A DNA stretch of 64,000 bases from Microgenomates group bacterium Gr01-1014_5 (lineage in GTDB: Bacteria; Patescibacteriota; Microgenomatia; UBA8517; UBA10165), in the NCBI GenBank assembly GCA_007376395.1, contig VMGE01000003.1, forward strand, positions 26,057 to 90,056, written 5' to 3'. Positions 1 through 64,000 of this stretch are shown one piece after another. The notes under the pieces were generated by a model, which saw only the letters and a list, made by a program, of their open reading frames with translations, did not search any database and had not been told where the DNA came from. Positions within the stretch are counted from its first letter, which is position 1; every line of letters begins with the position of its first letter. The position numbers and the translations under genes were made by a program.

Positions 1-588
1 CATAATATCTGAGGCACGGAAAGCGTCACGTCTATGAATTATAGTTATTTCTGAAGCATACTTGGTTAAAACCATAGCCTCTTCCATCGCACTATCACCT
101 CCACCGACAACAACGACACGCTTCTCTCTAAAAAACGGTGCGTCACAAGGAGCGCATGAAGAAATCCCTCGCCCAATTAATTTTTGCTCACTCTCTAGTC
201 CCAGCCAAATAGTGTCTGCTCCTGTAGCTATAATGACTGATTTACCCTCATATCCCATATTTCCCGCATTTACCTTAAACGGCCTTTGGGAAAAATCAAC
301 ACTTTCTACATCTTCAAGTTTAATTTCTGCGCCAAAACGGGCGGCTTGGGAACGAAACTTTTCCATTAATTCCAGTCCTTGTATTCCTTCTGGGAACCCT
401 GGATAGTTTTCAACTTCAGTTGTGAGCATTAATTGTCCACCCCACTTAGTGCCCCCTAGAATTAAAGTAGATAAAGCTCCGCGCGTTGTATAAATCCCGG
501 CAGTCAGTCCTGCAGGACCCGAGCCAATGATAATTGTGTCATAAGGAGCTCCGGTTTTTGGTTTTGGAGCAATGAAATTATCTGTCAT
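1..588 (-). CDS. trxB: Thioredoxin-disulfide reductase. The 5' end is complete with ATG at 588-586; the gene runs off the window start.
   Basis: Reverse translation gives MTDNFIAPKPKTGAPYDTIIIGSGPAGLTAGIY... with a CAPCDAPFF redox motif and a GGGDSA NADPH motif. It is not in the ORF track because it has no stop inside the window. Confidence 0.8.
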   Translation of the reverse strand, partial: MTDNFIAPKPKTGAPYDTIIIGSGPAGLTAGIYTTRGALSTLILGGTKWGGQLMLTTEVENYPGFPEGIQGLELMEKFRSQAARFGAEIKLEDVESVDFSQRPFKVNAGNMGYEGKSVIIATGADTIWLGLESEQKLIGRGISSCAPCDAPFFREKRVVVVGGGDSAMEEAMVLTKYASEITIIHRRDAFRASDIM

Positions 589-600
589 AAATAAACAGAG

Positions 601-672
601 AATTAGAGAATTAGAAATTAGAGATTAGATTGTTTTCTAATCAACTAATTAACTAATTCCCTAATTAACTAG
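601..672. repeat. AATTAG/CTAATT-rich intergenic element
   Basis: Seen directly in sequence. The same flavour of element recurs at 18731-18833 and 55168-55224. Confidence 0.5.
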
Positions 673-983
673 GCCTGACCTCCCTGTGCTGTTCCTTCGC
701 CTGCATCAGGAGCCGGCTCGCCTCGATTCGCATCGGGCGAAGCGGGTGTCGCCGGATCCGGAACCGGTGTTGGTTCTGGCGTTGGATTTACCACTTCTGT
801 AGGAGCGGGTTCACCTGCCGGAACCTCATTTAAAGGTGCTGCGGGCTCGCCTCGATTCGCATCGGGCGAAGCTGGTTCTGGTATGGTTGGCGCTGGTCCA
901 CCCATTGGAGCCGCGGGTTGCGGTCCGCCTGGTTGTGCCGGTTGTACTGGTTGTACTGGTTGATTTGGATCTGTTGGTTGCAT
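669..983 (-). CDS. Pro/Ala-rich low-complexity protein of about 104 aa with an internal repeat PASPDANRGEPA x2. It is hypothetical and could instead be a non-coding GC-rich repeat.
   Basis: ORF 669..986. A 28-nt near-perfect direct DNA repeat sits at about 709-741 and 840-872. There is no signal peptide and GC is atypically high. Confidence 0.3.
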   Translation of the reverse strand: MQPTDPNQPVQPVQPAQPGGPQPAAPMGGPAPTIPEPASPDANRGEPAAPLNEVPAGEPAPTEVVNPTPEPTPVPDPATPASPDANRGEPAPDAGEGTAQGGQA

Positions 984-989
984 CAAATA

Positions 990-1307
990 TCACCCCGCTT
1001 TCGAAATTAAATCTTCAAATGGTTTTTTACCGTTAAAGCCTACTTGCCTGCTAACTTCCTGTCCGCCTTTAAAAAGGATGGTTGTTGGGATAGAGAGTAC
1101 GCCATATTTTTGCGGAGTATTAGAGTTTTTGTCGACATCTAATTTTGCCATAACTACTTTATCTTGTGAATTTGACAGTTCTTCAAGAACCGGTTCCGCC
1201 AATTTACAAGGACCGCACCAGGTTGCAAAAAAATCTAAAAGCACTGGTTTGCCGCTTTGTAAAACCTTACTTTCAAAATCTTGGTCAGAAACTTCAATTA
1301 AAGCCAT
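990..1307 (-). CDS. trxA: Thioredoxin
   Basis: WCGPCK active-site motif; 105 aa. Confidence 0.9.
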   Translation of the reverse strand: MALIEVSDQDFESKVLQSGKPVLLDFFATWCGPCKLAEPVLEELSNSQDKVVMAKLDVDKNSNTPQKYGVLSIPTTILFKGGQEVSRQVGFNGKKPFEDLISKAG

Positions 1308-1353
1308 CGGCCTACAGACTACACAAAAGAAATATTCGGGTCAAGGGGAATTT

Positions 1354-3582
1354 TCACAATCTTGCGTTTTTCAGCCTCAAAGAGTTGGCCACAACCGAAA
1401 TAGAGCTTGCGGCCATAGCAAAAGAGGCAAGCGCTGGACTTAACAGCCAACCGGTAAGGGGATATAAAACTCCCATGGCAACAGGAATTAAAATAATATT
1501 GTAGCCAAACGCCCAAAAAAGATTTTGGCGGATTATACCCATTGTCTTTTTTGACAAATCAACTGCCCGGGCTACTGAGCGCAAATCACGATTTATCAGT
1601 GTTATGTTTCCTGCCTCAATTGCCACATCAGTTCCGGATCCCATGGCAATTCCGACGTCAGAAGCGGCAAGAGCCGGGGCGTCATTTATCCCATCCCCGA
1701 CCATCGCCACCTTTTTACCCTCTGCCTGGATTTTTCTCACTTCGGCTTCTTTATCTTGAGGTAACACTTCTGCTAATACTCTTTTTATCCCTACTTGCCC
1801 GGCGATTGCTTTGGCAGTTCGCGCGTTGTCACCGGTAATCATGACAGTTTCAATTCCCATCTTTTGCAGAGCCAAAACTCCGTCTTTGGCAGTATCTTTA
1901 ACGGTATCGGCAACTGCAACCAGTCCTATAAGTTTACCGTCAACAGCAAGCATCATTACTGTTTTCCCAGCACTCTCCAATCCTACAAGGTGAGACCTTG
2001 TAGGCTCAATATCTATCTTCTCTTTTTCCATCATCTTTCTGTTTCCCAAAAACACTTTCTGCTTACCCACCATTCCCTCCACCCCATGCCCGGGAATTGC
2101 TTTAAACCCTGTAACTTTGTATAAGGCGACCCCTTGTTCATCTGCTTTTTTCACAATCGCCTCAGCCAGAGAATGCTCTGAACCTTTTTCCAAAGATGCA
2201 GCCAGTTGTAGCAGTTTTTCTTTTGTTACTTTTGCCTTGTCACTTGTTACTATATCCGTGACGATTGGTTTTCCGTTTGTCAACGTCCCTGTTTTGTCAA
2301 AAATAACGACATTGATTTTATTCGCTATTTCCAAACTCTCAGCGTCTTTAATTAAAATTCCATGTTCCGCCCCGCGTCCTGTACCAACCATAATGGCAGT
2401 AGGCGTTGCCAATCCCATGGCGCAAGGACAAGCAATAATCAAAACCGCGATACTGTTTAGCATGGCAAATAAGAACGCGCTTTGCTGTCCAAAAACATAC
2501 CAGCTAACAAACGTGGCTATGGCCAGCATGATTACAACCGGCACAAAATAAGAAGAGATTAAGTCTGCCAAGCGCTGGATTGGAGCCTTTGAGCCCTGAG
2601 CTTCCTCAACCAGTTTTATAATTTGGGCGAGTAAGGTTTCTTGTCCAACTTTTTCTGCTTTATAAAGAAAAGAGCCGGACTTATTCATTGTCGCCCCAAT
2701 AACCTTATCTCCTCTGGTTTTATCAACAGGAATACTCTCTCCGGTAACCATCGACTCGTCAATCGACGATTCTCCTTCGGTAATTACCCCGTCTACGGGA
2801 ATCTTTTCACCCGGCCGGACACGGATTATATCCCCTATCTGTACTTGGTCAATAGAGATGTCAATTTCTTTACCCGCTCTCACAACCCGAGCAGTTTTTG
2901 CCTGCAAACCAATTAATTTTTTAATTGCCTCGCTCGTTCCCGCCTTTGCTTTTGCTTCAAAATATCGCCCCAAGAGAATTAATCCAATAATTACCGCCGT
3001 CACATCAAAGTAAGGCATTGGTTCAATTCCGGCTTGAGAGACCATTTGAGGAAAAAAAGTTACAACAGTAGAATAGATAAATGCCACAGATGTACCCAGA
3101 GCTACTAAGGTGTCCATATTGGCCGTTCTGTGGCGCAAAGCGGGAATTGTTGCCCGGTAAAACGTGAGTCCTGCCCAAAATTGAACAGGCAGGGCAAGGA
3201 GAAACTGGACAATAAAGTCTTGCAAAAAACTAGGCGAGGTCTGAATCAGTCCCGGGAAACTACCCCAGACAATCGGCGCCGCAAGCCCGAGACTTACCAG
3301 CACTTTTGTTCTTAGATCCTTTAGTTCACGAGTTTTTTGTTCTTTCTCTTCATCCAACGTCTGTTCTTGATGTCCCACCATTGCTTTGTAGCCAACATTA
3401 GCAACGGCAGAAGCCAGCTTTTCGTCAGTTACTTGTCCGCCGCAAACCACAGTAGCTTTACCGGTTGCAAGATTGACGCTTGCGCGCTCCACGCCGGGAA
3501 CTTTTCCGAGAGATTTCTCCAAAATACGCACACAAGAGGCACAATGCATTCCTTGAATAGAAAAGGTTTTAGTTTGTGCCAT
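1354..3582 (-). CDS. copA: Copper-translocating P1B-type ATPase. The likely start is MAQTKTF at 3582; the ORF track extends to 3627.
   Basis: N-terminal HMA domain GMHCASC. CPC transmembrane motif [18 protein letters not shown] phosphorylation site. GDGINDAP hinge. Confidence 0.92.
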
Positions 3583-3584
3583 AT

Positions 3585-3950
3585 TTACCTCACGATTATT
3601 TTTCCATGGTACATGTTCATACCGCATGAATAACCAAACTCACCAGATTTTTGGGGTGTAATTTCAATCGTAACTTTTTGGTTTAAAGGAAGATACTTTT
3701 TGATCTTGAAATCAGGCAGAACAACCTCTTCTAAGCACGAATTGGAATCTTTACGGATAAAGTTTATCTTTGTAGTTTTTCCTCTGGGTATAGAAATAAC
3801 TTCAGGGGAATAGCCGCCTTCTACAACAACATCTATCCCCTGCCCTCCCGTAGCTTCAGCGAAGGAGGGTTTTTTGCCCAAAAAAAACCAATAGGTAAAA
3901 ATAATACCGACAAAACCCAAACCTATAACCAATAGATCTTTTAATTCCAT
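3585..3950 (-). CDS. Membrane-anchored small protein with a cupredoxin-like C-terminal metal-binding motif ([10 protein letters not shown])
   Basis: N-terminal TM helix. C-terminal C-G-M-N-M-Y-H-G resembles the C-terminus of the ORF at 7323..8321 (YTCSMGMFTG). It is adjacent to copA. Confidence 0.5.
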
Positions 3951-3959
3951 GATTTTAAA

Positions 3960-4283
3960 TTACTTTGAGAATTTGTTGTAGAAATAAGCAATCGCATACC
4001 CGACCGTCCAGGAAAAAGCAGTTGAGGTTGCAAGGCCCCAAACAACAGTCCCCATCCCTATTTCTTTCCCGCTTCTCAAAGACTCAAGGTTCAAAGCATG
4101 AACCCAAGAGTTTGAAAGGCTTAGTAATAAATCAGGCGCAACCCAAGTTAGCACTAAGCAGACAATGTAAATAACTCCGGTAACTACTGCGGCGGCGTTC
4201 GCAAAAGCGGTTGTTTTTAACATCTTTCTCACCTCCTTTAGTGTTTGTGACCCTTCATCATAAAAATCATCATTATCGGACAA
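3960..4283 (-). CDS. Hypothetical membrane protein
   Basis: ORF track; hydrophobic segments; lies within the copper cluster. Confidence 0.4.
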   Translation of the reverse strand: MSDNDDFYDEGSQTLKEVRKMLKTTAFANAAAVVTGVIYIVCLVLTWVAPDLLLSLSNSWVHALNLESLRSGKEIGMGTVVWGLATSTAFSWTVGYAIAYFYNKFSK

Positions 4284-4386
4284 ATCAACAAAACCGCAAA
4301 AGGCAACACTGCATTAACATTGGTATTTTGCAACAAGAGCAACAGCAATAATACTCCTACAGCTGCGACCCATATTTGCCACATTG
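4238..4386 (-). CDS. Small membrane protein with a Met/His-rich C-terminus (MMIFMMKGHKH). Likely start is MWQIW at about 4386.
   Basis: One TM helix and a Met/His tail typical of Cu-binding peptides. The track ORF extends to 4453 in a region overlapping the neighbouring ORF. Confidence 0.35.
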
Positions 4387-4564
4387 TCAAATATTTTTTC
4401 ACAAAAAACACCTCCTTATTTTTTATTAATCTGTTTCCAGAGCCAAATTCCAAGCAGTGTTAAATCTACCAGTAAGACCAAAACAAAGAGCGTTCCTACG
4501 CCAAAACCTTGATACCCCATCATGTTTCCATAGTTCCATCCCATCATTTGCACTTCACCTCCTG

Positions 4565-5398
4565 TTAAACTTTTTTAAAAATATGCCCTAATAGATATAT
4601 TAACCCAACAACGAGGATTATGTTTATCAGGATATTGTTCCCTACAAACGAATCAATCAACTCTGCCGAACCGGTAATCATCTTTGTAAAACCTTCCATG
4701 TTGTCGATAGACAATTTTCCCGCCCTTTCAAGGCTAAGTATTAATACTCCTGTTACAAAGAAAATACTTGAGGCAATAAGATTGCCCAGAGTCACCACAA
4801 ACCTTCTGCCCCAAAAATTCAAGATTCCGATAGAGCGCCTTAAAACTGCCAATTTTTGGGCTTTTCCGTCCAAAAACAAAGAAATAAACAAAAGCGGCAC
4901 CACCATCCCCAAAACATACATGCCGCCAATTGCCAAAGCGCCCAAAAAGCTCGGAGATAAAAACGTTAGAGTTAATATTCCAATTAAAACCGGCGCACAG
5001 CAGGCGCTCGTTATTCCGGAAAAAACTCCAAGTGTAAAGATAGATAAAATGTCTGTTTTTTGCTGCCCGGATCTTGTTAGGTTCGGCATGGGCAATTTAA
5101 TTCCCAGGAAAGTAACGACGGCAACAACAAGCATGACTATTCCGCCGCTTAGGTAAATTTCGTTGTGATAACGGAACAGGGCTTGCGAAATAAAAGCAAC
5201 TCCCAAAACTGCCGGTAAGAGAACCACGAAAATTCCGGCGGCAAAAACTAAGGTTGCGAAAACTACTTTTTCTTTTTCTTTAAAAACAGACCCGAGGTAA
5301 GCCGGGAGCAGGAAAGTTATACAGCAGGGAGCAAATAGCGCAACCATACCCGCAACAAAGGCTGCGACTAAGGATGTTTGGAAAAGCATTTCCCCCAT
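4565..5398 (-). CDS. DsbD_2/CcdA-like thiol-disulfide membrane transporter
   Basis: Polytopic membrane protein with two Cys pairs in TM helices (FAPCCITFLLP and SACCAPVL). Confidence 0.5.
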   Translation of the reverse strand: MGEMLFQTSLVAAFVAGMVALFAPCCITFLLPAYLGSVFKEKEKVVFATLVFAAGIFVVLLPAVLGVAFISQALFRYHNEIYLSGGIVMLVVAVVTFLGIKLPMPNLTRSGQQKTDILSIFTLGVFSGITSACCAPVLIGILTLTFLSPSFLGALAIGGMYVLGMVVPLLFISLFLDGKAQKLAVLRRSIGILNFWGRRFVVTLGNLIASSIFFVTGVLILSLERAGKLSIDNMEGFTKMITGSAELIDSFVGNNILINIILVVGLIYLLGHIFKKV

Positions 5399-5401
5399 AT
5401 T

Positions 5402-6337
5402 TTAAGCTCCGCAGGATCCGCCTTTATTTTGGAAAGAGGGAATGTCCTGAACAGATTGTTTTATGCGCTGGGCACCAGTTGCAGAAGAATATTCCTGCGA
5501 CAAAGCAAGCTTTGCGTCCACTTTTTTCCAATCAATACCCTCTTTGTTAAAATATGCCGCCATTTCGACGTAAGTCTGCGGAAACCAAAAAGAGTTGAAA
5601 GCCAATAGGTCTTTATATATCTGGTCTTCGGGCAAACCTTTAGAAACCGCAAGCTGGATATATCCCAAAGCAGCCATGCCATGGTTGCAATCGGGAAAGG
5701 CTGTATTGTTGCCGCAGCAAGGCCGGTATACATTTCCGGCTATCTTTGTCACCAAGTCCTGCTGATCTTGAGTTAGAGGAATAATTACTTTTGAGGAGTA
5801 ATAACTCATTGCATCCTTTTTCCCCAGTGTCCAGCCGCCTGTTGAGGCAAAGTTTGCCGTTTGTTTCGGATCTTTCTGCATTTGACCTTTTGTCAAAACG
5901 TCGCTTTTATTAACAAGCCCCAACGCCCACAAAGTATTCACCATAAAATGCGCGTTCTTTTCGTTGATAACCATATAGTCCCCAGACTCTTCTTCTAAGT
6001 ATTTCATATAGTCTCCACCATTAGTGTTATCGGTAAATATCTTTTTGTATTTCTCTTCAGAGATAACCCCGGACTCAATCAGCTGTTTACCGATATTTCC
6101 CCAAGAAACCACTGTTCTAAAGCCGTCAGGCGGCAAAACTTCCTGTTTGAGAATGTTGACCAGCTCCTCGGGGTCTTTTGTCGACTTGGAAAGTTCAAGA
6201 AAATTTAGTTGGAGCTGTTTTTGGGAGAGATAATACTGAATTATGCCTGTATACAAAACCGAATTTAAAACAATTAAAATAACTGCCCAAAGGGGAATAG
6301 ATTTTGCGAGGATTTTTTTGATCTTTTTAAAGCTCAT
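5402..6337 (-). CDS. Membrane-anchored Cys-rich hypothetical protein
   Basis: N-terminal TM helix. Cys-rich segment PCCGNNTAFPDCNHGM and a C-terminal GGSCGA. Sits in the CsoR/CopA cluster. Confidence 0.5.
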   Translation of the reverse strand: MSFKKIKKILAKSIPLWAVILIVLNSVLYTGIIQYYLSQKQLQLNFLELSKSTKDPEELVNILKQEVLPPDGFRTVVSWGNIGKQLIESGVISEEKYKKIFTDNTNGGDYMKYLEEESGDYMVINEKNAHFMVNTLWALGLVNKSDVLTKGQMQKDPKQTANFASTGGWTLGKKDAMSYYSSKVIIPLTQDQQDLVTKIAGNVYRPCCGNNTAFPDCNHGMAALGYIQLAVSKGLPEDQIYKDLLAFNSFWFPQTYVEMAAYFNKEGIDWKKVDAKLALSQEYSSATGAQRIKQSVQDIPSFQNKGGSCGA

Positions 6338-6828
6338 TTAACTACAACTCCTTTTAAGGAAAATTCAAGTTTTGGTTTAATCTTATCATTAGTTTCTACA
6401 GAAACTAAACGCGTAATAGGGCCGACGCCGGTCGGACCATGAAAGGTCGGGTCGTAAATTACTGTCAATTGCGCCTCTTTTCCGGGAGACACCTCGCCGC
6501 TCCAGGAAGAGGTTGGGTGCATACTAAAATACGGGCTTTGTCCTTGTTCAGTTGTAATTTGCGCTTTGGTACAAGTGCACGAAGTTTTAATGTTTAGCAG
6601 TTTCAATGTTTCTGTGCCTTCATTTTTAATAACAAAGGTTTTTAGGGCGTTGCCGCCAGCATACGGTATTGTTCCCCAGTCAAAGGAAATTTCCGGCGTT
6701 ACAGCCTTTACATTGCTCGAGGATTCCAAAACAGCAGGTTTTCCGGTTAAGGCAGTTGCGAACCAAACAGCACCTGCAACTAAAGTTATTAAAGATAGTA
6801 CAAGCCAAAACACCAGTTTAAGGTTCAT
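6334..6828 (-). CDS. DUF1573-like beta-sandwich protein with an N-terminal TM anchor
   Basis: TSCTCT motif and size (164 aa) consistent with DUF1573. Has a 4-nt overlap with the downstream gene. Confidence 0.5.
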   Translation of the reverse strand: MNLKLVFWLVLSLITLVAGAVWFATALTGKPAVLESSSNVKAVTPEISFDWGTIPYAGGNALKTFVIKNEGTETLKLLNIKTSCTCTKAQITTEQGQSPYFSMHPTSSWSGEVSPGKEAQLTVIYDPTFHGPTGVGPITRLVSVETNDKIKPKLEFSLKGVVVK

Positions 6829-7154
6829 TGTTTGTTTTTAAAAATCTTTAAGATTTCTTTCAAAGATTCTTCTGTTTCCCCATTTTTTATTTGATCCGCG
6901 ACGCAGGTTTTTAAGTGGTTATCAAGAAGAACGCTGTCTGCTTCTTTTATAGCCTTTTGTACGGCACGCGATTGATGAATTACGTCTGGGCAATAATCTC
7001 CGTTATCCACCATTTGAATAACCTTGGCTAAATGTCCGCTGGCAATTTTTAAGCGGTGAAGAACCGCTTGTTTTATCGATGAATCTCTGGGAATTCCTTT
7101 TGGCATCTCGTCGTTTCCTCCACACGATGTAAACTTCTTCATTATATCCCCCAT
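6825..7154 (-). CDS. csoR: CsoR/RcnR-family copper-sensing transcriptional repressor. An alternative start is MKKF at 7142.
   Basis: YCPDVIHQ...KTC places the C-H-C ligand triad in the CsoR arrangement; about 105 aa; first gene of the copper operon. Confidence 0.85.
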   Translation of the reverse strand: MGDIMKKFTSCGGNDEMPKGIPRDSSIKQAVLHRLKIASGHLAKVIQMVDNGDYCPDVIHQSRAVQKAIKEADSVLLDNHLKTCVADQIKNGETEESLKEILKIFKNKQ

Positions 7155-7201
7155 ATGGGGATTAAGTCAAGACTACTGGTTTGTCTTTGGCAATACCGAT
7201 A

Positions 7202-7294
7202 TGACATCCTCCCCGCTCTGACGAGCGGGGTTTCCACCTCTAAAGGAGGATGACATATCAGCGTTCAATTCATCTCCCGGCTGTGAGCCGGGAG
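7202..7294. promoter_or_regulatory. Divergent promoter/operator region with a GC-rich hairpin ccccgctc-tgac-gagcgggg (about 7211-7230), flanking imperfect inverted repeat ATGACATCCTCC/GGAGGATGACAT, and a second hairpin ctcccggct-gtg-agccgggag (about 7274-7294) followed by TTTTCTT.
   Basis: Seen directly in sequence between csoR (minus) and the ORF at 7323 (plus). CsoR operators are typically C/G-tract pseudo-palindromes. Confidence 0.4.
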
Positions 7295-7322
7295 TTTTCT
7301 TGAATGCTGTTATAATAACGTT

Positions 7323-8321
7323 ATGCAAATTATCTGGCTTGCTTTTATCACCGGTTTAACCACAGGCGGGCTAACTTGTCTGGCGGTACAAGGCGGCCTT
7401 TTAGCCTCGGCTGTTGACCAGAAAAATAGAATTTCGACTAAGTATTTGGTGGGCACTTTTTTACTTACTAAACTTTTTGCCTATACCCTGCTCGGTTTTG
7501 GGCTGGGATCTCTCGGGTCTGTCTTAACTCTTTCCCCGACTACTCAAGGATGGATGCAAATCGCAGCCGGACTTTATATGCTGGCGACTGCGGCTAGACT
7601 CTTGGATTTACACCCAATTTTCCGTTATACCGCGCTCCAACCCCCTAAATGGGCGTTCTACGCCGCGCGTAAAATAACCAAAAATGAATCTCTTTTTACG
7701 CCAGGCATTTTGGGATTTATGACAGTATTTATCCCCTGCGGAGTCACACAAGCAATGATGGTTTTGGCAATCACCTCGGGCGACCCTCTAACAGGAGCCG
7801 GAATTATGTTTGCCTTTACCCTTGGTACCAGCCCGATTTTCTATGCCTTGGGAGCAGGCGCGGTCCAACTTATCCAGCGCAAGTCCTTTGCATATGCCGC
7901 CGCCTTACTGGTTGCCATACTGGGGGTAGGTTCGGTAAACAGCGGACAGGCTTTGCGCGGATCGGTGCACACCCTGCAAAACTACTGGCTGGCGGCTACA
8001 ACTGATACGCTGACGACTTATGCCCAAGGGACACGTGCAAAAATCAATTCAGAAGGTAAACAAGAGGTTACTATTAACGTTTCTGACCGCGGCTATTCTA
8101 CCCAAGTAGACACTTTAAAAGCAGGCATACCGGTTAAACTCACACTCGTTACAAACAACGTTCAGGGCTGTACACGGGCGTTCACCATCCCTTCTTTAAA
8201 CATGTCACGCGTCTTGCCGCAAACAGGAAAGGAAATGCTCGAATTTACGCCAACTCAAGCCGGCCGCCTGTCATACACTTGCAGTATGGGCATGTTTACA
8301 GGAAGCTTTCAAGTAATATGA
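7323..8321 (+). CDS. Polytopic membrane protein fused to a C-terminal cupredoxin-like soluble domain. Putative copper-related permease.
   Basis: Multiple TM helices at the N-terminus. The C-terminal roughly 90 aa end in YTCSMGMFTGSFQVI, paralogous to the end of the ORF at 3585..3950. Confidence 0.55.
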   Translation: MQIIWLAFITGLTTGGLTCLAVQGGLLASAVDQKNRISTKYLVGTFLLTKLFAYTLLGFGLGSLGSVLTLSPTTQGWMQIAAGLYMLATAARLLDLHPIFRYTALQPPKWAFYAARKITKNESLFTPGILGFMTVFIPCGVTQAMMVLAITSGDPLTGAGIMFAFTLGTSPIFYALGAGAVQLIQRKSFAYAAALLVAILGVGSVNSGQALRGSVHTLQNYWLAATTDTLTTYAQGTRAKINSEGKQEVTINVSDRGYSTQVDTLKAGIPVKLTLVTNNVQGCTRAFTIPSLNMSRVLPQTGKEMLEFTPTQAGRLSYTCSMGMFTGSFQVI

Positions 8322-8539
8322 AAAGGCTAGATTCTACAACCTACAAACTACCGACTAAAACCTTCTCCATAAAAGGTATGCATTGTTCATCTTGCGCCTC
8401 ATTGATAGAACTAGAGCTCGAAGATGTTGGAATTAAAGCCTCTTGCAGTTACCCCAAACAAGCTCTGGAAGTCGACGAGAATATTGATAAAGAGGAATTA
8501 AAAAAAGTTATCCAGCCTTTGGGATACGATGTCGAGTAA
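8318..8539 (+). CDS. copZ: Heavy-metal-associated (CopZ-like) copper chaperone. Start at MKRL overlaps the upstream stop as ATGA.
   Basis: GMHCSSC (GMxCxxC) motif; 73 aa from the ATG at 8318. The track ORF begins at 8279. Confidence 0.8.
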   Translation: MKRLDSTTYKLPTKTFSIKGMHCSSCASLIELELEDVGIKASCSYPKQALEVDENIDKEELKKVIQPLGYDVE

Positions 8540-9506
8540 TATCGTATACTCGGGTATTAGGAAGTTTGAGACCCAAGAGGTACCCGACATCCCGAAGACT
8601 AACATGGTCTGCAAGAAGATGAACCGCAAACGAGCGGCGTAGTGTATGGGTTGTAATATCTTCAGGCAATCCCACGGCTCTCACATAACCTTTAAAAATC
8701 AACCAAATACCTTGCCGGGTTAACCTTTCCTCACGGTGGCTGACAAAAAGAGCGTCTGTTTCGGCGTGCCACAAACCCGAGCGCGAGCCTTCTAGGTAAT
8801 TTTGGATTGCCTCGTGAGTTTTCAAATCAAACGGAATTTGTCTTTCACGCCCCAATCTTAAACACCGCACATAATCTACTCCTAGGTTTATGTCATCTTT
8901 ATTAAGACTTGCCATTTCCGAAACGCGCATACCGGTAGCATAGAATAACCTCAACATTGCCGAATCGCGCATTGCTTCAGGGCTTTTATTGGCTTCTGGC
9001 GCGGCCAGAAGAGCCGCAATTTCATTTTTACTCAAAACTCGAGGGAGAGCTCTGGAGGTTTTAGGTGTTTCTATATCCAGTAAGGGATTGGTTCTCATTA
9101 TCCCGTCTTCGATTTCCCAACGGAAAAAGGCTCTAGCCGAGGCAATTTTCCGTGCGATGGTTGCTGGAGCATATCTATGCTCCTCCAACGATAAGAGAAA
9201 TCCGCTCATATCTTCTTTAGTAACACTACTCCAGGTATGTGGACCCTTTCTCAGATCCAAATACCTGCCGAGTTGAGACAAATCACTGCGGTAGGCATCG
9301 ACCGTATTTCTTGGTGTCTTTATATCCTTTAGGCAATTAAGATAAGCCCTGACGCTCAGATCTGGAATTGGATACTCTGGATCTTTATAGAAAGGAAAAG
9401 AGCCGTTTGGCGCGGTGTCTCGTGGTGTTTGAAATAATTTTCGCCCGTGCTCTAACCCCATTTTAGTGTTTGAGCAGATATTAATACTAATCTGCAAGAC
9501 TTGCAA
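8508..9506 (-). CDS. Tyrosine site-specific recombinase (XerC/XerD-like)
   Basis: GMRVSEM (R box), HTLRRSFAVHLL (H-x-x-R) and a C-terminal LGLKLPNTRVYDITRH with the catalytic Tyr. Confidence 0.8.
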   Translation of the reverse strand: MQVLQISINICSNTKMGLEHGRKLFQTPRDTAPNGSFPFYKDPEYPIPDLSVRAYLNCLKDIKTPRNTVDAYRSDLSQLGRYLDLRKGPHTWSSVTKEDMSGFLLSLEEHRYAPATIARKIASARAFFRWEIEDGIMRTNPLLDIETPKTSRALPRVLSKNEIAALLAAPEANKSPEAMRDSAMLRLFYATGMRVSEMASLNKDDINLGVDYVRCLRLGRERQIPFDLKTHEAIQNYLEGSRSGLWHAETDALFVSHREERLTRQGIWLIFKGYVRAVGLPEDITTHTLRRSFAVHLLADHVSLRDVGYLLGLKLPNTRVYDITRHRIPKAG

Positions 9507-9511
9507 GCCCC

Positions 9512-10129
9512 CTACTCCTTTGTCTTTTCAGGACCTTGGTTGCGGAAAGCATCAATAAATTTTATAATCCGTTCTTCGTCAAAATCATCCAGCTTATCTA
9601 TTCTCGTCCAGGCAGTCAAAGCAATGCGCGCGTCTAAAGCAGGTCGCGGGACAACAATTAACCTGTCTTCTCCTTTTTTCTTGTAAACCCCGGCAAGTTT
9701 GGCGACTAATTCTTTACATTCCGGTAAATCCCAATCTCCTCCGGAAATTGTTGCGCTTGGCGTACTTTCAGCCGAACCTGTTGCCTCATCCTCTCCTGTG
9801 TGCGCAAGGGCTTGCGGAATAAGATTAAAGCTTTGCGGGTGCACTTCGCAGTTGTAGCTTATGATGATATAGCCGTGTTCTAGCGAGTGAATTAAATATC
9901 CATCCTCCTTAACAGCACTATAAACCCCTTTTTTAACCCAATCCGCATAATGGTTACCTGAAGTTGGCGGGTTGGAATTATAATTAACTTTTGTTCCCAG
10001 AGGGACGTGTTCACGCCCCAAATCAGCCATAACTTCTCCCGTTAACGGTTTTGAGGCTCCGTACCACATCCAACCAATACCGGCAATTACTAAAATTGCT
10101 AAAACTATCCAAACAAAACTGCCTTTCAC
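9512..10129 (-). CDS. DUF3105-like membrane-anchored protein
   Basis: N-terminal TM helix; NPPTSGNHY and HSLEHGY motifs. Confidence 0.45.
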   Translation of the reverse strand: MKGSFVWIVLAILVIAGIGWMWYGASKPLTGEVMADLGREHVPLGTKVNYNSNPPTSGNHYADWVKKGVYSAVKEDGYLIHSLEHGYIIISYNCEVHPQSFNLIPQALAHTGEDEATGSAESTPSATISGGDWDLPECKELVAKLAGVYKKKGEDRLIVVPRPALDARIALTAWTRIDKLDDFDEERIIKFIDAFRNQGPEKTKE

Positions 10130-10485
10130 GGCATCAGTTTACCTTTCTTTTTGCTTTTAAGCAACGCGTGTGGATTCTACTTGACTCCTGTGCGACAACA
10201 GTATAATTTAGGTTGTGTCTGCAGAAAATTTTAGAAAAATTATCTCTTCTACTTTCGCGCGAGCCGCATTTGCAACCAGTTCTTTAGGTGAAGTAAACAT
10301 CACAAGAACATTAGCTCGTTTCGCCAGCGCAACAGAAGCTAGGAAAAAAGCACTTCTTGTAATTGCCCATCGCGCCGCCGCCGCGAGATTAAGAGAGAAC
10401 GTGATAAGAGATACCGAAAGATTCAACGAACACAGAGTAATGGAGGCAAATCTTAGTGGAATACCTTTTCGACAACAAAGAAAAA

Positions 10486-10836
10486 TTACGGAAGATCAGC
10501 AAAACATTTCTCCAGATCAACCTCAAGATCGCTCTTAAAAACTACCCCCTCGGCTTCAAGCCTTCTTTTCTGCTCCACTGGTCCGCCGAAAGCAAATCCA
10601 GAGGCAACTCTTCCTTCTTTGTTTACCACCCTGTGGCATGGCACTTTATCTGACTTGTTTTGGTGCAGTGCCCAACCCACCATCCTTGCATCAATTTTGA
10701 CTTTTGAGTTTTGAATTTTGATTTCTCGTGCCAGCGCGCCATATGTCATCACTTTCCCTTTCGGAATTTTACACACAAAGTTGTGCACTTTTGTTATGTA
10801 ATTTTCACTTTTGACTTGTACTTTTGCCTTTTGCAT
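10486..10836 (-). CDS. MGMT-family (O6-alkylguanine-DNA alkyltransferase C-terminal domain) protein. Likely start is MQKAKV at 10836.
   Basis: PCHRVV active-site motif with the flanking DNA-binding helix. The track ORF extends N-terminally to 11013 through low-complexity sequence. Confidence 0.7.
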   Translation of the reverse strand: MQKAKVQVKSENYITKVHNFVCKIPKGKVMTYGALAREIKIQNSKVKIDARMVGWALHQNKSDKVPCHRVVNKEGRVASGFAFGGPVEQKRRLEAEGVVFKSDLEVDLEKCFADLP

Positions 10837-11116
10837 TTTGACTTTTGAGTTTAAGCTCCTCGCGGAGCTGTTTGACTTTCCACATAAAGAGCCTTGCCGG
10901 AGTTGCGGTGTTGGCGTCTTTGACAAACGAGCGGGCGCGTTCAAGAATATGGCGCGGAACGGTTTTGGCAAAGCGCATATAAATTGCCATGTGCTCCGTG
11001 TCGCGAAGTTCAAGAGCTAAGTCATATGCATATTTTTGAAACTCCCGAGAAATATACCGATCCTCAGTAGGGTCAAACTGCTTCAAAACACCTCTTACTG
11101 AATCAAAATCAGCCAT
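10805..11116 (-). CDS. Hypothetical protein
   Basis: ORF track. Its C-terminus is encoded by a dispersed A/T-rich repeat and overlaps the MGMT start by about 30 nt. Confidence 0.35.
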   Translation of the reverse strand: MADFDSVRGVLKQFDPTEDRYISREFQKYAYDLALELRDTEHMAIYMRFAKTVPRHILERARSFVKDANTATPARLFMWKVKQLREELKLKSQNAKGKSTSQK

Positions 11117-11522
11117 GGTTAGCCAAATACCTGTCTATCAACTCTATATCCTTCAAATCCTTTTCTCTCCCAAGTTTTTGCTTAAACTTTTTCAAGTAAG
11201 GTAAGTTGATAAAACATACTCCCTCAACTGCTTCTGCTGTTTGAATTAAAGTTTGAAGATCGGCAATATTTTCATCGCTAAAGACCGATCCCTTCCCTAA
11301 AATCTGGATATCTCCAAGATTAATATTTTCTATTCCTTCAGGAGTTATTTCAACTTTATAATTAGACGCCAACCTGTCCCATAATTGCTTTGTAACCAAA
11401 ACATCAAAATCATTTGCCTCTCTCATGCCCCGCGCGGCCAGAGCTCCAGATCCCACGACAACATGTTGGTCTTCTGGTAAGTTTAATTCCTTTAACTGTT
11501 TAACTAGTTTCTGAAATTCCAT
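11109..11522 (-). CDS. Hypothetical protein
   Basis: ORF track; 4-nt overlap coupling with the downstream ORF. Confidence 0.45.
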   Translation of the reverse strand: MEFQKLVKQLKELNLPEDQHVVVGSGALAARGMREANDFDVLVTKQLWDRLASNYKVEITPEGIENINLGDIQILGKGSVFSDENIADLQTLIQTAEAVEGVCFINLPYLKKFKQKLGREKDLKDIELIDRYLANHG

Positions 11523-11578
11523 ATAAATAATTATACATTAAGAGCTTCAACACACTTTTCGCTATAGCGAAAAGTGTG

Positions 11579-12061
11579 TTAGCCTGAAGATACAGAAAAA
11601 AATACTTCCTGAGAAGCTTTTTTGATAACTTCCTCAAGAATCTTATGCTCTTCAGGGGTAAAATCCTGTAAAACATATGCTTCGCCCGGAACTCTGTTTT
11701 GCGGATCACGGTTATCAACCCCAATGCGCACTCGCCAAAAGTTTATATCACTCAAAATCCCTTCAACAGAAATCAGGCCGTTGTGCACTTTCGGTCCTAC
11801 CCCTAACTGAATTTTGTACTGTCCCAAAGGGATATCTAAATCGTCATGAGCGATGTATAAATCATTTAATGAAACTTTGTAAAAATTCTTTAATCTCGAA
11901 ACCGCAATTCCAGAGTCGTTCATGAAGGTGTCGGTTTTTTTTGCCACAATCCCTTCTGGTAAACCTATCCGCTCTAAATACTCCACGACCACATACCCAG
12001 CATTGTGCCGGTTATTTCTATATTTTTCCCCTGGATTTCCGAGTCCCACTATGAGTTTCAT
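11579..12061 (-). CDS. pth: Peptidyl-tRNA hydrolase
   Basis: MKLIVGLGNPGEKYRNNRHNAGY N-terminal signature. Confidence 0.9.
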   Translation of the reverse strand: MKLIVGLGNPGEKYRNNRHNAGYVVVEYLERIGLPEGIVAKKTDTFMNDSGIAVSRLKNFYKVSLNDLYIAHDDLDIPLGQYKIQLGVGPKVHNGLISVEGILSDINFWRVRIGVDNRDPQNRVPGEAYVLQDFTPEEHKILEEVIKKASQEVFFSVSSG

Positions 12062-12693
12062 ATAATTTTTACTTCCTCTAACTTTTTTCTAACACGTTCA
12101 AAAATATACTCGTGACCTTGAGAATTTGGGTGCAAACCGTCTTCTAAACAGTCTTTACAATCAGTTCTGAATTTATCAAATGTATCTGCAAATGGTAAAC
12201 CGTTCTCTTCACAAAACTCTATCAAAATCCGATTGTATTCTTCGATTTCGCTGTTTAAATAAGCCTTTTGACGCAACAGACCCCAAGGGTTAGTTTTTGT
12301 TTCATCAACTGGAGTTAATCCAGCAAACAATAATTTCACAGAGTGTTTTTGAGCACAATCCGCAAGTTCTTTTATATTTCGGCGAAATGCTTCTTTGCTA
12401 ATACTATTTGTTTTATCTTTTGTCAAAAGAGCAGAATCATTTATTCCTACGGCGAACACAAAAACTGTCTCTTCGTTCTCATCACGTCTTGCTAAATATT
12501 CTCCTTCAAAACGCTCAAGTAAATCTTGGGTTGTATCCCCAGGAACACCCAAATTGTGAACTTCGTAGTAATTTTCTTGATTTGAAGTAATAGATCGGCT
12601 TGATAGGTCGTTTTTCAGCCTTTCTGCCCAACCGCCCTCTTTATCCCACTGGCCAAAAGTAATACTATCACCGAAGATAAAAATCTGCGACAT
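12058..12693 (-). CDS. SGNH/GDSL hydrolase. Likely start is MSQIF at 12693.
   Basis: FIFGDSITFG (block I), GINDS (block III) and DGLHPNSQGH (block V, DxxH). Confidence 0.85.
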   Translation of the reverse strand: MSQIFIFGDSITFGQWDKEGGWAERLKNDLSSRSITSNQENYYEVHNLGVPGDTTQDLLERFEGEYLARRDENEETVFVFAVGINDSALLTKDKTNSISKEAFRRNIKELADCAQKHSVKLLFAGLTPVDETKTNPWGLLRQKAYLNSEIEEYNRILIEFCEENGLPFADTFDKFRTDCKDCLEDGLHPNSQGHEYIFERVRKKLEEVKII

Positions 12694-12697
12694 GTGC

Positions 12698-14065
12698 TTA
12701 GAATATACTTTCTTGCCTAGGTTTTTCAACCTCCCTCCATATTTTGACTGTACCAAAGGTTCCGTCATATCCGGGTTTTACAAAAATATCTCCAGTCCTT
12801 ACTTTTCCTATCGCTTCCCTTAATCTTGTTCCGCCAGCCTTTTCGATGTCTTCTAAAGAAACATTAAGTAAAATTTGAAACTCTGGGGCAAGAGTCGAAG
12901 TAAGCCTTTCATATTCTGTTTGCACTTTTTTACTCCCTACCCCAACTTGCAAAACTTCAGACAAAATTTCTTGCAAAGGAACTAAGTTTACAAACGGCGG
13001 CCGGGAGCCTTTTTTGGAGTAAACCCATCGAACACTATTTTTATCCAATTTATGCTCCACGGCCTCTTCCCGCGACGAAAGGTCTTCCGTCCTCTGAAGC
13101 GCTCCGACTGTCAATTTCTTCCCGCAAACCGGACAAATCAAACCAACCTTTTTCGTCTCTGATGGCGAAAAACTCACCCCGCATTTTCTATGTCCTGTGT
13201 AGTGATACTTCCCCTCCTCCCGGTAAAATTCGAATGTGCAAGAGATTTGAGGCTGGAGACTAGAGGCTGGATTATTTTTCTTTCTAGTCTCTAACCTCTG
13301 ACCTCCAGCCTCAGGTTTGTTAACTATCGCCTCCCTAACATTCCCATACGTCAATTCCGGTACCTCAAACACCGTCGCTTCGCGGCCGATTTTTGGCAAA
13401 GAATGCGCGTCTGAAAAAGAAACAATGTTTCTATTATCAAGTTCTTTTATCCTCCAATTCATAGCTGGATCCGACCCAAGTCCCGTTTCAACCGCATAAA
13501 TGTATTTTGCATAATCTTTGAATGCATCGTCCAGAGAATCAAACCCGCCGTGTGCTCCGTAAAACCCAAACCAAGGAGTCCAGGCGTGAGCTGGAATTAA
13601 GAGACAGTTTGCGTCTATGTCTAAAACATGCGCAGTAAGATCGCGACAGGATAAATTTAGTATCGGTCGGCCATCAGATAGTAAATTTTGTCCCAACTCT
13701 TTTAATTTCTTGTTTATTTTACCAACAGTTTCTAAATTAGGAGCAAAAATTAAAATGTGAACTGCATGATACCGACCCTCCTGGTGGTAAGCACATGACA
13801 CCTCTGTTGATAACAAAAAATGTGGTTCGCTTACTTGGTCTAGCCTCTGACCTCCAGTCTCTAGCCTCAACTTAAAAATACCTTCATTCACTTCTATTAA
13901 ATTATTTTTAAGCTCTGCCAACCAAATCGGGTGTGTCCAATCCGCAGGAGTAATTAAATCTATCCCCTTTTTTTGCGCCCACTCTGCCATTTTTTCCAGC
14001 GTGATATTTTTCGACACCGCGCGCGCGTAGGGAGAATGAAGATGTAAATCAGCAATAACCTGCAT
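12698..14065 (-). CDS. PHP-domain nuclease-like protein with a C-terminal zinc ribbon (EndoQ-like architecture)
   Basis: N-terminal ADLHLHSPYA PHP motif and a C-terminal CTFEF...C / CPVCGKK zinc finger. The gene contains in-frame palindromic repeat insertions. Confidence 0.55.
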   Translation of the reverse strand: MQVIADLHLHSPYARAVSKNITLEKMAEWAQKKGIDLITPADWTHPIWLAELKNNLIEVNEGIFKLRLETGGQRLDQVSEPHFLLSTEVSCAYHQEGRYHAVHILIFAPNLETVGKINKKLKELGQNLLSDGRPILNLSCRDLTAHVLDIDANCLLIPAHAWTPWFGFYGAHGGFDSLDDAFKDYAKYIYAVETGLGSDPAMNWRIKELDNRNIVSFSDAHSLPKIGREATVFEVPELTYGNVREAIVNKPEAGGQRLETRKKNNPASSLQPQISCTFEFYREEGKYHYTGHRKCGVSFSPSETKKVGLICPVCGKKLTVGALQRTEDLSSREEAVEHKLDKNSVRWVYSKKGSRPPFVNLVPLQEILSEVLQVGVGSKKVQTEYERLTSTLAPEFQILLNVSLEDIEKAGGTRLREAIGKVRTGDIFVKPGYDGTFGTVKIWREVEKPRQESIF

Positions 14066-14121
14066 TTTATGTTGGGTATAAATAATTTACCTGCAATACG
14101 ACATATCGAATCTTTTATTCG

Positions 14122-15129
14122 CTATCTAAACAACCATACTGAAGGATTAAAGCCTGAAAGCTGAAGGTATACGAACAAAAGATAAATCCCCAGCAGTAAT
14201 CCCGACTCCAACCTCGCAATTCCCCTCTTTGTATGCGCAAAAAACCAGAAGAAAAGAATTGAAACCAAAAACATAATTGTCGTCAGCAGGTATTCCCTCC
14301 TGTACGGAATGGAAACAGGGGAAATAACCGCTACCAAACCAAGGATAAATGTCGCGTTGGCAATAATTGATCCCAGAGAATTGCCGATAAGCAAGGCCGG
14401 CTGTCCCCGCCGGATTGTCTCGTAGGAAAAAGCTAGCTCAGGCAGGGTCGTCCCCAAGGAAATAATCAGTAAACCAACGACAAAAAGCGGTATCCCCATA
14501 CTTGATGCCAAACCAGAGGAGAGCCGGACTATAAAATCTGCTGAAACTAAAAGCACGGCAGTGGAAAAGAAAAACCTGAATAATTCATGTCTAATATGTC
14601 CTGTGTCTTCCTCTATTTCGACAAAAAGTTTGTGTAGCTCGCTTTCTTTTTGATGGTGGCGGCCTACAGCTAAAAACCCGCGATGAAAAAGACCTGAGGC
14701 GTATAACCCGTATAACATTAATAAAATTAAGCCGTCGGTGCGCGATAATTCCCGATCCCAAAGCAGAATTATCGGCGCAAGGCCGGCAAACAGCGCTAAA
14801 GGAAGCTCTTGATTTAAAAATTTTTCGTCTTTAATGTTTATAGCCCCTCCAAAAAGCCCTGCCAAGCCGACGATTAGAGTAATATTGGCAATGTTAGCTC
14901 CAACTATATTTCCCAACGAAAGACTGGAAGCTCCACTCATTGCCGAGGTAACACCCACAAAAAGTTCAGGGAGAGATGTTGCCAAAGCCAGAATTAGTGC
15001 CGAGACAGCATACCCTGATAAGTTAGTGATTCTTGTCAAACGGCGTATTGCAACCACAACGCCATCTGCGGCTTTAATTAAGACTAAAGAAAGGAGAAAA
15101 ATAATTACTATCGTGACGAGAGGATTCAT
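14122..15129 (-). CDS. CaCA-family Na+/Ca2+ exchanger (YrbG-like)
   Basis: Two alpha-repeat signatures, ATSLPELFV and GTTLPELA; about 10 TM helices. Confidence 0.85.
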   Translation of the reverse strand: MNPLVTIVIIFLLSLVLIKAADGVVVAIRRLTRITNLSGYAVSALILALATSLPELFVGVTSAMSGASSLSLGNIVGANIANITLIVGLAGLFGGAINIKDEKFLNQELPLALFAGLAPIILLWDRELSRTDGLILLMLYGLYASGLFHRGFLAVGRHHQKESELHKLFVEIEEDTGHIRHELFRFFFSTAVLLVSADFIVRLSSGLASSMGIPLFVVGLLIISLGTTLPELAFSYETIRRGQPALLIGNSLGSIIANATFILGLVAVISPVSIPYRREYLLTTIMFLVSILFFWFFAHTKRGIARLESGLLLGIYLLFVYLQLSGFNPSVWLFR

Positions 15130-15240
15130 AATTAATTTTTAATTTGAAATTTGAAATTTGAAATGAAATTTAAATGATCAAATGTTTTAAACATTAAAAA
15201 ATTGAGATTTGATTAAAAATTAGAAATTGAAAATTTAAAA

Positions 15241-17001
15241 TTACTTACCGGTTTGCATTTTATAGAGTTCTTTTATTTCATGAACCGAAGTTGCCTGTTC
15301 AGGATTCTTATCATCCCTAACCCTAATAAGCCTAGGGAAGCGCAGTGAATAACCTACGGTGTGCCGCGGTGAAGGCGTTATTTCGTCTGCAAGTACCTCT
15401 AAAACAACTTTTGGGCGAACCCAAATATCAGGCTTGGTAATTTTGTCGACAGTATATTCAAACGGCTGTTTGTCAACTTTCAATTTCTCAACTATTTTGA
15501 ACATCTCCCGAAACTGTTCGTCAGTCAAACCTGTCCCTAAATTTGTCAGAGAATAATACTTTCCATCACCCCCCGGAACTCCAATTAAAACCCCGCCAAT
15601 TCCAAAAGTCGATCTTTTCCCGCGCCCTGCATAGGCTCCCATCAAAACCGTATCAATTGTATCTGTAACCTTTGACTCCTCGCCTTTAGTGTTTTCCGTA
15701 TGGCGCTTAAACTTTACCCAATGAAACCCTCTCCCTCCGGGCTGGTATGCAACGTCTAATTTTTTAACCATTGCGCCTTCTAAACCTTGTTTAAGATACT
15801 CATCAACTTTTGAGCGCAAATCCTCTGCATTACTAATTATTTCCTGATCGGTTAAAACAATCGTTCTCGTATCTGATTTACCAAGTATTTTTTCTAACTG
15901 TTTTCTCCTTTCAAAAAAGGGTCGGTCTAAAAGCGTTTCTCCGTCTAAATATAGAATGTCAAAAACAAATGACTTTAAAGGGATATCTATTACTGCCTGT
16001 TCTATCCCGTGTTTTCTTTTCCGCTGAACAGTATCTTGGAAGGGTAAAAGTTTTTGAGTTGCAGGATTATAAGCAATCGATTCTGAGTCAAAGATAGCTG
16101 ATTCAACCGGAAGTTTCTTTACCGCCGAGACAATCTCCGGGAACATATGGGTTACATTCTCAAGGTTCCTCGAGAAGATTCTGACTTCTTTACCCCGCGA
16201 AGCATTAGCGGAGTGGGGCCACAAGTGTATTTGTGTCCTAAAACCATCAAATTTAGGTTCAACGGCGAATTTACTCCCCATTTTTTCGGCTATCTTTTCT
16301 GCTGATGCCAGTCTTTCTGCTAAGGCACACCTTATAGGAATTCCCGGCTCTGCTCTAATCCTTCTAATCCCTTCTAATCCCCCCACTTTTACCTTCTGGG
16401 CTATTTTCCCTATATCTGCTGTTACGCTAAACGCTGCTTCTATTTGTTTTCTTGCGCTTTTGTCACCCTTTTCCAACACAGACAAAGCGTCCAATATCGT
16501 CATGTCGGAAAATCCGAGCCTTAATTTTCCTGTTGGAATTCTGGTTACGTATTTTGCAGAAAGTGGATCAATTCGGCTCAAAAGATTTGCCATTTTAGTC
16601 AGCTTCCTTTCCTGGCTATCCTTTCCGCTCTCCAAAGCTATCTCTTTTAAGAGCTCAAATACCTGTCCGACTGAAAGTTTTGACTTTTGAATTTTAACTT
16701 TTGAGTTTGCGAGAGCGCTTGCCACGTCTCCCAAATCTCCCGCTTTTTTATATTGTTCCGTCACTTTCTCTATGTCTACCTTGTAGGCAAGCGCAATTGC
16801 GCGCGCAACCATCTTCTCTGCTAATTGAAACTCTAACCCTTCGTAATTTGGAGCAACTCTGCCTAAAACGAGGTAGCAAATTTTATCGATTTCCCTTGCA
16901 TCGGCTTTTTTAAACAACTCAGCCAGTATTTGGGTTATTTCGTTTCTTGAAGCGGTTTTTTCTAACCGACTGAGAAATTCGGAAAATTCTTGGAAAGACA
17001 T
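15241..17001 (-). CDS. lig: ATP-dependent DNA ligase. ATG start at 17001; the track begins at a GTG at 17022.
   Basis: Motif I EPKFDGFRTQIH (KxDG) with downstream adenylation and OB-fold motifs. Confidence 0.9.
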   Translation of the reverse strand: MSFQEFSEFLSRLEKTASRNEITQILAELFKKADAREIDKICYLVLGRVAPNYEGLEFQLAEKMVARAIALAYKVDIEKVTEQYKKAGDLGDVASALANSKVKIQKSKLSVGQVFELLKEIALESGKDSQERKLTKMANLLSRIDPLSAKYVTRIPTGKLRLGFSDMTILDALSVLEKGDKSARKQIEAAFSVTADIGKIAQKVKVGGLEGIRRIRAEPGIPIRCALAERLASAEKIAEKMGSKFAVEPKFDGFRTQIHLWPHSANASRGKEVRIFSRNLENVTHMFPEIVSAVKKLPVESAIFDSESIAYNPATQKLLPFQDTVQRKRKHGIEQAVIDIPLKSFVFDILYLDGETLLDRPFFERRKQLEKILGKSDTRTIVLTDQEIISNAEDLRSKVDEYLKQGLEGAMVKKLDVAYQPGGRGFHWVKFKRHTENTKGEESKVTDTIDTVLMGAYAGRGKRSTFGIGGVLIGVPGGDGKYYSLTNLGTGLTDEQFREMFKIVEKLKVDKQPFEYTVDKITKPDIWVRPKVVLEVLADEITPSPRHTVGYSLRFPRLIRVRDDKNPEQATSVHEIKELYKMQTGK

Positions 17002-17039
17002 ATCTCGTGCTAAATATATCACAAATGAAGCTGTTTTAC

Positions 17040-17561
17040 TTACTCTTTTTCTACTCCAGAACGCGGGTTATCTTGATAGCATTTTAAGCTTTCAAAAAAA
17101 TCTCTCCCTTCCCCTTCGTCTTCTTCTTCAAGGTTTCTTAAAAAAAGTTCCATTGTCCGCTCTGCTTCAGCGTTAGTGTAAGGCATAAACTCCTGTGTTT
17201 CGGTGTTAAAACTCCCAACGATCTTGGGAAGCGACTCCGCTTCTCCGTTTTTGTTTAACGGAGAAAGCTTAAAAACAAGCACCATGGAGTTGAAATCTAA
17301 ATCAGTTAAACCAGCCATTAGCGCGCTCGCAAGAACGCTATGTTTTTCTCTTTCTAGGGTAATTTCGCCCAACTCCTTTGTCCTTGTTAATAAACCGTAA
17401 GGCTTAAGCCAATCTCTCGGTTGAGTATTCTCTGGAAGATCTAATTCGCTACCTAACAAACAATGTTCTTGTGGAGTCAAACAACCTCTATTAATACCCT
17501 CTGATCCAAACCCAATTGAGTATCTCTCTCCTGCAAATTCAAACTGTATAGGTTTTCGCAT
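17040..17561 (-). CDS. Hypothetical protein
   Basis: ORF track; acidic C-terminus; immediately upstream of the ligase on the same strand. Confidence 0.45.
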   Translation of the reverse strand: MRKPIQFEFAGERYSIGFGSEGINRGCLTPQEHCLLGSELDLPENTQPRDWLKPYGLLTRTKELGEITLEREKHSVLASALMAGLTDLDFNSMVLVFKLSPLNKNGEAESLPKIVGSFNTETQEFMPYTNAEAERTMELFLRNLEEEDEGEGRDFFESLKCYQDNPRSGVEKE

Positions 17562-17595
17562 TCAATTAATGTATCACAATATTAAGTTTTAAGCG

Positions 17596-18465
17596 TTGAG
17601 GATACTGGGCAAGTTGGCTAAAGAGTATATGTCCAAACTATATCACAATTCTGAACCTAACTTGAAATTTTTCGTATTTAAGAGTATCGTGTGTCGCATG
17701 ATAGAGTTTCCCCTCTTCGGTGAGCCATGGGATAGTAAAATTGCTAGCGAGCTGAAAGGTTTCAACACACAAGCGGCAAGCGCAGTTTCTTTTTACCACG
17801 ATTTGGCCACAACCTCCCCGACTGCAGCACTTCAAAGATTTTCTTCAGCTCTTGAAGTGGTAAGAAATGCAAACCCCAAGCGAGCACTGGTAGAAGCGAT
17901 AGCTACCGGTCCAAACCCCGACTGGACAGGACCCATACTTAAAATCATGGGGCATATTTATCCTAATTTAGATAAAGACACACGGAAAATTGCTCTTGTT
18001 AAGAGCCTTGATTTTTTAGATGGTCTAAGATGTGATGTTGCCCAAGAAAACGTTGCTCACGTCACTGAGCCATGGCTGGTTGCTGATATCATCATTAACA
18101 GATGGATTTACAACCCGGGATACGAACAGGCTGATGAGTTATTAAAAAAATACAGAACATGGGCCGACCTTTACCCGCATTTAGAATCTACTTCCCCTTT
18201 TTGGATTTGCTTTGCGATGATCTTAGAAAACCGAGCTTCTAATGAAATTAGAGCCCGTTTTTTTCAGTTATTCCCCAAACTAGCAGACAGAACGCTTGAT
18301 GCCGCAGCCGGTTTTACCGAAACTTATGCCAAAATGGATCACAAAAAACAAGGGGTTCCGCAAGAGGCAGCCAGAGAGAACTGTCTCCAAGATTACTGTT
18401 GGGAAATCCACGATCAAATTAGAAAAAAGATTAGTGAAGAAAAGTGGATAGCCCTCGAAACCTAG
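17596..18465 (+). CDS. Hypothetical protein
   Basis: ORF track; no recognisable motif. Confidence 0.45.
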   Translation: MRILGKLAKEYMSKLYHNSEPNLKFFVFKSIVCRMIEFPLFGEPWDSKIASELKGFNTQAASAVSFYHDLATTSPTAALQRFSSALEVVRNANPKRALVEAIATGPNPDWTGPILKIMGHIYPNLDKDTRKIALVKSLDFLDGLRCDVAQENVAHVTEPWLVADIIINRWIYNPGYEQADELLKKYRTWADLYPHLESTSPFWICFAMILENRASNEIRARFFQLFPKLADRTLDAAAGFTETYAKMDHKKQGVPQEAARENCLQDYCWEIHDQIRKKISEEKWIALET

Positions 18466-18659
18466 CTTTTAATCATGCTAGAAAAGAAAAAATAAGCAAA
18501 AACAACGACTCCTATAAACATCAAGCCAAAAACAATGCTCAGCCAGCCTCCTTTGTCTTCGTGCAGAATTTTAGTCAAACCCTCGCCGATTAAAGTCAAG
18601 CCAAAAAGACTGGGTAAAATCAAAATCATGTAAAGAAACTGCGGGTCGTTAGGTGTCAT
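18462..18659 (-). CDS. Small two-TM membrane protein
   Basis: ORF track. Its 5' end is duplicated about 70 nt upstream. Confidence 0.3.
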   Translation of the reverse strand: MTPNDPQFLYMILILPSLFGLTLIGEGLTKILHEDKGGWLSIVFGLMFIGVVVFAYFFFSSMIKS

Positions 18660-18730
18660 ATATTTATAAAGAGCAATTTCTTTGAAACATAAATGTTATA
18701 AAGAAACTGCGGATCAGATGCTGACATATA

Positions 18731-18833
18731 CTTAAATTTCTAATTACTAATTAACCTAATTTCTAAAAAAATCCCAAGTACCAATTTCCTAAATATTTAG
18801 GTCAATTAGAACAATTAGGGCAATTTTTACGAA
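18731..18833. repeat. AATTAG-rich intergenic element sharing about 45/60 nt with 55168-55224 (TCTAATTACTAATT...CTAAATAAATCCCA...TTAGGTCAATTAG)
   Basis: My direct comparison of the two intergenic regions. Both lie between tandem minus-strand genes and contain TTGACC on the coding strand. Confidence 0.55.
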
Positions 18834-19946
18834 TTAGGTAACTAATTCGTAATATGCCCCTTTAGTCTTTCCTTTTTTCCTAAGAATTTTCTTTTTAACC
18901 AAATCCTGCAGTTCGCGCAAAACCGTATCTTCAGAAATCATCGAAAAAACAGAACGCAAGTCAGACATTGACGCTCTTTGGTTGTCTGACAAATACTCGG
19001 CTATTCTAATTTGGCGGTCTGACAAGAGCACTTGCTGTCCGCGTTTTGTTTTAATCCGCGCGTCCACCGACAACTTTCTTACTTTGTCTCTTACTCTTAC
19101 CAATTCTATAGATAATCCATGGGTAAAATACTCTATCCAGCCGGTAAGATCCCGTTCGTTTAATTCCCGAGACTGGTTAGAAGTTTGAATTAAAGCCGTG
19201 TAATAACTTTCTGCGTCCCGGTCAAAATACTCTTCTAAGGCAAAAAGGCGTTTAATGTCATAGCCCTCGATAAACATGACTAAGGTAGCGTATGCGCGGG
19301 CTGTACGGCCGTTGCCCTCAACAAAAGGGTGGATGGCGGCCAAGGCATAATGGGCAACCGCGGCACGGATTACGGGGTGAATATCGCGAGCTTGATTGTT
19401 GTTCAGCCAAGAGAGAAAATCTTCCATCAAGTAAGGCACTTCGAGGGCTGGAGGAGGGCGGAAAGTTATTTCGTTTGTTCGCGAATCGCGCAGGACAACC
19501 TGAGTCTTTCTGTATTCACCGGCTAATTCTTCGGCGACAATTCTGTGGACTGCCTGTTTGTGCAGTTCTTTTACTTGTGCTTCTGTATATTTCAAATCTT
19601 GTCCCCTGTGATCCTGAAAAAGCTTATCGACAAGGAGCATTACTGCCCGGTAATTAATAATTTCCTGGATATCGCGCTCGCGAGCCACAACATTTACCTT
19701 TTCCGCCACCACTTCGGCCTGTGTTTCGCTCCCAGCCCCTGCCATAACTTTTCCTGCCTGATCTAGCGATAAATCATTGCCTTCGATGTGAGTTCCGTGG
19801 TGAACAGTCCGGATTAAAGCATCTTCTCTAAACTGCCGCTCGTAGCCCGGGATAATCGGCGCGTTTTCCACCACTTCGCGGCAGGCTTCTATCGTCCCGA
19901 TATTTTTCAGGATGTTATTTGTGATAGTATATTTAGGAGAATACAT
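18834..19946 (-). CDS. Fic/DOC family protein (AMPylator) with a C-terminal winged HTH
   Basis: HPFVEGNGRTAR matches the Fic motif HPFx[DE]GNGR. Confidence 0.88.
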   Translation of the reverse strand: MYSPKYTITNNILKNIGTIEACREVVENAPIIPGYERQFREDALIRTVHHGTHIEGNDLSLDQAGKVMAGAGSETQAEVVAEKVNVVARERDIQEIINYRAVMLLVDKLFQDHRGQDLKYTEAQVKELHKQAVHRIVAEELAGEYRKTQVVLRDSRTNEITFRPPPALEVPYLMEDFLSWLNNNQARDIHPVIRAAVAHYALAAIHPFVEGNGRTARAYATLVMFIEGYDIKRLFALEEYFDRDAESYYTALIQTSNQSRELNERDLTGWIEYFTHGLSIELVRVRDKVRKLSVDARIKTKRGQQVLLSDRQIRIAEYLSDNQRASMSDLRSVFSMISEDTVLRELQDLVKKKILRKKGKTKGAYYELVT

Positions 19947-20057
19947 AGTTCAGATAATCAGGTCGCCAGATTTCGGATTGCCAGACTGCCAGATCTGAAA
20001 ATCTGATCATCTGATAATCTGGGTGTCTGAATATATCTTACGGTAATATTGCGTTAA

Positions 20058-20339
20058 ATGCCAACAAAAAAAACTAAGTCGCAGACCCACAGAGGTTTCT
20101 TGGGTTCAATCACCAACGAAATGCTCAAACTCTCAACGACCGGGTTTGGCTTGGTTGCCGCCTTGGCATGGAACGAGGCTGTCAAAACTTTTATTGAGGA
20201 TTATGTTAAACCTTACACTCCAGGGTCTGGCTTAGTTTCCCAAATTATTTATGCTGTCATCATCACCCTCCTTGCTGTTACTATCACCTATCAGCTCACA
20301 GTCCTCAAACGCAAATTCACAAGCAAAAGCTCAAAGTAA
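20058..20339 (+). CDS. Small membrane protein
   Basis: ORF track; TM segments; conserved-looking. Confidence 0.45.
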   Translation: MPTKKTKSQTHRGFLGSITNEMLKLSTTGFGLVAALAWNEAVKTFIEDYVKPYTPGSGLVSQIIYAVIITLLAVTITYQLTVLKRKFTSKSSK

Positions 20340-20342
20340 CCT

Positions 20343-21542
20343 TTGACACTAAGTAGAATTTTTGACGAGCAAGCTTCAAACCTATACAATCAAGCCATGC
20401 AAGGTAAAGATTTACTCGACCGGCGCGTTGCCAATGTTTTGCCGTCAAAAGATGGTTTGGCGGATTTGATGGGTAAGAAAAAAATCCGTCTCTATCAGGG
20501 TTTTGACCCAACAGGAACAAGGCTTCATCTTGGACATTCGGTCGGCATCCGCAAACTGATGGATTTTGCGAACGCGGGTCACGAAGTCATTTTTCTTTTC
20601 GGCACAGGAACAGTACTCGCCGGCGGAGGTGACCCTTCTGGGCGCGAGACCGGACGGAAAATGATCACCCAGGAAGAAATTGACGAAAACATTAAAGGGT
20701 GGAAGGATCAAGTTGCCCCGCTTGTCGACTGGGACAAGGTCTCAATTAAACAAAACGGTGATTGGTTAGTACCATTATCTTTAAAAGATATTCTAAGTGT
20801 TGCATCCCACCTCTCGGCGGTTCAGTTGTTCAAGCGGGAAATGTTCCAGCGCAGAATAGAAAACGGCGACACCGTCTCGTTTGCCGAAACTTTCTATCCC
20901 ATGCTCCAGGGATATGATTCTGTAGTTATGGATGTTGACCTTGAAATCGGGGGCACTGATCAAGAATTTAACATGCTCATTGGGCGCGAACTAATGAGAA
21001 AAATTAAGGGTAAAGAAAAATTCGTTTTAACAACTCCTATGATCCTCGGTACCGACGGTCAACAAATGAGTAAGACGCGAGGCAATGCCGTATGGCTCGA
21101 CGACACGGCAGAAGATATGTTTGGAAAACTAATGGCTCTTCCTGATGAACATGTTGCAAGTTATATTGAGTTAGTTACCGATCTTCCAATCGATAGCACT
21201 AAAGATCTGCACCCAATGGAAGCTAAAAAAGTATTAGCTTTTGATGTTGCAAAACAATTCCACGGAGAGGAAAAAGCTCAAGAAGCGAAAAGTATATGGG
21301 AATCAACATTCCAAAAAGGCGAGGTTCCGACTGATATTCCAACCCATAAATTAAACGGAGAAGAGAATGTTGTTGATATTCTCGTCAATTCAGGAACAGT
21401 TTCAAGTAAATCAGAAGCCAGGCGCTTAATCGAACAGGGTGGAATTGAGCTAGACGGAACCAAAGTTACAGACCCGACTATAAACTTAGATGCCTCAGGC
21501 ACCCTCCGCATCGGCAAACATCGTTTCCTCAAAGTGCAGTAA
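20343..21542 (+). CDS. tyrS: Tyrosyl-tRNA synthetase
   Basis: HIGH motif (TRLHLGHSVG), KMSKS motif (QMSKTRGN) and a C-terminal S4 domain. Confidence 0.93.
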   Translation: MTLSRIFDEQASNLYNQAMQGKDLLDRRVANVLPSKDGLADLMGKKKIRLYQGFDPTGTRLHLGHSVGIRKLMDFANAGHEVIFLFGTGTVLAGGGDPSGRETGRKMITQEEIDENIKGWKDQVAPLVDWDKVSIKQNGDWLVPLSLKDILSVASHLSAVQLFKREMFQRRIENGDTVSFAETFYPMLQGYDSVVMDVDLEIGGTDQEFNMLIGRELMRKIKGKEKFVLTTPMILGTDGQQMSKTRGNAVWLDDTAEDMFGKLMALPDEHVASYIELVTDLPIDSTKDLHPMEAKKVLAFDVAKQFHGEEKAQEAKSIWESTFQKGEVPTDIPTHKLNGEENVVDILVNSGTVSSKSEARRLIEQGGIELDGTKVTDPTINLDASGTLRIGKHRFLKVQ

Positions 21543-21579
21543 AACCAGCCTCAAAAGGTGAGACCCTGCGAACCTAAAA

Positions 21580-22650
21580 TCACAACTCGATAATTTGTGC
21601 GGATTTGCGCCATTCTTCTATCGTATGCGGGTCGGCTGTCGTAATAATCGTTTGTTGTCGACCAATTGTTTTCATTACTTCTTCCCTGTGTTTGTGATCC
21701 AATTCGGAAAAAACATCATCCAGCAAAAGTACCGGGCGCGAGCCGCTTTTTCCGTCGATAAAGGCAAGCTCTGCCAATTTTAGCCATAAAACAACCATTC
21801 TTTGCTCGCCCCGTGAGCCGTATATCGCCAGGTTTCTTTTTTCCTGTGCGCTGTTCCCTATGCCCTGTGCCCTAAAACCAAAATCATCCCTATGCGGTCC
21901 AACCAATGTCGCTCCGGCCGCGACCTCTTCTGCTTCGTATTCTTTAATCCTCGCCGGAGAAATCGTACTGCGGTCATACTCCAAAGATAATTCCTCACTA
22001 TCTAAAGGCTCGGTCATATTCACAAAATCAATAAATTCTTCTCTTACATGAGTTAAATATTCGCCATTCTTAATTAAAAGCTGATCCCAAAACATTAATT
22101 GCGAACGTTTGGCTTCTCCTTCCCGAATGCGCTGTAAAAGTTTGTTTCTTTGTCTTACTCCTTTTTCGTAAGACAAAAGAGAACGGCGGTATTCGCGGTC
22201 AACCTGCGAACAAACGGAATCCAAAAATCTGCGCCTTGCAGACGGAGAGCCGGTAACCAAATCAACATCCCAAGGACCAAAAAGCACAGTTTTTAAAGTT
22301 CCGACAAAGTCATAGAAACGCTTTGGTGTTTCGTTAATCATTAATTTCTTTCTGGGGATTTTCTCGCCATTCAACTCCCCCCTTGTTACCACTACTTCCA
22401 ATCCCACTTCCCCTTCATCTCCCCCTCCAGCTTCACACATCACACGTCCCACTTCTTCGGTACTTTTAATCATCTCCGCTTCGACACTTGCCCGAAAAGA
22501 TTTCCCGGTTGAAAGTAAAGAAATTGCCTCTAAAATGTTTGTTTTCCCGGCAGTATTTGGCCCAACAATAATGGTTGTTTCTTCCGAGAACGTAAATTCT
22601 TTTTTCCCAAAACTCCTAAAGTTTTGTAATACAAGATTTTTAATTAACAT
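21580..22650 (-). CDS. recF: DNA replication and repair protein RecF
   Basis: N-terminal MLIKNLVLQNFRSF...GPNTAGKTNILEAI Walker A and a C-terminal SMC-like signature. Confidence 0.9.
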   Translation of the reverse strand: MLIKNLVLQNFRSFGKKEFTFSEETTIIVGPNTAGKTNILEAISLLSTGKSFRASVEAEMIKSTEEVGRVMCEAGGGDEGEVGLEVVVTRGELNGEKIPRKKLMINETPKRFYDFVGTLKTVLFGPWDVDLVTGSPSARRRFLDSVCSQVDREYRRSLLSYEKGVRQRNKLLQRIREGEAKRSQLMFWDQLLIKNGEYLTHVREEFIDFVNMTEPLDSEELSLEYDRSTISPARIKEYEAEEVAAGATLVGPHRDDFGFRAQGIGNSAQEKRNLAIYGSRGEQRMVVLWLKLAELAFIDGKSGSRPVLLLDDVFSELDHKHREEVMKTIGRQQTIITTADPHTIEEWRKSAQIIEL

Positions 22651-22697
22651 TTGGATTTAAAATTATACACCCCTATGTAGGAGTGTATAATACAAAG

Positions 22698-23558
22698 CTA
22701 TATCTGGCAGTGGGGGCAGAAAAAAGTACCGCGGCCGCCAATTTTCATTGTAGAAATTTTTCCACCACACCTTGAACAAGGCTTTTTGTAAAAACCATAG
22801 ACTAGAAAATATTTTTGGTATTCACCCGTTTCTCCTAGAACGTTAACGTAAGTGAATTCCGAAGATCCGCCGTATTTCAGACCTTGTTTGAGCACTTCTT
22901 CTATAGATTGATATAACTTTTTGGTTTCATTAGTTGACAGTGATTTTGCCTGCCTCCTTGGATCAATACCGGCCAAGAAAAGGGCATCGTTGGCATAAAT
23001 ATTCCCTACTCCCCCAATTCTTTTCTGATCCATTAAAAGCACTTTAATTTTTGTATTTTTCCCAGAAACGATTTGCTTAAATTTCTCCGGGGTAAGAATT
23101 TCTCTTTCTCCGTCTCTGTTTCCAATCGGGGGCTCTGGGCCGAGTTCGCGGACAAATGGCATCTGTTCCACATCAGATGTGGATATTATTTTCAGCCACC
23201 CAAACTGCCTTATATCGTTGTAATACAAACTACCCTTATCTAACTTAAAAATCACATGCGTAAACTTGTTTGGCAGTTGTCCTACTGCCTTTGATACTCT
23301 TGATACTTTTGATTCATCTGATACCCAAATTAATTGTCCCGTCATTTTGACATGTATAGCTATTGAGTAATTATTGTCTAAGTCTAAACTTAAAGCTTTT
23401 CCAAACCTTCGGATTTTTTTAAATTTAGCACCTGTTATTTTTGTAATATCTCCCTGAAGAATTTTCTTGAGGCGCACTTCAACTTCGACAATTTTCTTGC
23501 CGACGACATATCTTTCCAAACCCAGTCTAATTGTCTCAACTTCAGGTAATTCTGGCAT
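22698..23558 (-). CDS. mutM: Formamidopyrimidine-DNA glycosylase. Start at MPELPEVE (23558).
   Basis: PELPEVE N-terminus and a C-terminal zinc finger CSRCGG...CPHCQ. Confidence 0.9.
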   Translation of the reverse strand: MPELPEVETIRLGLERYVVGKKIVEVEVRLKKILQGDITKITGAKFKKIRRFGKALSLDLDNNYSIAIHVKMTGQLIWVSDESKVSRVSKAVGQLPNKFTHVIFKLDKGSLYYNDIRQFGWLKIISTSDVEQMPFVRELGPEPPIGNRDGEREILTPEKFKQIVSGKNTKIKVLLMDQKRIGGVGNIYANDALFLAGIDPRRQAKSLSTNETKKLYQSIEEVLKQGLKYGGSSEFTYVNVLGETGEYQKYFLVYGFYKKPCSRCGGKISTMKIGGRGTFFCPHCQI

Positions 23559-23666
23559 AATTAATTGTTCTTGCCACGTAAATGCGCTCTTGTGACGCGA
23601 GGATGTAAACCTCGGGAACAAGTAAGCATTTTACTGTGGTCAACTTCGGGAAGTTCAGGCATTTAA

Positions 23667-24122
23667 TTAAAATCTTAACTCTTCTAATGGGGAATTTGTT
23701 CCGATTTTCCGCCTTACCTCCTGAAGAACTAACCACGGCCAGACTGAATCTGGATTATGTTGCTTGCACCTGTTCCAAATCTCAAAATACAAAGCAAACC
23801 TTCTTAGTTTCTCTGGGTCAAGATACTTTCGAACCATTATTCTATCTCTGCCCCTTGCTGTCTCCACCAAAGGAACCATAATTCCCCAATCTACAGCTTC
23901 TTTAAAAACTCCCCTTGTTTCGCTGGAATTAGTGTGAAGAATTTTAAGAAATGCTTGATTACCAGGAAGCTGACTTATCCTCATCCGGCCATCTTTTATA
24001 TTTGAAATTACCCTCATTTCAACGCTTTCCATGACCCGGCGAAGACCGGGATCAAGAATAAAACTATAGTCTGGTCCGGAAAACACAACCACTTCTCTTT
24101 CCCGCTCTTTTGTGTTTAGCAT
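23667..24122 (-). CDS. Hypothetical protein
   Basis: ORF track. Confidence 0.4.
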   Translation of the reverse strand: MLNTKEREREVVVFSGPDYSFILDPGLRRVMESVEMRVISNIKDGRMRISQLPGNQAFLKILHTNSSETRGVFKEAVDWGIMVPLVETARGRDRIMVRKYLDPEKLRRFALYFEIWNRCKQHNPDSVWPWLVLQEVRRKIGTNSPLEELRF

Positions 24123-24132
24123 AATATTGTCT

Positions 24133-25251
24133 TTAAATTACATCACTTATCAATTTTGTAATTTTCTTCTCAAAATTTTCCCTGGAAAAACGCTTGGCAT
24201 TTTCCTGAATTTCTTCTTTTTGCCACTTAATTCTCTCAAATTTGCCGAAAGCTCTTTTTAGACCTTCTAGGCTTGTATCATCTATTAAAAGCCCCGTTGA
24301 ACCGTCAACAACCGTTTCACGGAATCCTCCGCCGTTGTAAGCGATTACAGGAGTCCCTGCGGCTTGTGCTTCGACTACCGTCATCCCAAAATCTTCGTTT
24401 CGAGCGAATGCGAGAAACCCTTTTGCACGGGCGTATAACTGGTAAAGTTCTTCATCGTTTACCCTCCCTAATAATTCCAAATTGTTTCCCCCTCTTACTC
24501 TATCTCTTACTTTGGAAAACCCAGCCGCTTCCCCCACAACTCGCAACTTAAACCCTATCTTATTTGCCGCTTCTGCCGCTTCTTCTATTCCCTTGCCGCC
24601 CACCAATCTCGAAACAAGCAAAAAGAAGTCGTCTTTCTTTGTGCGGCGTGTTGTTTCAATAATCTTTTTAACTTCAACAGGAGGATAAATAACAATTGCT
24701 TCCTTCCTATAAAATTTTTGAATTCGTGCGCGAACTTCTTCAGAATTAGCAATAAATTGATCAACCTTTTGCGCAGACCAAAAATCATACATCCGCAAAA
24801 AGTGGTTAACAATGGCCGCATACACTTTAACCGGCCAGTATTTCATGACGTTAATACTTGTTTCGTAACCATAAAGATAACGCGGCGGAGTGTGACAATA
24901 ACAAATAACTTTCGTATATTTTCCTACCTTAAAACCGCGGGTTATGTTGAAACCTTTGGTTATAAACCAACTTGATGAGGCGATAACTAAATCGTATTCT
25001 GAAAAATCAAAACTACTCCAAACAAAAGGAGCCAAAAAACGTAAAGGGCTGTAAAGTTTTCCTACCCGCAAAATTGGCGCTAAAAAACTTTCGCGGATTT
25101 CCCGGTCTGCAAAGGATTTATCCATCAGAGAACCTTTTACTTTAAACGCGATATAGATAGGAGCGTCCGGAAACATATCAGACAAAACGCGTAAAACGCG
25201 TTCTGCGCCTCCAAATTCCGAAAAATAATCGTGAACAAGCGCTATTTTCAT
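24133..25251 (-). CDS. GT4-family glycosyltransferase
   Basis: EDFGMTVVEAQAAGTPVIA (E-x7-E) GT-B C-terminal motif. Confidence 0.85.
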   Translation of the reverse strand: MKIALVHDYFSEFGGAERVLRVLSDMFPDAPIYIAFKVKGSLMDKSFADREIRESFLAPILRVGKLYSPLRFLAPFVWSSFDFSEYDLVIASSSWFITKGFNITRGFKVGKYTKVICYCHTPPRYLYGYETSINVMKYWPVKVYAAIVNHFLRMYDFWSAQKVDQFIANSEEVRARIQKFYRKEAIVIYPPVEVKKIIETTRRTKKDDFFLLVSRLVGGKGIEEAAEAANKIGFKLRVVGEAAGFSKVRDRVRGGNNLELLGRVNDEELYQLYARAKGFLAFARNEDFGMTVVEAQAAGTPVIAYNGGGFRETVVDGSTGLLIDDTSLEGLKRAFGKFERIKWQKEEIQENAKRFSRENFEKKITKLISDVI

Positions 25252-25256
25252 AAATT

Positions 25257-26219
25257 CTAAATCAATCCAATTTGACCACCACTGCCGTTACCTGCTCTGG
25301 GATTTTTCTTTACAGATTTTGAGTTAATTTCAGCAGTGGCATTGCCGGTAACTCTTACAATAAGACTGCGAAATCCCAGTTCTTTGAGCTTGTTAATTAA
25401 TCTTTTGTTCTCTTTAAATCCATTAAGTTTGGCTCGTTCTAAATCAAACTCCAACGGCACGTCGTCTCTTATTGTTGCTAATTCTTTTGACAGCACCCCG
25501 CTCTCCTGTCCTTCTACTAGTTTCTTTGCGATATTCTTGCCCAACTTCCAATCTCTAGCCTCTAACCTCTTGTAGATATTTTCCAGCGTGCCATATTCTT
25601 CAATAAGCGTAACAGCCGTCTTTGGGCCAATTCCGGGAACACCCGGGTAATTATCTGACGGATCGCCAGTTAAAGCTTTGTAATCAACTACTTGACCCGG
25701 AGTCACACCCAAATACTCCCGCACCCCCGCACTATCAAAAATACGCGTCTGGCTAATACCTTTGGCTGGCATACAAATCTTAACGCCTTCGCCAACCAGC
25801 TGCAGCATGTCCCTGTCTCCAGTAACCACAATTACCTCGTTTACATCTTTGTGCTCTATGGCTTGGCGCGCAACAGTGGCAATCACATCGTCTGCTTCAA
25901 AACCCGGGGCTGTAAAAATAGGAATGTCTGCCGCCTCTACTACTTCCTGCACTATAGATATTTGGTCTTTCATCTCAAGATCCATGGATTTTCTTTTTGC
26001 TTGATAAGCAATATAAGCCGCGTGGCGAAACGTCGGAAACGGAAGGTCGAAGGCAACCGCTAAATAGTCAGGTTTTAATTCATCTATGGTTTTTAAAAGT
26101 AAGGCGGTGAAGCCATATACTGCATTGACTAACTTGCCAGAAGGTGAAGACAGCGCAGGATATGCATAATACGCCCGGTAAACCATCGCATGGCCATCTA
26201 TTAAAACTAATCTTTTCAT
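25257..26219 (-). CDS. Standalone 5'-3' exonuclease (Pol I N-terminal/FEN-like domain)
   Basis: MKRLVLIDGHAMVYRAYYA and the H3TH motif GVPGIGPKTA; about 320 aa with no polymerase domain. Confidence 0.9.
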   Translation of the reverse strand: MKRLVLIDGHAMVYRAYYAYPALSSPSGKLVNAVYGFTALLLKTIDELKPDYLAVAFDLPFPTFRHAAYIAYQAKRKSMDLEMKDQISIVQEVVEAADIPIFTAPGFEADDVIATVARQAIEHKDVNEVIVVTGDRDMLQLVGEGVKICMPAKGISQTRIFDSAGVREYLGVTPGQVVDYKALTGDPSDNYPGVPGIGPKTAVTLIEEYGTLENIYKRLEARDWKLGKNIAKKLVEGQESGVLSKELATIRDDVPLEFDLERAKLNGFKENKRLINKLKELGFRSLIVRVTGNATAEINSKSVKKNPRAGNGSGGQIGLI

Positions 26220-26348
26220 TTAACTGAGGCTAATTGTAACACGCCTACTCTTGTGAAGTGAAAAAATTAACCTGCTATAGCGTGCAAACGCTTCAAGTTT
26301 TGCTTAATACGAGCTTGTACGAGTATCAAGCTTTGCTTATACTAACTC

Positions 26349-26801
26349 ATGTCTTCTTTTGTCCTTTTTTACTTAGTACTTCATCTATTTCTTTTTGCTC
26401 TCTCTTTTTACAAAGTCTTTAAAAGCAAAGAGAAATTGGAGTTTATTTACGCATGGGCATTTATCTTCGGAGCGTTTGTTTGGGAAGATCTTTTGGTTCT
26501 TAGCCTTTTTAACGTTTTCTTTGCTTTTGTTGTTTACATTCTTGGTGATATTAAGATAGGAATTATCTTCCTGCTTGTTTTCTTTATCGTCCGTGCGTTT
26601 GGTGAAACAATTTATTACTTTCTTCAGCAATTTAACTCGCTTCCCCCCTATCCGCACAGACTTCATGCTCATTTTAAGGCTTTGAGGAGTATCTTGGGAG
26701 ACATCTCTGACCAAAAGTGTTTTATCCTCGGCCAAGTCCTTTTCCAGTGCATAACTGTACTTTCGGCTGTTTTACTAATTCTTTTTCTCCGGGGTTCTTA
26801 A
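26349..26801 (+). CDS. Hypothetical polytopic membrane protein
   Basis: ORF track; 4-5 hydrophobic helices. Confidence 0.45.
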   Translation: MSSFVLFYLVLHLFLFALSFYKVFKSKEKLEFIYAWAFIFGAFVWEDLLVLSLFNVFFAFVVYILGDIKIGIIFLLVFFIVRAFGETIYYFLQQFNSLPPYPHRLHAHFKALRSILGDISDQKCFILGQVLFQCITVLSAVLLILFLRGS

Positions 26802-26813
26802 TATACAGAAGTG

Positions 26814-28727
26814 TCAAGCACCAACCACGGCAAGCGCCGCCTTGGCCTCTTTATTTAGACGAATTTTTTCTCCTACTATCTTCTCAAATTCATCACGGTC
26901 TAAGGTCTCGTTTTTTATCAAAGCCTCGGCAACTTCTTTCAATTTTGACCTTAGCGACTTAAGGATTTTTATTGCTTGCTTGTGGCAGGTCTCAACAATC
27001 TCAGACACTTCGCGGTCAATTTTATCCTGCATCGAAGGAGAAACATTAATTGGTTCCATAAAACGCATGCGCTCGTCAATCTGCGGACTCCAGTTAACCG
27101 GACCAAGCTTACTCATTCCTAGTTCTAAAACCATACTGCGGGCAACATCGGTTGCCTTCTGAATATCAGAAGCAGCTCCTGCCGTCATTTCGTTAAAAAC
27201 CAAGGTTTCGGCCGCTCTTCCACCCATCATTACGGTAATCATTTGCAAAAGCCGGGTTTTTGTTTCGTGGATGCGATCCATTTCTGACGGAATATAAGTG
27301 TGACCTAAGCTTTTTGAGCGGGCAACAATCGAAATTGAATGGACAGGATCAACGTGCGGCAAGACATGTGCAACCATAGCGTGTCCCGCTTCGTGGAAAG
27401 CGGTAATCTCACGGTCTTCTTTGGTCTGTAAACGGTGTTTTGCAGGCCCAAGTTTTACTTTAGTCGCCGCCTCTTCGGTATGAAGAAAACTTATTTCCTT
27501 TGCGTTCTCACGTGCGGCAAAAATTGCCGCCTCGTTAAGCATGTTTTCTAAATCCGCGCCGGAAAATCCGACAGTACGCGAAGCTATTCTTTCCCAAGAA
27601 ATGCCATGAGCAAATTTTTTACCCTTGGAATGAATCTTTAGAATAGCGAGGCGACCCTCGCGGTCCGGCATATCAAGTGTTACTTCGCGGTCAAAGCGGC
27701 CGGGACGGACAAGAGCGCTGTCTAACAGATCGCGGCGGTTAGTGGCCGCGAGAACTATGACGTTATCGTTTGGAGTAAACCCATCCATTTCAACCAAGAT
27801 TTGGTTTAAAGTTTGCTCGCGTTCGTCATGCCCCCCGGCAAGTCCGTGTCCGCGCTGGCGCCCAATAGCGTCAATTTCATCGATAAAGATAATTGAAGGA
27901 GCCGCCTTTTTGGCAGTAGAAAAGAGATCACGAACTCTTGACGCCCCAACACCCACGAGCATTTCCATAAATTCGCTCCCTGCCATGGAGAAGAAAGGGA
28001 CTGCCGCCTCTCCTGCAACGGCGCGGGACAAAAGTGTTTTTCCGGTTCCTGCCGGACCGACAAGAAGAACTCCTTTTGGCGTGCGTGCGCCGAGCGCTTT
28101 GTATTTGCCTGGATTTTTTAAGAAATCGACAATCTCTTCCAGTTCCCGCTTTGCCTCGTCCACTCCGGCAACATCTTTAAAGGTTACATTTTGTTTACCC
28201 TTGGCAAAGACTTTTGCCCCGGATTTACCAAAGGAAAAAACCGAGTCTTGTGCCCCTCGGGCTTGTCTAAAAATAAAAAGGAAGAAAAGGGCCATTAACC
28301 CTACAGGCAAAAGAATACCTAAAATATCTAACCAGACACGGGAAAGGAGCTTATCTTCTATAGCAAACGACGTGACCGAAGGGTCTATCCCTGAATTCTT
28401 AAGAATTGTAGAAAATGACTCGCCCGACTCTTTAATCGAAGTCTTCTCTCCTCCGTCTTTATATTTAACCGTCAGGCGTTCTTCAGAAATACCCACCTTT
28501 TCAACTTTGTTTTCTTTAATATCTGCCAAAACTTGAGAGAGGGGAATATTTTCTTGACCCGATCGATAACTTGAGAAAGATAAAAGAAAGGGGCCGATAA
28601 AAAGAAGAGCCAAAGAAAGCAGTAAGAGATTTTTCAAATTAAATTTGAATTTAAGCTGTAGTTTTTTCCGGGTGTTTTTCCCGTTTCCCAGAATTTTAGG
28701 TAGTTTTGGTAAGTTTTTTATGGCCAT
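26814..28727 (-). CDS. ftsH: ATP-dependent zinc metalloprotease FtsH
   Basis: Walker [15 protein letters not shown] region and an HEAGHA zinc site. Confidence 0.93.
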
Positions 28728-28794
28728 AGCAATTAATTTTTAATTTATAATTTTCAATTTTTAATCAATATTTAATGTTTTAAATTTAGATTTA

Positions 28795-29178
28795 TTAACT
28801 CAATTTATCTCCAGGATCAGACCCAACGGGCGCTTCAACAGGCAAGGGTTTATCTTCGCCACCAACCGCTAACAACATTCCTTGCGATTCTTCACCGACC
28901 ATTGGTTTCGGTTCTAGATTGTAAACAAAGACAAACAGCTTGCCGAGAAAATGTTCTGATTCATACCATTTTGCTAATCCTGTAAAAATAGTTCTTTGTT
29001 CTTCTCCGAAGTCTACACTTAGTTTTATTAGTTTGCTACTTCCACTAACCTCAGAGGTCACGGTTACTTTTCCTACCCTAAGGTCAATTTGCGCAAAATC
29101 CTCGATTCCGATTGTTGCCTTCACAGGTTCAAAGTATATCACACACTGAGGCTGTTTTGAAGTTGACGATCTACGCAC
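28795..29178 (-). CDS. tRNA-binding domain protein (CsaA/EMAP-like)
   Basis: IDLRVGKV...EPKPMVGEESQGMLLA matches the Myf/tRNA-binding domain. Confidence 0.7.
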   Translation of the reverse strand: MRRSSTSKQPQCVIYFEPVKATIGIEDFAQIDLRVGKVTVTSEVSGSSKLIKLSVDFGEEQRTIFTGLAKWYESEHFLGKLFVFVYNLEPKPMVGEESQGMLLAVGGEDKPLPVEAPVGSDPGDKLS

Positions 29179-29244
29179 ATGCTCAGGTCTACGTCCGTCT
29201 TGCTGAGGCGGAAATCCGCCGCAGCTTTAGCGTAGGCGGACTAA

Positions 29245-30231
29245 TTACCGACCCAGACCCATTGCGGTTTTTACCTCTTGGAGAGTTTGCGAGGCAACCT
29301 GACGGGCTTTTTGGGCTCCTTCAGTAATTACTTTATCAACATACTCAGGATTGGCTTCTAATTCTTTCCTTTTTTCTTGGATAGGCGTTAATTCCTCAAA
29401 AATTGCTTGTGCGAGCCCGTTTTTAAGGTCTCCGTACCTGATTCCATCTCCTGTGTATGCTTTTTCGTATTCTGCGCACTTGCCAGCACCTTGGAATAGC
29501 TCCACAAACTTCAGTAAAGTTGCTACTCCTCCTTTTGAAGGGACACTCTCACCTTGACCCGAGTCTGTAGGCGCCGCCGCCAAGCGTTTCTTAATCGTTT
29601 CTAAATCATCGTTTAGGTTGATAAAACTCCCCTCAACCGATTTGCTCATCTTACCTTCACCAACCAAAGAAGGTATGTATTCCCCTTTTGTGGCAAAACG
29701 TTGGGGTTCGGGAAAATCTAATTTAAATCTTTCGTTAAGTTTTCCGGCAATCTCTCGGGAGACCTCAAGATGCGGCTCCTGATCAACCCCAACCGGAACC
29801 AAACTAGCCTTGTAAATTAAAATGTCTGCAGCCATCAAAACCGGATAGTACAAAAGCGCCATGGAAACATTTTCAGGGTGTTGTTTTACCTTTTCTTTGA
29901 ATGTCGGCAAATGCTGCATGCGTGCAACCGTTACTGCGGTTGAAAAAAGGTAAGACAGTTCTGTGTGTTCTGGAATTTGGGATTGGATGAAAATCGTAGA
30001 TTTTTCAGGATCTATGCCTATGGCTAAATAATCAATAATCACTTCTCGGGTGTTTGAAGCCAAAGTTTTAGGATCATATGGAGTTGTTATGGCATGCAAA
30101 TCCGCCACCATATAAAAGGTTTCGTAATTCGGGTCGCTTTGCAGTTCCAGCATACCCTTCACCGCCCCAAGATAATTTCCCAAATGCAATCGTCCTGTGG
30201 CTCTGATTCCTGATAGTACTCGTTTTTGCAT
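29245..30231 (-). CDS. trpS: Tryptophanyl-tRNA synthetase. ATG start at 30231.
   Basis: ATGRLHLGNYLGA (HIGH-like) and a KMSKS motif. Confidence 0.92.
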   Translation of the reverse strand: MQKRVLSGIRATGRLHLGNYLGAVKGMLELQSDPNYETFYMVADLHAITTPYDPKTLASNTREVIIDYLAIGIDPEKSTIFIQSQIPEHTELSYLFSTAVTVARMQHLPTFKEKVKQHPENVSMALLYYPVLMAADILIYKASLVPVGVDQEPHLEVSREIAGKLNERFKLDFPEPQRFATKGEYIPSLVGEGKMSKSVEGSFINLNDDLETIKKRLAAAPTDSGQGESVPSKGGVATLLKFVELFQGAGKCAEYEKAYTGDGIRYGDLKNGLAQAIFEELTPIQEKRKELEANPEYVDKVITEGAQKARQVASQTLQEVKTAMGLGR

Positions 30232-30293
30232 ATGTGTATATTCTAACAAAAAACCACCAAAAAGGTGGCCGTTTACTCTGAACAGAGTTGAAA

Positions 30294-30370
30294 GGTGGCT
30301 AGGGTGGGAGTCGAACCCACAAACCTTCGACGTATGAAGTCGCTGCTCTAGCCAGTTGAGCTACCCAGCC
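30294..30370 (-). tRNA. tRNA with anticodon CAU (elongator Met or Ile2 type; the G1-C72 pair argues against an initiator)
   Basis: Hand-folded cloverleaf GGCTGGG-TA-GCTC-AACTGGCTA-GAGC-A-GCGAC-TTCATAC-GTCGA-AGGTT-TGTGG-TTCGACT-CCCAC-CCTAGCC-A-CC. A TATAAT box sits about 12 nt upstream. Confidence 0.8.
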
Positions 30371-30407
30371 AATAAGGTGAATTATAACATATCAACCTCT
30401 AAAGAAT

Positions 30408-31100
30408 TTAATTGTGCTGTTTTAAACCTTCAATTAATCCCATGATCTTATAATGTAGATAAGTAGTTTTTTGTGGACGAAGAGTTAATGTTCCGAAATG
30501 TTGTTCAAAATTCTCATAAAATTTATATAATTTCGAGATTTTAAAGTTTGTTTTTTGGAAATTTGATTGAGGTATTCCAGTTAATTCAGCCCAATAATCC
30601 TTAACTTTTTGTTCTCTTGAACGATGTATCTCATTAATTCCAATATAACAACTAATAAGAGTTTCGTCTATTTTGAAACACTTTTTGAGCCAATATAGGG
30701 CAAAGCTAATTAGTTTTGGGTCTGAATTACTAATTTCTAATCTACCCATTTTTTTGCTTCCTTCTCCCCAATAAAGCGCAAGTCCAGCAATCAACAACTC
30801 TCTTTCGTTTAAAGTTTTTAAACTGGATTTTCCTAAATTTTCAAATTTTTGTATAATGTCAAGCCTTTGATTTTTTAAAAATAATGAATGTATTAGATTT
30901 CCCCGTTCGCGACCTTTTATTTCTTTTTGTCTAAGTACTTCTAATTGTTCTATCGATAAAATAATGTCCCGAACCCAGATACTTGCAGTACCCTTTGAAA
31001 CAGCCAATTTAACAGCAATATCTTTAACACTTTTTCCCTGGGAACGAAGTTCTCGGGCTTTTAGTCTAAGCGCAGATTTAGCCACAACTAAGTTTCCCAA
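30408..31100 (-). CDS. Fusion of an HTH domain and a single-motif LAGLIDADG-like homing endonuclease (paralog A)
   Basis: N-terminal HTH ELRSQGKSVKDIAVKLAVSKGTASIWVR and an LAGLIDADG-like LIAGLALYWGEGSK. Paralogous to the ORFs at 41734..42423 and 48228..48908. Confidence 0.6.
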   Translation of the reverse strand: MGNLVVAKSALRLKARELRSQGKSVKDIAVKLAVSKGTASIWVRDIILSIEQLEVLRQKEIKGRERGNLIHSLFLKNQRLDIIQKFENLGKSSLKTLNERELLIAGLALYWGEGSKKMGRLEISNSDPKLISFALYWLKKCFKIDETLISCYIGINEIHRSREQKVKDYWAELTGIPQSNFQKTNFKISKLYKFYENFEQHFGTLTLRPQKTTYLHYKIMGLIEGLKQHN

Positions 31101-31136
31101 ATTTAACCCGAATTTGTCAAGATGTAACTTCGAAGC

Positions 31137-31565
31137 TCAATCTAAGTTTGCTACGACTAACTTGAATCCCTCTTTAGAATACCAACTGTCAAATGAGAAA
31201 ATATACTCTGCTCCAAGCTCAACTGCTGTTTCAGCAACAATTGCATCAAAAATGGTGTTTTTCTTAGAATTTGTACGACTAAACCTTTGACTAGCTAATT
31301 TTTGTATTTTTTCATCTATATACTCAATACTTAAAGTCCCTTGCAAGTAACGTGTATTAACAAGTTCGGCTTTGTCAGGTAAATTTAAAGCTCTTTTTAG
31401 AGTTGTGATTGTTTCTAAAATAGCGGTGTTTGGATAAACAACCTCATACCCCTGAGAAAGTAGCCATTTACTAATATTTTTAGCTTTAATATGGTTAGCA
31501 TCCTCTTTACACACTAAAGCGATGAGGGAGTCCGTATCACCGACTGCTATTTTACTTTTTGCCAT
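31137..31565 (-). CDS. PIN-domain toxin (VapC-like). Start at MAKSKIAV.
   Basis: Conserved acidic residues (IAVGDTDSLIAL...FDA...FSFD); overlaps the upstream RHH gene. Confidence 0.65.
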   Translation of the reverse strand: MAKSKIAVGDTDSLIALVCKEDANHIKAKNISKWLLSQGYEVVYPNTAILETITTLKRALNLPDKAELVNTRYLQGTLSIEYIDEKIQKLASQRFSRTNSKKNTIFDAIVAETAVELGAEYIFSFDSWYSKEGFKLVVANLD

Positions 31566-31827
31566 TACTCCTCTTTTCCCCACCCCAAGCATAATAGTCA
31601 TGATTTTCAGATATATCACTTGGAGTATTGGAGTTAGACGGCAATTTCTCTGCAAAGCTCGCAAGTTCAACTAAAGCTTTTACAGAACTAGATTTAGGGT
31701 AAATGACATCCAGACCGGTATTTAGAGCTTCCCGGATTAACTCGGATTCAATTTTTCGCTTGGCTTTTGCAGCTAGGTCAATCCTTTGCTTAGTTTCATC
31801 AGAAATATGTACGCTTATTCTTTGCAT
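31552..31827 (-). CDS. Ribbon-helix-helix (CopG/VapB-like) antitoxin
   Basis: ISVHISDETKQRIDLAAKAKRKIESELIREALN is a typical RHH fold. It overlaps the PIN gene. Confidence 0.65.
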   Translation of the reverse strand: MQRISVHISDETKQRIDLAAKAKRKIESELIREALNTGLDVIYPKSSSVKALVELASFAEKLPSNSNTPSDISENHDYYAWGGEKRSNGKK

Positions 31828-31990
31828 ATCTCTATATTATCATACGTATTACGTATGTCAAGCGATAAAAAGGCTACGCTTATTTCGAGCTTGCGAGAAA
31901 CAAGGTTCGCTTATACCAGATTGAAGGTAGATTGTTTATTAAACTCGCATTCGATTGGAAAATTAAGCAATTCAGGCTTATAATATTCTT

Positions 31991-32926
31991 ATGGACGAGT
32001 TAGTAAACTCCAACGAAGCCTCTCGTCAAGTTCTAGATGCCTATAAAAAGGCGGAAAATTTATTGGGTGGTTTTGAATCTGGTAGGTTTGAAACAGAGAT
32101 TCCTGGACAAGCCGAGGTAAGAAGTTTTGAAATTACCCAACGTTATTCTGGAAAGAAACAAACACCCCTTATTGTCAAACTTCCTGAGGCCGATTTCTAC
32201 CTAGACCCTAGAAACCCTTTTATTGTCACTATGCATGACAAAACTCCACAACCTGAGCTAAGTTTTTGGGACAAGTTGAAAGGCAAAACACACACCCCTC
32301 GAACAAAAGCTACTACCAAAGAAATAGGCATGCTTTCAGAACTTATTGCGAATGCAAAACCAACTCAAAAAGAACAAAATCGCAGAAAAATAACAAACGA
32401 TTCACGAGAGGTGTTTTCGTCTAATACAGAAAGAGAGGTAAAAGGTTTACTGGAAAAATTAAAACAAAAAGGAGAAAAGACTGTTTTGGTATTCATTATC
32501 GACAACTCAATCGAAAAGACACACTATATTAAAAGTGATTTTGTCGAAAAACATGCCCAAAAAAGCGGTTTCGGTTATGTTGTAGGTTATAAATATGATG
32601 GGGAAGAAGCAATACAATTCTTCAAAGCATTCAAACAACAGGCTCCAGTTGACCTTCCAATCGTTGTTTATTTAGATAACAACCTTGTTAATGGTGGAGA
32701 TCACAATCCTAAATACAGAATTGGTATGGATGTAATAAAGCGAATTGATGAATTGTGTAAAGAAAATGGTTGGACTATGCCTTACTTAATTGGTGGTTCT
32801 TCAGACAAGGAGCCAAACGAAGCCTTAAAAGAAGCGTACCCCGACCTTTATGTTGGTAGAATTTATGATTTTAGTACTCTCAAAGACCCTCTAGAAAATT
32901 TAGAAGAAAGATTAGCTTCCAAATAA
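31991..32926 (+). CDS. Hypothetical protein with a possible C-terminal receiver-like (REC) domain
   Basis: VLVFIIDNS ... VVYLDNNLVNGGD ... PYLIGGSSDKE resembles the acidic pocket, phospho-acceptor Asp and S/T-K positions of a REC domain. The N-terminal 150 aa are unknown. Confidence 0.4.
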   Translation: MDELVNSNEASRQVLDAYKKAENLLGGFESGRFETEIPGQAEVRSFEITQRYSGKKQTPLIVKLPEADFYLDPRNPFIVTMHDKTPQPELSFWDKLKGKTHTPRTKATTKEIGMLSELIANAKPTQKEQNRRKITNDSREVFSSNTEREVKGLLEKLKQKGEKTVLVFIIDNSIEKTHYIKSDFVEKHAQKSGFGYVVGYKYDGEEAIQFFKAFKQQAPVDLPIVVYLDNNLVNGGDHNPKYRIGMDVIKRIDELCKENGWTMPYLIGGSSDKEPNEALKEAYPDLYVGRIYDFSTLKDPLENLEERLASK

Positions 32927-32954
32927 TTTTTTCCTAGCCTCGCCAGACCTTAAA

Positions 32955-33224
32955 TTAATCAGATTTGATTTTGAGAAGAAAGTATTTGAGTTGTTTTTTT
33001 AAAACCCGTTTCCCCATTGAAGTTTTTAGGTATTTTTCTCTTGCTTCAGTATCTTTCTTCAATAGATAAGCTTCATAGTAAATAAGTTTTAGGGGTTTGT
33101 AGGGAGCAGTCGAGAAATTATTTCCTGCATTATGTTCTTTTACCCTTTTCCTAAGATCAGAAGTTGAACCTTTATAAAACCATCCCGTCTTTTTCAAAGA
33201 TTGTAAAACATAAACATAGTACAC
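32955..33224 (-). CDS. Small GIY-YIG nuclease-domain protein
   Basis: YYVYVL...WFYKGSTSDLRKRVKEHN (GIY-YIG plus a conserved Arg and Glu); 89 aa. Confidence 0.75.
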   Translation of the reverse strand: MYYVYVLQSLKKTGWFYKGSTSDLRKRVKEHNAGNNFSTAPYKPLKLIYYEAYLLKKDTEAREKYLKTSMGKRVLKKQLKYFLLKIKSD

Positions 33225-33239
33225 TCAATTGATTTTATA

Positions 33240-33400
33240 CCCTTAGGGGTATTATGTCAGGGTGGTGTGCACAAAGTGCACATAATATCCCGACACCACC
33301 CCCACGAGGTCGGAAGAAAAAAGGCCCTGTTGGGGTTATTATGTGAACTTCGTTCACACCAACCCCATGAGGGTGGAATGAAAAAAGCCACCCTACCGGT
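33240..33400. repeat. Two tandem ~70-bp hairpin-forming units (GGG-TATTATGT...GTGCAC-aaa-GTGCAC-ATAATA...CCC, followed by CCCCA(C/T)GAGG(T/G)(C/T)GGAA(G/T)GAAAAAAG)
   Basis: Seen directly in sequence. The predicted ORF 33257..33439 merely translates this repeat (AFFIPPSWGWCE / AFFLPTSWGWCRD). Confidence 0.55.
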
Positions 33401-33425
33401 GGCTTTTGAATTTGATACCCTCAGT
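33386..33425. terminator. Bidirectional rho-independent terminator AAAAAAGCCACC-ctacc-GGTGGCTTTTGAATTT
   Basis: Perfect 8-bp GC-rich stem with an A-run before and a T-run after; downstream of the minus-strand gene 33538..34068. Confidence 0.55.
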
Positions 33426-33537
33426 TGCGAGGGATACAAGAAATAAGAACCTACTTCCTAGCCTCGCCTGACCCTGTATTTATACCAGATTTACGCTGAT
33501 TTTACCAGGGATTAGTTGACTGTGTTGGAACTTATTA

Positions 33538-34068
33538 CTACTGTCCATGACTTGCCATATAACTTACGATATCAGTAATGGCTTTGTTGTTTTTATTTAC
33601 CAAGTCATCCAGTGTACTTAACTCTACATTTGTAATTGCTTTCGAGAAGTCGAAATAATGCCCTCTTGAATATCCGCGCCTAACATTAATTTTTTGAGTT
33701 GATGGAGGAATACCCTCCTCGATATTGCCATACTGGATAAACCACTGTGAATGTGCTACGTCATTTCTTCCTTCTATGCACTCTTTGACCAAATTATAAG
33801 TGGGCAAGAATCTTTTTTGTGATTCTACCCCAATTCTTTGTACAATAAGATCACGTACTAAATCTAATTTTTCTAAAAATTCCATATTTTTTGCAATGGA
33901 ATTAGTAACATTTTGCTTTACTATTGATTCACCTTCTGGATTAATAAGATCTCCCATAAAAAATTCAAGGATCGATTCTAAATGTCGCGATAGTACAACC
34001 ACTTCACCAATTTTAGAAAGAAACTCTTTTGTTTTTGGATCAGAAGTATCTAAAAGAGTGGCATTCAT
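33538..34068 (-). CDS. Hypothetical protein, possibly HEPN-like (Rx4H: GRNDVAH)
   Basis: Alpha-helical 176-aa protein with a single R-x4-H motif. The call is weak. Confidence 0.35.
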   Translation of the reverse strand: MNATLLDTSDPKTKEFLSKIGEVVVLSRHLESILEFFMGDLINPEGESIVKQNVTNSIAKNMEFLEKLDLVRDLIVQRIGVESQKRFLPTYNLVKECIEGRNDVAHSQWFIQYGNIEEGIPPSTQKINVRRGYSRGHYFDFSKAITNVELSTLDDLVNKNNKAITDIVSYMASHGQ

Positions 34069-34145
34069 AAGTATATTTTATCATATTTGAAGCTAGTGGC
34101 TTTGCACACAGAAGCATGTATTTAACGCACCCCATAGAAATATTC

Positions 34146-34751
34146 TTAATAGAAGCCATTATATTTTTTTGTTAAATTAGAAACAGTTTCTAGTCGATCT
34201 TTTCTATAATAATATTTGTCAATTTTGTATTCGCTTGGGGAGATCTTTACAAGCTCAAAGATTAAATCATCTATACTTGCAAAATAGTCAGGAGTAGAAT
34301 TGTCGCGTGCTGTTCTTAACTCTTTAACTAGTACAACATAAACATCGGCTTTTTTTGTTATGTCGATAACATAGTACCAATTGAGTTTGAAGTCTAGACC
34401 TGCAGTTCCATACATTCGCAGAGATGTCGGTTGAGTTAAGTCTTTTCCTGTTAAAAAGTTGTATCCCTGTTGTTCTTTGTCGCTTGAAGGAGCCGTAAAC
34501 ATATTAAGAACTTCCTTACCATCTCTTTTAGCTTGGTATATTTCGAACGTCCTAATGGTTGATAATATAGAGATTGCCTCAGCTTCGCTCACAAAAGTTT
34601 TTGAGTATTCAAACTGAAGTTCCAAGTCTAGCTTCGATATTTCTTCAGACTTTGTCGCTTGCTCAGGTTGAACCTGTTGGTTATTAGTGGGCAAATAGTT
34701 TGCTACCAAAAAACCGATGATAATACCGGTCACAAGAATCAGAAGCCTCAT
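34146..34751 (-). CDS. Membrane-anchored hypothetical protein
   Basis: N-terminal TM helix then a soluble domain. Confidence 0.45.
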   Translation of the reverse strand: MRLLILVTGIIIGFLVANYLPTNNQQVQPEQATKSEEISKLDLELQFEYSKTFVSEAEAISILSTIRTFEIYQAKRDGKEVLNMFTAPSSDKEQQGYNFLTGKDLTQPTSLRMYGTAGLDFKLNWYYVIDITKKADVYVVLVKELRTARDNSTPDYFASIDDLIFELVKISPSEYKIDKYYYRKDRLETVSNLTKKYNGFY

Positions 34752-34884
34752 GATATATATTCATTCTACTATATACATAATTTGGTAAAATAAGAGTAGG
34801 TCTATTAGGCTTGGAAGATATAATAACAACTAGAAATATTCATTTTAGAGACAATTATAACGAGGGTACACCTATAACTAAGTT

Positions 34885-35091
34885 ATGAATAAAGCACAAA
34901 TCAAGCAACTCAATAAAAAAATTAACCAGTTACTTGAGCGCAGAAAAGCAACGGAAGATCGTGTCATACCGATCCTTACGGCAATAAAGTATGGTATCAA
35001 CTATACTACTAAATATAGTGAGCTTAAGGAAGAAGATTTAGATCGAATGATTAATGGTGAAAGTAGCAATAGAGATATAATTGCGCAATGA
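34885..35091 (+). CDS. Small hypothetical protein
   Basis: ORF track; 4-nt overlap with the next ORF. Confidence 0.35.
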   Translation: MNKAQIKQLNKKINQLLERRKATEDRVIPILTAIKYGINYTTKYSELKEEDLDRMINGESSNRDIIAQ

Positions 35092-35456
35092 AAAAATCAT
35101 GTTTGTTTATCAGAACTAACGGTTTACCATGCAAGGCTAAAACATTAATAAATGGAAACTTATGCTTCAGGCATGATCCAGACAAGGTAAGCATGGCACT
35201 TAATGCATCACGCAAAGGTGGAGAAAATAGAGCACTACAAGGGGTTTATGGTGAACCTATTACACTGAAAAACCCAGATGATGTTAAAAGATTTTTAGGA
35301 CAAGTTATAAATGCTGTTTGGTCAGAGGGTGTGCCGGTACAAGTAGGTAGCTCGATGGGCTTTTTAACAAGATGCTGGTTAGATGCTTATGAGGCTTCGG
35401 ATGTAATTAAAAGGTTAGATGAAATAGAAGAAAAATTAGACCTCATAAATCCCTAG
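35088..35456 (+). CDS. Hypothetical protein with an N-terminal C-x9-C-x9-C-x2-H cluster
   Basis: CLFIRTNGLPCKAKTLINGNLCFRH is a possible zinc ribbon. Confidence 0.4.
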   Translation: MKKSCLFIRTNGLPCKAKTLINGNLCFRHDPDKVSMALNASRKGGENRALQGVYGEPITLKNPDDVKRFLGQVINAVWSEGVPVQVGSSMGFLTRCWLDAYEASDVIKRLDEIEEKLDLINP

Positions 35457-35713
35457 TACTTATATTTTTTAGGAGTTATTTTAAAAGGATTAACAGTTCC
35501 CTTTTTACCGGTGAAAGGATTTATATTCCCTTTCGCAGAAAAATTATCAAACTTCGATTTATTTGGTGATGATTTATAGTGAGGTGCAACGTAAGTACCA
35601 CTCTTTTTTGTGTAGCCTCCTACTCTTTGTAGTGCTTCAGCTTTTGAAGCTGTAGCTAGAGAAAATGAGAATATCAAGAACAAAGCAACTAAACTAAAAA
35701 TAATCTTTTTCAC
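35453..35713 (-). CDS. Small secreted Lys-rich protein
   Basis: Signal-peptide-like N-terminus MKKIIFSLVALFLIFSFSLATASKA. Confidence 0.45.
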   Translation of the reverse strand: MKKIIFSLVALFLIFSFSLATASKAEALQRVGGYTKKSGTYVAPHYKSSPNKSKFDNFSAKGNINPFTGKKGTVNPFKITPKKYKY

Positions 35714-35769
35714 GGTCTGATTATATCACGGAAGTATCCTACATAATAATCCCGTGCAGAAACTATTTA

Positions 35770-36156
35770 TTACTCATTATCGTCAACATATGATTGCATG
35801 CCTTCCATGAAGGAATTGGAATTACCTGAATAGTTGTCAACATCGTCTTGTGTTATGCCACGTTCTTCTGCCCATTTATATCCCGCTTCGTGTCCACTAC
35901 AATCAACAGTGCAGGGGTACCCATTAAATAGTGGTGGGTCAGAATTTATATTAACATCTTCTTCTGCTTGATTGAGTTCAATATTTTCATTAGAAGAAGT
36001 AGTGGAATCAACTATAGGGGTGGCTGACCTATCATTTGTTGTGGTGCCAGAATTTGACGAGGAATTAAATAAAGAAAAAATTAAAAGAAAAAAAGCAGCA
36101 ATTCCTATAACCCATAAAACTTTCTTAACAGAAATATCGCTCATATTACTTTTCAC
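35770..36156 (-). CDS. Membrane-anchored protein with a Cys/His motif GYPCTVDCSGHEAGYKW
   Basis: TM anchor, Ser/Thr-rich linker and a small C-terminal domain. Confidence 0.45.
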   Translation of the reverse strand: MKSNMSDISVKKVLWVIGIAAFFLLIFSLFNSSSNSGTTTNDRSATPIVDSTTSSNENIELNQAEEDVNINSDPPLFNGYPCTVDCSGHEAGYKWAEERGITQDDVDNYSGNSNSFMEGMQSYVDDNE

Positions 36157-36204
36157 ACGAGAAACTGAACCATTTAGGATCTTAAAATTGGCTTTGTCTA
36201 GAAT

Positions 36205-36867
36205 TTATCGACAATACTTATCAAGTAAGCCATTTAAGCTATTTGTAGCATTTGATGAGCCAATTTCACACACTTGTCGTCCTAATTTAGCAAGATCGCC
36301 GTTATAACATTTATCAATACAATCTAGTGACTCTTGTCCTCTTCTTGTTACACAATCATCATAGCTTGAATAACCATACGAGGTTCTTGTCATTTCGTAA
36401 TTGCAAATATCTAGAGTGATATTTTTACAACCATTGACGCAATTTTGAGTATTGGCCTGTTGGCTATCTTGGCATTGAATATAGTCATTTGTTGAGCTCT
36501 TTACAGCAGTAGAAGCGTCCTTTACAGATTGAACTACTGAAGGATCGCAATAATAAGTGAGCCCATTATGAGATAACACTACCGGTACTTTTTGTGGGGT
36601 AACCGGTTGCGGTGTTGATTTGGAGGTAGGAATATCAATAGTTTTAGAACCTTGAGGATTTTTTATAGAGGTGGGTATTGTAGTTGGAATTAGAGTTGGT
36701 GACGGCGTAGATGTTACGTCAACTTTTTGAATTAAAGGTTGATTACCACTCAAGTTAATTTTTACAACACCATTTTTTACAGCAGCAGTTCCGACAAATA
36801 AAAGAATAACAGTCCAAATTAAGATAGGTATAAAAGCAATACCTTTTTGATTAGTCATTATGGTCAA
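36205..36867 (-). CDS. Membrane-anchored cysteine-rich secreted-type protein
   Basis: TM anchor, Pro/Thr-rich linker and about 12 Cys in the C-terminal 120 aa. Confidence 0.5.
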   Translation of the reverse strand: MTIMTNQKGIAFIPILIWTVILLFVGTAAVKNGVVKINLSGNQPLIQKVDVTSTPSPTLIPTTIPTSIKNPQGSKTIDIPTSKSTPQPVTPQKVPVVLSHNGLTYYCDPSVVQSVKDASTAVKSSTNDYIQCQDSQQANTQNCVNGCKNITLDICNYEMTRTSYGYSSYDDCVTRRGQESLDCIDKCYNGDLAKLGRQVCEIGSSNATNSLNGLLDKYCR

Positions 36868-36890
36868 TTATACTCTTAATTATCTTCGGT

Positions 36891-37238
36891 TCAGTCAGAA
36901 CGCTCAGGTAAAGATTCGCAGGCAATACCATCAGAATCACGATCAAGTCCAAATTTATCATAACCGAAGCAATCTATCTCTGCCTTGTAGAATCCTTTAG
37001 CAGTATCTTTATCGGGAAAATCAGAGCAATCCATGTCTTCTTCATCCTGAACCATAAGGCAATTGAGTTTATTGAGTTCTATCTTCCTTTCGGGGGTCAT
37101 TGGTGGCGGTGTAACAATCTTTACAGTCTCCTGCGAATTTTGATAATCATTATTTGAAAACTGATTATTCAAATTTCTATTTAGAAATAAAATCCCTATT
37201 AGTACCACAACAACCGTTATAAATAAATATTTACTCAT
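36891..37238 (-). CDS. Excalibur calcium-binding domain protein
   Basis: C-terminal DRDSDGIACE matches the Excalibur DxDxDGxxCE motif; N-terminal TM anchor. Confidence 0.6.
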   Translation of the reverse strand: MSKYLFITVVVVLIGILFLNRNLNNQFSNNDYQNSQETVKIVTPPPMTPERKIELNKLNCLMVQDEEDMDCSDFPDKDTAKGFYKAEIDCFGYDKFGLDRDSDGIACESLPERSD

Positions 37239-37329
37239 AGTTCTGATCTAAATATAGCTCAAAAAGATATAAAATGCTAGTTATTGTCTGTAGAGCTATT
37301 GACTACATTTAGCTACAGTTTTAGCTACT

Positions 37330-37542
37330 ATGTTAGCCACTCCTACAAGAAAACAGCTCGGTAAAAAGTTAAGAGAGTTAAGAAAGAAGGCGGGTTTATC
37401 ACAGGAAGAACTTGGATTCCGTGCAGGACTACACAGGACATACATTGGGGCTATTGAAAGAAGCGAACAAAATGTATCGGTTGATAATGTTCATAAGCTG
37501 GCTAAAGCACTTAAAATTCTTGTAAAAGAGCTGTTTGGATAG
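37330..37542 (+). CDS. XRE-family (Cro/C1-type) HTH transcriptional regulator
   Basis: LRELRKKAGLSQEELGFRAGLHRTYIGAIERSEQNVSVDNVHKLAKAL. Confidence 0.8.
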   Translation: MLATPTRKQLGKKLRELRKKAGLSQEELGFRAGLHRTYIGAIERSEQNVSVDNVHKLAKALKILVKELFG

Positions 37543-37807
37543 TATTTCCCCCACTGAGCCAAAATTAGGAGTGTTGACAAATACCCCAAATATGTTTTAT
37601 ACTACATCTATGCTAACAGTAGATCAGGTAGCCGAAAAACTAAATGTTCATAGAAATACAGTTATTAATCTTATAAAGCAAGGAAAAATTCGAGCTATTA
37701 GGATTGGCGATCAGTACAGGATACCAGAGGAGACGTATAGTCAGTTTATTACCGCTTCTGAAGTAAGGCCAGATAATGTGGTCGCAGGGAGCAAAGTTTT
37801 AGGTTAA
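37535..37807 (+). CDS. Excisionase/MerR-type HTH DNA-binding protein
   Basis: LTVDQVAEKLNVHRNTVINLIKQGKIRAIRIGDQYRIPEE is an Xis-family HTH. It overlaps the XRE gene. Confidence 0.65.
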   Translation: MDSISPTEPKLGVLTNTPNMFYTTSMLTVDQVAEKLNVHRNTVINLIKQGKIRAIRIGDQYRIPEETYSQFITASEVRPDNVVAGSKVLG

Positions 37808-37834
37808 TTAGGTTTATATTTAGGTATTTTTAGG

Positions 37835-39376
37835 TTGTCCGGAGTAACCCCGTATTTACGGAAGGTATGCCGCCAAGCGAACAGAAACAGTCGCTGGGCG
37901 GTTTTTTTGTGGCTTTTTTCTGGATGGGAGTTAAAAGCCCTCGTTAGGGTCTCTACCCAGGACGAGAGTTTTTATTTAGAAAAAATGGACAATAAAACTA
38001 ATAAGGAAATCAAAAGATGGTTCGATAGGAACCCGATAACCGAGACGCAAACTCCACAGTGTACTTCGCTTGAAGAAGCGCTGGAAGCTGTCGAGAGAGC
38101 GTTACCAGGTAAGAGAGATATGGCTCTTTTGGCAATGGCTGTTTATATAAGTCGCTTGGTTGATCTGAAAACCCCTTTATGGCTTATGTTCGTTGGTGTT
38201 CCCTCAAGTGCAAAAACAGAAATTGCTCGCATGCTTACTTATGCTCTCTGTATATATTTTCTTGATAGCTTAACCGAAAATGCTTTTGTTAGTGGCTCTA
38301 AAACTAAAACTGGCGAAGAGCCCAAAGATTTATTACCACTTTTAGATGATAAGTGCTTTGTTATTAAAGACTTCACTACAACTTTGTCCCAGAGAGAAGA
38401 GTCTGTAAGGAAGATACTTGGCGATTTAACCTCAATATACGATGATTCTTTTGCTAAACATTCACCTGTAAGAGGCACGATAGAATACCACGCTTTCTTC
38501 TCCCTTTTGTGTTGCGTAACACCGCAGGCTCTAAATCGTCATCAAAGGTATATGAATCAGATTGGCCCAAGATTTTTGTTTTACAGAGTACCGGCCAGTA
38601 TAGAGGAGGAGGTAAATAAAGGATTGGAAGTTTTGTGGTCTTCAGAAGATAGCCGGTCTAGAGTCCGCGAGGCACAAGAGAAAGTCTCCTCTTATTGTAA
38701 CTATATTGAAGAATCGGTTTCAGAGAAACGGCTAGAAAAGGAGAGCAAAGAAGTTATTAGCTACTTGAATAATCTTGCCAAATTTATAGCAAGAGCTAGA
38801 GGGATGGTTTTAACCAGAAATGCAGAGTTTGTAAATAAAGAAGGCGAGACGATTTCTTTTTATGAGCCGGTAGAGATACAGATTGAAGACCCATATAGAG
38901 CGTTGTTGCAATTAAGAGTTTTGGCCAGGTCGTTAGCTACGGTTAAAGGTAAGAGCTCTGTAGCGTTCTCTGAGATGGATTTGGTTAAACAGGTGGCTCT
39001 ATCTTCCATGCCAGCAGACCGCTCACTGCTACTTTCTGTTATTGCCAGAGAAAACAAAGACTGGACTGCTAAGGAAATTGCAGATAACTTGGGTATTTCT
39101 CATAAGACGGCACTCCGGCAACTAGACGAGTTAGTTTCCCTCAAGGTAGTAGTTAAGAGCGAGGGAGGGCTGGGATTAGCTCATATATATAGAATTAAGC
39201 CTGTCTTTGAATCCTTACTTTATAGCAGTACGGAGTTTATGTCCCACCCACCAACCGAGACACAAACTCCACAAGAGACAGTTGTTTCCTCCAATAAAAC
39301 TTCTGACCAGTTAACAGACGGAGAATTACTGAAAATCTTTCTGGGAGCAACGATTAAGGAGTCGATCCATGATTAG
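37835..39376 (+). CDS. Putative replication/primase-associated P-loop ATPase with a C-terminal winged HTH (mobile-element replication protein)
   Basis: Variant Walker A FVGVPSSAKTE, a C-terminal HTH (KEIADNLGISHKTALRQLDEL), and context between Xis and the serine recombinase. Confidence 0.45.
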   Translation: MSGVTPYLRKVCRQANRNSRWAVFLWLFSGWELKALVRVSTQDESFYLEKMDNKTNKEIKRWFDRNPITETQTPQCTSLEEALEAVERALPGKRDMALLAMAVYISRLVDLKTPLWLMFVGVPSSAKTEIARMLTYALCIYFLDSLTENAFVSGSKTKTGEEPKDLLPLLDDKCFVIKDFTTTLSQREESVRKILGDLTSIYDDSFAKHSPVRGTIEYHAFFSLLCCVTPQALNRHQRYMNQIGPRFLFYRVPASIEEEVNKGLEVLWSSEDSRSRVREAQEKVSSYCNYIEESVSEKRLEKESKEVISYLNNLAKFIARARGMVLTRNAEFVNKEGETISFYEPVEIQIEDPYRALLQLRVLARSLATVKGKSSVAFSEMDLVKQVALSSMPADRSLLLSVIARENKDWTAKEIADNLGISHKTALRQLDELVSLKVVVKSEGGLGLAHIYRIKPVFESLLYSSTEFMSHPPTETQTPQETVVSSNKTSDQLTDGELLKIFLGATIKESIHD

Positions 39377-39554
39377 TCAGGAAGCCATTGTGGAATTCAA
39401 AGAGTTGTATTTTCAGGAGTACAAAGTAAAACTTACTGACGAGCAGGCACTTGATTATGGAACAAGGCTTGTAGGACTAGTAAAAGCTGTTTATGGCAAG
39501 AATTTGCCAAAAGTGAATTTTATTGACAAGGATAACAAGAAAGAGAATAATTAA
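39369..39554 (+). CDS. Small hypothetical protein
   Basis: ORF track; 8-nt overlap with the upstream gene. Confidence 0.3.
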   Translation: MISQEAIVEFKELYFQEYKVKLTDEQALDYGTRLVGLVKAVYGKNLPKVNFIDKDNKKENN

Positions 39555-39558
39555 AGGG

Positions 39559-39625
39559 TACTCAAACGGCTGATTGCTTTTTTTGATGGCCGTCTTGGAC
39601 AACCTGAGCAATCAGTTTGAGTACA
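39559..39625. promoter_or_regulatory. Imperfect inverted repeat GTACTCAAACGGCTGATTGCT ... AGCAATCAGTTTGAGTAC (about 28-nt spacer) upstream of the serine recombinase. It is a candidate attP-like site or operator.
   Basis: Seen directly in sequence; 18/21 matched arms. Coordinates are within ±2 nt. Confidence 0.4.
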
Positions 39626-41386
39626 ACCAGGGCGGCCTTTAAAGATTTTATGGAAGAAAAACAAATCTATCTTCGCTATTTGGGGTATGTTCGCAAGAGT
39701 TCAGAAGATAACAAGGAGCGACAAGCCGCTTCCCTCCCCGAGCAGTTATATGTACTCGAAGGAATTAAAGCAAAACACAACTTAACTCTCGTTGATACTC
39801 TCCAAGAATCAAAATCGGCACACAAGCCTGGGCGGGAAATCTTTAACAATATGCTTGCCCGAATAGAGAGCAGTGAAGCAAACGCAATTTTAACCTGGCA
39901 CCCCAACAGGCTTTGCCGTAACGCACTTGATGCTGGACAACTTCTTTATCTCATGGACGAAGATAAATTAGTCGAAATTCGCACACCTTCGCGGACATAT
40001 CGAAATACCCCAGAAGACAAATTTATGTTGACCCTTGAATTTGGTATGTCCAAAAAAGACTCGGACGATAAAAGCATTGTTGTTGAAAGAGGTTTGGAAA
40101 AGAAAGCAAGGGACGGCTGGAGGCCAGGTGTTGCTCCACAAGGATACTTGAATGATAAAACAACAGAGAGTGGCTTTAGAAAGATACTGACTGACCCTGA
40201 AAGGTTGTCCTTTATTAAGAAAATCTTTGAGCTTTTTTCCAATGGAACTTCTGTAGTTGAAATCCACAGAATTGCCAAAGACGAATGGAAATTTCTCTCA
40301 AGACAAAAGAAACGAAGCGGTGGTATACCGCTTTCTTTGAGCATGATTTATAAGATGTTGACTAACCCTTTTTATTGCGGAAAGTTTGAGTATCCAGAAG
40401 GAAGCGGCAAATGGTACGAAGGCGCACACGAACCAGCAGTAGACCAAAAGATATTTGACGAAATACAGGTCAAATTAGGCCGCAGAAGCCAATACAAGCT
40501 CCAACATCACAACTTTGCCTATACAGGTAGTATGGTTCGCTGTGGTTCGTGTAATTCAAGCATAGTAGCCGAGCAAAAATGGCAGTGTATTTGTACCAAG
40601 TGCAAGCTAAAATTCTCGCTTACCAAGAAAAATAAAGAAAGGTGTACTGGTTGTGGGACTCTTATCAAGAATATGTCCGACCCAACTATTCTCCACTATG
40701 TCTATTATCGTTGCGGACGGAAAAAGAATCCGAATTGTAGGGAGCGTGCAGAAAGAGTTGATAGGCTTGAGAAGCAAATTGATGAAAAACTCTCTCAAAT
40801 TGAAATCTCACCCTTGTTTATGGACTGGGCAATACGCCAAATCCACAAGATGAATGATAGTAATAAAGATTTTACAGAAGAAGCCATAGAGAGCATTAAA
40901 CGAGCCCATGACGGATGCAGGGCAAAGCTTACTAACTTACTGCAACTTAAAATTTCACCTGCAAATAGCGATGGTGGCCTTATCAGCGACGAGAAATACA
41001 AGGAAGAAAAGGATAAATTAGAAATAGAGTTAAAAGGAGTAGAAAAACAACTTGTTAATACTGACGACAGAATGTTGCAGGCAAATGAAGAGACTGTAAA
41101 AGCGTTTACTTTTGTTGCCAGAGCAAAAGAAAGGTTTGCAACTGATGATTTGAAAATAAAACGAGATATTTTTTTGGGACTTGGGTCGCACCTAACTTTG
41201 CAAAATAAAACAGTCGGAATTATAGCACCAAAATACATTTATACGATCGAAAAAATGAAAGAAGCTGAGCCGATTATCGCAGAACGGGTCGCACCTGGAA
41301 ATCAGCCTGAATATACGCACCAAATGGAGACATATTTTGCCTCCAATCCTACTCTGTTGCGGGGCCGGGAGTCGCGCCCGGCCTAG
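39617..41386 (+). CDS. Large serine recombinase (phage-integrase type)
   Basis: N-terminal resolvase catalytic domain YLGYVRKSSEDNKERQAASLPEQ with the catalytic Ser. A recombinase domain, a Cys-rich zinc ribbon (CGSCNS...CTKCK...CTGCG) and a coiled-coil follow. Confidence 0.88.
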   Translation: MSTTRAAFKDFMEEKQIYLRYLGYVRKSSEDNKERQAASLPEQLYVLEGIKAKHNLTLVDTLQESKSAHKPGREIFNNMLARIESSEANAILTWHPNRLCRNALDAGQLLYLMDEDKLVEIRTPSRTYRNTPEDKFMLTLEFGMSKKDSDDKSIVVERGLEKKARDGWRPGVAPQGYLNDKTTESGFRKILTDPERLSFIKKIFELFSNGTSVVEIHRIAKDEWKFLSRQKKRSGGIPLSLSMIYKMLTNPFYCGKFEYPEGSGKWYEGAHEPAVDQKIFDEIQVKLGRRSQYKLQHHNFAYTGSMVRCGSCNSSIVAEQKWQCICTKCKLKFSLTKKNKERCTGCGTLIKNMSDPTILHYVYYRCGRKKNPNCRERAERVDRLEKQIDEKLSQIEISPLFMDWAIRQIHKMNDSNKDFTEEAIESIKRAHDGCRAKLTNLLQLKISPANSDGGLISDEKYKEEKDKLEIELKGVEKQLVNTDDRMLQANEETVKAFTFVARAKERFATDDLKIKRDIFLGLGSHLTLQNKTVGIIAPKYIYTIEKMKEAEPIIAERVAPGNQPEYTHQMETYFASNPTLLRGRESRPA

Positions 41387-41733
41387 GAGATTATGCATCT
41401 GTAATCTCTAATTACTCAGAGTGTCGGACTATATCTTCACCCCGATTAAATCGGGGGCTCGGCGTGTAGTCTCTACGGTGTCCCTCCGAAACTTTAGTGA
41501 AGGAGGGTTCCCTCGGTATTACCCTCTATAAGAGTAGGGTTTCACCGATATAGCCAAGTTATCAAGAAACATTACTGTTAAATGTGCCCAATTTGAGCCT
41601 CCTGTGCAACTCTACACTACCCCGCATGTCTCTTACCAACTGAATTATAACAGATGCAGGCTCGAATTAAAAGCCTCTTGACTACCAATAGAATAGCTGT
41701 TATGGTGATAGTTAAACCACATAACTTTATACA
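41387..41733 (+). other. Highly structured ~345-nt non-coding region with several perfect hairpins. Candidate ncRNA or attachment-site region.
   Basis: Hairpins CCCCGATT-taaa-ATCGGGG, CCCTCC-gaaactttagtga-GGAGGG and CTCT-ata-AGAG; no ORF; GC is higher than in surrounding intergenic DNA. Confidence 0.3.
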
Positions 41734-42423
41734 TTGATCAGGAAACCCCTAGAAAAACAAAAAGCTCAAGAGCTACGAAAGCAAGGCAAGAGTATCGGAG
41801 AAATAGCACAAGAACTTGGAATTTCAACCTCAACAGTTAGCTTGTGGGTAAGAAATATTACTTTAACAACTGAGCAGAAAAAACGGCTTGAAAATAAGGT
41901 GTTTACTACCCTACAGAAAGGTAGGATTATCGCCCAGGAGGTTCAAAAACAATTAAGAGACAATCTCAAAAGAGAAATCTCTGCCGAAGCCGTACTACAA
42001 CTCGGAAAACTCTCAAAAAGAGACCTTTTTATTGCCGGAATTATCCTATATTGGACAGAGGGTTTTAAAAAAGATAATCGGTTAGGATTTGCAAATTCCG
42101 ACCCACAAATGGTCAAGTTATTCTTAAAATGGCTTTATACCTTGGGAGTACCAAAAAATAGTATCCGTTTAAGAGTTGGGATAAATATTAGCCACAAAAA
42201 GAGAGTTAAGGTTATAGAAAAATATTGGTCTAAACAAACCAACATCCCCCTTTCTCAATTTCAGAAGCCCTTTTTTCAAAAATTTATATGGAAAAAAGAA
42301 TTTCCTGATCCAAACTTATACCATGGAGTTATAAGAGTGCGTGCCATAAACCAAGGCAGATTGTTCATAAAAATACTTAAATGGATAGCATTGGTAAGAA
42401 CTTCAAATAATACTTTGCTATAA
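41734..42423 (+). CDS. HTH plus LAGLIDADG-like homing endonuclease fusion (paralog B; TTG start)
   Basis: ELRKQGKSIGEIAQELGISTSTVSLWVR HTH; FIAGIILYWTEGFKK. Confidence 0.6.
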   Translation: MIRKPLEKQKAQELRKQGKSIGEIAQELGISTSTVSLWVRNITLTTEQKKRLENKVFTTLQKGRIIAQEVQKQLRDNLKREISAEAVLQLGKLSKRDLFIAGIILYWTEGFKKDNRLGFANSDPQMVKLFLKWLYTLGVPKNSIRLRVGINISHKKRVKVIEKYWSKQTNIPLSQFQKPFFQKFIWKKEFPDPNLYHGVIRVRAINQGRLFIKILKWIALVRTSNNTLL

Positions 42424-42429
42424 TAAAGT

Positions 42430-42780
42430 GTGGCTCTGGTTCTAATAGCTCTCTTCTGGTTTTGGCCAATACTTCTTTCCTTTGCCACAATTTTTATTTA
42501 CGGATTACTGACCCAAAAAATCGGGAACGAAAGGTTTGTATATTTGGTAATTATTAGCTTGGTTTTGGCACCAATTGCGCTATCTGCACAAGCCTTCTAT
42601 GTTTGCGGGTTGGATATTGACTATTACCATAATTGTAGCTTGAGCGAACGCTTAAACGAGGTTAGTAAATTTCTTCCTTCGATTATTAGAGGTTCAACTT
42701 TTTTATTAAGCGGTGTTTACTTTTCAATTTTTTACCTCGCAATACTTGCTAAACACTTAAAAAACAAGTACTTGCATTAA
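42430..42780 (+). CDS. Hypothetical membrane protein
   Basis: ORF track; 3 TM helices. Confidence 0.4.
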   Translation: MALVLIALFWFWPILLSFATIFIYGLLTQKIGNERFVYLVIISLVLAPIALSAQAFYVCGLDIDYYHNCSLSERLNEVSKFLPSIIRGSTFLLSGVYFSIFYLAILAKHLKNKYLH

Positions 42781-43130
42781 AAAAATAGTCTCATCCAGCG
42801 TTGGTATATTGGCTCTTCTTCAGCAAAATGCTCCTGGTCAAACTCCGGAGCAAGACGCCGCAAAACCTCATCTGCCGGCAAAACCACAACCACTTCCCCG
42901 GGTTTGGCTAAGCCTAGCTTCTCCCGAGCCTCTTTTTCCATAAATTCTTGGGATTCTACTTGTTCTTTAACTTCCAAAAGACGAGCCTGTTCTGCCTCTA
43001 ACTCGCGGACTCTAACTTCAGCCTCTTTAGTCGCGTCACCCCGCCCCAAGAGCTGAAATGTCGAACGCCCCATAGAAACTATCAAAAAGAGCGATAATGC
43101 CAAAACTATCCAATGTGTATATTTCTTCAT
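42777..43130 (-). CDS. ftsB: Septum formation initiator FtsB/DivIC-like
   Basis: N-terminal TM helix, a coiled coil and the conserved EKEAREKLGLAKPGEVVVVL C-terminal motif. Confidence 0.7.
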   Translation of the reverse strand: MKKYTHWIVLALSLFLIVSMGRSTFQLLGRGDATKEAEVRVRELEAEQARLLEVKEQVESQEFMEKEAREKLGLAKPGEVVVVLPADEVLRRLAPEFDQEHFAEEEPIYQRWMRLFF

Positions 43131-43227
43131 CTATCTTCAAATACCCCTTGCAGTCATGTCTATTTTTTGATAATATAGGTTATCCTAAAGGATAACCAAT
43201 TCCTAAAAGGAATTTAGGCTACTAATT

Positions 43228-44094
43228 ATGGCTACAACTAAAACATTAACCGATTTAAAACTGGACTTTGTTCGTAATCTTGAAAATACAGGACGTGCCT
43301 CAGCTACCATTCTAGCTTACAGAAAAGACCTTGAGCAACTTATTGAGTATTTAGAAAAACAAGGGAAAAACACCATTGAGCCTATCAGACCTCTCGACAT
43401 CGAGGCTTTTCGTGATTCCTTAAGGAGCCAAAATTATACTGACAAATCAGTCTCCCGCAAGCTAAACGCGGTCAAAACTTTCTTTGGCTGGCTGGTAACC
43501 CAGAAAATTTTAGAAAATGACCCAGCAGCGCCCGTTGCCCACCCCCGCTACGAGAATCCACCCCCAAGAATTCTTACCCGCATGGAGTACAGGGCTTTGC
43601 GTGACGCCGCCCGCGGAGATTTGCGCATTAGCGCTATTATCGAGTCAATGCTGCAAACCGGAATCCGTATTGGCGAGGTTTCCAATCTAAGACTAGAGGA
43701 CGTCCAAGGAGATAAAATTTTAATCAAGGCGTATGAATCTCAACCAGAACGCGAGATTCCCTTAAACGAGCCGGCAAAACAAGCTTTACATCAATACTTA
43801 GCAATCCGCCCCAAGGCACAAACTACTCACGTCTTTGTGACTAAAACAGGCCGTCCGCTACTCGTCCGCAACATAAGGAGTGCTATTGACCGCTATTTTA
43901 AAGAAGCCGGCATAGAAGACGCCAAAGTAAACGACATGCGCAACACCTTTATCGCCCACCAACTAAAGTCGGGTGTCGATATTGTCACGGTCTCCAAAAT
44001 TGCCGGGCACAGAAGACTCTCAACCACAGAGCACTATCTTCAGTTTGTTGAAAGAAAAGAGTCCCGCCGCGGAGCAAAACTAGACGAGCTCTAA
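43228..44094 (+). CDS. Tyrosine recombinase (XerC/XerD-like)
   Basis: R...H-x-x-R...Y pattern: GIRIGEVSNLRL, ...HQLKSG..., and C-terminal IAGHRRLSTTEHYLQ. Confidence 0.85.
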   Translation: MATTKTLTDLKLDFVRNLENTGRASATILAYRKDLEQLIEYLEKQGKNTIEPIRPLDIEAFRDSLRSQNYTDKSVSRKLNAVKTFFGWLVTQKILENDPAAPVAHPRYENPPPRILTRMEYRALRDAARGDLRISAIIESMLQTGIRIGEVSNLRLEDVQGDKILIKAYESQPEREIPLNEPAKQALHQYLAIRPKAQTTHVFVTKTGRPLLVRNIRSAIDRYFKEAGIEDAKVNDMRNTFIAHQLKSGVDIVTVSKIAGHRRLSTTEHYLQFVERKESRRGAKLDEL

Positions 44095-45881
44095 ATAATT
44101 CCGCATAGATATAGCGCTCTTCTTTGGTTTTGGCTATATTGATCCATATTACCCCAAATAAATGATTTTTCAATTGACCGAACTTCTTCTTTAGAATAAG
44201 TCTGCCCTCCCATAGAATAACCATTAGAATACATGTACCGAATCCCATGATCTTCCGCCCTATTAGTGGGGTGATCGGTATGATTTCCCGAGCGAGTTCC
44301 CAACTCAATTGCTAATTTAACAGTTTGCCATGTAGCCTCCCAACTATCTCTATCCCAAGCCCACATCCCTCCCGTGTGGATTCGAAAACCTAACCTCTTT
44401 AATGTATCCACAACTGCAACATCTCGAACTTTTGAAGCAAGAACCTCCCTGATAGATTGCAAACCGTTATTAAACTCAGTCGCACTAACAACCCCTGCAG
44501 GAAAAAGACTGTAAGCCTCTGACGCTAAATCCTGAATTGTATGGTTCTTAAAGTACTCTTGAAGGTCTATTCCCTCCCAAAGATTCCATATGCTTTCCCA
44601 GAGAGCATTATTTTTTGTGTCGTATACCTCAAGACCTTTTTGATATCTTATTCGATCAAACAATCCATCTCCTATTTCCCTCTTCATGTATTGCACAAAA
44701 CTAGACTTGTCGTCTTTAACTCTTTCAAATAGCTGATTAATCGTCACCGGTGAAAGAGACTGGTCATACTTAATTCTGGTTATTCTCTCTTCTTGTAATT
44801 CCTCTCCTTGTAAACTTTGAGTTTTTCCACCTTCAACAAATACGCTTCCTTCTGGCATTTCAAAACTTCCACCAACGGGCAGTTCCCAAAAGGAATCAAC
44901 TGTATTAAGCTGGGTTGGTTTACCGTTGGCTTCCAAAGCTGACTTAAAAGGGATAATAACAGCATATCCAGCTCCTTCCCAGGAACCATACATATGAGAC
45001 ACAACCGGGTGGTTCATTGAAAAATGTAGTGTTGTGCGAGGAGATAAACCTCTTGTTGAATCAAAGGTAGAGCGAATTTCATATCGCCCAGTTTCAGGAT
45101 TCATTACTGGTTTAAACCTTGTCAAGTGCACACAAACCAACTCCTCTACTTTTAAGGCTTCCTGGGTGACTGGAAAATTTTTGGAGTGCTCGAGAAGTTT
45201 TTCATTTGCTTGGGCGTCTCTTTCTTGGTCATGTTTTTCTAGCTGAGCCAACTTTTCAGAAGATAAAGTTTTCGCAGCTTCATCACCTATTAACAAAAGC
45301 ACTGCTAAAACCTCGCCTTCTCTTTTGTTTTCCTTATTAGCCGCAACTCCGTTTGTATCAACAATATTTCCAGCTACTACCCTATCAATTAAATCTCTAA
45401 CTTGCGGGGTAAACTTCCAATTAACCACTGTTAATTTTCTTGCTTCTCTAATTTGAGAATCATTCCCGCCCAAATGGAAATATAAATCCAGTAAACCCTG
45501 AGGGCTTGATTCAACAAGAAAAGTCGCTTTTCCGTCGTTTAAAGCTTTTTGGTATTCAGGACCGCTCGATCCGCTTGTTTGTTCGCTTTTAATTATTCTG
45601 GCAGCTTGGGGTACTTTTTCTTGTCCTTCACGGGTTTTTAAGCTTCCTACGGGTACAACCAATCTATCTTTTACCAAATCCCCGCCACTGGTCGGTTCAC
45701 CGCGGCTAAAAAATATAGCTTCGACTTTTTGCCCCTGTTTCGTTGTAAATTCGTAAGCATAAATCGCTCTTCCCTCCTCGTCAACCCCTTCTCTTCTTTG
45801 GAAAGGATATTCTTTCGGAGGTTCTGACGGCTTAATTAATTCACTTTGTGAAGCAGTTAATGTTTCAGCTACTTCTGGCAT
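44091..45881 (-). CDS. Large hypothetical cytoplasmic protein (596 aa)
   Basis: ORF track; no TM helices; no motif I can recognise. Confidence 0.5.
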   Translation of the reverse strand: MPEVAETLTASQSELIKPSEPPKEYPFQRREGVDEEGRAIYAYEFTTKQGQKVEAIFFSRGEPTSGGDLVKDRLVVPVGSLKTREGQEKVPQAARIIKSEQTSGSSGPEYQKALNDGKATFLVESSPQGLLDLYFHLGGNDSQIREARKLTVVNWKFTPQVRDLIDRVVAGNIVDTNGVAANKENKREGEVLAVLLLIGDEAAKTLSSEKLAQLEKHDQERDAQANEKLLEHSKNFPVTQEALKVEELVCVHLTRFKPVMNPETGRYEIRSTFDSTRGLSPRTTLHFSMNHPVVSHMYGSWEGAGYAVIIPFKSALEANGKPTQLNTVDSFWELPVGGSFEMPEGSVFVEGGKTQSLQGEELQEERITRIKYDQSLSPVTINQLFERVKDDKSSFVQYMKREIGDGLFDRIRYQKGLEVYDTKNNALWESIWNLWEGIDLQEYFKNHTIQDLASEAYSLFPAGVVSATEFNNGLQSIREVLASKVRDVAVVDTLKRLGFRIHTGGMWAWDRDSWEATWQTVKLAIELGTRSGNHTDHPTNRAEDHGIRYMYSNGYSMGGQTYSKEEVRSIEKSFIWGNMDQYSQNQRRALYLCGII

Positions 45882-45933
45882 AAGACAGTAGACTAGTTTA
45901 CCATCAATTAAAAGCGGCGCAAAGCTCGACGAA

Positions 45934-47844
45934 TTATTCCGTTCTCTTTTGGCTTACTGCTCCGGGGATTTTTTCCCAATCGCGATTCTTCCTTACTTTT
46001 AAGTTCTTGTTCCAAATAGACTCAAATACAGATAAATCCACTTGTAAAGCTCGAGCTAAGCCCAAAAAACCAACAAGGTCTTTAGGAAAACAGTTATGGA
46101 CAACTGCATCTGCTAAGACGTATGTGTGATTTTTACTAACCTCAAAGTTATAAACTTTTCCTTCATAATCAACCTCAGTAATTTCTTTAATAGGTATAAA
46201 AAAGAAGTCTTTCTCGAAAAAAGAAGTCTTACGTAGAAGTTTAAGGTCTTTTTCTAGTTTGTCGTCGATAATCTGACTAAATTTCTGAATATCGGAATAA
46301 TTCCTAATCCTAATAAAGTAGGCTGTCTTATGATTTACTCCATCCCTACCTGTTCTCTCTTGTGCGATCCTGGTAGAAAAACCAATTTCCAAGCTTAGTA
46401 AAATCAATTTTAATTGATAAAATAAATCCTGAGAAATAGTCGCCATACTATAAACTCCGGTTGATTTGCTACCGTCACCTCTAAAATAACCTTTCATAAA
46501 CTCAGTTAAACCCTTTCTGTTTGATGATAAAATTTTTACACTTAGACGTTTTTTCGCACTCATTTTACCGCAATTTTCCTCAAGTAAGTTAGCTAGTTTC
46601 TGTGAACTACACCGTAGATTAAGTGCATTTCCTACCCCTCTTCTGTGTGTAACTAAGCTGAAATTCAGCTTCAATATTTTCTCAATATCCTCTACATAAG
46701 TAGATTCGTTTTTGTGGAACCCAAATGTTATTCTGTTTTTCACACCTATGTGTCCCTCTGCTACATAATATCCAAAGAGCCGCATAACACTATTATTAAA
46801 ATTTTTCGTACCATTTTTAACTTTAGGTAAAACTATAAAATCTCCTTTTTGTAATTCTCGAGCTGGTACCCACTCTAAATTAAGATTGCCGTTATAATTA
46901 GTAAGCTTTTGTCTTTTAATTCCATTATATTTTCTTCCGGTTTTTACAGCATATACAGGATGTTCACTTGTAAGGGTAAATCCCTGCAACCCCTGTCCTC
47001 TTATAAAAATAAGTTTCTCATTTACCTCTCTTTCGTGCCTTTCTAAAACTTTTTGACAACTTCCATCTATTGTTAGAACAGAATCGCCAAATTCTACTTC
47101 TCGAACGAATTTTATTCCTCCGTTTACATAGACTTTTGTTTCAGGATGTAAACATTTCCCGCCAAATCCCATATCCCCGTCCGGGCCGGGAACTTTCAAA
47201 TGCCCTCCAATTCTCGGGTCTGCCTGTACCATTTCGCGGACATCGTCATAATTTACTTTTAATTTATCTGCTAAACCATGTATTTCATTTGCCAAAATAA
47301 TTTTGGCGGACAATAGCGCGTTGGAAGCAAATTTTGCAAGTTCAACAGTCGTTGGATCACTTAAGAAATATTTCGCGTCCTGGGGGTAAATTGCCTCGTA
47401 TAAAGCCTTGATTCTTTCAGCGATACTTTTATCAAGAGCTCCTATCAAGGTTCTGTCTGGGTGTAAAAAGTCATTTTCTGGCTGTTTTTCAGTTAAAAAT
47501 TCGGGGTTGAAGGCAAAATTTACATTAGAATATTTTTCGCTGAAACTTTTAGTTGTTCCGGGGATAACTGTTGATTTGATAATTAATACTTTTTCCGTAT
47601 TAACCAAAAGTGGAGCAAAATTACTGACTGCCTCCTCTACTACAGAAATATCTGTTCCGGAATAATCAGAAAACATAGGTGTGGGGACACAGACAAATAG
47701 AAAATCTGAAGCCTCGACCAATTCTTCGACACTTAGCCCGCCTTCTTTATATGGGTCGTGCCACGCAACCTCGTGTGAGCTTTGAAAACCCTTACCTGTT
47801 GCTTGTCCTACAACTCCCCAACCAATAATACCAACCTTTGCCAT
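45934..47844 (-). CDS. Nucleotide-sugar (UDP-glucose/GDP-mannose) dehydrogenase-family protein interrupted by an intein. The C-terminal extein is unusually short (52 aa).
   Basis: N-terminal Rossmann GIIGWGVVG, and a catalytic-site GFGGK-[C...VVHN]-CFPKD split by the intein. Confidence 0.8.
   Translation of the reverse strand: MAKVGIIGWGVVGQATGKGFQSSHEVAWHDPYKEGGLSVEELVEASDFLFVCVPTPMFSDYSGTDISVVEEAVSNFAPLLVNTEKVLIIKSTVIPGTTKSFSEKYSNVNFAFNPEFLTEKQPENDFLHPDRTLIGALDKSIAERIKALYEAIYPQDAKYFLSDPTTVELAKFASNALLSAKIILANEIHGLADKLKVNYDDVREMVQADPRIGGHLKVPGPDGDMGFGGKCLHPETKVYVNGGIKFVREVEFGDSVLTIDGSCQKVLERHEREVNEKLIFIRGQGLQGFTLTSEHPVYAVKTGRKYNGIKRQKLTNYNGNLNLEWVPARELQKGDFIVLPKVKNGTKNFNNSVMRLFGYYVAEGHIGVKNRITFGFHKNESTYVEDIEKILKLNFSLVTHRRGVGNALNLRCSSQKLANLLEENCGKMSAKKRLSVKILSSNRKGLTEFMKGYFRGDGSKSTGVYSMATISQDLFYQLKLILLSLEIGFSTRIAQERTGRDGVNHKTAYFIRIRNYSDIQKFSQIIDDKLEKDLKLLRKTSFFEKDFFFIPIKEITEVDYEGKVYNFEVSKNHTYVLADAVVHNCFPKDLVGFLGLARALQVDLSVFESIWNKNLKVRKNRDWEKIPGAVSQKRTE
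46093..47154 (-). mobile_element. Intein (354 aa) with a LAGLIDADG homing-endonuclease domain, inserted at the catalytic Cys of the dehydrogenase
   Basis: Begins with Cys (CLHPE...) and ends ...VVHN followed by a +1 Cys. Contains LAGLIDADG-like LFGYYVAEGHIG. Confidence 0.75.
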
Positions 47845-48101
47845 TATTTTTGTGTCCTTAATGAGGTTATCTCCTCGTCTAATGTATGTATATATCCTTC
47901 CAAAACCTTAATCTGTGAGTATTTTATTTCAGAAGATGCGTTTTCGTGCCTGACGCCATGAAAATACTTGTAACGCTCTGTGAGTTCTGCCTCAGCTTCC
48001 ACTCTTTTCTTTTCAAGCTCCTTAATTCTTTTACCCGGCGCCATTTTACGCAAAGCTATAATTTCCTTAATTGTTGTTCTCTTGGGACGATAATTAGGCA
48101 T
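47844..48101 (-). CDS. Small hypothetical protein
   Basis: ORF track. Confidence 0.4.
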   Translation of the reverse strand: MPNYRPKRTTIKEIIALRKMAPGKRIKELEKKRVEAEAELTERYKYFHGVRHENASSEIKYSQIKVLEGYIHTLDEEITSLRTQK

Positions 48102-48125
48102 AGTTTACCCTGAGTGAAACCGAAA

Positions 48126-48203
48126 GGTGGGCCCAGTTGGACTCGAACCAACAAAACCTTCTAGGTATAAGCTAGACGCTCTGGCCAATTGAGCTATGGG
48201 CCC
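48126..48203 (-). tRNA. tRNA with apparent anticodon UAU (Ile, AUA-decoding type) and an atypical 7-nt variable region
   Basis: Hand fold GGGCCCA-TA-GCTC-AATTGGCCA-GAGC-G-TCTAG-CTTATAC-CTAGA-AGGTTTT-GTTGG-TTCGAGT-CCAAC-TGGGCCC-A-CC. A TAAAAT box sits about 13 nt upstream. Confidence 0.7.
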
Positions 48204-48227
48204 CAACCATGGCTATTTTATCATATT

Positions 48228-48908
48228 TCAAGTCCGAAGTCTCCTGACATATTCGTCAGATACAACCTCTATGCTCATTAAAATCTTCTCGATCAGATCC
48301 CTGCCGTTTACTATCAAATTACAAGTGCCGTGACCGATACCCTTATAAGTTAAGCCTCGTAGTGTTGTTTCTTTTATATAAGGTTTTATAAATTTGCCCT
48401 CAGGAATCCTTAGCTCCTTACTCCAAAATGCAATTTCCATCTTTTGATCCATATCTTTATATAGATGCAACCTAATAGTTATTTTATCTTTTGGAACTTT
48501 AAGAATTTTAATTAGCCAGTAAAGAAAAAATTTTACTACTTTAGGATTAGTGTTACTCAAACTCGTTGCAAATGGCGTAGTCTTTGCTCCCTCACCCCAA
48601 TAAAGAAATAGTCCTGCAATTAACAGTTCTCGCTTCGTTAAGGGCAGTAATAATTTCTTTTGGTGGTCATATACAGCTTTCCGTCTAGTAGTAGTTTTTA
48701 TTCTCCATGTCTCTCTAAATCTCTCAATACGTTTTTCGCTATTTGCCCTCAGTTTATTTATTTGCTCTCTACTTAGAGGATATCCGCGAAGCCACAAACT
48801 AAGACTGCTTTTACTTACTTGAAGTTGTTCTTTTATATATGAATAGCTAAAACCTTGCTTCCTTAATTCTAAGGCTTGAAGTCTCTTCTCAGTCAGTGGA
48901 GCAACCAT
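48228..48908 (-). CDS. HTH plus LAGLIDADG-like homing endonuclease fusion (paralog C)
   Basis: ELRKQGFSYSYIKEQLQVSKSSLSLWLR HTH; LIAGLFLYWGEGAK. Confidence 0.6.
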   Translation of the reverse strand: MVAPLTEKRLQALELRKQGFSYSYIKEQLQVSKSSLSLWLRGYPLSREQINKLRANSEKRIERFRETWRIKTTTRRKAVYDHQKKLLLPLTKRELLIAGLFLYWGEGAKTTPFATSLSNTNPKVVKFFLYWLIKILKVPKDKITIRLHLYKDMDQKMEIAFWSKELRIPEGKFIKPYIKETTLRGLTYKGIGHGTCNLIVNGRDLIEKILMSIEVVSDEYVRRLRT

Positions 48909-48967
48909 ATAAACCAGTAAATACTAAATAAGAAACTACTAATTTAGTGTACGAATAATTGGGGGTA

Positions 48968-49011
48968 ATGTCAATTAGAGCTTCGCGCTACCACCACTGA
49001 GCTACGGGCCC
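48968..49011 (-). pseudogene. tRNA-like 5' fragment (GGGCCCGTAGCTCAGTGGTGGTAGCGCG...) resembling the 5' half of the adjacent intact tRNA
   Basis: About 23/28 identity to the 5' end of tRNA 48126..48203. No convincing anticodon or T arm follows. Confidence 0.45.
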
Positions 49012-49026
49012 GTGCCTGCAATTATA

Positions 49027-49434
49027 TCACTCCATGCCATTAGATTCTAGCTTCGCAAAGGCTTTCTGAAGTTTTTCATCGAATGTTGCAAATTTATCTG
49101 CATTGTTTTTCTTTGCATAAAAAAGATTGAAGGAATCTGGTAAATTAAATCTTGTTGTAGAATAGTGCTCAACAGCCAGAGTTAGTGACTCTCTATAATC
49201 AAGTTGAATAAACTTTAGGTCTAAAATTTGTCTCAATTCTTTCACTAATTCCCTTCTGTCTTTTTTATAGACGCTTTTCAACACCCAATAAACTTCAAAA
49301 ATTACAATAACAGAAGTAAAAAGTTTAACTTCTTCTTTCGCCCCCCTTAAAAGAAGTTTTTCTGCTTGTTTATGTTGAGAAAGATTATCTTTTAGAAGAA
49401 AGCGCAAGAATAAATTAGTATCAATAAAGATCAT
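49027..49434 (-). CDS. PIN-domain toxin (VapC-like)
   Basis: MIFIDTNLF... first-strand Asp and downstream acidic residues; overlaps the antitoxin gene by 4 nt. Confidence 0.75.
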   Translation of the reverse strand: MIFIDTNLFLRFLLKDNLSQHKQAEKLLLRGAKEEVKLFTSVIVIFEVYWVLKSVYKKDRRELVKELRQILDLKFIQLDYRESLTLAVEHYSTTRFNLPDSFNLFYAKKNNADKFATFDEKLQKAFAKLESNGME

Positions 49435-49709
49435 TTTTCGTATTTTGCAGAATAATGTTCTTTAATTGCCAATTCTATAATCTCATCATCGCTCATTCCT
49501 CTAAATCTCTTTGGCTTCTTTACAGACCCTGCAAGACGTTTAACTAAAGCAACCGCAGACTCGACTTTTAAAATTCCATTGTCTTCATTGACTACAACTC
49601 TATCCCCCACTTTAAGCCCTGCTTTTCTGAAGACTTTTACAGGAATTGTAAGTTGTCTTTTACTGGTAATAGTAGCCATTGACATTGTAAGGAAATTATA
49701 TAAAAACAA
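49431..49709 (-). CDS. AbrB/MazE/SpoVT-type antitoxin
   Basis: SKRQLTIPVKVFRKAGLKVGDRVVV swapped-hairpin motif. Confidence 0.7.
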   Translation of the reverse strand: MFLYNFLTMSMATITSKRQLTIPVKVFRKAGLKVGDRVVVNEDNGILKVESAVALVKRLAGSVKKPKRFRGMSDDEIIELAIKEHYSAKYEK

Positions 49710-49763
49710 GGAAATATTGTCAAGGTAAGGAAAATTTTGAGTCTAATATATAATGAAAACTTT

Positions 49764-52700
49764 TTAAGAAAGTAAAGTTCCTGTTTGTTTGCTTAAGATT
49801 ACTGCGTTTAAGTCATGATATCCGCCAAACCAACTCATTAAACCCCCCAAAGTATCGCTGTATTCAGAAGTATTGTTGCTTGGCGGCAAATATACGCTTA
49901 CCGTACGCTTGTCGGAATTAAACCCTGCTTTTGCCGCTTCTTGGGGGAGAAGTGAAACCGTCTTTGAACTGTCTGCGCCGGTGGCGACAACTATTTCACT
50001 TCCTACAACCAACACAGCGCCAATTGCTTCTGCTTTTTCCAAAGCAAGGCGAATTATAGCACGGTAAATATCTGGCGTCTCGGAAGCGGTGTAGACCGGC
50101 TCAAGCAAGATTGCCGGTTGTTTTTGCCCATCATTTGTTTGAATGTGAGTCAATTTGGCCATTGCACGACCCAGCACCTCTCTTCTCTCGTTTTCCACAT
50201 TAAAAACGCGCTTATTGGCGTCCACCACATAAGCCGGCAAGCAATAGTTGAATGCTCCACCCCGCCAAGACTGACATGTTTCCCGAGGCTCAATTCCCGC
50301 TTTCAATAAAGCTACCGGGTCGTCCGAATCGTATGCCCGCAAGACAGCAACAGTCTCTAATTTTGCTTGGGTAGTAAACACTTTTTCTATTTGATCCAAA
50401 TCCCGCATGGGCTGTTCCAGACCGGACAGTACACCCATAGCGCTCTTTGTTTTTGCCGCGATTGATAAAATATCTTGAGGTTTAAGCGAATCAGGGCTTG
50501 CCGATTCAAGCTGAATAAACCCTTCAATTAAGCGCAGTTCGGCGTCAACAGACCGCTTTCTTACACCTAGTTCTCTTTTCTCATCCTCTTGGGAATTTGC
50601 TTTTATCTCTCTGATCAGGGTTTTTTGCATTTCTCCAAGCTGACGAGCCCTGTCCGGCGAAAAGTCTACTTTATATATATCCTGAACATGAGCCCGCGCT
50701 TCACCAACAATGCGTTTTATAGCGTCAACCGTGGCTTGGCGCGCCTCCGCTCCTTTTTGCGCCTGAACACTCAAGACTACCTCTGGTACCGGTTCGAGCC
50801 AAGCATTCCTCTTGTCTTCTGCTAAAATACTAAGCTGTTCTTTAGACGCCTCAAGGCCCTCTCTCCACGCCTTAAAATCTCCAAAGACAATATGCCTGCC
50901 TATTTCCCGCACCACCCCTTCTTCACTTGAACGGGATAACTTACTCATTTGAGATAGAAGACTGGGTATTATTTCAACAATATTGCTCTCGACTAAATAA
51001 GGAAGTTTCTCATTAACTAAAGCTTTCTCAGCTTCTCCCAACTCCATCTTTTCTGCAACAACGGCAACAACTTTTTCTTTAAGATCGGCAATTGTTTCCT
51101 GAAGCGTAGCTTTGGGGTCGTAAGAAAATTTACCCAATCCGTCTAACGTTTGTAACAGCCGGAAAACTTCCCTTACTCTGGCCGAATCTTCCCTAGCACC
51201 TGTGACAAAACCCAAAACAGACTCTGCAATTTCCCTACCGTTTTCTTTTCCGCTCAACATCAACAGACCCTCAGACATGGCGTTTCTGGCCATTATGCCC
51301 ACTTTCAAGTCCCGTGTATTATAAAGTTCGCGCAACTTAGCAATTAAGGCTTCGTCTAATTTAATTCCTTCGCGAGCAACAATTTCAGGAAACCAAGCGT
51401 AATTGCCATTTTCAGGGTGAACAAGAGCTTTAAAAATGTCAGGTGTGTTAATTCTCCAATCCGCAACACCGCTGGCTGCAACTACCGGCGCAACGCTCTC
51501 GATATTTTGTATTAATAAGTCTTCTACTTTATTAGTAGTGTCTGCCCAACCACCAGCAAAGAAAAATGCGCGCAATTCAGTATCAGTTAAATCTACCCCT
51601 TGTTGTTTACCAATAGTTTTGGCAATTTGGGTCATTTTTTCCAGCGCGAGATATTTTGGAGCTTGCGAGAGAAGACCTGACATACCATAACCATCAAATT
51701 GCTGATAAACACTGTCGCGATTCAGCAACCACTCGGTTATAATCCGTTTATCAAGAGGAGAAGAAGCTTCTATGACTTTATGTAAATCTTCTTGTGTAAG
51801 CGGGTTTTGAGCTATTTTATCTATTGTATAGGCAACTGAATTACTTGTATGCCCACCCGGAAAACGCCGAAGATATTCTATCAAGTGCGGTATTGCGCGA
51901 GGGTCGCGCATAAGATAAAAACAATGACTTGCACTCGTTCCGTCCCAACTTTCTGCTCTCCCATTAAAGAGATCTTGTAAGAACTTTATGTGAACAACAT
52001 CATATAAAGCTCTTGTTTGTTCAGGAGTTGGATTAATCGCTTCCCATTCTTCTTTCTGAAAATCTTTCATCACCCTATATATTGCTTCACCTTTAGCATG
52101 AAACGAATCGGGTAAAAGTTGTGTAAAGTAAGTAAACTGGTTCGACTTATTTTCATAATCTGTCTGTAGTTTTGTAATTTGCTCGAATGTTGCTTGATAA
52201 GCTTTTTTGGTGTCATCGTCTGAAACTGCCGTTGCTAATATTTTGATTGATTCTGCCATTTTCAAACCTTCTTTGTAAGGAAACTTACCTACAATATCCT
52301 TGCCAAACAAATCGCGACCGTATCTTCCTAAAGCTTCAAGACAAATTTCCTGAAGTTCCACTTTTACTTGCTCCATGCGTTGATATAATTCAGAATTTTC
52401 TTCCCGGCGTTTTGGCGAAAACAAAAAGTGCTGTGTCATTGCAACTGCTCTAAATGCCTGAAGGGTGCTTTTGTATGCTTCTTCCGGATTTTCCACTCCA
52501 TCCCTATCAAATTTATGCCGCCTTGACCATATTTCTTCATTTTGTTTGTCTAAAAATAATTGCAGTTTCTCGGTATTTACAGGATCTCCCTGAACCGGCA
52601 TAAACTCAGCACTTGCTACCCCGAAAGGAGACAGCGCAAGGTCAACATCTTCTCGAACAATATTTCCCGGTTTAAGTACAAATCTTAATAAAGGGTTTTT

Positions 52701-52817
52701 AACTCTTGTTTCAACCGCCGCTTTATAATTAGCAACCGCGTTTTTAAGAAGTTTTAAGTTTGGAGATTCAGGCTTTTCAAGCTCTCGATTTTCAATTGGG
52801 GCAGTAGAAACTTCCAT
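49764..52817 (-). CDS. Giant hypothetical protein (1017 aa) with no recognisable domain. Last gene of the ATPase operon.
   Basis: ORF track; 3-nt gap to the upstream ATPase gene; no TM helices or signal peptide. Confidence 0.6.
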   Translation of the reverse strand: MEVSTAPIENRELEKPESPNLKLLKNAVANYKAAVETRVKNPLLRFVLKPGNIVREDVDLALSPFGVASAEFMPVQGDPVNTEKLQLFLDKQNEEIWSRRHKFDRDGVENPEEAYKSTLQAFRAVAMTQHFLFSPKRREENSELYQRMEQVKVELQEICLEALGRYGRDLFGKDIVGKFPYKEGLKMAESIKILATAVSDDDTKKAYQATFEQITKLQTDYENKSNQFTYFTQLLPDSFHAKGEAIYRVMKDFQKEEWEAINPTPEQTRALYDVVHIKFLQDLFNGRAESWDGTSASHCFYLMRDPRAIPHLIEYLRRFPGGHTSNSVAYTIDKIAQNPLTQEDLHKVIEASSPLDKRIITEWLLNRDSVYQQFDGYGMSGLLSQAPKYLALEKMTQIAKTIGKQQGVDLTDTELRAFFFAGGWADTTNKVEDLLIQNIESVAPVVAASGVADWRINTPDIFKALVHPENGNYAWFPEIVAREGIKLDEALIAKLRELYNTRDLKVGIMARNAMSEGLLMLSGKENGREIAESVLGFVTGAREDSARVREVFRLLQTLDGLGKFSYDPKATLQETIADLKEKVVAVVAEKMELGEAEKALVNEKLPYLVESNIVEIIPSLLSQMSKLSRSSEEGVVREIGRHIVFGDFKAWREGLEASKEQLSILAEDKRNAWLEPVPEVVLSVQAQKGAEARQATVDAIKRIVGEARAHVQDIYKVDFSPDRARQLGEMQKTLIREIKANSQEDEKRELGVRKRSVDAELRLIEGFIQLESASPDSLKPQDILSIAAKTKSAMGVLSGLEQPMRDLDQIEKVFTTQAKLETVAVLRAYDSDDPVALLKAGIEPRETCQSWRGGAFNYCLPAYVVDANKRVFNVENERREVLGRAMAKLTHIQTNDGQKQPAILLEPVYTASETPDIYRAIIRLALEKAEAIGAVLVVGSEIVVATGADSSKTVSLLPQEAAKAGFNSDKRTVSVYLPPSNNTSEYSDTLGGLMSWFGGYHDLNAVILSKQTGTLLS

Positions 52818-52820
52818 TTT

Positions 52821-55166
52821 TTATAGTTTTGCCCGTCTTCCAATTTCTGCCTCAACCAAAGCCTTATCTCGGCCGTACTTGAGGCGGGACATTTCTTTGA
52901 TAATTTGGGCTACCCGGTCATTTTTACTTGCATTCACCTGAACCATGTCGCGCGTTAGATCGACTGAGAATGGAGGAACAGGCTCGTTATTCACAATTGT
53001 CTTCGTGTAGACATTGAAGCGCTCGATATTTAAGAGATCGTCTTCGTCAAAAACCGGCTGGAATTCGCGAGCCAAATAATTAGCGTCTGTCACACCCACA
53101 CGGAAAGCCATTAATGTTCCGACATTGCCGAAGACTGCGTTTTTGACCTCCTCGTCCATCTGTCCTATAAATTGGTTGGCAACACAAAGTGAAAGTCTAA
53201 ATTTGCGCGCCTCAGAAAGAATTTGGGCAAAGTCAGGCGTCGCAAAGTTTTGGAACTCGTCAACATACATGTAAAAATCTGTACGCTGATTCTCGGGAAC
53301 GTCAGCGCGCGACAAGGCAGCCATTAAAATTCTAGGAATAAGAATTAGTCCCAAGAAACTTGAGTTTTCCTCCCCCAAGCGCCCTTTGGAAAGATTAATC
53401 AAAAGAATTTTTCTGTTGTCCATTACTTCGCGCAGATTGAGCGTGGAGGTGCTTTGACCAATGATATTTCTAATTAATTTATTGGTAACAAAGCGTCCGA
53501 ATTTAGAAACGATATAGTCCAAAACCTCGGATTTGTGGAACTCTGCAGTTTGGGCAATCTGGTCTGTCCAATAGCGGCGGATCATCGGGTCTTTTAGCTT
53601 GGGAATAAGCTCTTGAACAAAGGCCGGATCGGTTAAAATGCGGACGACCTCGACAAAGGTTGCCCCCGGCACTTCGTATGCGGTCAACATCGCGTTGCGG
53701 ACTGAATGCTCAAAACGCGGACCGATAATGCCAGTTTTATACGGATCGTAAAGTTTATACATCAAGTTGATGATGGCGGACGACACAAAGTGCATCTGCT
53801 GTTCACTTACTGCCTCCAGAAGGTTTAGACCTATTGGCCGCTCTTCATCAGCCGGGTCAAAGTAGATAACATCTTCTGCGCGTTCTGGCGGAATCATTTT
53901 CAAGATGTCTTCTATGGCGTCGCCGTGTGGATCCATAAAGCAAAGTCCGCGCCCTCCTCTAATATCTTGCATAATTAAATCCTTCAAAAGCTCTGTCTTG
54001 CCAGTTCCTGTTTTACCGATAATGTACATATGACGGCGCCTGTCGTCGTCCTCGATATAAACCGGGCGCTCTACTCCCCGATACGCACTCTGGCCGATAT
54101 AAAGACCGCTTGTTGCAATCTGCGCCGGAGCCGGAGCGCGCTTGGCATTAAGCCAATAAATGTGCGGGGTTGTAATTTGTTTATTAGGGAGATGGAAAAC
54201 CGTGGCCAACTCCTCTGAATTTAAGACCATCTTTTGGTTGCCAAAAAAGTGCACCATCGGGTGGTAGCGGTAAAGGAAATCAGAAACAAAAGCACCTTTG
54301 TTGCGGATTTTTCTGCCTTTAAATCCATTTAATTCTCCTGAAAACTGTTCAAAAGCAGATTTTATATTAGCTAAATGTGTTTTTGCGGCCGACTCGTCGC
54401 GGGCAACGACAACCGTCCTAATTGTCACTTCAAACCCGGGCTTGGAAAGCTTGTTGTTAATCGCTTCCATTGTTTTTGCGTCGACTTTATAAGAAGCTTT
54501 TTCCGGGTCTGCTTCTGACTTTTTAACCCGGGAGAGATACCCCTTACCTTCTTTTTTCCAATCGCTGTCGGCTGGCGAAAGTAGAATCTGGATGCCAACT
54601 GCTTCCCCCTCCCCCATTTTGGCCAAAGACGAAGTTAAGGAAGAAAGCGGATCAGTGGCTAAATCTTTATAGATTTTGATCGGGTTGAAGCTGGGACTTC
54701 TTAATTGCACAGTCGAGTAGGCAACCTTGCCGTTTTCAGTAAACAGGTTATACTCCGGAACCTCAATGATTTCCGCGTCGGTGTATGCCCCGTAAATTTG
54801 TTTTTCAACTAAATCGTGCAGACGGCGCGGGCACCAAACATAAAAACGGATATCTTCGGATCTGGCGACAATCTCAAAAGAGATTGTTTCTTGGGTATCA
54901 AACCTTTGCTTCCAACCGCCCTTTTTTATTGAATAAAGAGCCGCGAACATTTGTTCTGCCGCGTCAATTTTTACTTCACTGTCGCGCGGAACAGCAATTT
55001 GCAAAAGAATTGAGTCTAAAGACCTTGATTCTCTTTTTCTGTGTTTGAAGATTGTCAAAACCCAGTAAGCTAAGATCGACAAGACTAGGCTTAAAAGGCC
55101 AAAGACGATCAAAACCATGAAGGCGCTAATTACTAATTCTGTCAGTCTGGTGGTAACATCATCCAT
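52821..55166 (-). CDS. Membrane-anchored FtsK/HerA/TraD/VirD4-like P-loop ATPase (coupling-protein-like)
   Basis: N-terminal TM helices. Walker A IIGKTGTGKTE, Walker B FYMYVDEFQNFAT and a downstream ARKFRLSLCVANQ. Architecture is like T4SS coupling proteins. Confidence 0.7.
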   Translation of the reverse strand: MDDVTTRLTELVISAFMVLIVFGLLSLVLSILAYWVLTIFKHRKRESRSLDSILLQIAVPRDSEVKIDAAEQMFAALYSIKKGGWKQRFDTQETISFEIVARSEDIRFYVWCPRRLHDLVEKQIYGAYTDAEIIEVPEYNLFTENGKVAYSTVQLRSPSFNPIKIYKDLATDPLSSLTSSLAKMGEGEAVGIQILLSPADSDWKKEGKGYLSRVKKSEADPEKASYKVDAKTMEAINNKLSKPGFEVTIRTVVVARDESAAKTHLANIKSAFEQFSGELNGFKGRKIRNKGAFVSDFLYRYHPMVHFFGNQKMVLNSEELATVFHLPNKQITTPHIYWLNAKRAPAPAQIATSGLYIGQSAYRGVERPVYIEDDDRRRHMYIIGKTGTGKTELLKDLIMQDIRGGRGLCFMDPHGDAIEDILKMIPPERAEDVIYFDPADEERPIGLNLLEAVSEQQMHFVSSAIINLMYKLYDPYKTGIIGPRFEHSVRNAMLTAYEVPGATFVEVVRILTDPAFVQELIPKLKDPMIRRYWTDQIAQTAEFHKSEVLDYIVSKFGRFVTNKLIRNIIGQSTSTLNLREVMDNRKILLINLSKGRLGEENSSFLGLILIPRILMAALSRADVPENQRTDFYMYVDEFQNFATPDFAQILSEARKFRLSLCVANQFIGQMDEEVKNAVFGNVGTLMAFRVGVTDANYLAREFQPVFDEDDLLNIERFNVYTKTIVNNEPVPPFSVDLTRDMVQVNASKNDRVAQIIKEMSRLKYGRDKALVEAEIGRRAKL

Positions 55167-55167
55167 C

Positions 55168-55224
55168 TTTTGAGAATTTCTAATATCTAATTACTAATTT
55201 CTAAATAAATCCCAATTAGGTCAA
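55168..55224. repeat. AATTAG-rich intergenic element (copy 2), immediately upstream of the membrane ATPase gene
   Basis: See the 18731-18833 entry. Confidence 0.55.
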
Positions 55225-55584
55225 TTAGGAATTATTTTTGTAGATAACTTTTACTCCTGCCAACGCCGCTTTTTTTGCAATTCTTACACACCACGCCGCT
55301 AGCCAGTAAATTGCGTCGACTATCTTGTGGTGCAAACCATGTTTAATTTCATCTTCAGCCAAAGGCAAGGTGATGGTTACCTGCTGACTACCCGAAGGGG
55401 TTAAAACGACTTGCCCAGAGTCATCGGTTACCGGTTCACTTCCGGGATCGCGCTCTATTTTGTCCAAATACCCCTCAATCGCCTGCTCTTGGTCTTCAAT
55501 CCGCGCCGCCTCGCCAGGTTCTCTTAGTTTTTCTTCAATTAACGGATGTCCTTCTTTTTCCGGAGCAGAAACCATACAAATCAA
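55225..55584 (-). CDS. Small acidic hypothetical protein
   Basis: ORF track; first gene of the operon. Confidence 0.4.
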   Translation of the reverse strand: MICMVSAPEKEGHPLIEEKLREPGEAARIEDQEQAIEGYLDKIERDPGSEPVTDDSGQVVLTPSGSQQVTITLPLAEDEIKHGLHHKIVDAIYWLAAWCVRIAKKAALAGVKVIYKNNS

Positions 55585-55610
55585 TTATAACGCATTTATA
55601 CAGCAGAAGA

Positions 55611-56180
55611 TTACTTAGCTTTCCATATTTCCTCTTTCTTTTTCTCTAGCCTATTTACTTCTCTGGCAAGCATGAAAAGAGTGTCTGAGAGACGGTTAAT
55701 ATAAATCAAAATATTTGGTTCGACTTTTTCTTTTTCTGCAAGTTTGACTACTTCCCGTTCTGCGCGCCGAGTCACTGAACGGGCAACATGCAGAGCCGCT
55801 CCCGATCTGGAACCTCCGGGAAAGATGAAATTTGCCAAAGCTGGCAAAGATCCTTCAAGGCCATCGATTATCTTTTCTAATCGACGCACCCGATCTAAAC
55901 CAATTTCAAAGGGAAGTTTGTTTCCAGGCAGAGTTGCTAAACACGCGGCTATTTCGAAGAGGTCGCTCTGGATTTGGGTTATTTCTGCTCTGATTCCAAC
56001 AAATCTGGCTTGCTTCGATCCTCGTCCAGAGGCGAGAAGACTAGAAACGAAACCCAGGTGTGAATTGAGTTCGTCAATTGACCCAAGAGCGATGATTCGC
56101 TGGTCAGACTTTGATCTCGCGACTTTTTCTCCATATAAATGCGTAGTGCCGCGATCCCCTTTTTTGGTATAAACAGCCAT
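55611..56180 (-). CDS. pduO: PduO-type ATP:cob(I)alamin adenosyltransferase
   Basis: MAVYTKKGDRGTTHL N-terminus (xYTxxGDxGxTxL) and size. Confidence 0.75.
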   Translation of the reverse strand: MAVYTKKGDRGTTHLYGEKVARSKSDQRIIALGSIDELNSHLGFVSSLLASGRGSKQARFVGIRAEITQIQSDLFEIAACLATLPGNKLPFEIGLDRVRRLEKIIDGLEGSLPALANFIFPGGSRSGAALHVARSVTRRAEREVVKLAEKEKVEPNILIYINRLSDTLFMLAREVNRLEKKKEEIWKAK

Positions 56181-56294
56181 AGTTTGGGATAAGTATATCG
56201 TAGTGGGTAGTAAGAAGAAAAAAGGTGTATTACTTCATGCACCCCAGGGCAGGCGTACATTCCTAACTACTCACAACTCACTACTTATCCCTTC

Positions 56295-59200
56295 CTAGCA
56301 TTCTGAGTGTCCACAGCCGTAGCATTTTGAACAACCTTCTTCGTGAACAAATGCGGCTGCGCCGCACATCGGACAAAGGTCGGCTGCGGTTTTTTTAAAG
56401 TCAGCAGCTGGGGCCGGCGTGGGGTCAGGGTTGTGCGCCGCCATGACAGCCCCAGCTTGCAAATTAGGTGTCGATTCAGAGAAGCCATTTTTCTCTGAAA
56501 CCGAGTCAGACTCGGTGGTGTGTTTCCCGTTCAGCCCGAAATGGCGCGAAAGCGCGAGGGCGATGGCGTCTGGAACCGAGCGCACCCGATTAGGTCCAAA
56601 CCCAATTGAGTTGCGTCCTCCAATTCCCGATAACTGGTGAATAATCTCGTGTACTTTACCTAAAGGCTTACTGTTGCCGCGAATCCTAAAAGTCATCGAG
56701 AGTAATCTGCCAAACGCTTCTGCCATGGCGTTAACGTCAGAACCAGCTTTGCCGATATTGATAAAAACTTCGACCGGGTTGCCGGTAGGGTCTGTATTGA
56801 TCGTTATAAACGCACTGCCCAGAGGAGTCGCCATGCGGTAGGTTACGCCTTCTAACTTTTCCGGTCTTTGCACTAAAAGCTCATGTGATTCAACCGCCGC
56901 AGCCGGCGTAAGAGTAAGTTGCTGAGTTAAACCTCCCTCTTCTGCCGTAGCTTGAGCTTCGGTTTTTACAGGTTCCTCTTTGGAAAGCACACCGGGACGA
57001 CTGCCGTCTCTAAAGAAAGTTATCCCTTTGCATCCCAAGTCGTAAGCCATCATGTAAAGTTTTTTGACGTCGTCTACTGTATATTCATTTGGCGCATTCA
57101 CGGTTTTAGAGATTGAGGCGTCAACATAACGCTGAACAGCCGCCTGTACTTTAACGTGGTCTTCAGGAATTAGGTCACTCGATGAAACAAAATAATTTGG
57201 AATCTCTTCTCCTGGGTGCGCTTCTTTCCACGCTTGGAATAACGGGTGATAAATGTTGTGCTCCCCAATTCTGTCGCGTCGGACAAATGAAAACTCATAT
57301 ACCGGCTCAATACCCGAAGTTACCTCTGACATCAGAGAAGTTGAACCAGTTGGCGCCTGCATTAAAAGAACCGAGTTTCTGATCCCCTGTTTTTTAATCA
57401 TTGCCTGGATTCTTTCTGGTAATTGGCGGATAAATAATCCTTGAGCATATTTTTCGCGGTCAAATTTAGGGAAAGATCCTTTTTCGCGGCCAATTTCTGA
57501 AGACTCCTCAAAGGCCGCGTCACGGATTAATTTATAGATTTTCTCGACTACTTCAATTGATTCGTCAGACCCGTAACGAATCCCCATTTTAATTAATGCG
57601 TCTCCCAGCCCCATGGTTCCAAGACCAATTCTTCTTTCCCCGTCCAATTGCGTCTTGCGGATTCCGTCGAAGATATAGATATCTCCATCAATAACATTGT
57701 CTAAAAACCGCGTCGCAACTTTAGCGTGTTCTTCCAAGGATTTGTAATCCATAACACCTGTTTCATTGACAAAAACAGCCAAGTTTAAAGAGCCTAAGTT
57801 GCAAACTCCGTACGGCGGCAACGGTTCCTCACCGCAATTTGAAATAATAAGACCGTTAGCTGCAAACTGGTGAATTTCTGCTACGGTAATATCAAACACC
57901 TCTTCTACCCTATCTTTCTCTAAGCTCTCAAATGTTGCTTCAAAAGTATTTTTATAAGGCCCTTTTTTGTAAAGCGCCAAACTTGTACGTAATTTTTCCT
58001 GCTTTTCTTCTTGCAAAAAGCCAATAAATGCGGCAAAGCTGGCAACTCCCTCTCCAGAAATTACTAAATCGTGATACGCTTGGGTTGGATAAAGTTTTTT
58101 ACCTCCTTTACCGTCGGGCATCATCCGGTCCTGAGCCAGCCTGCGGTTTTTATAAATTCGGCTAACAATTCCAAAGTTTATTAATAATCTCTGGACATTT
58201 ACCAAAAGCTCTTCGCTCACCGATGTTAGTCTTACGCTTACTCCTTTTTCCGGGGTTCCTGCAACGTGTCCGTCACTTGAGAAAATACCCTGCAAAAATC
58301 CTCTCTGCAGGGCCTCTGACCCGCCAAAAATAGCGTCCGGAACGATAAGTTTCGCGCCGTGAGCAAAGCCCAAAGACTGAGCAAGTTTTAATAATCTTTC
58401 TGATTTAACAACTGCCTTGTTTTCTTTTTGAACATAGATTGGAGAAACTGTATATGCTCTGCCATTAACTCCCGTGTCCCCTACCATTGCTTGTACTGCC
58501 GCAGCAAACTGAGGTGCAAGTTCTGTTTTTTCTTGCTGATAAAAGAAAAGTTCCGCTCTTTCTTTTTTTACCGAACCGTCACCTACAAGCCAGCCCCAAA
58601 CTCTTCCTTCTTCAACCGTACCCACACTTCCAAAAGCGCCATATTTATTAAGTAAAATTTTATCACCTGTTTTAAGTTTTCCTGCTTCTACTTTTCCGGC
58701 AGGAGTATAAACTTTATGGTCCTGGGTTAGTCGAAGGCGATAACCTTCTTTAGTTTGCAATTTATATACTTGTTTAACTCCGGTTAGAAAAGGTTGCGAA
58801 GAAAGATACTCTTTGCCGCCGACCACTGCTTTGAAAGGCTTGCCTGCCTCATAAAGCTTACGCATCGGGAAAATTCCTTGGCTTGTGGTAATCAGCGTGT
58901 CTCCTGTAACACAAGGATTAGTGCAATTCAGATAATTGAAGTAATAGTTGGAAGAAAGCTTGTTTGTCCTTTCCATAAAATGAAGTCCAGGCTCTGCAGA
59001 TTGCCAAGCCGCCTCACAAATAAGATCCCAGAGCTCGCGAGCTTTAATAGTTTTGTAAATTTTTACCTTACCGCCTGATTTAATCCAGTTATCAAGAATG
59101 CCGTCCCATGCCGTGTCATAAAGCGGGTCATCTAAATCCGGAAAGAGTAATGGCCAATCTTCGTCTTTTTTAACTGCCTCCATTAAACGGTCAGAAACAC

Positions 59201-60020
59201 AAATGGATAAATTTGCCCCCTTAATTCGGGCAAGATCGCGCTTGACTGTTATAAATTCTTCAATATCCGGATGCCAATCCCAAAGCATGAGCATAAGGGC
59301 GCCGCGGCGCGTTCCGCCTTGCTGAATAACGTCATGGGTTGCCACAGAATACATTTCCGCCCAATTCATAGGTCCTGAAGAAAATCCGTTAACCTTTTTA
59401 ACCCGGGAACCACCTGGGCGTAGAGAAGAAAGGTTAACCCCTACCCCACCGCCGCGTGCCATGATATCGATCATCTCAGTTAGGTTTTCCATAATTCCGT
59501 GACGAGAGTCGCCGGGTGAAGGTAGAACATAGCAGTTGTAATAGGTCACCTGATAACCAGTACCGGCTCCAGACAAAATTCTTCCACCGGGAACAAATTT
59601 AAATTCTTCCATCGCCTGATAAAACTTATCTTCCCATTCTTTTTGTTTTTCATTTGTCTTTTCAACACGGGCAATAGCGCGTGCAACTCTGCGCCACATT
59701 TGTTCCGGGTGTTGTTCAAGAGGGTTGCCTAGTTCGTCTTTTAACGAATAGCGGTCAAGAAAAACTTTTTGACTAACACCTTCCAGCACAGTTCCGTTTG
59801 TTAAAGGTTCGGGGTCAACTCTAATCAAGGTTGGGTTAAGAAGATTTGGGGTTTCTGTCTTAAATTTAACTCCTGCTTGTCTGGCCAGTTCGAGACGGGC
59901 GTGTCCATTACCATTTACAACATGGCCATTGCTGTGACCATTAGAATGCCCGTTAGACTGACGGCCTACGCGGCTTTTATTCTTTTTCTTAAGCTCTGTT
60001 GTGATTGCAGTTTGTGCCAT
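56295..60020 (-). CDS. nrdJ: Class II (adenosylcobalamin-dependent) ribonucleotide reductase NrdJ containing an intein. Likely start is MAQTAI at 60020.
   Basis: Active site ...LNCTNP-[intein]-CGEEP..., a C-terminal zinc ribbon CPMCG...CSKCYGCGHSEC, and an N-terminal His/Asn/Gly low-complexity tract. Confidence 0.9.
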   Translation of the reverse strand: MAQTAITTELKKKNKSRVGRQSNGHSNGHSNGHVVNGNGHARLELARQAGVKFKTETPNLLNPTLIRVDPEPLTNGTVLEGVSQKVFLDRYSLKDELGNPLEQHPEQMWRRVARAIARVEKTNEKQKEWEDKFYQAMEEFKFVPGGRILSGAGTGYQVTYYNCYVLPSPGDSRHGIMENLTEMIDIMARGGGVGVNLSSLRPGGSRVKKVNGFSSGPMNWAEMYSVATHDVIQQGGTRRGALMLMLWDWHPDIEEFITVKRDLARIKGANLSICVSDRLMEAVKKDEDWPLLFPDLDDPLYDTAWDGILDNWIKSGGKVKIYKTIKARELWDLICEAAWQSAEPGLHFMERTNKLSSNYYFNYLNCTNPCVTGDTLITTSQGIFPMRKLYEAGKPFKAVVGGKEYLSSQPFLTGVKQVYKLQTKEGYRLRLTQDHKVYTPAGKVEAGKLKTGDKILLNKYGAFGSVGTVEEGRVWGWLVGDGSVKKERAELFFYQQEKTELAPQFAAAVQAMVGDTGVNGRAYTVSPIYVQKENKAVVKSERLLKLAQSLGFAHGAKLIVPDAIFGGSEALQRGFLQGIFSSDGHVAGTPEKGVSVRLTSVSEELLVNVQRLLINFGIVSRIYKNRRLAQDRMMPDGKGGKKLYPTQAYHDLVISGEGVASFAAFIGFLQEEKQEKLRTSLALYKKGPYKNTFEATFESLEKDRVEEVFDITVAEIHQFAANGLIISNCGEEPLPPYGVCNLGSLNLAVFVNETGVMDYKSLEEHAKVATRFLDNVIDGDIYIFDGIRKTQLDGERRIGLGTMGLGDALIKMGIRYGSDESIEVVEKIYKLIRDAAFEESSEIGREKGSFPKFDREKYAQGLFIRQLPERIQAMIKKQGIRNSVLLMQAPTGSTSLMSEVTSGIEPVYEFSFVRRDRIGEHNIYHPLFQAWKEAHPGEEIPNYFVSSSDLIPEDHVKVQAAVQRYVDASISKTVNAPNEYTVDDVKKLYMMAYDLGCKGITFFRDGSRPGVLSKEEPVKTEAQATAEEGGLTQQLTLTPAAAVESHELLVQRPEKLEGVTYRMATPLGSAFITINTDPTGNPVEVFINIGKAGSDVNAMAEAFGRLLSMTFRIRGNSKPLGKVHEIIHQLSGIGGRNSIGFGPNRVRSVPDAIALALSRHFGLNGKHTTESDSVSEKNGFSESTPNLQAGAVMAAHNPDPTPAPAADFKKTAADLCPMCGAAAFVHEEGCSKCYGCGHSEC
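57837..58913 (-). mobile_element. Intein (359 aa) with a double LAGLIDADG homing-endonuclease domain at the NrdJ catalytic Cys
   Basis: Starts CVTGDTLITT and ends GLIISN followed by +1 CGEEP. Contains WGWLVGDGSV and FLQGIFSSDGHV. Confidence 0.8.
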
Positions 60021-60259
60021 ACAAAAACTCGAGGATCGAGAAATCTCTTCGTCATATTCTAATAACACATGATATGTAGTCAACTGGTAACTTCTGTATC
60101 AAATAGCTTCATTTATACGGCTAGGCTGAGTAGAAACAGCTTTAAAAAACTTTAGAAAAAATGGCCGCTAAACCGTGTTTTTTCTTCACCTTAAAAATTA
60201 GGGGTTAAAAAAGAAGCAAGAAAATACCCAAACATTAACTTACTGAAGTATTTTTTGAC

Positions 60260-60877
60260 TCATTCTCGAGTTGTTGTTGAGGGAACATCTATCCCTTTTC
60301 TAATTAGTTCACGTACCGTATCTTCATAAAGCGTTTTAGGGGTATTTAATGTTTCAACAATTACAGACTTGGCGTCGTTCGGAGCAGTATTTTTAAATTC
60401 TTCTAGCATTTCCCTGTGTTTTAAAGAGGCTCGGGTAAGTTTTTGCAAAAAATCAGCCGTATCCATCCCTAATTTTTCTGCTTCTTGGTACTGAATAAAT
60501 GATTCTTTAAGATATTGTTCTGCTTTAACTGCCGTTGACACTCCGAGCTCCCCTTCTCTGTTTTGGAGCAATTCCTGAGCCATACTAATGCGCTTGTCTG
60601 CAAACAAAAGCAGAAGTTGTGCGCGTTTTATCGGATCGCGCGTTAGTTGAACCCAAACTTTGTCACGTAGCGCCTTGATAGGCCAAAAAGGGTGATCGGG
60701 CAAAAGCCCATGATGCGGCAGGTAATATTCAACAGGAGAAACAAATCCTTTTTGAGAATAAGTGTCGCTTGACTGATAGAAAATAAAATCTGGAGTAGAA
60801 GTACGCAATAATGAGATTCCTAAAATGCTAAAAGCAAAGATCAACGAACCGAGAATGTATATAACACTGCGTAACAT
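60260..60877 (-). CDS. Membrane-anchored hypothetical protein
   Basis: ORF track; N-terminal TM helix. Confidence 0.45.
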   Translation of the reverse strand: MLRSVIYILGSLIFAFSILGISLLRTSTPDFIFYQSSDTYSQKGFVSPVEYYLPHHGLLPDHPFWPIKALRDKVWVQLTRDPIKRAQLLLLFADKRISMAQELLQNREGELGVSTAVKAEQYLKESFIQYQEAEKLGMDTADFLQKLTRASLKHREMLEEFKNTAPNDAKSVIVETLNTPKTLYEDTVRELIRKGIDVPSTTTRE

Positions 60878-61072
60878 GCGGTAACATACATTTTAATACA
60901 TTCGGTCAATGTCGGGTGGTCGGAAAGCTCAGCAAACCAGGGTGTCAGTAGTCAGCACTCCTGTAATTCAGTGAGTCAGCACGTCTGACACAACCGACAA
61001 ACCGACTTTCTGATAATACTGGCTTACAGAGTATTCTGATTAACTGAAGTACCGAGTTCTCTGACCCCCTGA

Positions 61073-61735
61073 TTATCTAAATAAAATTATCGGCCAACTC
61101 CAAAAAACGTTTAAGAGAACAGGTGCCAGAATGTTACCTGTCCGTCCATAGACAAAACCTGCTCCAAGGCTAAAAACAAAACTCAAGAGAGCGCGTGCCG
61201 GTAACTCGCTAAGCGACAAATCATACACGAAAAACAAAACCGGTAAATGAATTATCACCCAGCCGAAACTCACCAGAATATTTGCAGACCACTCGCTTTT
61301 TAAAGCTTTAACCGCCCGGGAGAAAAAATATCCGCGGAAGACTGTCTCTTCTGAAATTGCAGTGATAAAGGAAAGGGAAAGTCCTCCCAAAAGCGAATTG
61401 GCAGTAAAACCAAAGTCTGCAAGAGCAATTGACTCGTATTTAAAAATATTACTGATAAGACCGACAACGGCAAATACCATACCTAAACCAACTCCGAGAT
61501 AAATACTGTTAAAGAGATTTTTTGCTGTCCAGCCGACCGAGGCGAATCCGCCCGCTGACCCAGCCTTCTCTTTTTGTAAAAACCAATATAAAGCTCCCAG
61601 CCAAAGCAGGGGTTTGAAAACCAGCTCTTCGATATAGTCTGGAAGTTTAAAAAGGATGCGGTAAAATCCCCAAACCAGCAAGAGGATAACGTAGAGTTTA
61701 ATTACATTCTGAAGTTTGGTCGTTTTGACAACCAT
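61073..61735 (-). CDS. CPBP-family (CAAX/Abi) intramembrane metalloprotease
   Basis: ISEETVFRGYFF (EExxxR) and SFGWVIIH (FxxxH) motifs. Confidence 0.75.
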   Translation of the reverse strand: MVVKTTKLQNVIKLYVILLLVWGFYRILFKLPDYIEELVFKPLLWLGALYWFLQKEKAGSAGGFASVGWTAKNLFNSIYLGVGLGMVFAVVGLISNIFKYESIALADFGFTANSLLGGLSLSFITAISEETVFRGYFFSRAVKALKSEWSANILVSFGWVIIHLPVLFFVYDLSLSELPARALLSFVFSLGAGFVYGRTGNILAPVLLNVFWSWPIILFR

Positions 61736-61962
61736 ACCCTAGTATAACTTAATTATTAATTTTTAATTCTCAATTTTCAATGAAGCTTCACAGCTTTACA
61801 GCCGTGGTATCTTCAGCTTCATACCGAATCGCACTCGCTTTGCTCGTACTCTCGGTATGCACTTCGCGCAACGCTTCATCCTCGGACTGACGTCCGAGGT
61901 TTTCGCGATTCGCTATAAATGAAACAATGTGACATTGAAAATTTAAAATTGCAAATTGAAAA

Positions 61963-62454
61963 CTATTGCATCTTGCATTCCAACAGTGATTTTTCAATCG
62001 CCTCAAGAATCATTTGCTGTCTTTTTTTTGCCTCGACCAGGGTCACAAAGTTTTTGTGGCGCGGAAACCAGTGAAAGACTAAATTGCGGGACCGCCGCCA
62101 AGTATCCCAAAGCATGTTTGGAGTTTCTCTGTTGCAGTAAGTACTCAGGCGGTCATAGACCCAATCGTGCCCACGAAACTTAATCGGTAAATCTGGATTT
62201 AAAGCCCGACCCACACGAAAGTGATTACTGTTGTATTGTTCGCGGGTTATAATTCCTAAGTCGTAGAACAGTTTTTTTAAAAAACCTTCGTAGGCTTTGG
62301 CTGCAGGAAAAAGCGCAAAGGCGTAATCGTGGAAATGGTCTCTGCCGTATTTTTCCTCCCGCTCCAGAAGAATTTGCGACTGCGAGAGAAGATCACGCTG
62401 GTTTTCAGTTAAATAATTCCACCAGACCTTATTGGTTAGATTGTTACCAGCCAT
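61963..62454 (-). CDS. Hypothetical protein
   Basis: ORF track; alpha-helical, basic. Confidence 0.45.
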   Translation of the reverse strand: MAGNNLTNKVWWNYLTENQRDLLSQSQILLEREEKYGRDHFHDYAFALFPAAKAYEGFLKKLFYDLGIITREQYNSNHFRVGRALNPDLPIKFRGHDWVYDRLSTYCNRETPNMLWDTWRRSRNLVFHWFPRHKNFVTLVEAKKRQQMILEAIEKSLLECKMQ

Positions 62455-62462
62455 ACATTTAA

Positions 62463-62861
62463 TCAGCTTACCCGCAAAGCGGGTAATATTTCAATAACGC
62501 GCTTTCTGTAACTCAGTTTAACATCAAAATGATCAAAGAAGCCCTTAGTGCCTAAAATCCCTTGGCTAACATCAACCGTATCTACAAAAAGCGCCTTAAT
62601 TTTGTAACTTTTTCCCGCCACTTTAATTATCAGTGCTCCCCATTTGCCATTTACCAGCTCACTGCCTATACCTTTGATAGTTCTACTTTTAGAGGACAAC
62701 CCAACACTAAGTATCTTCGCTGTTTGTGTATTAAAAACACAACAATCAGATCCTGAATCTATCAAAGCAGAGCCTAGTATGAATTTTTGTCGAGATTTTA
62801 AAATAATAGGGATTACTGGCCTGCCAAGCTGTGAAGTTACTCTTCGATAAGTGAAGATCAT
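62463..62861 (-). CDS. Retropepsin-like (clan AA) aspartic protease domain protein
   Basis: ALIDSGSD matches the D-S/T-G-S/A active-site motif; about 130 aa. Confidence 0.65.
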   Translation of the reverse strand: MIFTYRRVTSQLGRPVIPIILKSRQKFILGSALIDSGSDCCVFNTQTAKILSVGLSSKSRTIKGIGSELVNGKWGALIIKVAGKSYKIKALFVDTVDVSQGILGTKGFFDHFDVKLSYRKRVIEILPALRVS

Positions 62862-63079
62862 TTAACCAAATGGAAACCACCAACAAAAGGTATAATCTCT
62901 CTTGGTATCCGATCTACGAGCGGGTGTTCATATCCCTTCTTTGCGGCTCTATCAAGCACCTCTTGAAGTGTCTTCCCAGAGGCAACAACGACTGGCACTG
63001 TTTGGTCAGTGTCAGGGTCAACTGCGACCCACTTCCCTTTATAGTTTTTATAAACCTTTGTCCAGTCAGCAGCTTTCAT
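62858..63079 (-). CDS. Small hypothetical protein, translationally coupled (ATGA) to the retropepsin-like gene
   Basis: ORF track; 4-nt overlap. Confidence 0.45.
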   Translation of the reverse strand: MKAADWTKVYKNYKGKWVAVDPDTDQTVPVVVASGKTLQEVLDRAAKKGYEHPLVDRIPREIIPFVGGFHLVK

Positions 63080-63087
63080 ACTTTTAT

Positions 63088-63190
63088 TTTATCACGTAGT
63101 GACAAACTTGTTTATCACGTAGTGACAAACTTGTTTATCACGTAGTGACAAACTTGTTTATCACGTAGTGACAAACTTGTTTATCACAAA
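63088..63190. repeat. Tandem array of 4 perfect copies plus 1 degenerate copy of a 23-bp unit TTTATCACGTAGTGACAAACTTG (iteron-like)
   Basis: Seen directly in sequence in the divergent intergenic region between 62858..63079 (minus) and the PBP gene (plus). Each unit contains TCAC..GTGA. Confidence 0.85.
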
Positions 63191-63272
63191 CAAAGTTGAC
63201 AAGCGTGCTAATATAGTCCTTTGTAAACTGGGAACGCCAACCAGGTAACTCCAAGTCTGGTAAAATATATTC

Positions 63273-64000
63273 ATGATGCAAAGTTTGACTAATGCCGCAA
63301 GACGTTTTTTTGGTCTTTTAGAAAAGCCCAGAGAGTATATTTTCCGAATTCCAGGATTACGCAGATTGCCTGAGAGGGCTCAGCGCGTTGTATATTTTTC
63401 CCTATCTCCCGCAATAATCTTGCTCTGGCTCTTACTCTATCTTTATTGGGGTCTACCCTTTCCTAATCAGATCACCTCTGAATTAAGAAATCCTGTTTCC
63501 ACTCAACTCTTAGACCGTAACGGTAAATTAATCTATGAAATTTTTGAGGAAAAGCGGCGCTCTCCTATTAAACTTGAAGACCTGCCGCCTTATGTTGCCC
63601 AGGCAACAATCGCGATTGAAGATAAAGACTTTTATAATCATTACGGCCTCTCCCTAACCGGAATTTTGCGCGCATTCTTCAAAACCACTACCGGCCAACA
63701 ACTACAAGGAGGGTCAACCATTACCCAACAACTAGTTAAAACCACACTTCTGTCCCCTGAACGAACTTTACGCCGCAAAATAAGAGAGGTTACTTTAACT
63801 TTAGTTATTGAAATTATTTATTCTAAAGACCGCATTTTGGAGATGTATTTAAATAACATTCCCTATGGCGGAACAGCCTGGGGAATAGAGGCTGCGGCCC
63901 AAGCTTATTTTGATAAACCTGCACGCGAGCTGACTCTTTCTGAAGCCTCTTTGCTTGCAGGTCTGCCGCAGCGTCCAACTTCATACTCCCCATTCGGAAC
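63273..64000 (+). CDS. Penicillin-binding protein 1A-type peptidoglycan glycosyltransferase (GT51). 5' part only; continues beyond the window.
   Basis: My translation from the ATG at 63273 gives an N-terminal TM helix, then EDKDFYNHYG and GGSTITQQL GT51 motifs. It is absent from the ORF track because it has no stop. Confidence 0.85.
   Translation, partial: MMQSLTNAARRFFGLLEKPREYIFRIPGLRRLPERAQRVVYFSLSPAIILLWLLLYLYWGLPFPNQITSELRNPVSTQLLDRNGKLIYEIFEEKRRSPIKLEDLPPYVAQATIAIEDKDFYNHYGLSLTGILRAFFKTTTGQQLQGGSTITQQLVKTTLLSPERTLRRKIREVTLTLVIEIIYSKDRILEMYLNNIPYGGTAWGIEAAAQAYFDKPARELTLSEASLLAGLPQRPTSYSPFG

Follow-up and report, generated by a model that had tools for sequence, protein, structure and literature searches.

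Coupling proteins of type IV secretion systems (T4SS), the T4CPs VirD4, TraD, TrwB and DotL, combine a membrane anchor at the N-terminus with a downstream P-loop motor that belongs to the FtsK-HerA superfamily. Homologues are abundant in Patescibacteria. A survey counted 5,713 VirD4-type T4CP homologues in 2,918 genomes of this group, only 148 of them near virB4 (Quinonero-Coronel et al. 2025, PMC12102498). The T4CP homologue of strain ML1 is not essential, and the authors write that exaptation "cannot be ruled out" (PMC12102498). In Ca. Southlakia (Se) the T4SS is essential and its cluster contains no recognisable coupling protein or relaxase (PMC10633639). A large part of bacterial diversity belongs to Patescibacteria. 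Their epibiotic growth depends on this T4SS, in whose cluster a coupling protein is not recognisable. Two other groups of proteins invite comparison. FtsK/SpoIIIE, considered together with Xer recombination, belongs to the same ATPase superfamily and is membrane-anchored. The phage proteins of PHROG 5156, labelled 'VirD4 component-like', come from SPO1-like and other Bacillus phages and from the deep-sea thermophilic phage D6E.

The locus described here lies in a window of 64,000 nt (the whole stretch of DNA that was analysed) from a Microgenomates (CPR/Patescibacteria) genome; the 1017-aa protein encoded there has a 100% identical match in Microgenomates group bacterium Gr01-1014_5. The ORF listing gives three ORFs at 55225-55584, 52821-55166 and 49764-52817, encoding 119, 781 and 1017 aa, all on the minus strand, as are all parts of these genes located below. 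The small gene is separated from the ATPase gene by 58 nt and the ATPase gene from the 1017-aa gene by 3 nt. The preliminary description had reported these three genes and their short gaps correctly and had read them as one candidate system. We consider it more probable (roughly 0.7) that the locus is composite, comprising a conserved small-protein/ATPase module and a 1017-aa gene that arrived as a secondary insertion. A core pair and a clade-specific insertion can be mistaken for a 'system' in a scan of this kind because of their tight, operon-like spacing, which calls for caution.

The ATPase and its small upstream partner

The membrane-anchored ATPase (781 aa, 52821..55166) contains one TM segment, a DUF8128 region and a VirD4/TraD-like P-loop domain. 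In a Kyte-Doolittle scan residues 9-40 (55047..55142), about 32 in all, are hydrophobic without interruption, and the basic sequence KHRKRESR follows them. This segment is the predicted membrane anchor, and under the positive-inside rule the remainder of the protein is predicted to be cytoplasmic. Several N-terminal TM helices had been proposed; the anchor itself is present, but it is probably a single helix, where T4CPs typically have two. The adjoining region of about 330 aa, earlier called unknown sequence, is Pfam DUF8128 (PF26449; about residues 45-340, 54147..55034), as seen from precomputed matches in homologues that are 97% identical. DUF8128 is a lineage-typical N-terminal domain that, according to the phage alignment, is also common to the Bacillus-phage homologues, and no PDB sequence relative of the region was found. 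The presence of these 300 aa ahead of the motor is a further difference from T4CPs.

The P-loop motor domain covers about residues 365-735 (52962..54074), delimited by profile and PDB matches and by invariant motifs. Walker A (GKTGTGKT, residue 384, 53994-54017), Walker B (YVDEFQ within MYVDEFQNF, residue 633, within 53244-53270) and FRLSLCVANQ (residue 656) were found where they had first been noted, and in an alignment of 23 homologues all three motifs are invariant, as is the R654...N664-Q665 block. The distance of about 245 residues between Walker A and Walker B is enough for a T4CP-type all-alpha domain.

Judged by sequence, the ATPase appears to belong to the T4CP branch of the FtsK-HerA superfamily, with T4SS coupling proteins as its closest relatives, but this membership is weak. 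The protein scores 27.3 bits against PF10412 (TrwB_AAD_bind; gathering cut-off 20.5), over residues 373-467 only, and 21.9 against TraG-D_C (cut-off 22), and it matches SXT_TraD at 2e-15. PDB matches are DotL (4e-6) and TrwB (6e-4), with the alignment confined in both cases to the Walker A region. The T4SS-coupling-like architecture suggested in the preliminary description agrees with these matches. A difference from T4CPs is that the NCBIfam T4CP models score far under their family cut-offs (TIGR03743: 56 bits, cut-off 366; NF045973: 42.9, cut-off 250).

Its homologues TrwB, VirD4 and DotL suggest that the ATPase most likely assembles into a hexameric ring on the cytoplasmic side of the membrane. 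ATP hydrolysis in this ring would drive a polymer, either protein or DNA, into a membrane channel. It may work with the Patescibacteria T4SS or have an exapted role. The protein seems to fit the 'orphan T4CP homologues' of Patescibacteria, which are encoded away from the chromosomal relaxase-less T4SS; like them, its gene is chromosomal, remote from virB4 and unaccompanied by a relaxase.

Directly upstream of the ATPase gene lies the gene of a small acidic protein. The mechanical ORF opens with a TTG at 55584 and has 119 aa. The start is most likely the ATG at 55575 (MVSAPEKE...; 116 aa, 55225..55575), because this N-terminus fits the family consensus MxxxPEKE. Hydropathy shows no TM segment in the protein, and its C-terminus is a Trp-rich, basic amphipathic helix with the alignment consensus S.RWLAEWC.R.IK. 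TBLASTN detected homologues immediately before the ATPase gene in about 55 of the 80 species loci examined, and the median gap to the ATPase start in relatives is about 8 nt. The dN/dS of the small protein is 0.11. It is thus this small protein, and not the large downstream one, that accompanies the ATPase as a conserved partner, and small protein and ATPase form a module that is kept throughout Microgenomates. T4CPs differ in this respect from the ATPase described here, with its small soluble partner conserved upstream. The small protein may be an adaptor or regulator of the ATPase. Four tandem AATTAG-type heptads (55180..55206, minus strand) occupy the gap between the two genes and are a candidate operator or promoter element. 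The recurrence of such an element had been remarked on earlier, and it is indeed enriched in the window, with 9 matches against 0.96 expected.

Synteny, selection and phage relatives

The ATPase is carried at at least 556 GTDB species loci. Searches with the protein returned more than 7800 matches; the best 120 of these are 69-97% identical, carry PF26449 and PF10412, and are usually named 'type IV secretion system DNA-binding domain-containing protein'. The conserved gene order is RNR, CobA, small gene, ATPase, a variable slot of 0-7 kb, a convergent Xer recombinase and DivIC. In the window, the Xer-type tyrosine recombinase (43228..44094, plus strand; Pfam Phage_int_SAM_1 and Phage_integrase) is convergent to the ATPase gene, and a DivIC/FtsB-type septum protein (42777..43130, minus strand) continues the conserved backbone beyond it, in line with the synteny table. 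Among the 80 species loci the slot contains, for example, TA pairs, UDP-Glc dehydrogenase, MFS and ATP-grasp genes. The ATPase has a dN/dS of 0.002-0.03, which represents extreme purifying selection. Together with its small partner it is among the most constrained gene pairs in Microgenomates.

A fixed housekeeping position beside xer and divIC distinguishes this ATPase gene from T4CP genes and raises the possibility that the small protein and the ATPase constitute an FtsK-like septal chromosome motor, which would work with Xer and DivIC to resolve dimers or clear DNA. The convergent Xer gene is found between 7 nt and 7 kb past the ATPase stop in about 55 of the 80 loci (within 450 nt in about 16), with DivIC next to it. 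The shared FtsK-HerA superfamily and the behaviour of the ATPase as a core housekeeping gene are consistent with such a motor, as is the position of the homologue in phage D6E between a partition protein and an integrase. The domain evidence, however, argues against it. The match to Pfam FtsK_SpoIIIE (PF01580) is sub-threshold (E 0.019; 14.8 bits, cut-off 24) and T4CP models score better, while Pfam detected no Ftsk_gamma (winged-helix) domain and the N-terminus is of another type, with one TM segment against four. A conserved dif-like motif was looked for beside xer and none was found, and FtsK has been reported for Saccharibacterium TM7x. The conserved order may also be plain synteny, and an FtsK-like role is unlikely. 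In a slowly rearranging lineage, conserved gene order is no proof of a functional link.

Bacillus phages also encode full-length relatives of the ATPase. The ATPase matches the PHROG 5156 profile at E 3.3e-94 (residues 224-777), and TBLASTN comparisons with the phage proteins cover 73-89% of the query at about 21% identity, starting from residue 84. Similarity to the members from SP8, CampHawk, phage G (gp156) and D6E is full-length and includes DUF8128, and in phage SP8 a small gene also lies directly upstream of the ATPase homologue. Unlike the ATPase, the phage proteins have no fused TM segment, and the small upstream protein of SP8 carries hydrophobic segments. The PHROG 5156 genes are carried by phages, while the CPR gene belongs to the chromosomal core.

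Because the pair is highly constrained, occupies a fixed locus beside xer and divIC and has full-length relatives in Bacillus phages, the DUF8128 ATPase with its small partner is a well-defined candidate that can be tested, either for the coupling function that is missing or for an exapted core role.

Two other origins had been proposed in the preliminary description, a relic conjugation module and a defence-type pair of ATPase and effector. VirB4, relaxase and other T4SS families are represented neither among the large ORFs of the window nor in the flanks of homologues, and the former is unlikely because VirB4 and relaxase are absent nearby and the ATPase gene stands in fixed housekeeping synteny. 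The latter is unlikely because the ATPase is a core gene under the purifying selection given above, the opposite of defence-island behaviour. An anti-phage pair or a decayed ICE (the remnant of a conjugative or integrative element) could account for the PADLOC mad8 match to the ATPase domain (4e-14), for weak HerA and DndH matches, for the adjacent TA pairs, homing-endonuclease-like genes and variable slot, and for the fact that Bacillus phages and IMG/VR contigs carry relatives of the ATPase domain. The mad8 match, however, comes from the ATPase domain only, PADLOC has no match for the small protein or the 1017-aa protein, and the window contains no further MADS, Dnd, VirB4 or relaxase gene. 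The ATPase also keeps the same position between RNR/CobA and Xer/DivIC in hundreds of species and has the same GC content as its neighbours, so that an origin in defence or in a decayed element is very improbable.

Distribution of the 1017-aa gene

The pattern for the 1017-aa gene is different from that of the module. A homologue follows the ATPase gene only in a very narrow clade (loci L003-6, L087-91 and L096; 63-92% identical), and none is present at any of the 80 species-level Microgenomates loci that carry the ATPase. The family as a whole has 356 representatives at E<=1e-3, including members in Uhrbacteria, Nanoarchaeia and Micrarchaeia. Its members are dispersed over CPR bacteria and DPANN archaea, normally as solitary genes. 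Eight distant members (L092, L093, L095, L097-L101) sit among pentose-phosphate, pyrimidine, ribosomal or deformylase genes, and none of the eight adjoins the ATPase. Co-occurrence of the two genes, on which the reading of the three as one system hinged, therefore does not extend beyond the narrow clade.

Traces of an insertion were also found. In L003 the 1017-aa gene lies between the copies of a 112-nt direct repeat of the 3' end of the ATPase gene. Compared with L006 and L003, the 1017-aa gene has a dS of 0.25, while the dS of the adjacent ATPase gene is higher, at 0.48-0.71. We suggest that the 1017-aa gene was inserted secondarily into the variable slot between the ATPase gene and the convergent xer gene.

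In this clade the ATPase gene and the 1017-aa gene very probably share a transcript, because the gap is 3 nt, the strand is shared and a motif scan found no strong internal promoter or terminator between the two genes; the 1017-aa gene is nevertheless not an obligate partner. Since the AbrB/MazE-PIN pair that follows has a perfect sigma-70-type promoter of its own (TTGACA-17-TATAAT, 49695..49723, minus strand), the 1017-aa gene is probably the last of the transcription unit. The pair itself, earlier noted as a border of the locus, was confirmed with Pfam.

The same spacing and strand would suit a clade-specific trio, in which the 1017-aa protein is a client of the coupling-type ATPase, either as a T4SS effector delivered into the host or as an acyltransferase whose target, for modification or regulation, would be the ATPase or its substrate. 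Every recovered genome with a close homologue retains the adjacency, and because it has survived divergence down to 63% identity a clade-specific functional link is possible. Identity in L096 is 99% for the tail of the ATPase and 63% for the 1017-aa protein, meaning that the latter evolves much faster. The dN/dS of the 1017-aa gene (0.17-0.22), however, indicates purifying selection overall and not diversification. The confinement of the association to one narrow clade, the metabolic and ribosomal neighbours of the eight distant members, the occurrence of the family in DPANN archaea, the insertion scar in L003 and the unequal dS values also make a trio unlikely.

Domains of the 1017-aa protein

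The 1017-aa gene (49764..52817) encodes a cytoplasmic protein with about 800 aa of all-helical sequence at the front and a C-terminal divergent GNAT-fold domain (about residues 825-1017, 49767..50345). It was previously described as having no TM helices and no recognisable motif. Hydropathy indeed shows no TM segment, and neither Pfam, NCBIfam, PADLOC nor PHROG gives a match, but two domain signals are present. The first is a weak profile match between the family and designed alphaRep HEAT-like repeat proteins (E 1.5e-4) at residues 305-381 (DPRAIPHLIEYLRRF..., 51675..51905). The second is the GNAT alpha/beta fold of the C-terminal domain, seen over residues 827-1010.

Invariant or near-invariant residues of the GNAT-fold domain are G841, P844, C848, Q849, W851, N857, C859, D866, R884, E906, Y909, K928, A929 and Y986-S987-D988. 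The family signature reads ETDDP..L..G.EP.ETCQSW..G.YN.CL.AYV.D.NK ... EP.Y ... KA ... EYSD.LGG and includes two conserved cysteines. At the sequence level the domain differs from the GNAT superfamily. Identity to its members (Eis-like 2hv2, Mycobacterium abscessus Eis1, aminoglycoside/polyamine acetyltransferases, Naa/RimI) is only 8-15%, the family has its own signature, and the pyrophosphate loop is not conserved. No GNAT family of Pfam or NCBIfam matched the 1017-aa protein or 7 relatives, nor did any match 28 sequences of the domain at E<=1, and no PDB sequence match to the domain was found. In the alignment the Q/RxxGxG/A CoA-pyrophosphate loop (motif A, beta4-alpha3) is absent. Past the invariant E-P-x-Y the loop sequence varies and lacks a conserved glycine (TASETPD in the window protein).

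The protein may thus be a cytoplasmic helical-repeat scaffold ending in a divergent GNAT-fold domain, whose activity is most likely acyl transfer, judging from the fold. Candidate catalytic residues are E906, Y909 and Y986, together with the conserved cysteine pair C848/C859. Use of acetyl-CoA is unproven because the pyrophosphate loop and a GNAT profile match are both absent; the donor could be a different one, or the domain could have no catalytic role.

A bolder and unlikely reading is that the small protein and ATPase are a CPR-wide core machine outside conjugation and secretion and, separately, that the Cys-containing GNAT-fold domain is a new type of acyltransferase. If so, the core machine, fixed beside xer and divIC, could be a stand-in or partner of the dimer-resolution and division apparatus or, alternatively, could carry macromolecules of host origin through the epibiont membrane, and it would share ancestry with the PHROG 5156 ATPase that large Bacillus phages encode. 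The GNAT-fold domain would be tied to the ultra-small symbiont lifestyle of CPR bacteria and DPANN archaea.

A previously unannotated domain family of CPR bacteria and DPANN archaea now has a fold and a signature motif. Its members are helical proteins of 250-2000 aa, and in all of them the GNAT-fold domain forms the C-terminus.

Anatomy and conservation of the small protein and ATPase pair

The finding of three adjacent minus-strand genes is real, yet they are not an undescribed three-gene system. The ORF listing contains them exactly as the preliminary description had them: the small protein (55225-55584, 119 aa from a TTG), the ATPase (52821-55166, 781 aa), and the 1017-aa protein (49764-52817), with gaps of 58 nt between the small gene and the ATPase and 3 nt between the ATPase and the 1017-aa gene. 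Translation of the small protein probably begins at the ATG at 55575 (MVSAPEKE..., 116 aa), a start in line with the family consensus MxxxPEKE. Because the downstream AbrB/PIN pair is preceded by a perfect sigma-70-type promoter of its own, the 1017-aa gene is probably the last gene of the transcription unit.

In the ATPase, the Walker A motif (GKTGTGKT, residue 384), the Walker B motif (MYVDEFQNF, residue 633), and the FRLSLCVANQ block (residue 656), all named in the preliminary description, were found and are invariant in an alignment of 23 homologues. In place of the several transmembrane helices read into the protein, it has a single hydrophobic stretch of ~32 residues. The ~330 aa described as unknown sequence do exist, but they carry Pfam DUF8128 according to precomputed matches in 97% identical homologues.

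Synteny was compared in 80 species-level loci and six further loci reached from individual proteins. In ~55 of the 80 species-level loci, tblastn placed a small-protein homologue immediately in front of the ATPase, and 82/86 loci have an ORF of median 122 aa which ends a median of ~8 nt from the ATPase start. The small protein lacks a transmembrane segment; conserved in it are the motifs PEKE (N-terminal), DD.GQ and LPLT, and a C-terminal Trp-rich basic amphipathic helix. The gene order is also kept: (NrdR-)class II ribonucleotide reductase (RNR), PduO-type cobalamin adenosyltransferase, small gene, ATPase, a variable slot of 0-7 kb, a convergent Xer-type tyrosine recombinase, and DivIC. The last two lie at 42777-44094 in the window, an arrangement kept across Microgenomates (80 related loci), and in ~16 loci xer is less than 450 nt from the ATPase stop. 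The variable slot holds toxin-antitoxin (TA) pairs, UDP-glucose dehydrogenase, MFS or ATP-grasp genes, or the 1017-aa gene. No dif-like site was found beside xer; a k-mer search of 42 loci gave promoter-like AT-rich words only.

In comparisons with three close relatives, the ATPase has a dN/dS of 0.002-0.03 and the small gene one of 0.11. Given the conserved adjacency, the gene order and this low dN/dS, the two genes behave as a core chromosomal pair, not as part of a defence island, ICE remnant or prophage. A defence ATPase-effector pair and a relic conjugation module had both been proposed for the locus. The ATPase domain does match PADLOC mad8 (4e-14), but the defence reading was rejected on synteny, selection and absent partner genes. 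The relic-ICE reading was rejected on the same three grounds. No VirB4, relaxase or other T4SS family was detected among the large ORFs of the window.

Relatives and possible role of the ATPase

The best matches of the ATPase are all coupling proteins, though its sequence has no firm place in any curated family. TrwB_AAD_bind of Pfam scored above the gathering cut-off and TraG-D_C at threshold. NCBIfam matches were SXT_TraD (2e-15), a CD1115 VirD4-like family, TrbC, and TraD, and profile matches in the PDB were DotL (4e-6) and TrwB (6e-4). FtsK_SpoIIIE reached an E-value of 0.019 only. No PDB sequence relative of DUF8128 was found by profile searches, also with phage sequences in the profile, and no literature on this domain was found.

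A word-index search returned more than 7800 relatives of the ATPase. Identity is still 69-97% among the top 120, which belong to Woese-, Blackburn- and other Microgenomates and mostly carry the name [quoted passage not shown]. At least 556 loci were confirmed when GTDB species genomes were scanned. This agrees with the orphan coupling protein (T4CP) homologues reported by Quinonero-Coronel et al., who counted 5,713 VirD4-type homologues in 2,918 Patescibacteria genomes, only 148 of these homologues being near virB4 (PMC12102498). The ATPase probably belongs to this already reported class, represented in Pfam as DUF8128 + TrwB_AAD_bind.

The ATPase also matches PHROG 5156, a phage family of unknown function (3e-94). 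By tblastn, phage homologues cover 73-89% of the protein, DUF8128 included, at ~21% identity. They occur in the SPO1-like Bacillus phages SP8, CampHawk and Goe19, in phage G (gp156), in JL, Shanette and CP-51, and in the deep-sea thermophilic phage D6E. Those of SP8 (MW001214.1, 99766-102486) and D6E (NC_019544.1, 24473-26731) are full-length including DUF8128. The 906-aa SP8 homologue differs in having no transmembrane segment; a 73-aa hydrophobic protein encoded directly upstream carries the membrane segment. The D6E gene lies between partition protein and integrase genes. Nothing was found in the literature on the role of the SPO1 VirD4-like protein. A scan of IMG/VR with the ATPase gave motor-domain relatives only, at 30-45% identity.

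Beyond the observed anatomy, conservation, synteny and selection of the pair, a mechanism can be proposed. From homology with TrwB, VirD4 and DotL we infer that the ATPase would form a membrane-anchored hexameric ring that uses ATP hydrolysis to deliver a polymer substrate. The small protein would be its adaptor or regulator, as suggested by the two reading frames, always adjacent and overlapping or nearly so. The ATPase might serve a relaxase-less Patescibacteria T4SS, or it might have been exapted, for instance to a function connected with Xer/DivIC. In Ca. Southlakia, no coupling or relaxase proteins are recognisable in the essential T4SS cluster (Wang et al., PMC10633639). The T4CP homologue of strain ML1 is not essential, and the authors of that study state that exaptation "cannot be ruled out" (PMC12102498). 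Service to a relaxase-less T4SS is favoured here over an exapted role, speculatively. Within the literature searched, what is new for the ATPase is its obligate small partner, its fixed position between CobA and Xer/DivIC, and its full-length phage relatives.

The 1017-aa gene and its C-terminal domain

The preliminary description treated the three genes as one system, and co-occurrence did not bear this out: the link disappears beyond one clade, with no homologue of the 1017-aa protein at any of the 80 species-level ATPase loci. At those loci the gene behind the ATPase varies: it may belong to a TA pair, encode a short UDP-glucose dehydrogenase, an MFS transporter or an ATP-grasp protein, or be xer itself. 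Within the clade, the close homologues, at 92, 89 and 63% identity, all lie 2-3 nt behind the ATPase. A word-index search with the 18-sequence family profile A3 gave four already found proteins and no others. In an exhaustive profile search of representatives the family comprised 356 representative clusters; a scan of IMG/VR gave no match. None of the eight distant members placed on contigs (loci L092, L093, L095, L097-L101) has a DUF8128 ATPase nearby. Their neighbours are TPR + LysM proteins, RNase HII + LeuRS, SOD, YchF/GAPDH/DnaJ, pentose-phosphate enzymes, pyrimidine-synthesis genes, L10/L12 + a Fic protein, and peptide deformylase.

Three observations point to secondary acquisition of the 1017-aa gene in this clade. 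In the Blackburnbacteria relative L003, the corresponding 1011-aa gene stands between two direct copies of 112 nt from the ATPase 3' end (L003:5068-5179 and L003:8209-8320, 88% identical, both ending at the same TAA). This resembles a scar left by Campbell-type or cassette insertion; neither the window nor the related locus L006 has the second copy. The dS of the 1017-aa gene against L006 and L003 is 0.25-0.26, about half of that of the adjacent ATPase (0.48-0.71). In a third related locus, L096, the ATPase tail is 99% identical but the 1017-aa homologue only 63%. The dN/dS of 0.17-0.22 indicates that the 1017-aa gene is functional.

The N-terminal ~800 residues are predicted to be all-helical in a low-confidence full-length AF2 model from four sequences (pLDDT 47). 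Residues 305-381 gave a weak profile match to designed HEAT-like alphaRep proteins, beyond which PDB profile searches with the family and its C-terminal domain found nothing. Family members, proteins of 250-2000 aa, always end in a common C-terminal module of ~200 aa with the signature ETDDP..LL..G.EP.ETCQSW..G.YN.CL.AYV.D.NK ... R ... EP.Y ... KA ... EYSD.LGG.

The domain model built from 28 diverse sequences is confident (pLDDT 89.3, pTM 0.81) and has a GNAT fold, on which Foldseek against the PDB and against BFVD agreed. The protein had been called domain-less. This holds for sequence-profile families, as the domain falls outside every GNAT profile and no family came up consistently in a Pfam scan of the 28 sequences at E<=1, but not for the fold of the modelled C-terminus. 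The domain also lacks the Q/RxxGxG/A loop. Three features are kept: a Glu-Pro-x-Tyr, invariant and directly behind strand beta4; a late-strand Tyr-Ser-Asp; and a pair of cysteines in the alpha1-alpha2 region. Together with the modelled fold, these residues suggest that it is probably an active acyl-transfer enzyme.

Named members come from Ca. Uhrbacteria, Nanoarchaeia and Micrarchaeia, and the domain is therefore common to CPR bacteria and DPANN archaea. Examples are P0184 (2037 aa), P0231 (Micrarchaeia, 1806 aa), and P0274 (Nanoarchaeia, 787 aa). P0184 additionally has a canonical GNAT domain (Acetyltransf_1) after the C-terminal module. Placing the domain in the GNAT fold is likewise new within the literature searched, and it defines an unannotated family common to both groups.

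Other features of the window

The 1017-aa protein is 100% identical to a hypothetical protein of Microgenomates group bacterium Gr01-1014_5, which places the window in a CPR/Patescibacteria genome close to Ca. Blackburnbacteria. The UDP-glucose dehydrogenase of the window (45934-47844) is 636 aa long vs 284-288 aa in intein-free relatives, and the class II RNR (56295-60083) 1262 aa vs 809 aa in the intein-free locus L002. The RNR homologue of the related locus L001 matches Intein_splicing and LAGLIDADG_3. Because of the excess length and these matches, both window genes probably contain inteins.

A group I intron (41405-41605, minus strand; Rfam, 68 bits, E 3e-15) lies between serine recombinase and HTH genes; ARAGORN found no tRNA around it. 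Two paralogues of ~227 aa (48228-48908, minus strand, and 41734-42423, plus strand; 34% identity, E 5e-27) share an N-terminal HTH_23 and a LYWGEG/LYWTEG motif recalling LAGLIDADG endonucleases. One adjoins the group I intron and the other tRNA-Ile (48126-48203, minus strand). With its anticodon TAT (UAU), this tRNA would read AUA codons with no need for a lysidine-modified CAU tRNA.

At 30001-38000 and 39617-41386, a probable integrated element consists of a low-GC block (0.35-0.37 vs 0.40-0.46 elsewhere) that adjoins a large serine recombinase (Resolvase + Recombinase domains) and tRNA-Met. Also encoded in the window, at 15241-17022 and 18834-19946 (both minus strand), are a DNA ligase of the ATP-dependent (archaeal/eukaryal) type and a Fic-domain protein; a Fic gene also adjoins the distant 1017-aa homologue in L100. 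Tandem heptads of the type (AATTAGN)n occur nine times in the window at <=1 mismatch, vs 0.96 expected by chance (609-628, 18740-18752, 30730-30742, 55126-55138, 55180-55206, 55223-55235). They may be an operator or promoter element. Four consecutive heptads stand at 55180-55206, just upstream of the ATPase start.

Follow-up and report, generated by a model that had tools for sequence, protein, structure and literature searches.

A tandem 23-bp repeat at the predicted promoter of a DUF5678 operon in an uncultured Microgenomates bacterium: probable minisatellite, candidate operator

When identical DNA units stand head to tail between two divergent genes, do they mark sites at which a protein acts, or do they record a recent expansion of the DNA itself? 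This question is raised by a stretch of 64,000 nucleotides (hereafter the window) from an uncultured groundwater Microgenomates bacterium of the Candidate Phyla Radiation (CPR), in which a perfect 23-bp repeat separates a small operon from a gene for a class A penicillin-binding protein (PBP1A). A first-pass annotation had placed the repeat in front of the PBP1A gene and had left a choice between very recent expansion and an array kept by selection for protein binding, such as transcription-factor sites or an iteron-type element. The evidence is taken up here in three parts: which promoter the array belongs to, how it arose, and whether any protein might bind it.

The array and the predicted promoter that it overlaps

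Tandem Repeats Finder (TRF) reports the array at 63088-63187 with a period of 23, 4.3 copies, 100% matches, no indels and a score of 200, the runner-up array in the 64-kb window scoring only 56 (Table 1). The unit reads TTTATCACGTAGTGACAAACTTG on the plus strand and CAAGTTTGTCACTACGTGATAAA on the operon's minus strand, and exact matches begin at 63088, 63111, 63134 and 63157. No further copy of TTTATCACGTAGTGACAAACTTG was found on either strand of the 64-kb window at up to three mismatches, and none of 100 shuffled controls held any match to the 23-mer. The fifth copy, which is the most distant from the DUF5678 gene, opens with the 8-bp unit start and then degenerates through 63198; it reads TTTATCAC-AA-ACAAAGTTG, as against TTTATCAC-GTAGTG-ACAAACTTG in a full unit, and is without the right half of the dyad. 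Since three other assemblies that span the repeat each carry at least two perfect units followed by the degenerate copy, the repeat is no artefact of a single assembly.

Table 1. Positions of the repeat, the flanking genes and the predicted promoter elements in the window
Feature	Position	Strand	Basis or remark
Third operon gene, 163 aa	61963-62454	-	Weak HEPN/RNase LS-like matches, E=1.7e-4, below cut-off
Retropepsin-like gene, 132 aa, D-S-G motif	62463..62861	-	Asp_protease_2, E=1.2e-3, below Pfam cut-off
DUF5678 gene, 73 aa, first in operon	62858..63079	-	PF18929, E=1.4e-8
Extended -10 TGATAAAAT of the DUF5678 operon	63086..63094	-	Promoter scan; homologous loci; recurrence in the window
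Four perfect 23-bp units, head to tail	63088..63179		TRF and exact matching
Dyad TCAC-GTA-GTGA of unit 1	63092..63102		Extended form TTTnTCAC-N3-GTGAnAAA
Degenerate fifth copy, 19 bp	63180..63198		Read from the sequence; aligned with the single-copy promoter of L007
TTGACAAGCGTGCTAATATAGT, putative hrcA-type promoter relic with right arm of a CIRCE operator	63196..63217	+	Comparison; outside the repeat
PBP1A extended -10 TGGTAAAAT	63258..63266	+	6 nt (ATATTC) before ATG 63273
PBP1A (class A penicillin-binding protein) gene	start 63273	+	Transgly, E=1.7e-58

Every unit is built around a dyad that in its wider form reads TTTaTCAC-GTA-GTGAcAAA and in degenerate notation TTTRTCACNNNGTGAYAAA. The junction from one unit to the next adds a second near-dyad, GTGACAAAC-TT-GTTTATCAC, so that a unit and its reverse complement are nearly the same sequence. 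This dyad was not found outside the array within the 64-kb window. Much of the earlier description was thereby borne out: TRF and exact matching recovered the four perfect head-to-tail units, the degenerate fifth unit is real when the sequence is read through 63180-63198, each unit holds TCAC-GTA-GTGA, which is absent elsewhere in the window, and the open reading frames and Pfam matches agree with the neighbours it had named (a retropepsin-like gene paired with a 73-aa gene, and a cell-wall synthase gene).

The assignment to PBP1A did not survive. A promoter scan of the minus strand returned TAAACA-17-TAAAAT with a preceding TG; its last base is 63086, which leaves 6 nt to the ATG at 63079, and the gene-proximal unit on that strand runs ...GTTTGTCACTACGTGATAAAAT-AAAAGT-ATG. 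The final T of the hexamer is one of the two most conserved positions of the -10 element in sigma-70 promoters. Only the gene-proximal unit supplies it, as TAAAAT, the internal units reading TAAACA; TGATAAAAT is thus completed by this copy alone and is represented in the internal copies by TGATAAACA. By this layout the array would overlap the core promoter of the DUF5678 operon, with the unit corresponding to positions -30 to -8. The predicted PBP1A start point follows 86 bp after the array end, and the PBP1A extended -10 begins 71 bp past that end, leaving the PBP1A promoter without overlap. The dyad of unit 1, centred on 63097, falls at -18 relative to the predicted start point of the operon, where it reads TTTGTCAC-TAC-GTGATAAA on the operon strand and overlaps the TG of the extended -10; the remaining centres (63120, 63143 and 63166) fall at -41, -64 and -87.

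Homologous loci point to the same promoter. We collected 38 distinct loci and aligned the DNA before their conserved start codons, and in about 28/38 a TGnTAnnnT stops 6-10 nt short of the ATG, most commonly as TGGTAAAAT with 6 nt; in most of them an alternative in-frame start upstream of the aligned ATG is absent. The layout recurs within the window, where there are 40 TGnTAnWAT motifs. At 9 sites, 10 start codons of ORFs of at least 60 aa follow such a motif within 4-11 nt, whereas random placing would give 1.4; a spacing of 6 nt is again the most frequent. Putative leaderless starts, with the motif 4-10 nt ahead of the start codon, include 7323(+), 30231(-), 31827(-), 34068(-), 35713(-), 42430(+), 63079(-) and 63273(+). 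The extended -10 starts are without a Shine-Dalgarno sequence, similar upstream regions occur in L006-L047, and no consistent -35 was seen among the extended -10 promoters of the window. Because the extended -10 lies only 6 nt before the ATG, we infer that the DUF5678 mRNA has no leader, its first nucleotide being the A of the ATG (63079) or a base beside it, and the wider pattern suggests that many leaderless mRNAs arise from extended -10 promoters in this Microgenomates genome and its relatives. A literature search on leaderless mRNA in Patescibacteria returned nothing useful.

Another promoter of this kind deserves mention in its own right. Ahead of a 91-aa gene (ATG 31827, minus strand; window 31830-31880), a near-perfect palindrome, CATACGTA-A-TACGTATG, abuts the extended -10 TGATAATAT, and a TTGACA lies just upstream of the palindrome. 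The palindrome looks like an operator and is positioned in the same way as the dyad of the array.

Between the array and PBP1A lies one more promoter-like sequence, TTGACA...TATAGT (TTGACAAGCGTGCTAATATAGT), which we considered as the PBP1A promoter and set aside: its spacer is 10 nt, PBP1A has its own TGGTAAAAT, and comparison with other loci suggests a relic of an hrcA/CIRCE control region. In L009/L010/L011/L024, L013 and L020, DUF5678 and hrcA(-grpE) point away from each other, and these hrcA loci carry the full CIRCE, TTAGCAGTC-N9-TAGTGCTAA. The L009 sequence (about 2921-3000) reads TTGACAAGAA[TTAGCAGTCGTGGTAGATTA]GTGCTAATATG, compared to TTGACAAGC-GTGCTAATATAG in the window, and hrcA in L009 has the same extended -10 layout before its start codon. 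No hrcA homologue was found within the 64-kb window. This comparison points to an ancestral divergent hrcA/DUF5678 arrangement that would have been rearranged later.

Copy number and origin of the repeat

The identical 73-aa protein is encoded on five contigs, which outside the array show no mismatches over up to 4.5 kb and a single gap. Across these contigs the number of units differs. Two full units and the degenerate copy are present on a 101-kb contig of a k139 assembly (L001, ERZ27284378) and on an 801-bp contig of a k119 assembly (L003, ERZ27284375), three units on a 584-bp contig of a second k119 assembly (L004, ERZ27284376) and four in the window, while a k=31 contig from SRR8863434 (L002) breaks inside the repeat. 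The 2-, 3- and 4-unit alleles have identical flanks and the same sequence from the ATG to approximately -39. The array is probably unstable. A variable or collapsed copy number in other assemblies had been put forward at the outset as evidence against a selected array; as far as the assemblies show, the number does vary between two, three and four, with collapse as the alternative account. The variation could accordingly be real or could reflect assembler collapse, and a true count above four is conceivable.

Under that alternative the array would be stable, with a fixed number of at least four units, and the 2- and 3-unit versions would be de Bruijn collapses of short reads. Two of the contigs concerned are very short (L003 and L004, 801 and 584 bp, both k119), which suggests low coverage, and L002 (k=31) simply breaks at the repeat. 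By our reasoning, the shortest walks through the de Bruijn cycle at k=39 and k=59 would give periodic stretches of 54 and 77 bp, as seen in the 2- and 3-unit versions, and both k values are among the default k steps of MEGAHIT. Short-read errors at promoter repeats are also documented (PMC12817950). The 101-kb k139 contig argues against collapse: if the reads were 150 bp, 139-mers should span a 100-bp array, yet this contig has two units. We consider a stable array quite unlikely, and in any case it would touch the polymorphism only, since the nature of the array would be unaffected and the relatives would still be without it.

In none of the 38 homologues did TRF detect a comparable array in the 400 bp upstream, which makes the expansion strain-specific. 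Without its four units the window would read ...TATATTAGCACGCTTGTCAACTTTGTTTGTGATAAAATAAAAGTATG, and this sequence aligns over its full length with the single-copy promoter of L007, TATATTAGCACTCGTTGTCAAACTAATGTGGTAAAATAAAAGTATG; L007 is syntenic, shares 84% protein identity and has a PBP1A homologue on the other side. L008 (73% protein identity) carries a single dyad-bearing unit, GTTTGTCACTGCGTGATAGAAT-TGAGGT-ATG, at -28 to -7, which is 20/22 identical to the gene-proximal unit of the window, the coding DNA being 69% identical. Because L008 has this one copy at the same place, the dyad-bearing unit appears to have been single and promoter-proximal before it was multiplied. As a separate observation, in the closest homologue, L006 (86%), the DNA upstream of DUF5678 (1-100) consists of G+C-rich, hairpin-forming repeats, GCTTCGGAGGGATTCCGCTCCCGACGAAGC... 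GGGCGTAAGCCCGGGGG; it is unlike the intergenic DNA of the window, and the contig ends there.

These alignments suggest a route to the present array. In the one-unit state the octamer GTGATAAA would have stood twice, 23 bp apart, at the end of the degenerate copy and in the -10 region, and slippage or unequal exchange between the two octamers would have given the first 23-bp duplication. Later slippage among identical units could then change their number while the copies stayed identical. The transcription start would remain unchanged throughout, and the added units would be upstream copies of a possibly old operator dyad. We therefore favour, as the probable reading, a young, strain-specific minisatellite that arose by tandem duplication of the -30 to -8 piece of the core promoter, and the array as such is probably without selected function. 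Perfect identity can also be maintained by continual expansion and contraction, and this weakens the label 'young'. In addition, the dyad stands at an operator's position and its core is kept in L008, so its multiplication may have consequences open to selection. Of the two initial readings, the evidence favours recent expansion over a selected array; an iteron-type element is unsupported, given that Rep, DnaA boxes and conservation are all missing.

Read as a minisatellite, the array has close counterparts. In M. tuberculosis, the number of tandem repeats in the dop, lpdA, efpA and glpD2 promoters changes within isogenic populations; the variation is ascribed to slippage or recombination, and short reads misreport the number (PMC12817950). 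The Microgenomates array likewise repeats a promoter segment head to tail and may differ in copy number between otherwise identical genomes, as its assemblies do. It differs from dop, where the unit is 57 bp (PMC12817950), in that its 23-bp unit stops inside the -10 hexamer, so that its copies do not multiply complete promoters, and in its host, an uncultured Microgenomates (CPR) bacterium. Contingency repeats of Haemophilus and Neisseria have 1-7-bp units and alter -35/-10 spacing, reading frame or 5' UTR (PMC12721329). The present array resembles such loci as a mutable intergenic repeat between divergent genes with the potential for reversible expression change; it departs from them in that its alleles (at least two units) share the core promoter from about -39 to +1 and in its predicted leaderless mRNA. 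Phase variation through spacer length was rejected on the same grounds, the alleles being identical from the ATG to about -39 and the 23-bp unit being upstream of the -10.

Plasmid biology offers a different reading, in which the repeats would be replication-origin iterons, or would form a partition centromere, and serve as sites for a Rep- or ParR-type protein. Plasmid iterons and certain type II centromeres typically have a period of about 22-23 bp, and four to five direct repeats of that period directly upstream of a small operon fit the pattern. Against this, the context is one of chromosomal housekeeping, with DUF5678, retropepsin-like, HEPN-like and PBP1A genes and a ribonucleotide reductase nearby, and conserved iteron sets do not share the perfect identity and apparently variable number seen here. 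No Rep, ParA or ParM gene lies near the array, the L001 flank adding only the remainder of PBP1A and a 98-aa ORF. No TTATCCACA-like DnaA box, with one mismatch allowed, was found beyond 55247, the nearest being about 8 kb from the array. The GC content of the last 2 kb (0.418) is typical of the window, with no AT-rich unwinding element; the cumulative GC skew shows no turn near the array end of the window; and no similarity was found to 72,556 plasmids or 50,697 phages. The likeness to plasmid iterons thus extends to four to five direct repeats of about 22 bp, and stops short of an initiator gene, DnaA boxes, an unwinding region, conservation and plasmid similarity, in a chromosomal setting. 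An iteron or origin was rejected on Rep, DnaA boxes, GC skew, conservation and plasmid/phage similarity despite its fitting size, and we regard it as barely conceivable.

Two structural candidates were also tried. A structured RNA was rejected: there is no Rfam match at E<=1 in 62800-63500, and the array lies upstream of both predicted transcription starts. Strong hairpin or cruciform potential is unsupported, the single-stranded DNA fold of -17.3 kcal/mol (z=-1.67) being unexceptional, with 11/200 shuffles folding as well.

The DUF5678 cassette and a candidate operator

Any functional reading must take account of the operon behind the array. The DUF5678 and retropepsin-like genes overlap by 4 bp and are translationally coupled, and the retropepsin-like gene directly follows the DUF5678 gene on its 3' side in 34/38 homologous loci. 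The neighbours of this pair vary by genome and include PBP1A, hrcA-grpE and, in L008, a BrnT/BrnA pair. The pair (about 70 plus 130 aa) apparently forms a conserved, mobile cassette in CPR and other bacteria, and its changing neighbours resemble the behaviour of toxin-antitoxin-like modules. PADLOC returned only a weak match, PDC-M08B (E=4.9e-4), for the protease-like protein, and literature searches found nothing relevant on DUF5678 and nothing useful on retropepsin-like toxin-antitoxin pairs. Beside the pair, the 163-aa HEPN-like gene was seen only in the closest relatives, L006 (812-1342) and L007 (2822-2971), and because of this confinement it appears to be an add-on to the two-gene cassette. 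Elsewhere in the window we noted a 1262-aa ribonucleotide reductase-like ORF (56295-60083, minus strand) that appears from its translation to hold an intein-like insertion, running from about ...CTNPCVTGDTLI... to ...NGLIISNCGEE....

Pfam searches of the operon proteins returned solely DUF5678, the weak Asp_protease_2 match and the weak HEPN match, and no DNA-binding domain of the RHH, HTH, AbrB or Phd/YefM type. An AlphaFold (AF2) model of DUF5678, built with 119 homologues and with a pLDDT of 82.7, shows a helix, two strands, a helix and a strand. Neither solved structures (best E=2) nor viral predicted structures (best E=0.25) gave a significant match to the model, and a PDB sequence search with DUF5678 gave no match. 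The proposal that DUF5678 is a recognisable DNA-binding protein is therefore unsupported by fold, PDB or Pfam. Its C-terminal tail, IPKxILPxVGG (residues ~58-73; window 62858-62900, minus strand), is a feature of separate interest: it is conserved across the 119 homologues and forms a low-confidence extended peptide in the model, and its role towards the partner protease might be that of a docking, substrate or inhibitor peptide.

Against this background we weighed whether the repeat is a working operator array, with a dimeric repressor bound to the dyad TTTGTCAC-N3-GTGATAAA. The repressor would be encoded by the operon and autoregulate it in the manner of toxin-antitoxin systems, or else be an unlinked factor. 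An increase from one to four sites (-18, -41, -64 and -87) would then give stronger or cooperative repression, and changes in copy number would tune expression heritably and reversibly, as at a contingency locus. The position of the dyad is that of a classic operator, centred on -18 over the TG of the extended -10, and its core is 20/22 identical in L008 despite coding DNA identity of 69%. The operon is a compact, overlapping and mobile two-gene cassette with varying neighbours that include BrnT/BrnA, there are apparent 2-, 3- and 4-copy alleles, and a palindrome also adjoins the extended -10 of another promoter of putative leaderless type in the window (31827, minus strand).

Other observations count against this reading. 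In L008, 9/22 conserved bases belong to the -10 element, and the rest match at 12/13, which by our own calculation gives P~0.05 against the 69% background. The dyad is absent from L006 and L007 (86% and 84%) and from 36 other homologous promoters, there is no additional copy of it within 64 kb, and at a spacing of 23 bp successive sites lie on different faces of the helix. Nor is a binder evident, the searches with the DUF5678 fold, in the PDB and for HTH, RHH and AbrB domains all being without a significant match. The first-pass annotation had proposed a search for isolated copies, and its yield was sparse: a scan of viral contigs with the dyad core gave 0 matches, the plasmid and phage collections likewise yielded none, the window itself holds none, and among 47 related loci the single solitary copy is that of the orthologous L008 promoter.

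Comparison with established multi-site operators leads to a similar balance. Examples are the four hipBA operators, the WATCACW heptads of the omega repressor and the 4 x 20-bp repeats bound by ParR of pSK41, and sites of these types are conserved, non-identical and bound by an RHH or HTH protein encoded in the operon. The array shares with such toxin-antitoxin and plasmid-maintenance operators the placing of dyads or repeats over the promoter of a few small, tightly packed genes, and its ATCAC/GTGAC cores are omega-like. In contrast to them, its copies are perfect and confined to one strain, and no operon protein has a known DNA-binding fold. The ATCAC likeness to the omega heptads covers merely 5 bp, and the centres lie 8 bp apart in the array as opposed to contiguous 7-bp heptads.

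Taken on its parts, the operator reading is graded as follows. That the single dyad is a real operator is a serious possibility, though somewhat short of probable; that the repeat is a working operator array is doubtful, and a function of the array as an array is unlikely. The fullest version, a copy-number-variable operator array that reversibly tunes the DUF5678/retropepsin-like cassette through DUF5678 itself as the binder, with an undescribed DNA-binding fold, we hold to be improbable. The transcription-factor site proposed at first may thus hold for the unit, given its operator position and its sharing with L008, and falls away for the array as such. Our preferred reading remains the minisatellite, within which the multiplied unit may contain an older operator.

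Meaning for the host and its relatives

Judged by its sequence, the feature is a further example of a promoter tandem repeat or VNTR. As a minisatellite it is of little importance in itself. It might be used to mark strains of this Microgenomates population, and it cautions that repeats of this kind are misreported by short-read assemblies. If the dyad is a real operator, natural alleles of one to four copies would provide a ready dose series for regulation of the cassette. More useful is what the context of the repeat provides: it defines a conserved, mobile DUF5678/retropepsin-like pair, and it yields comparative evidence for leaderless transcription of many genes in this lineage, including PBP1A and hrcA, with the extended -10 at 6-10 nt from the start codon.
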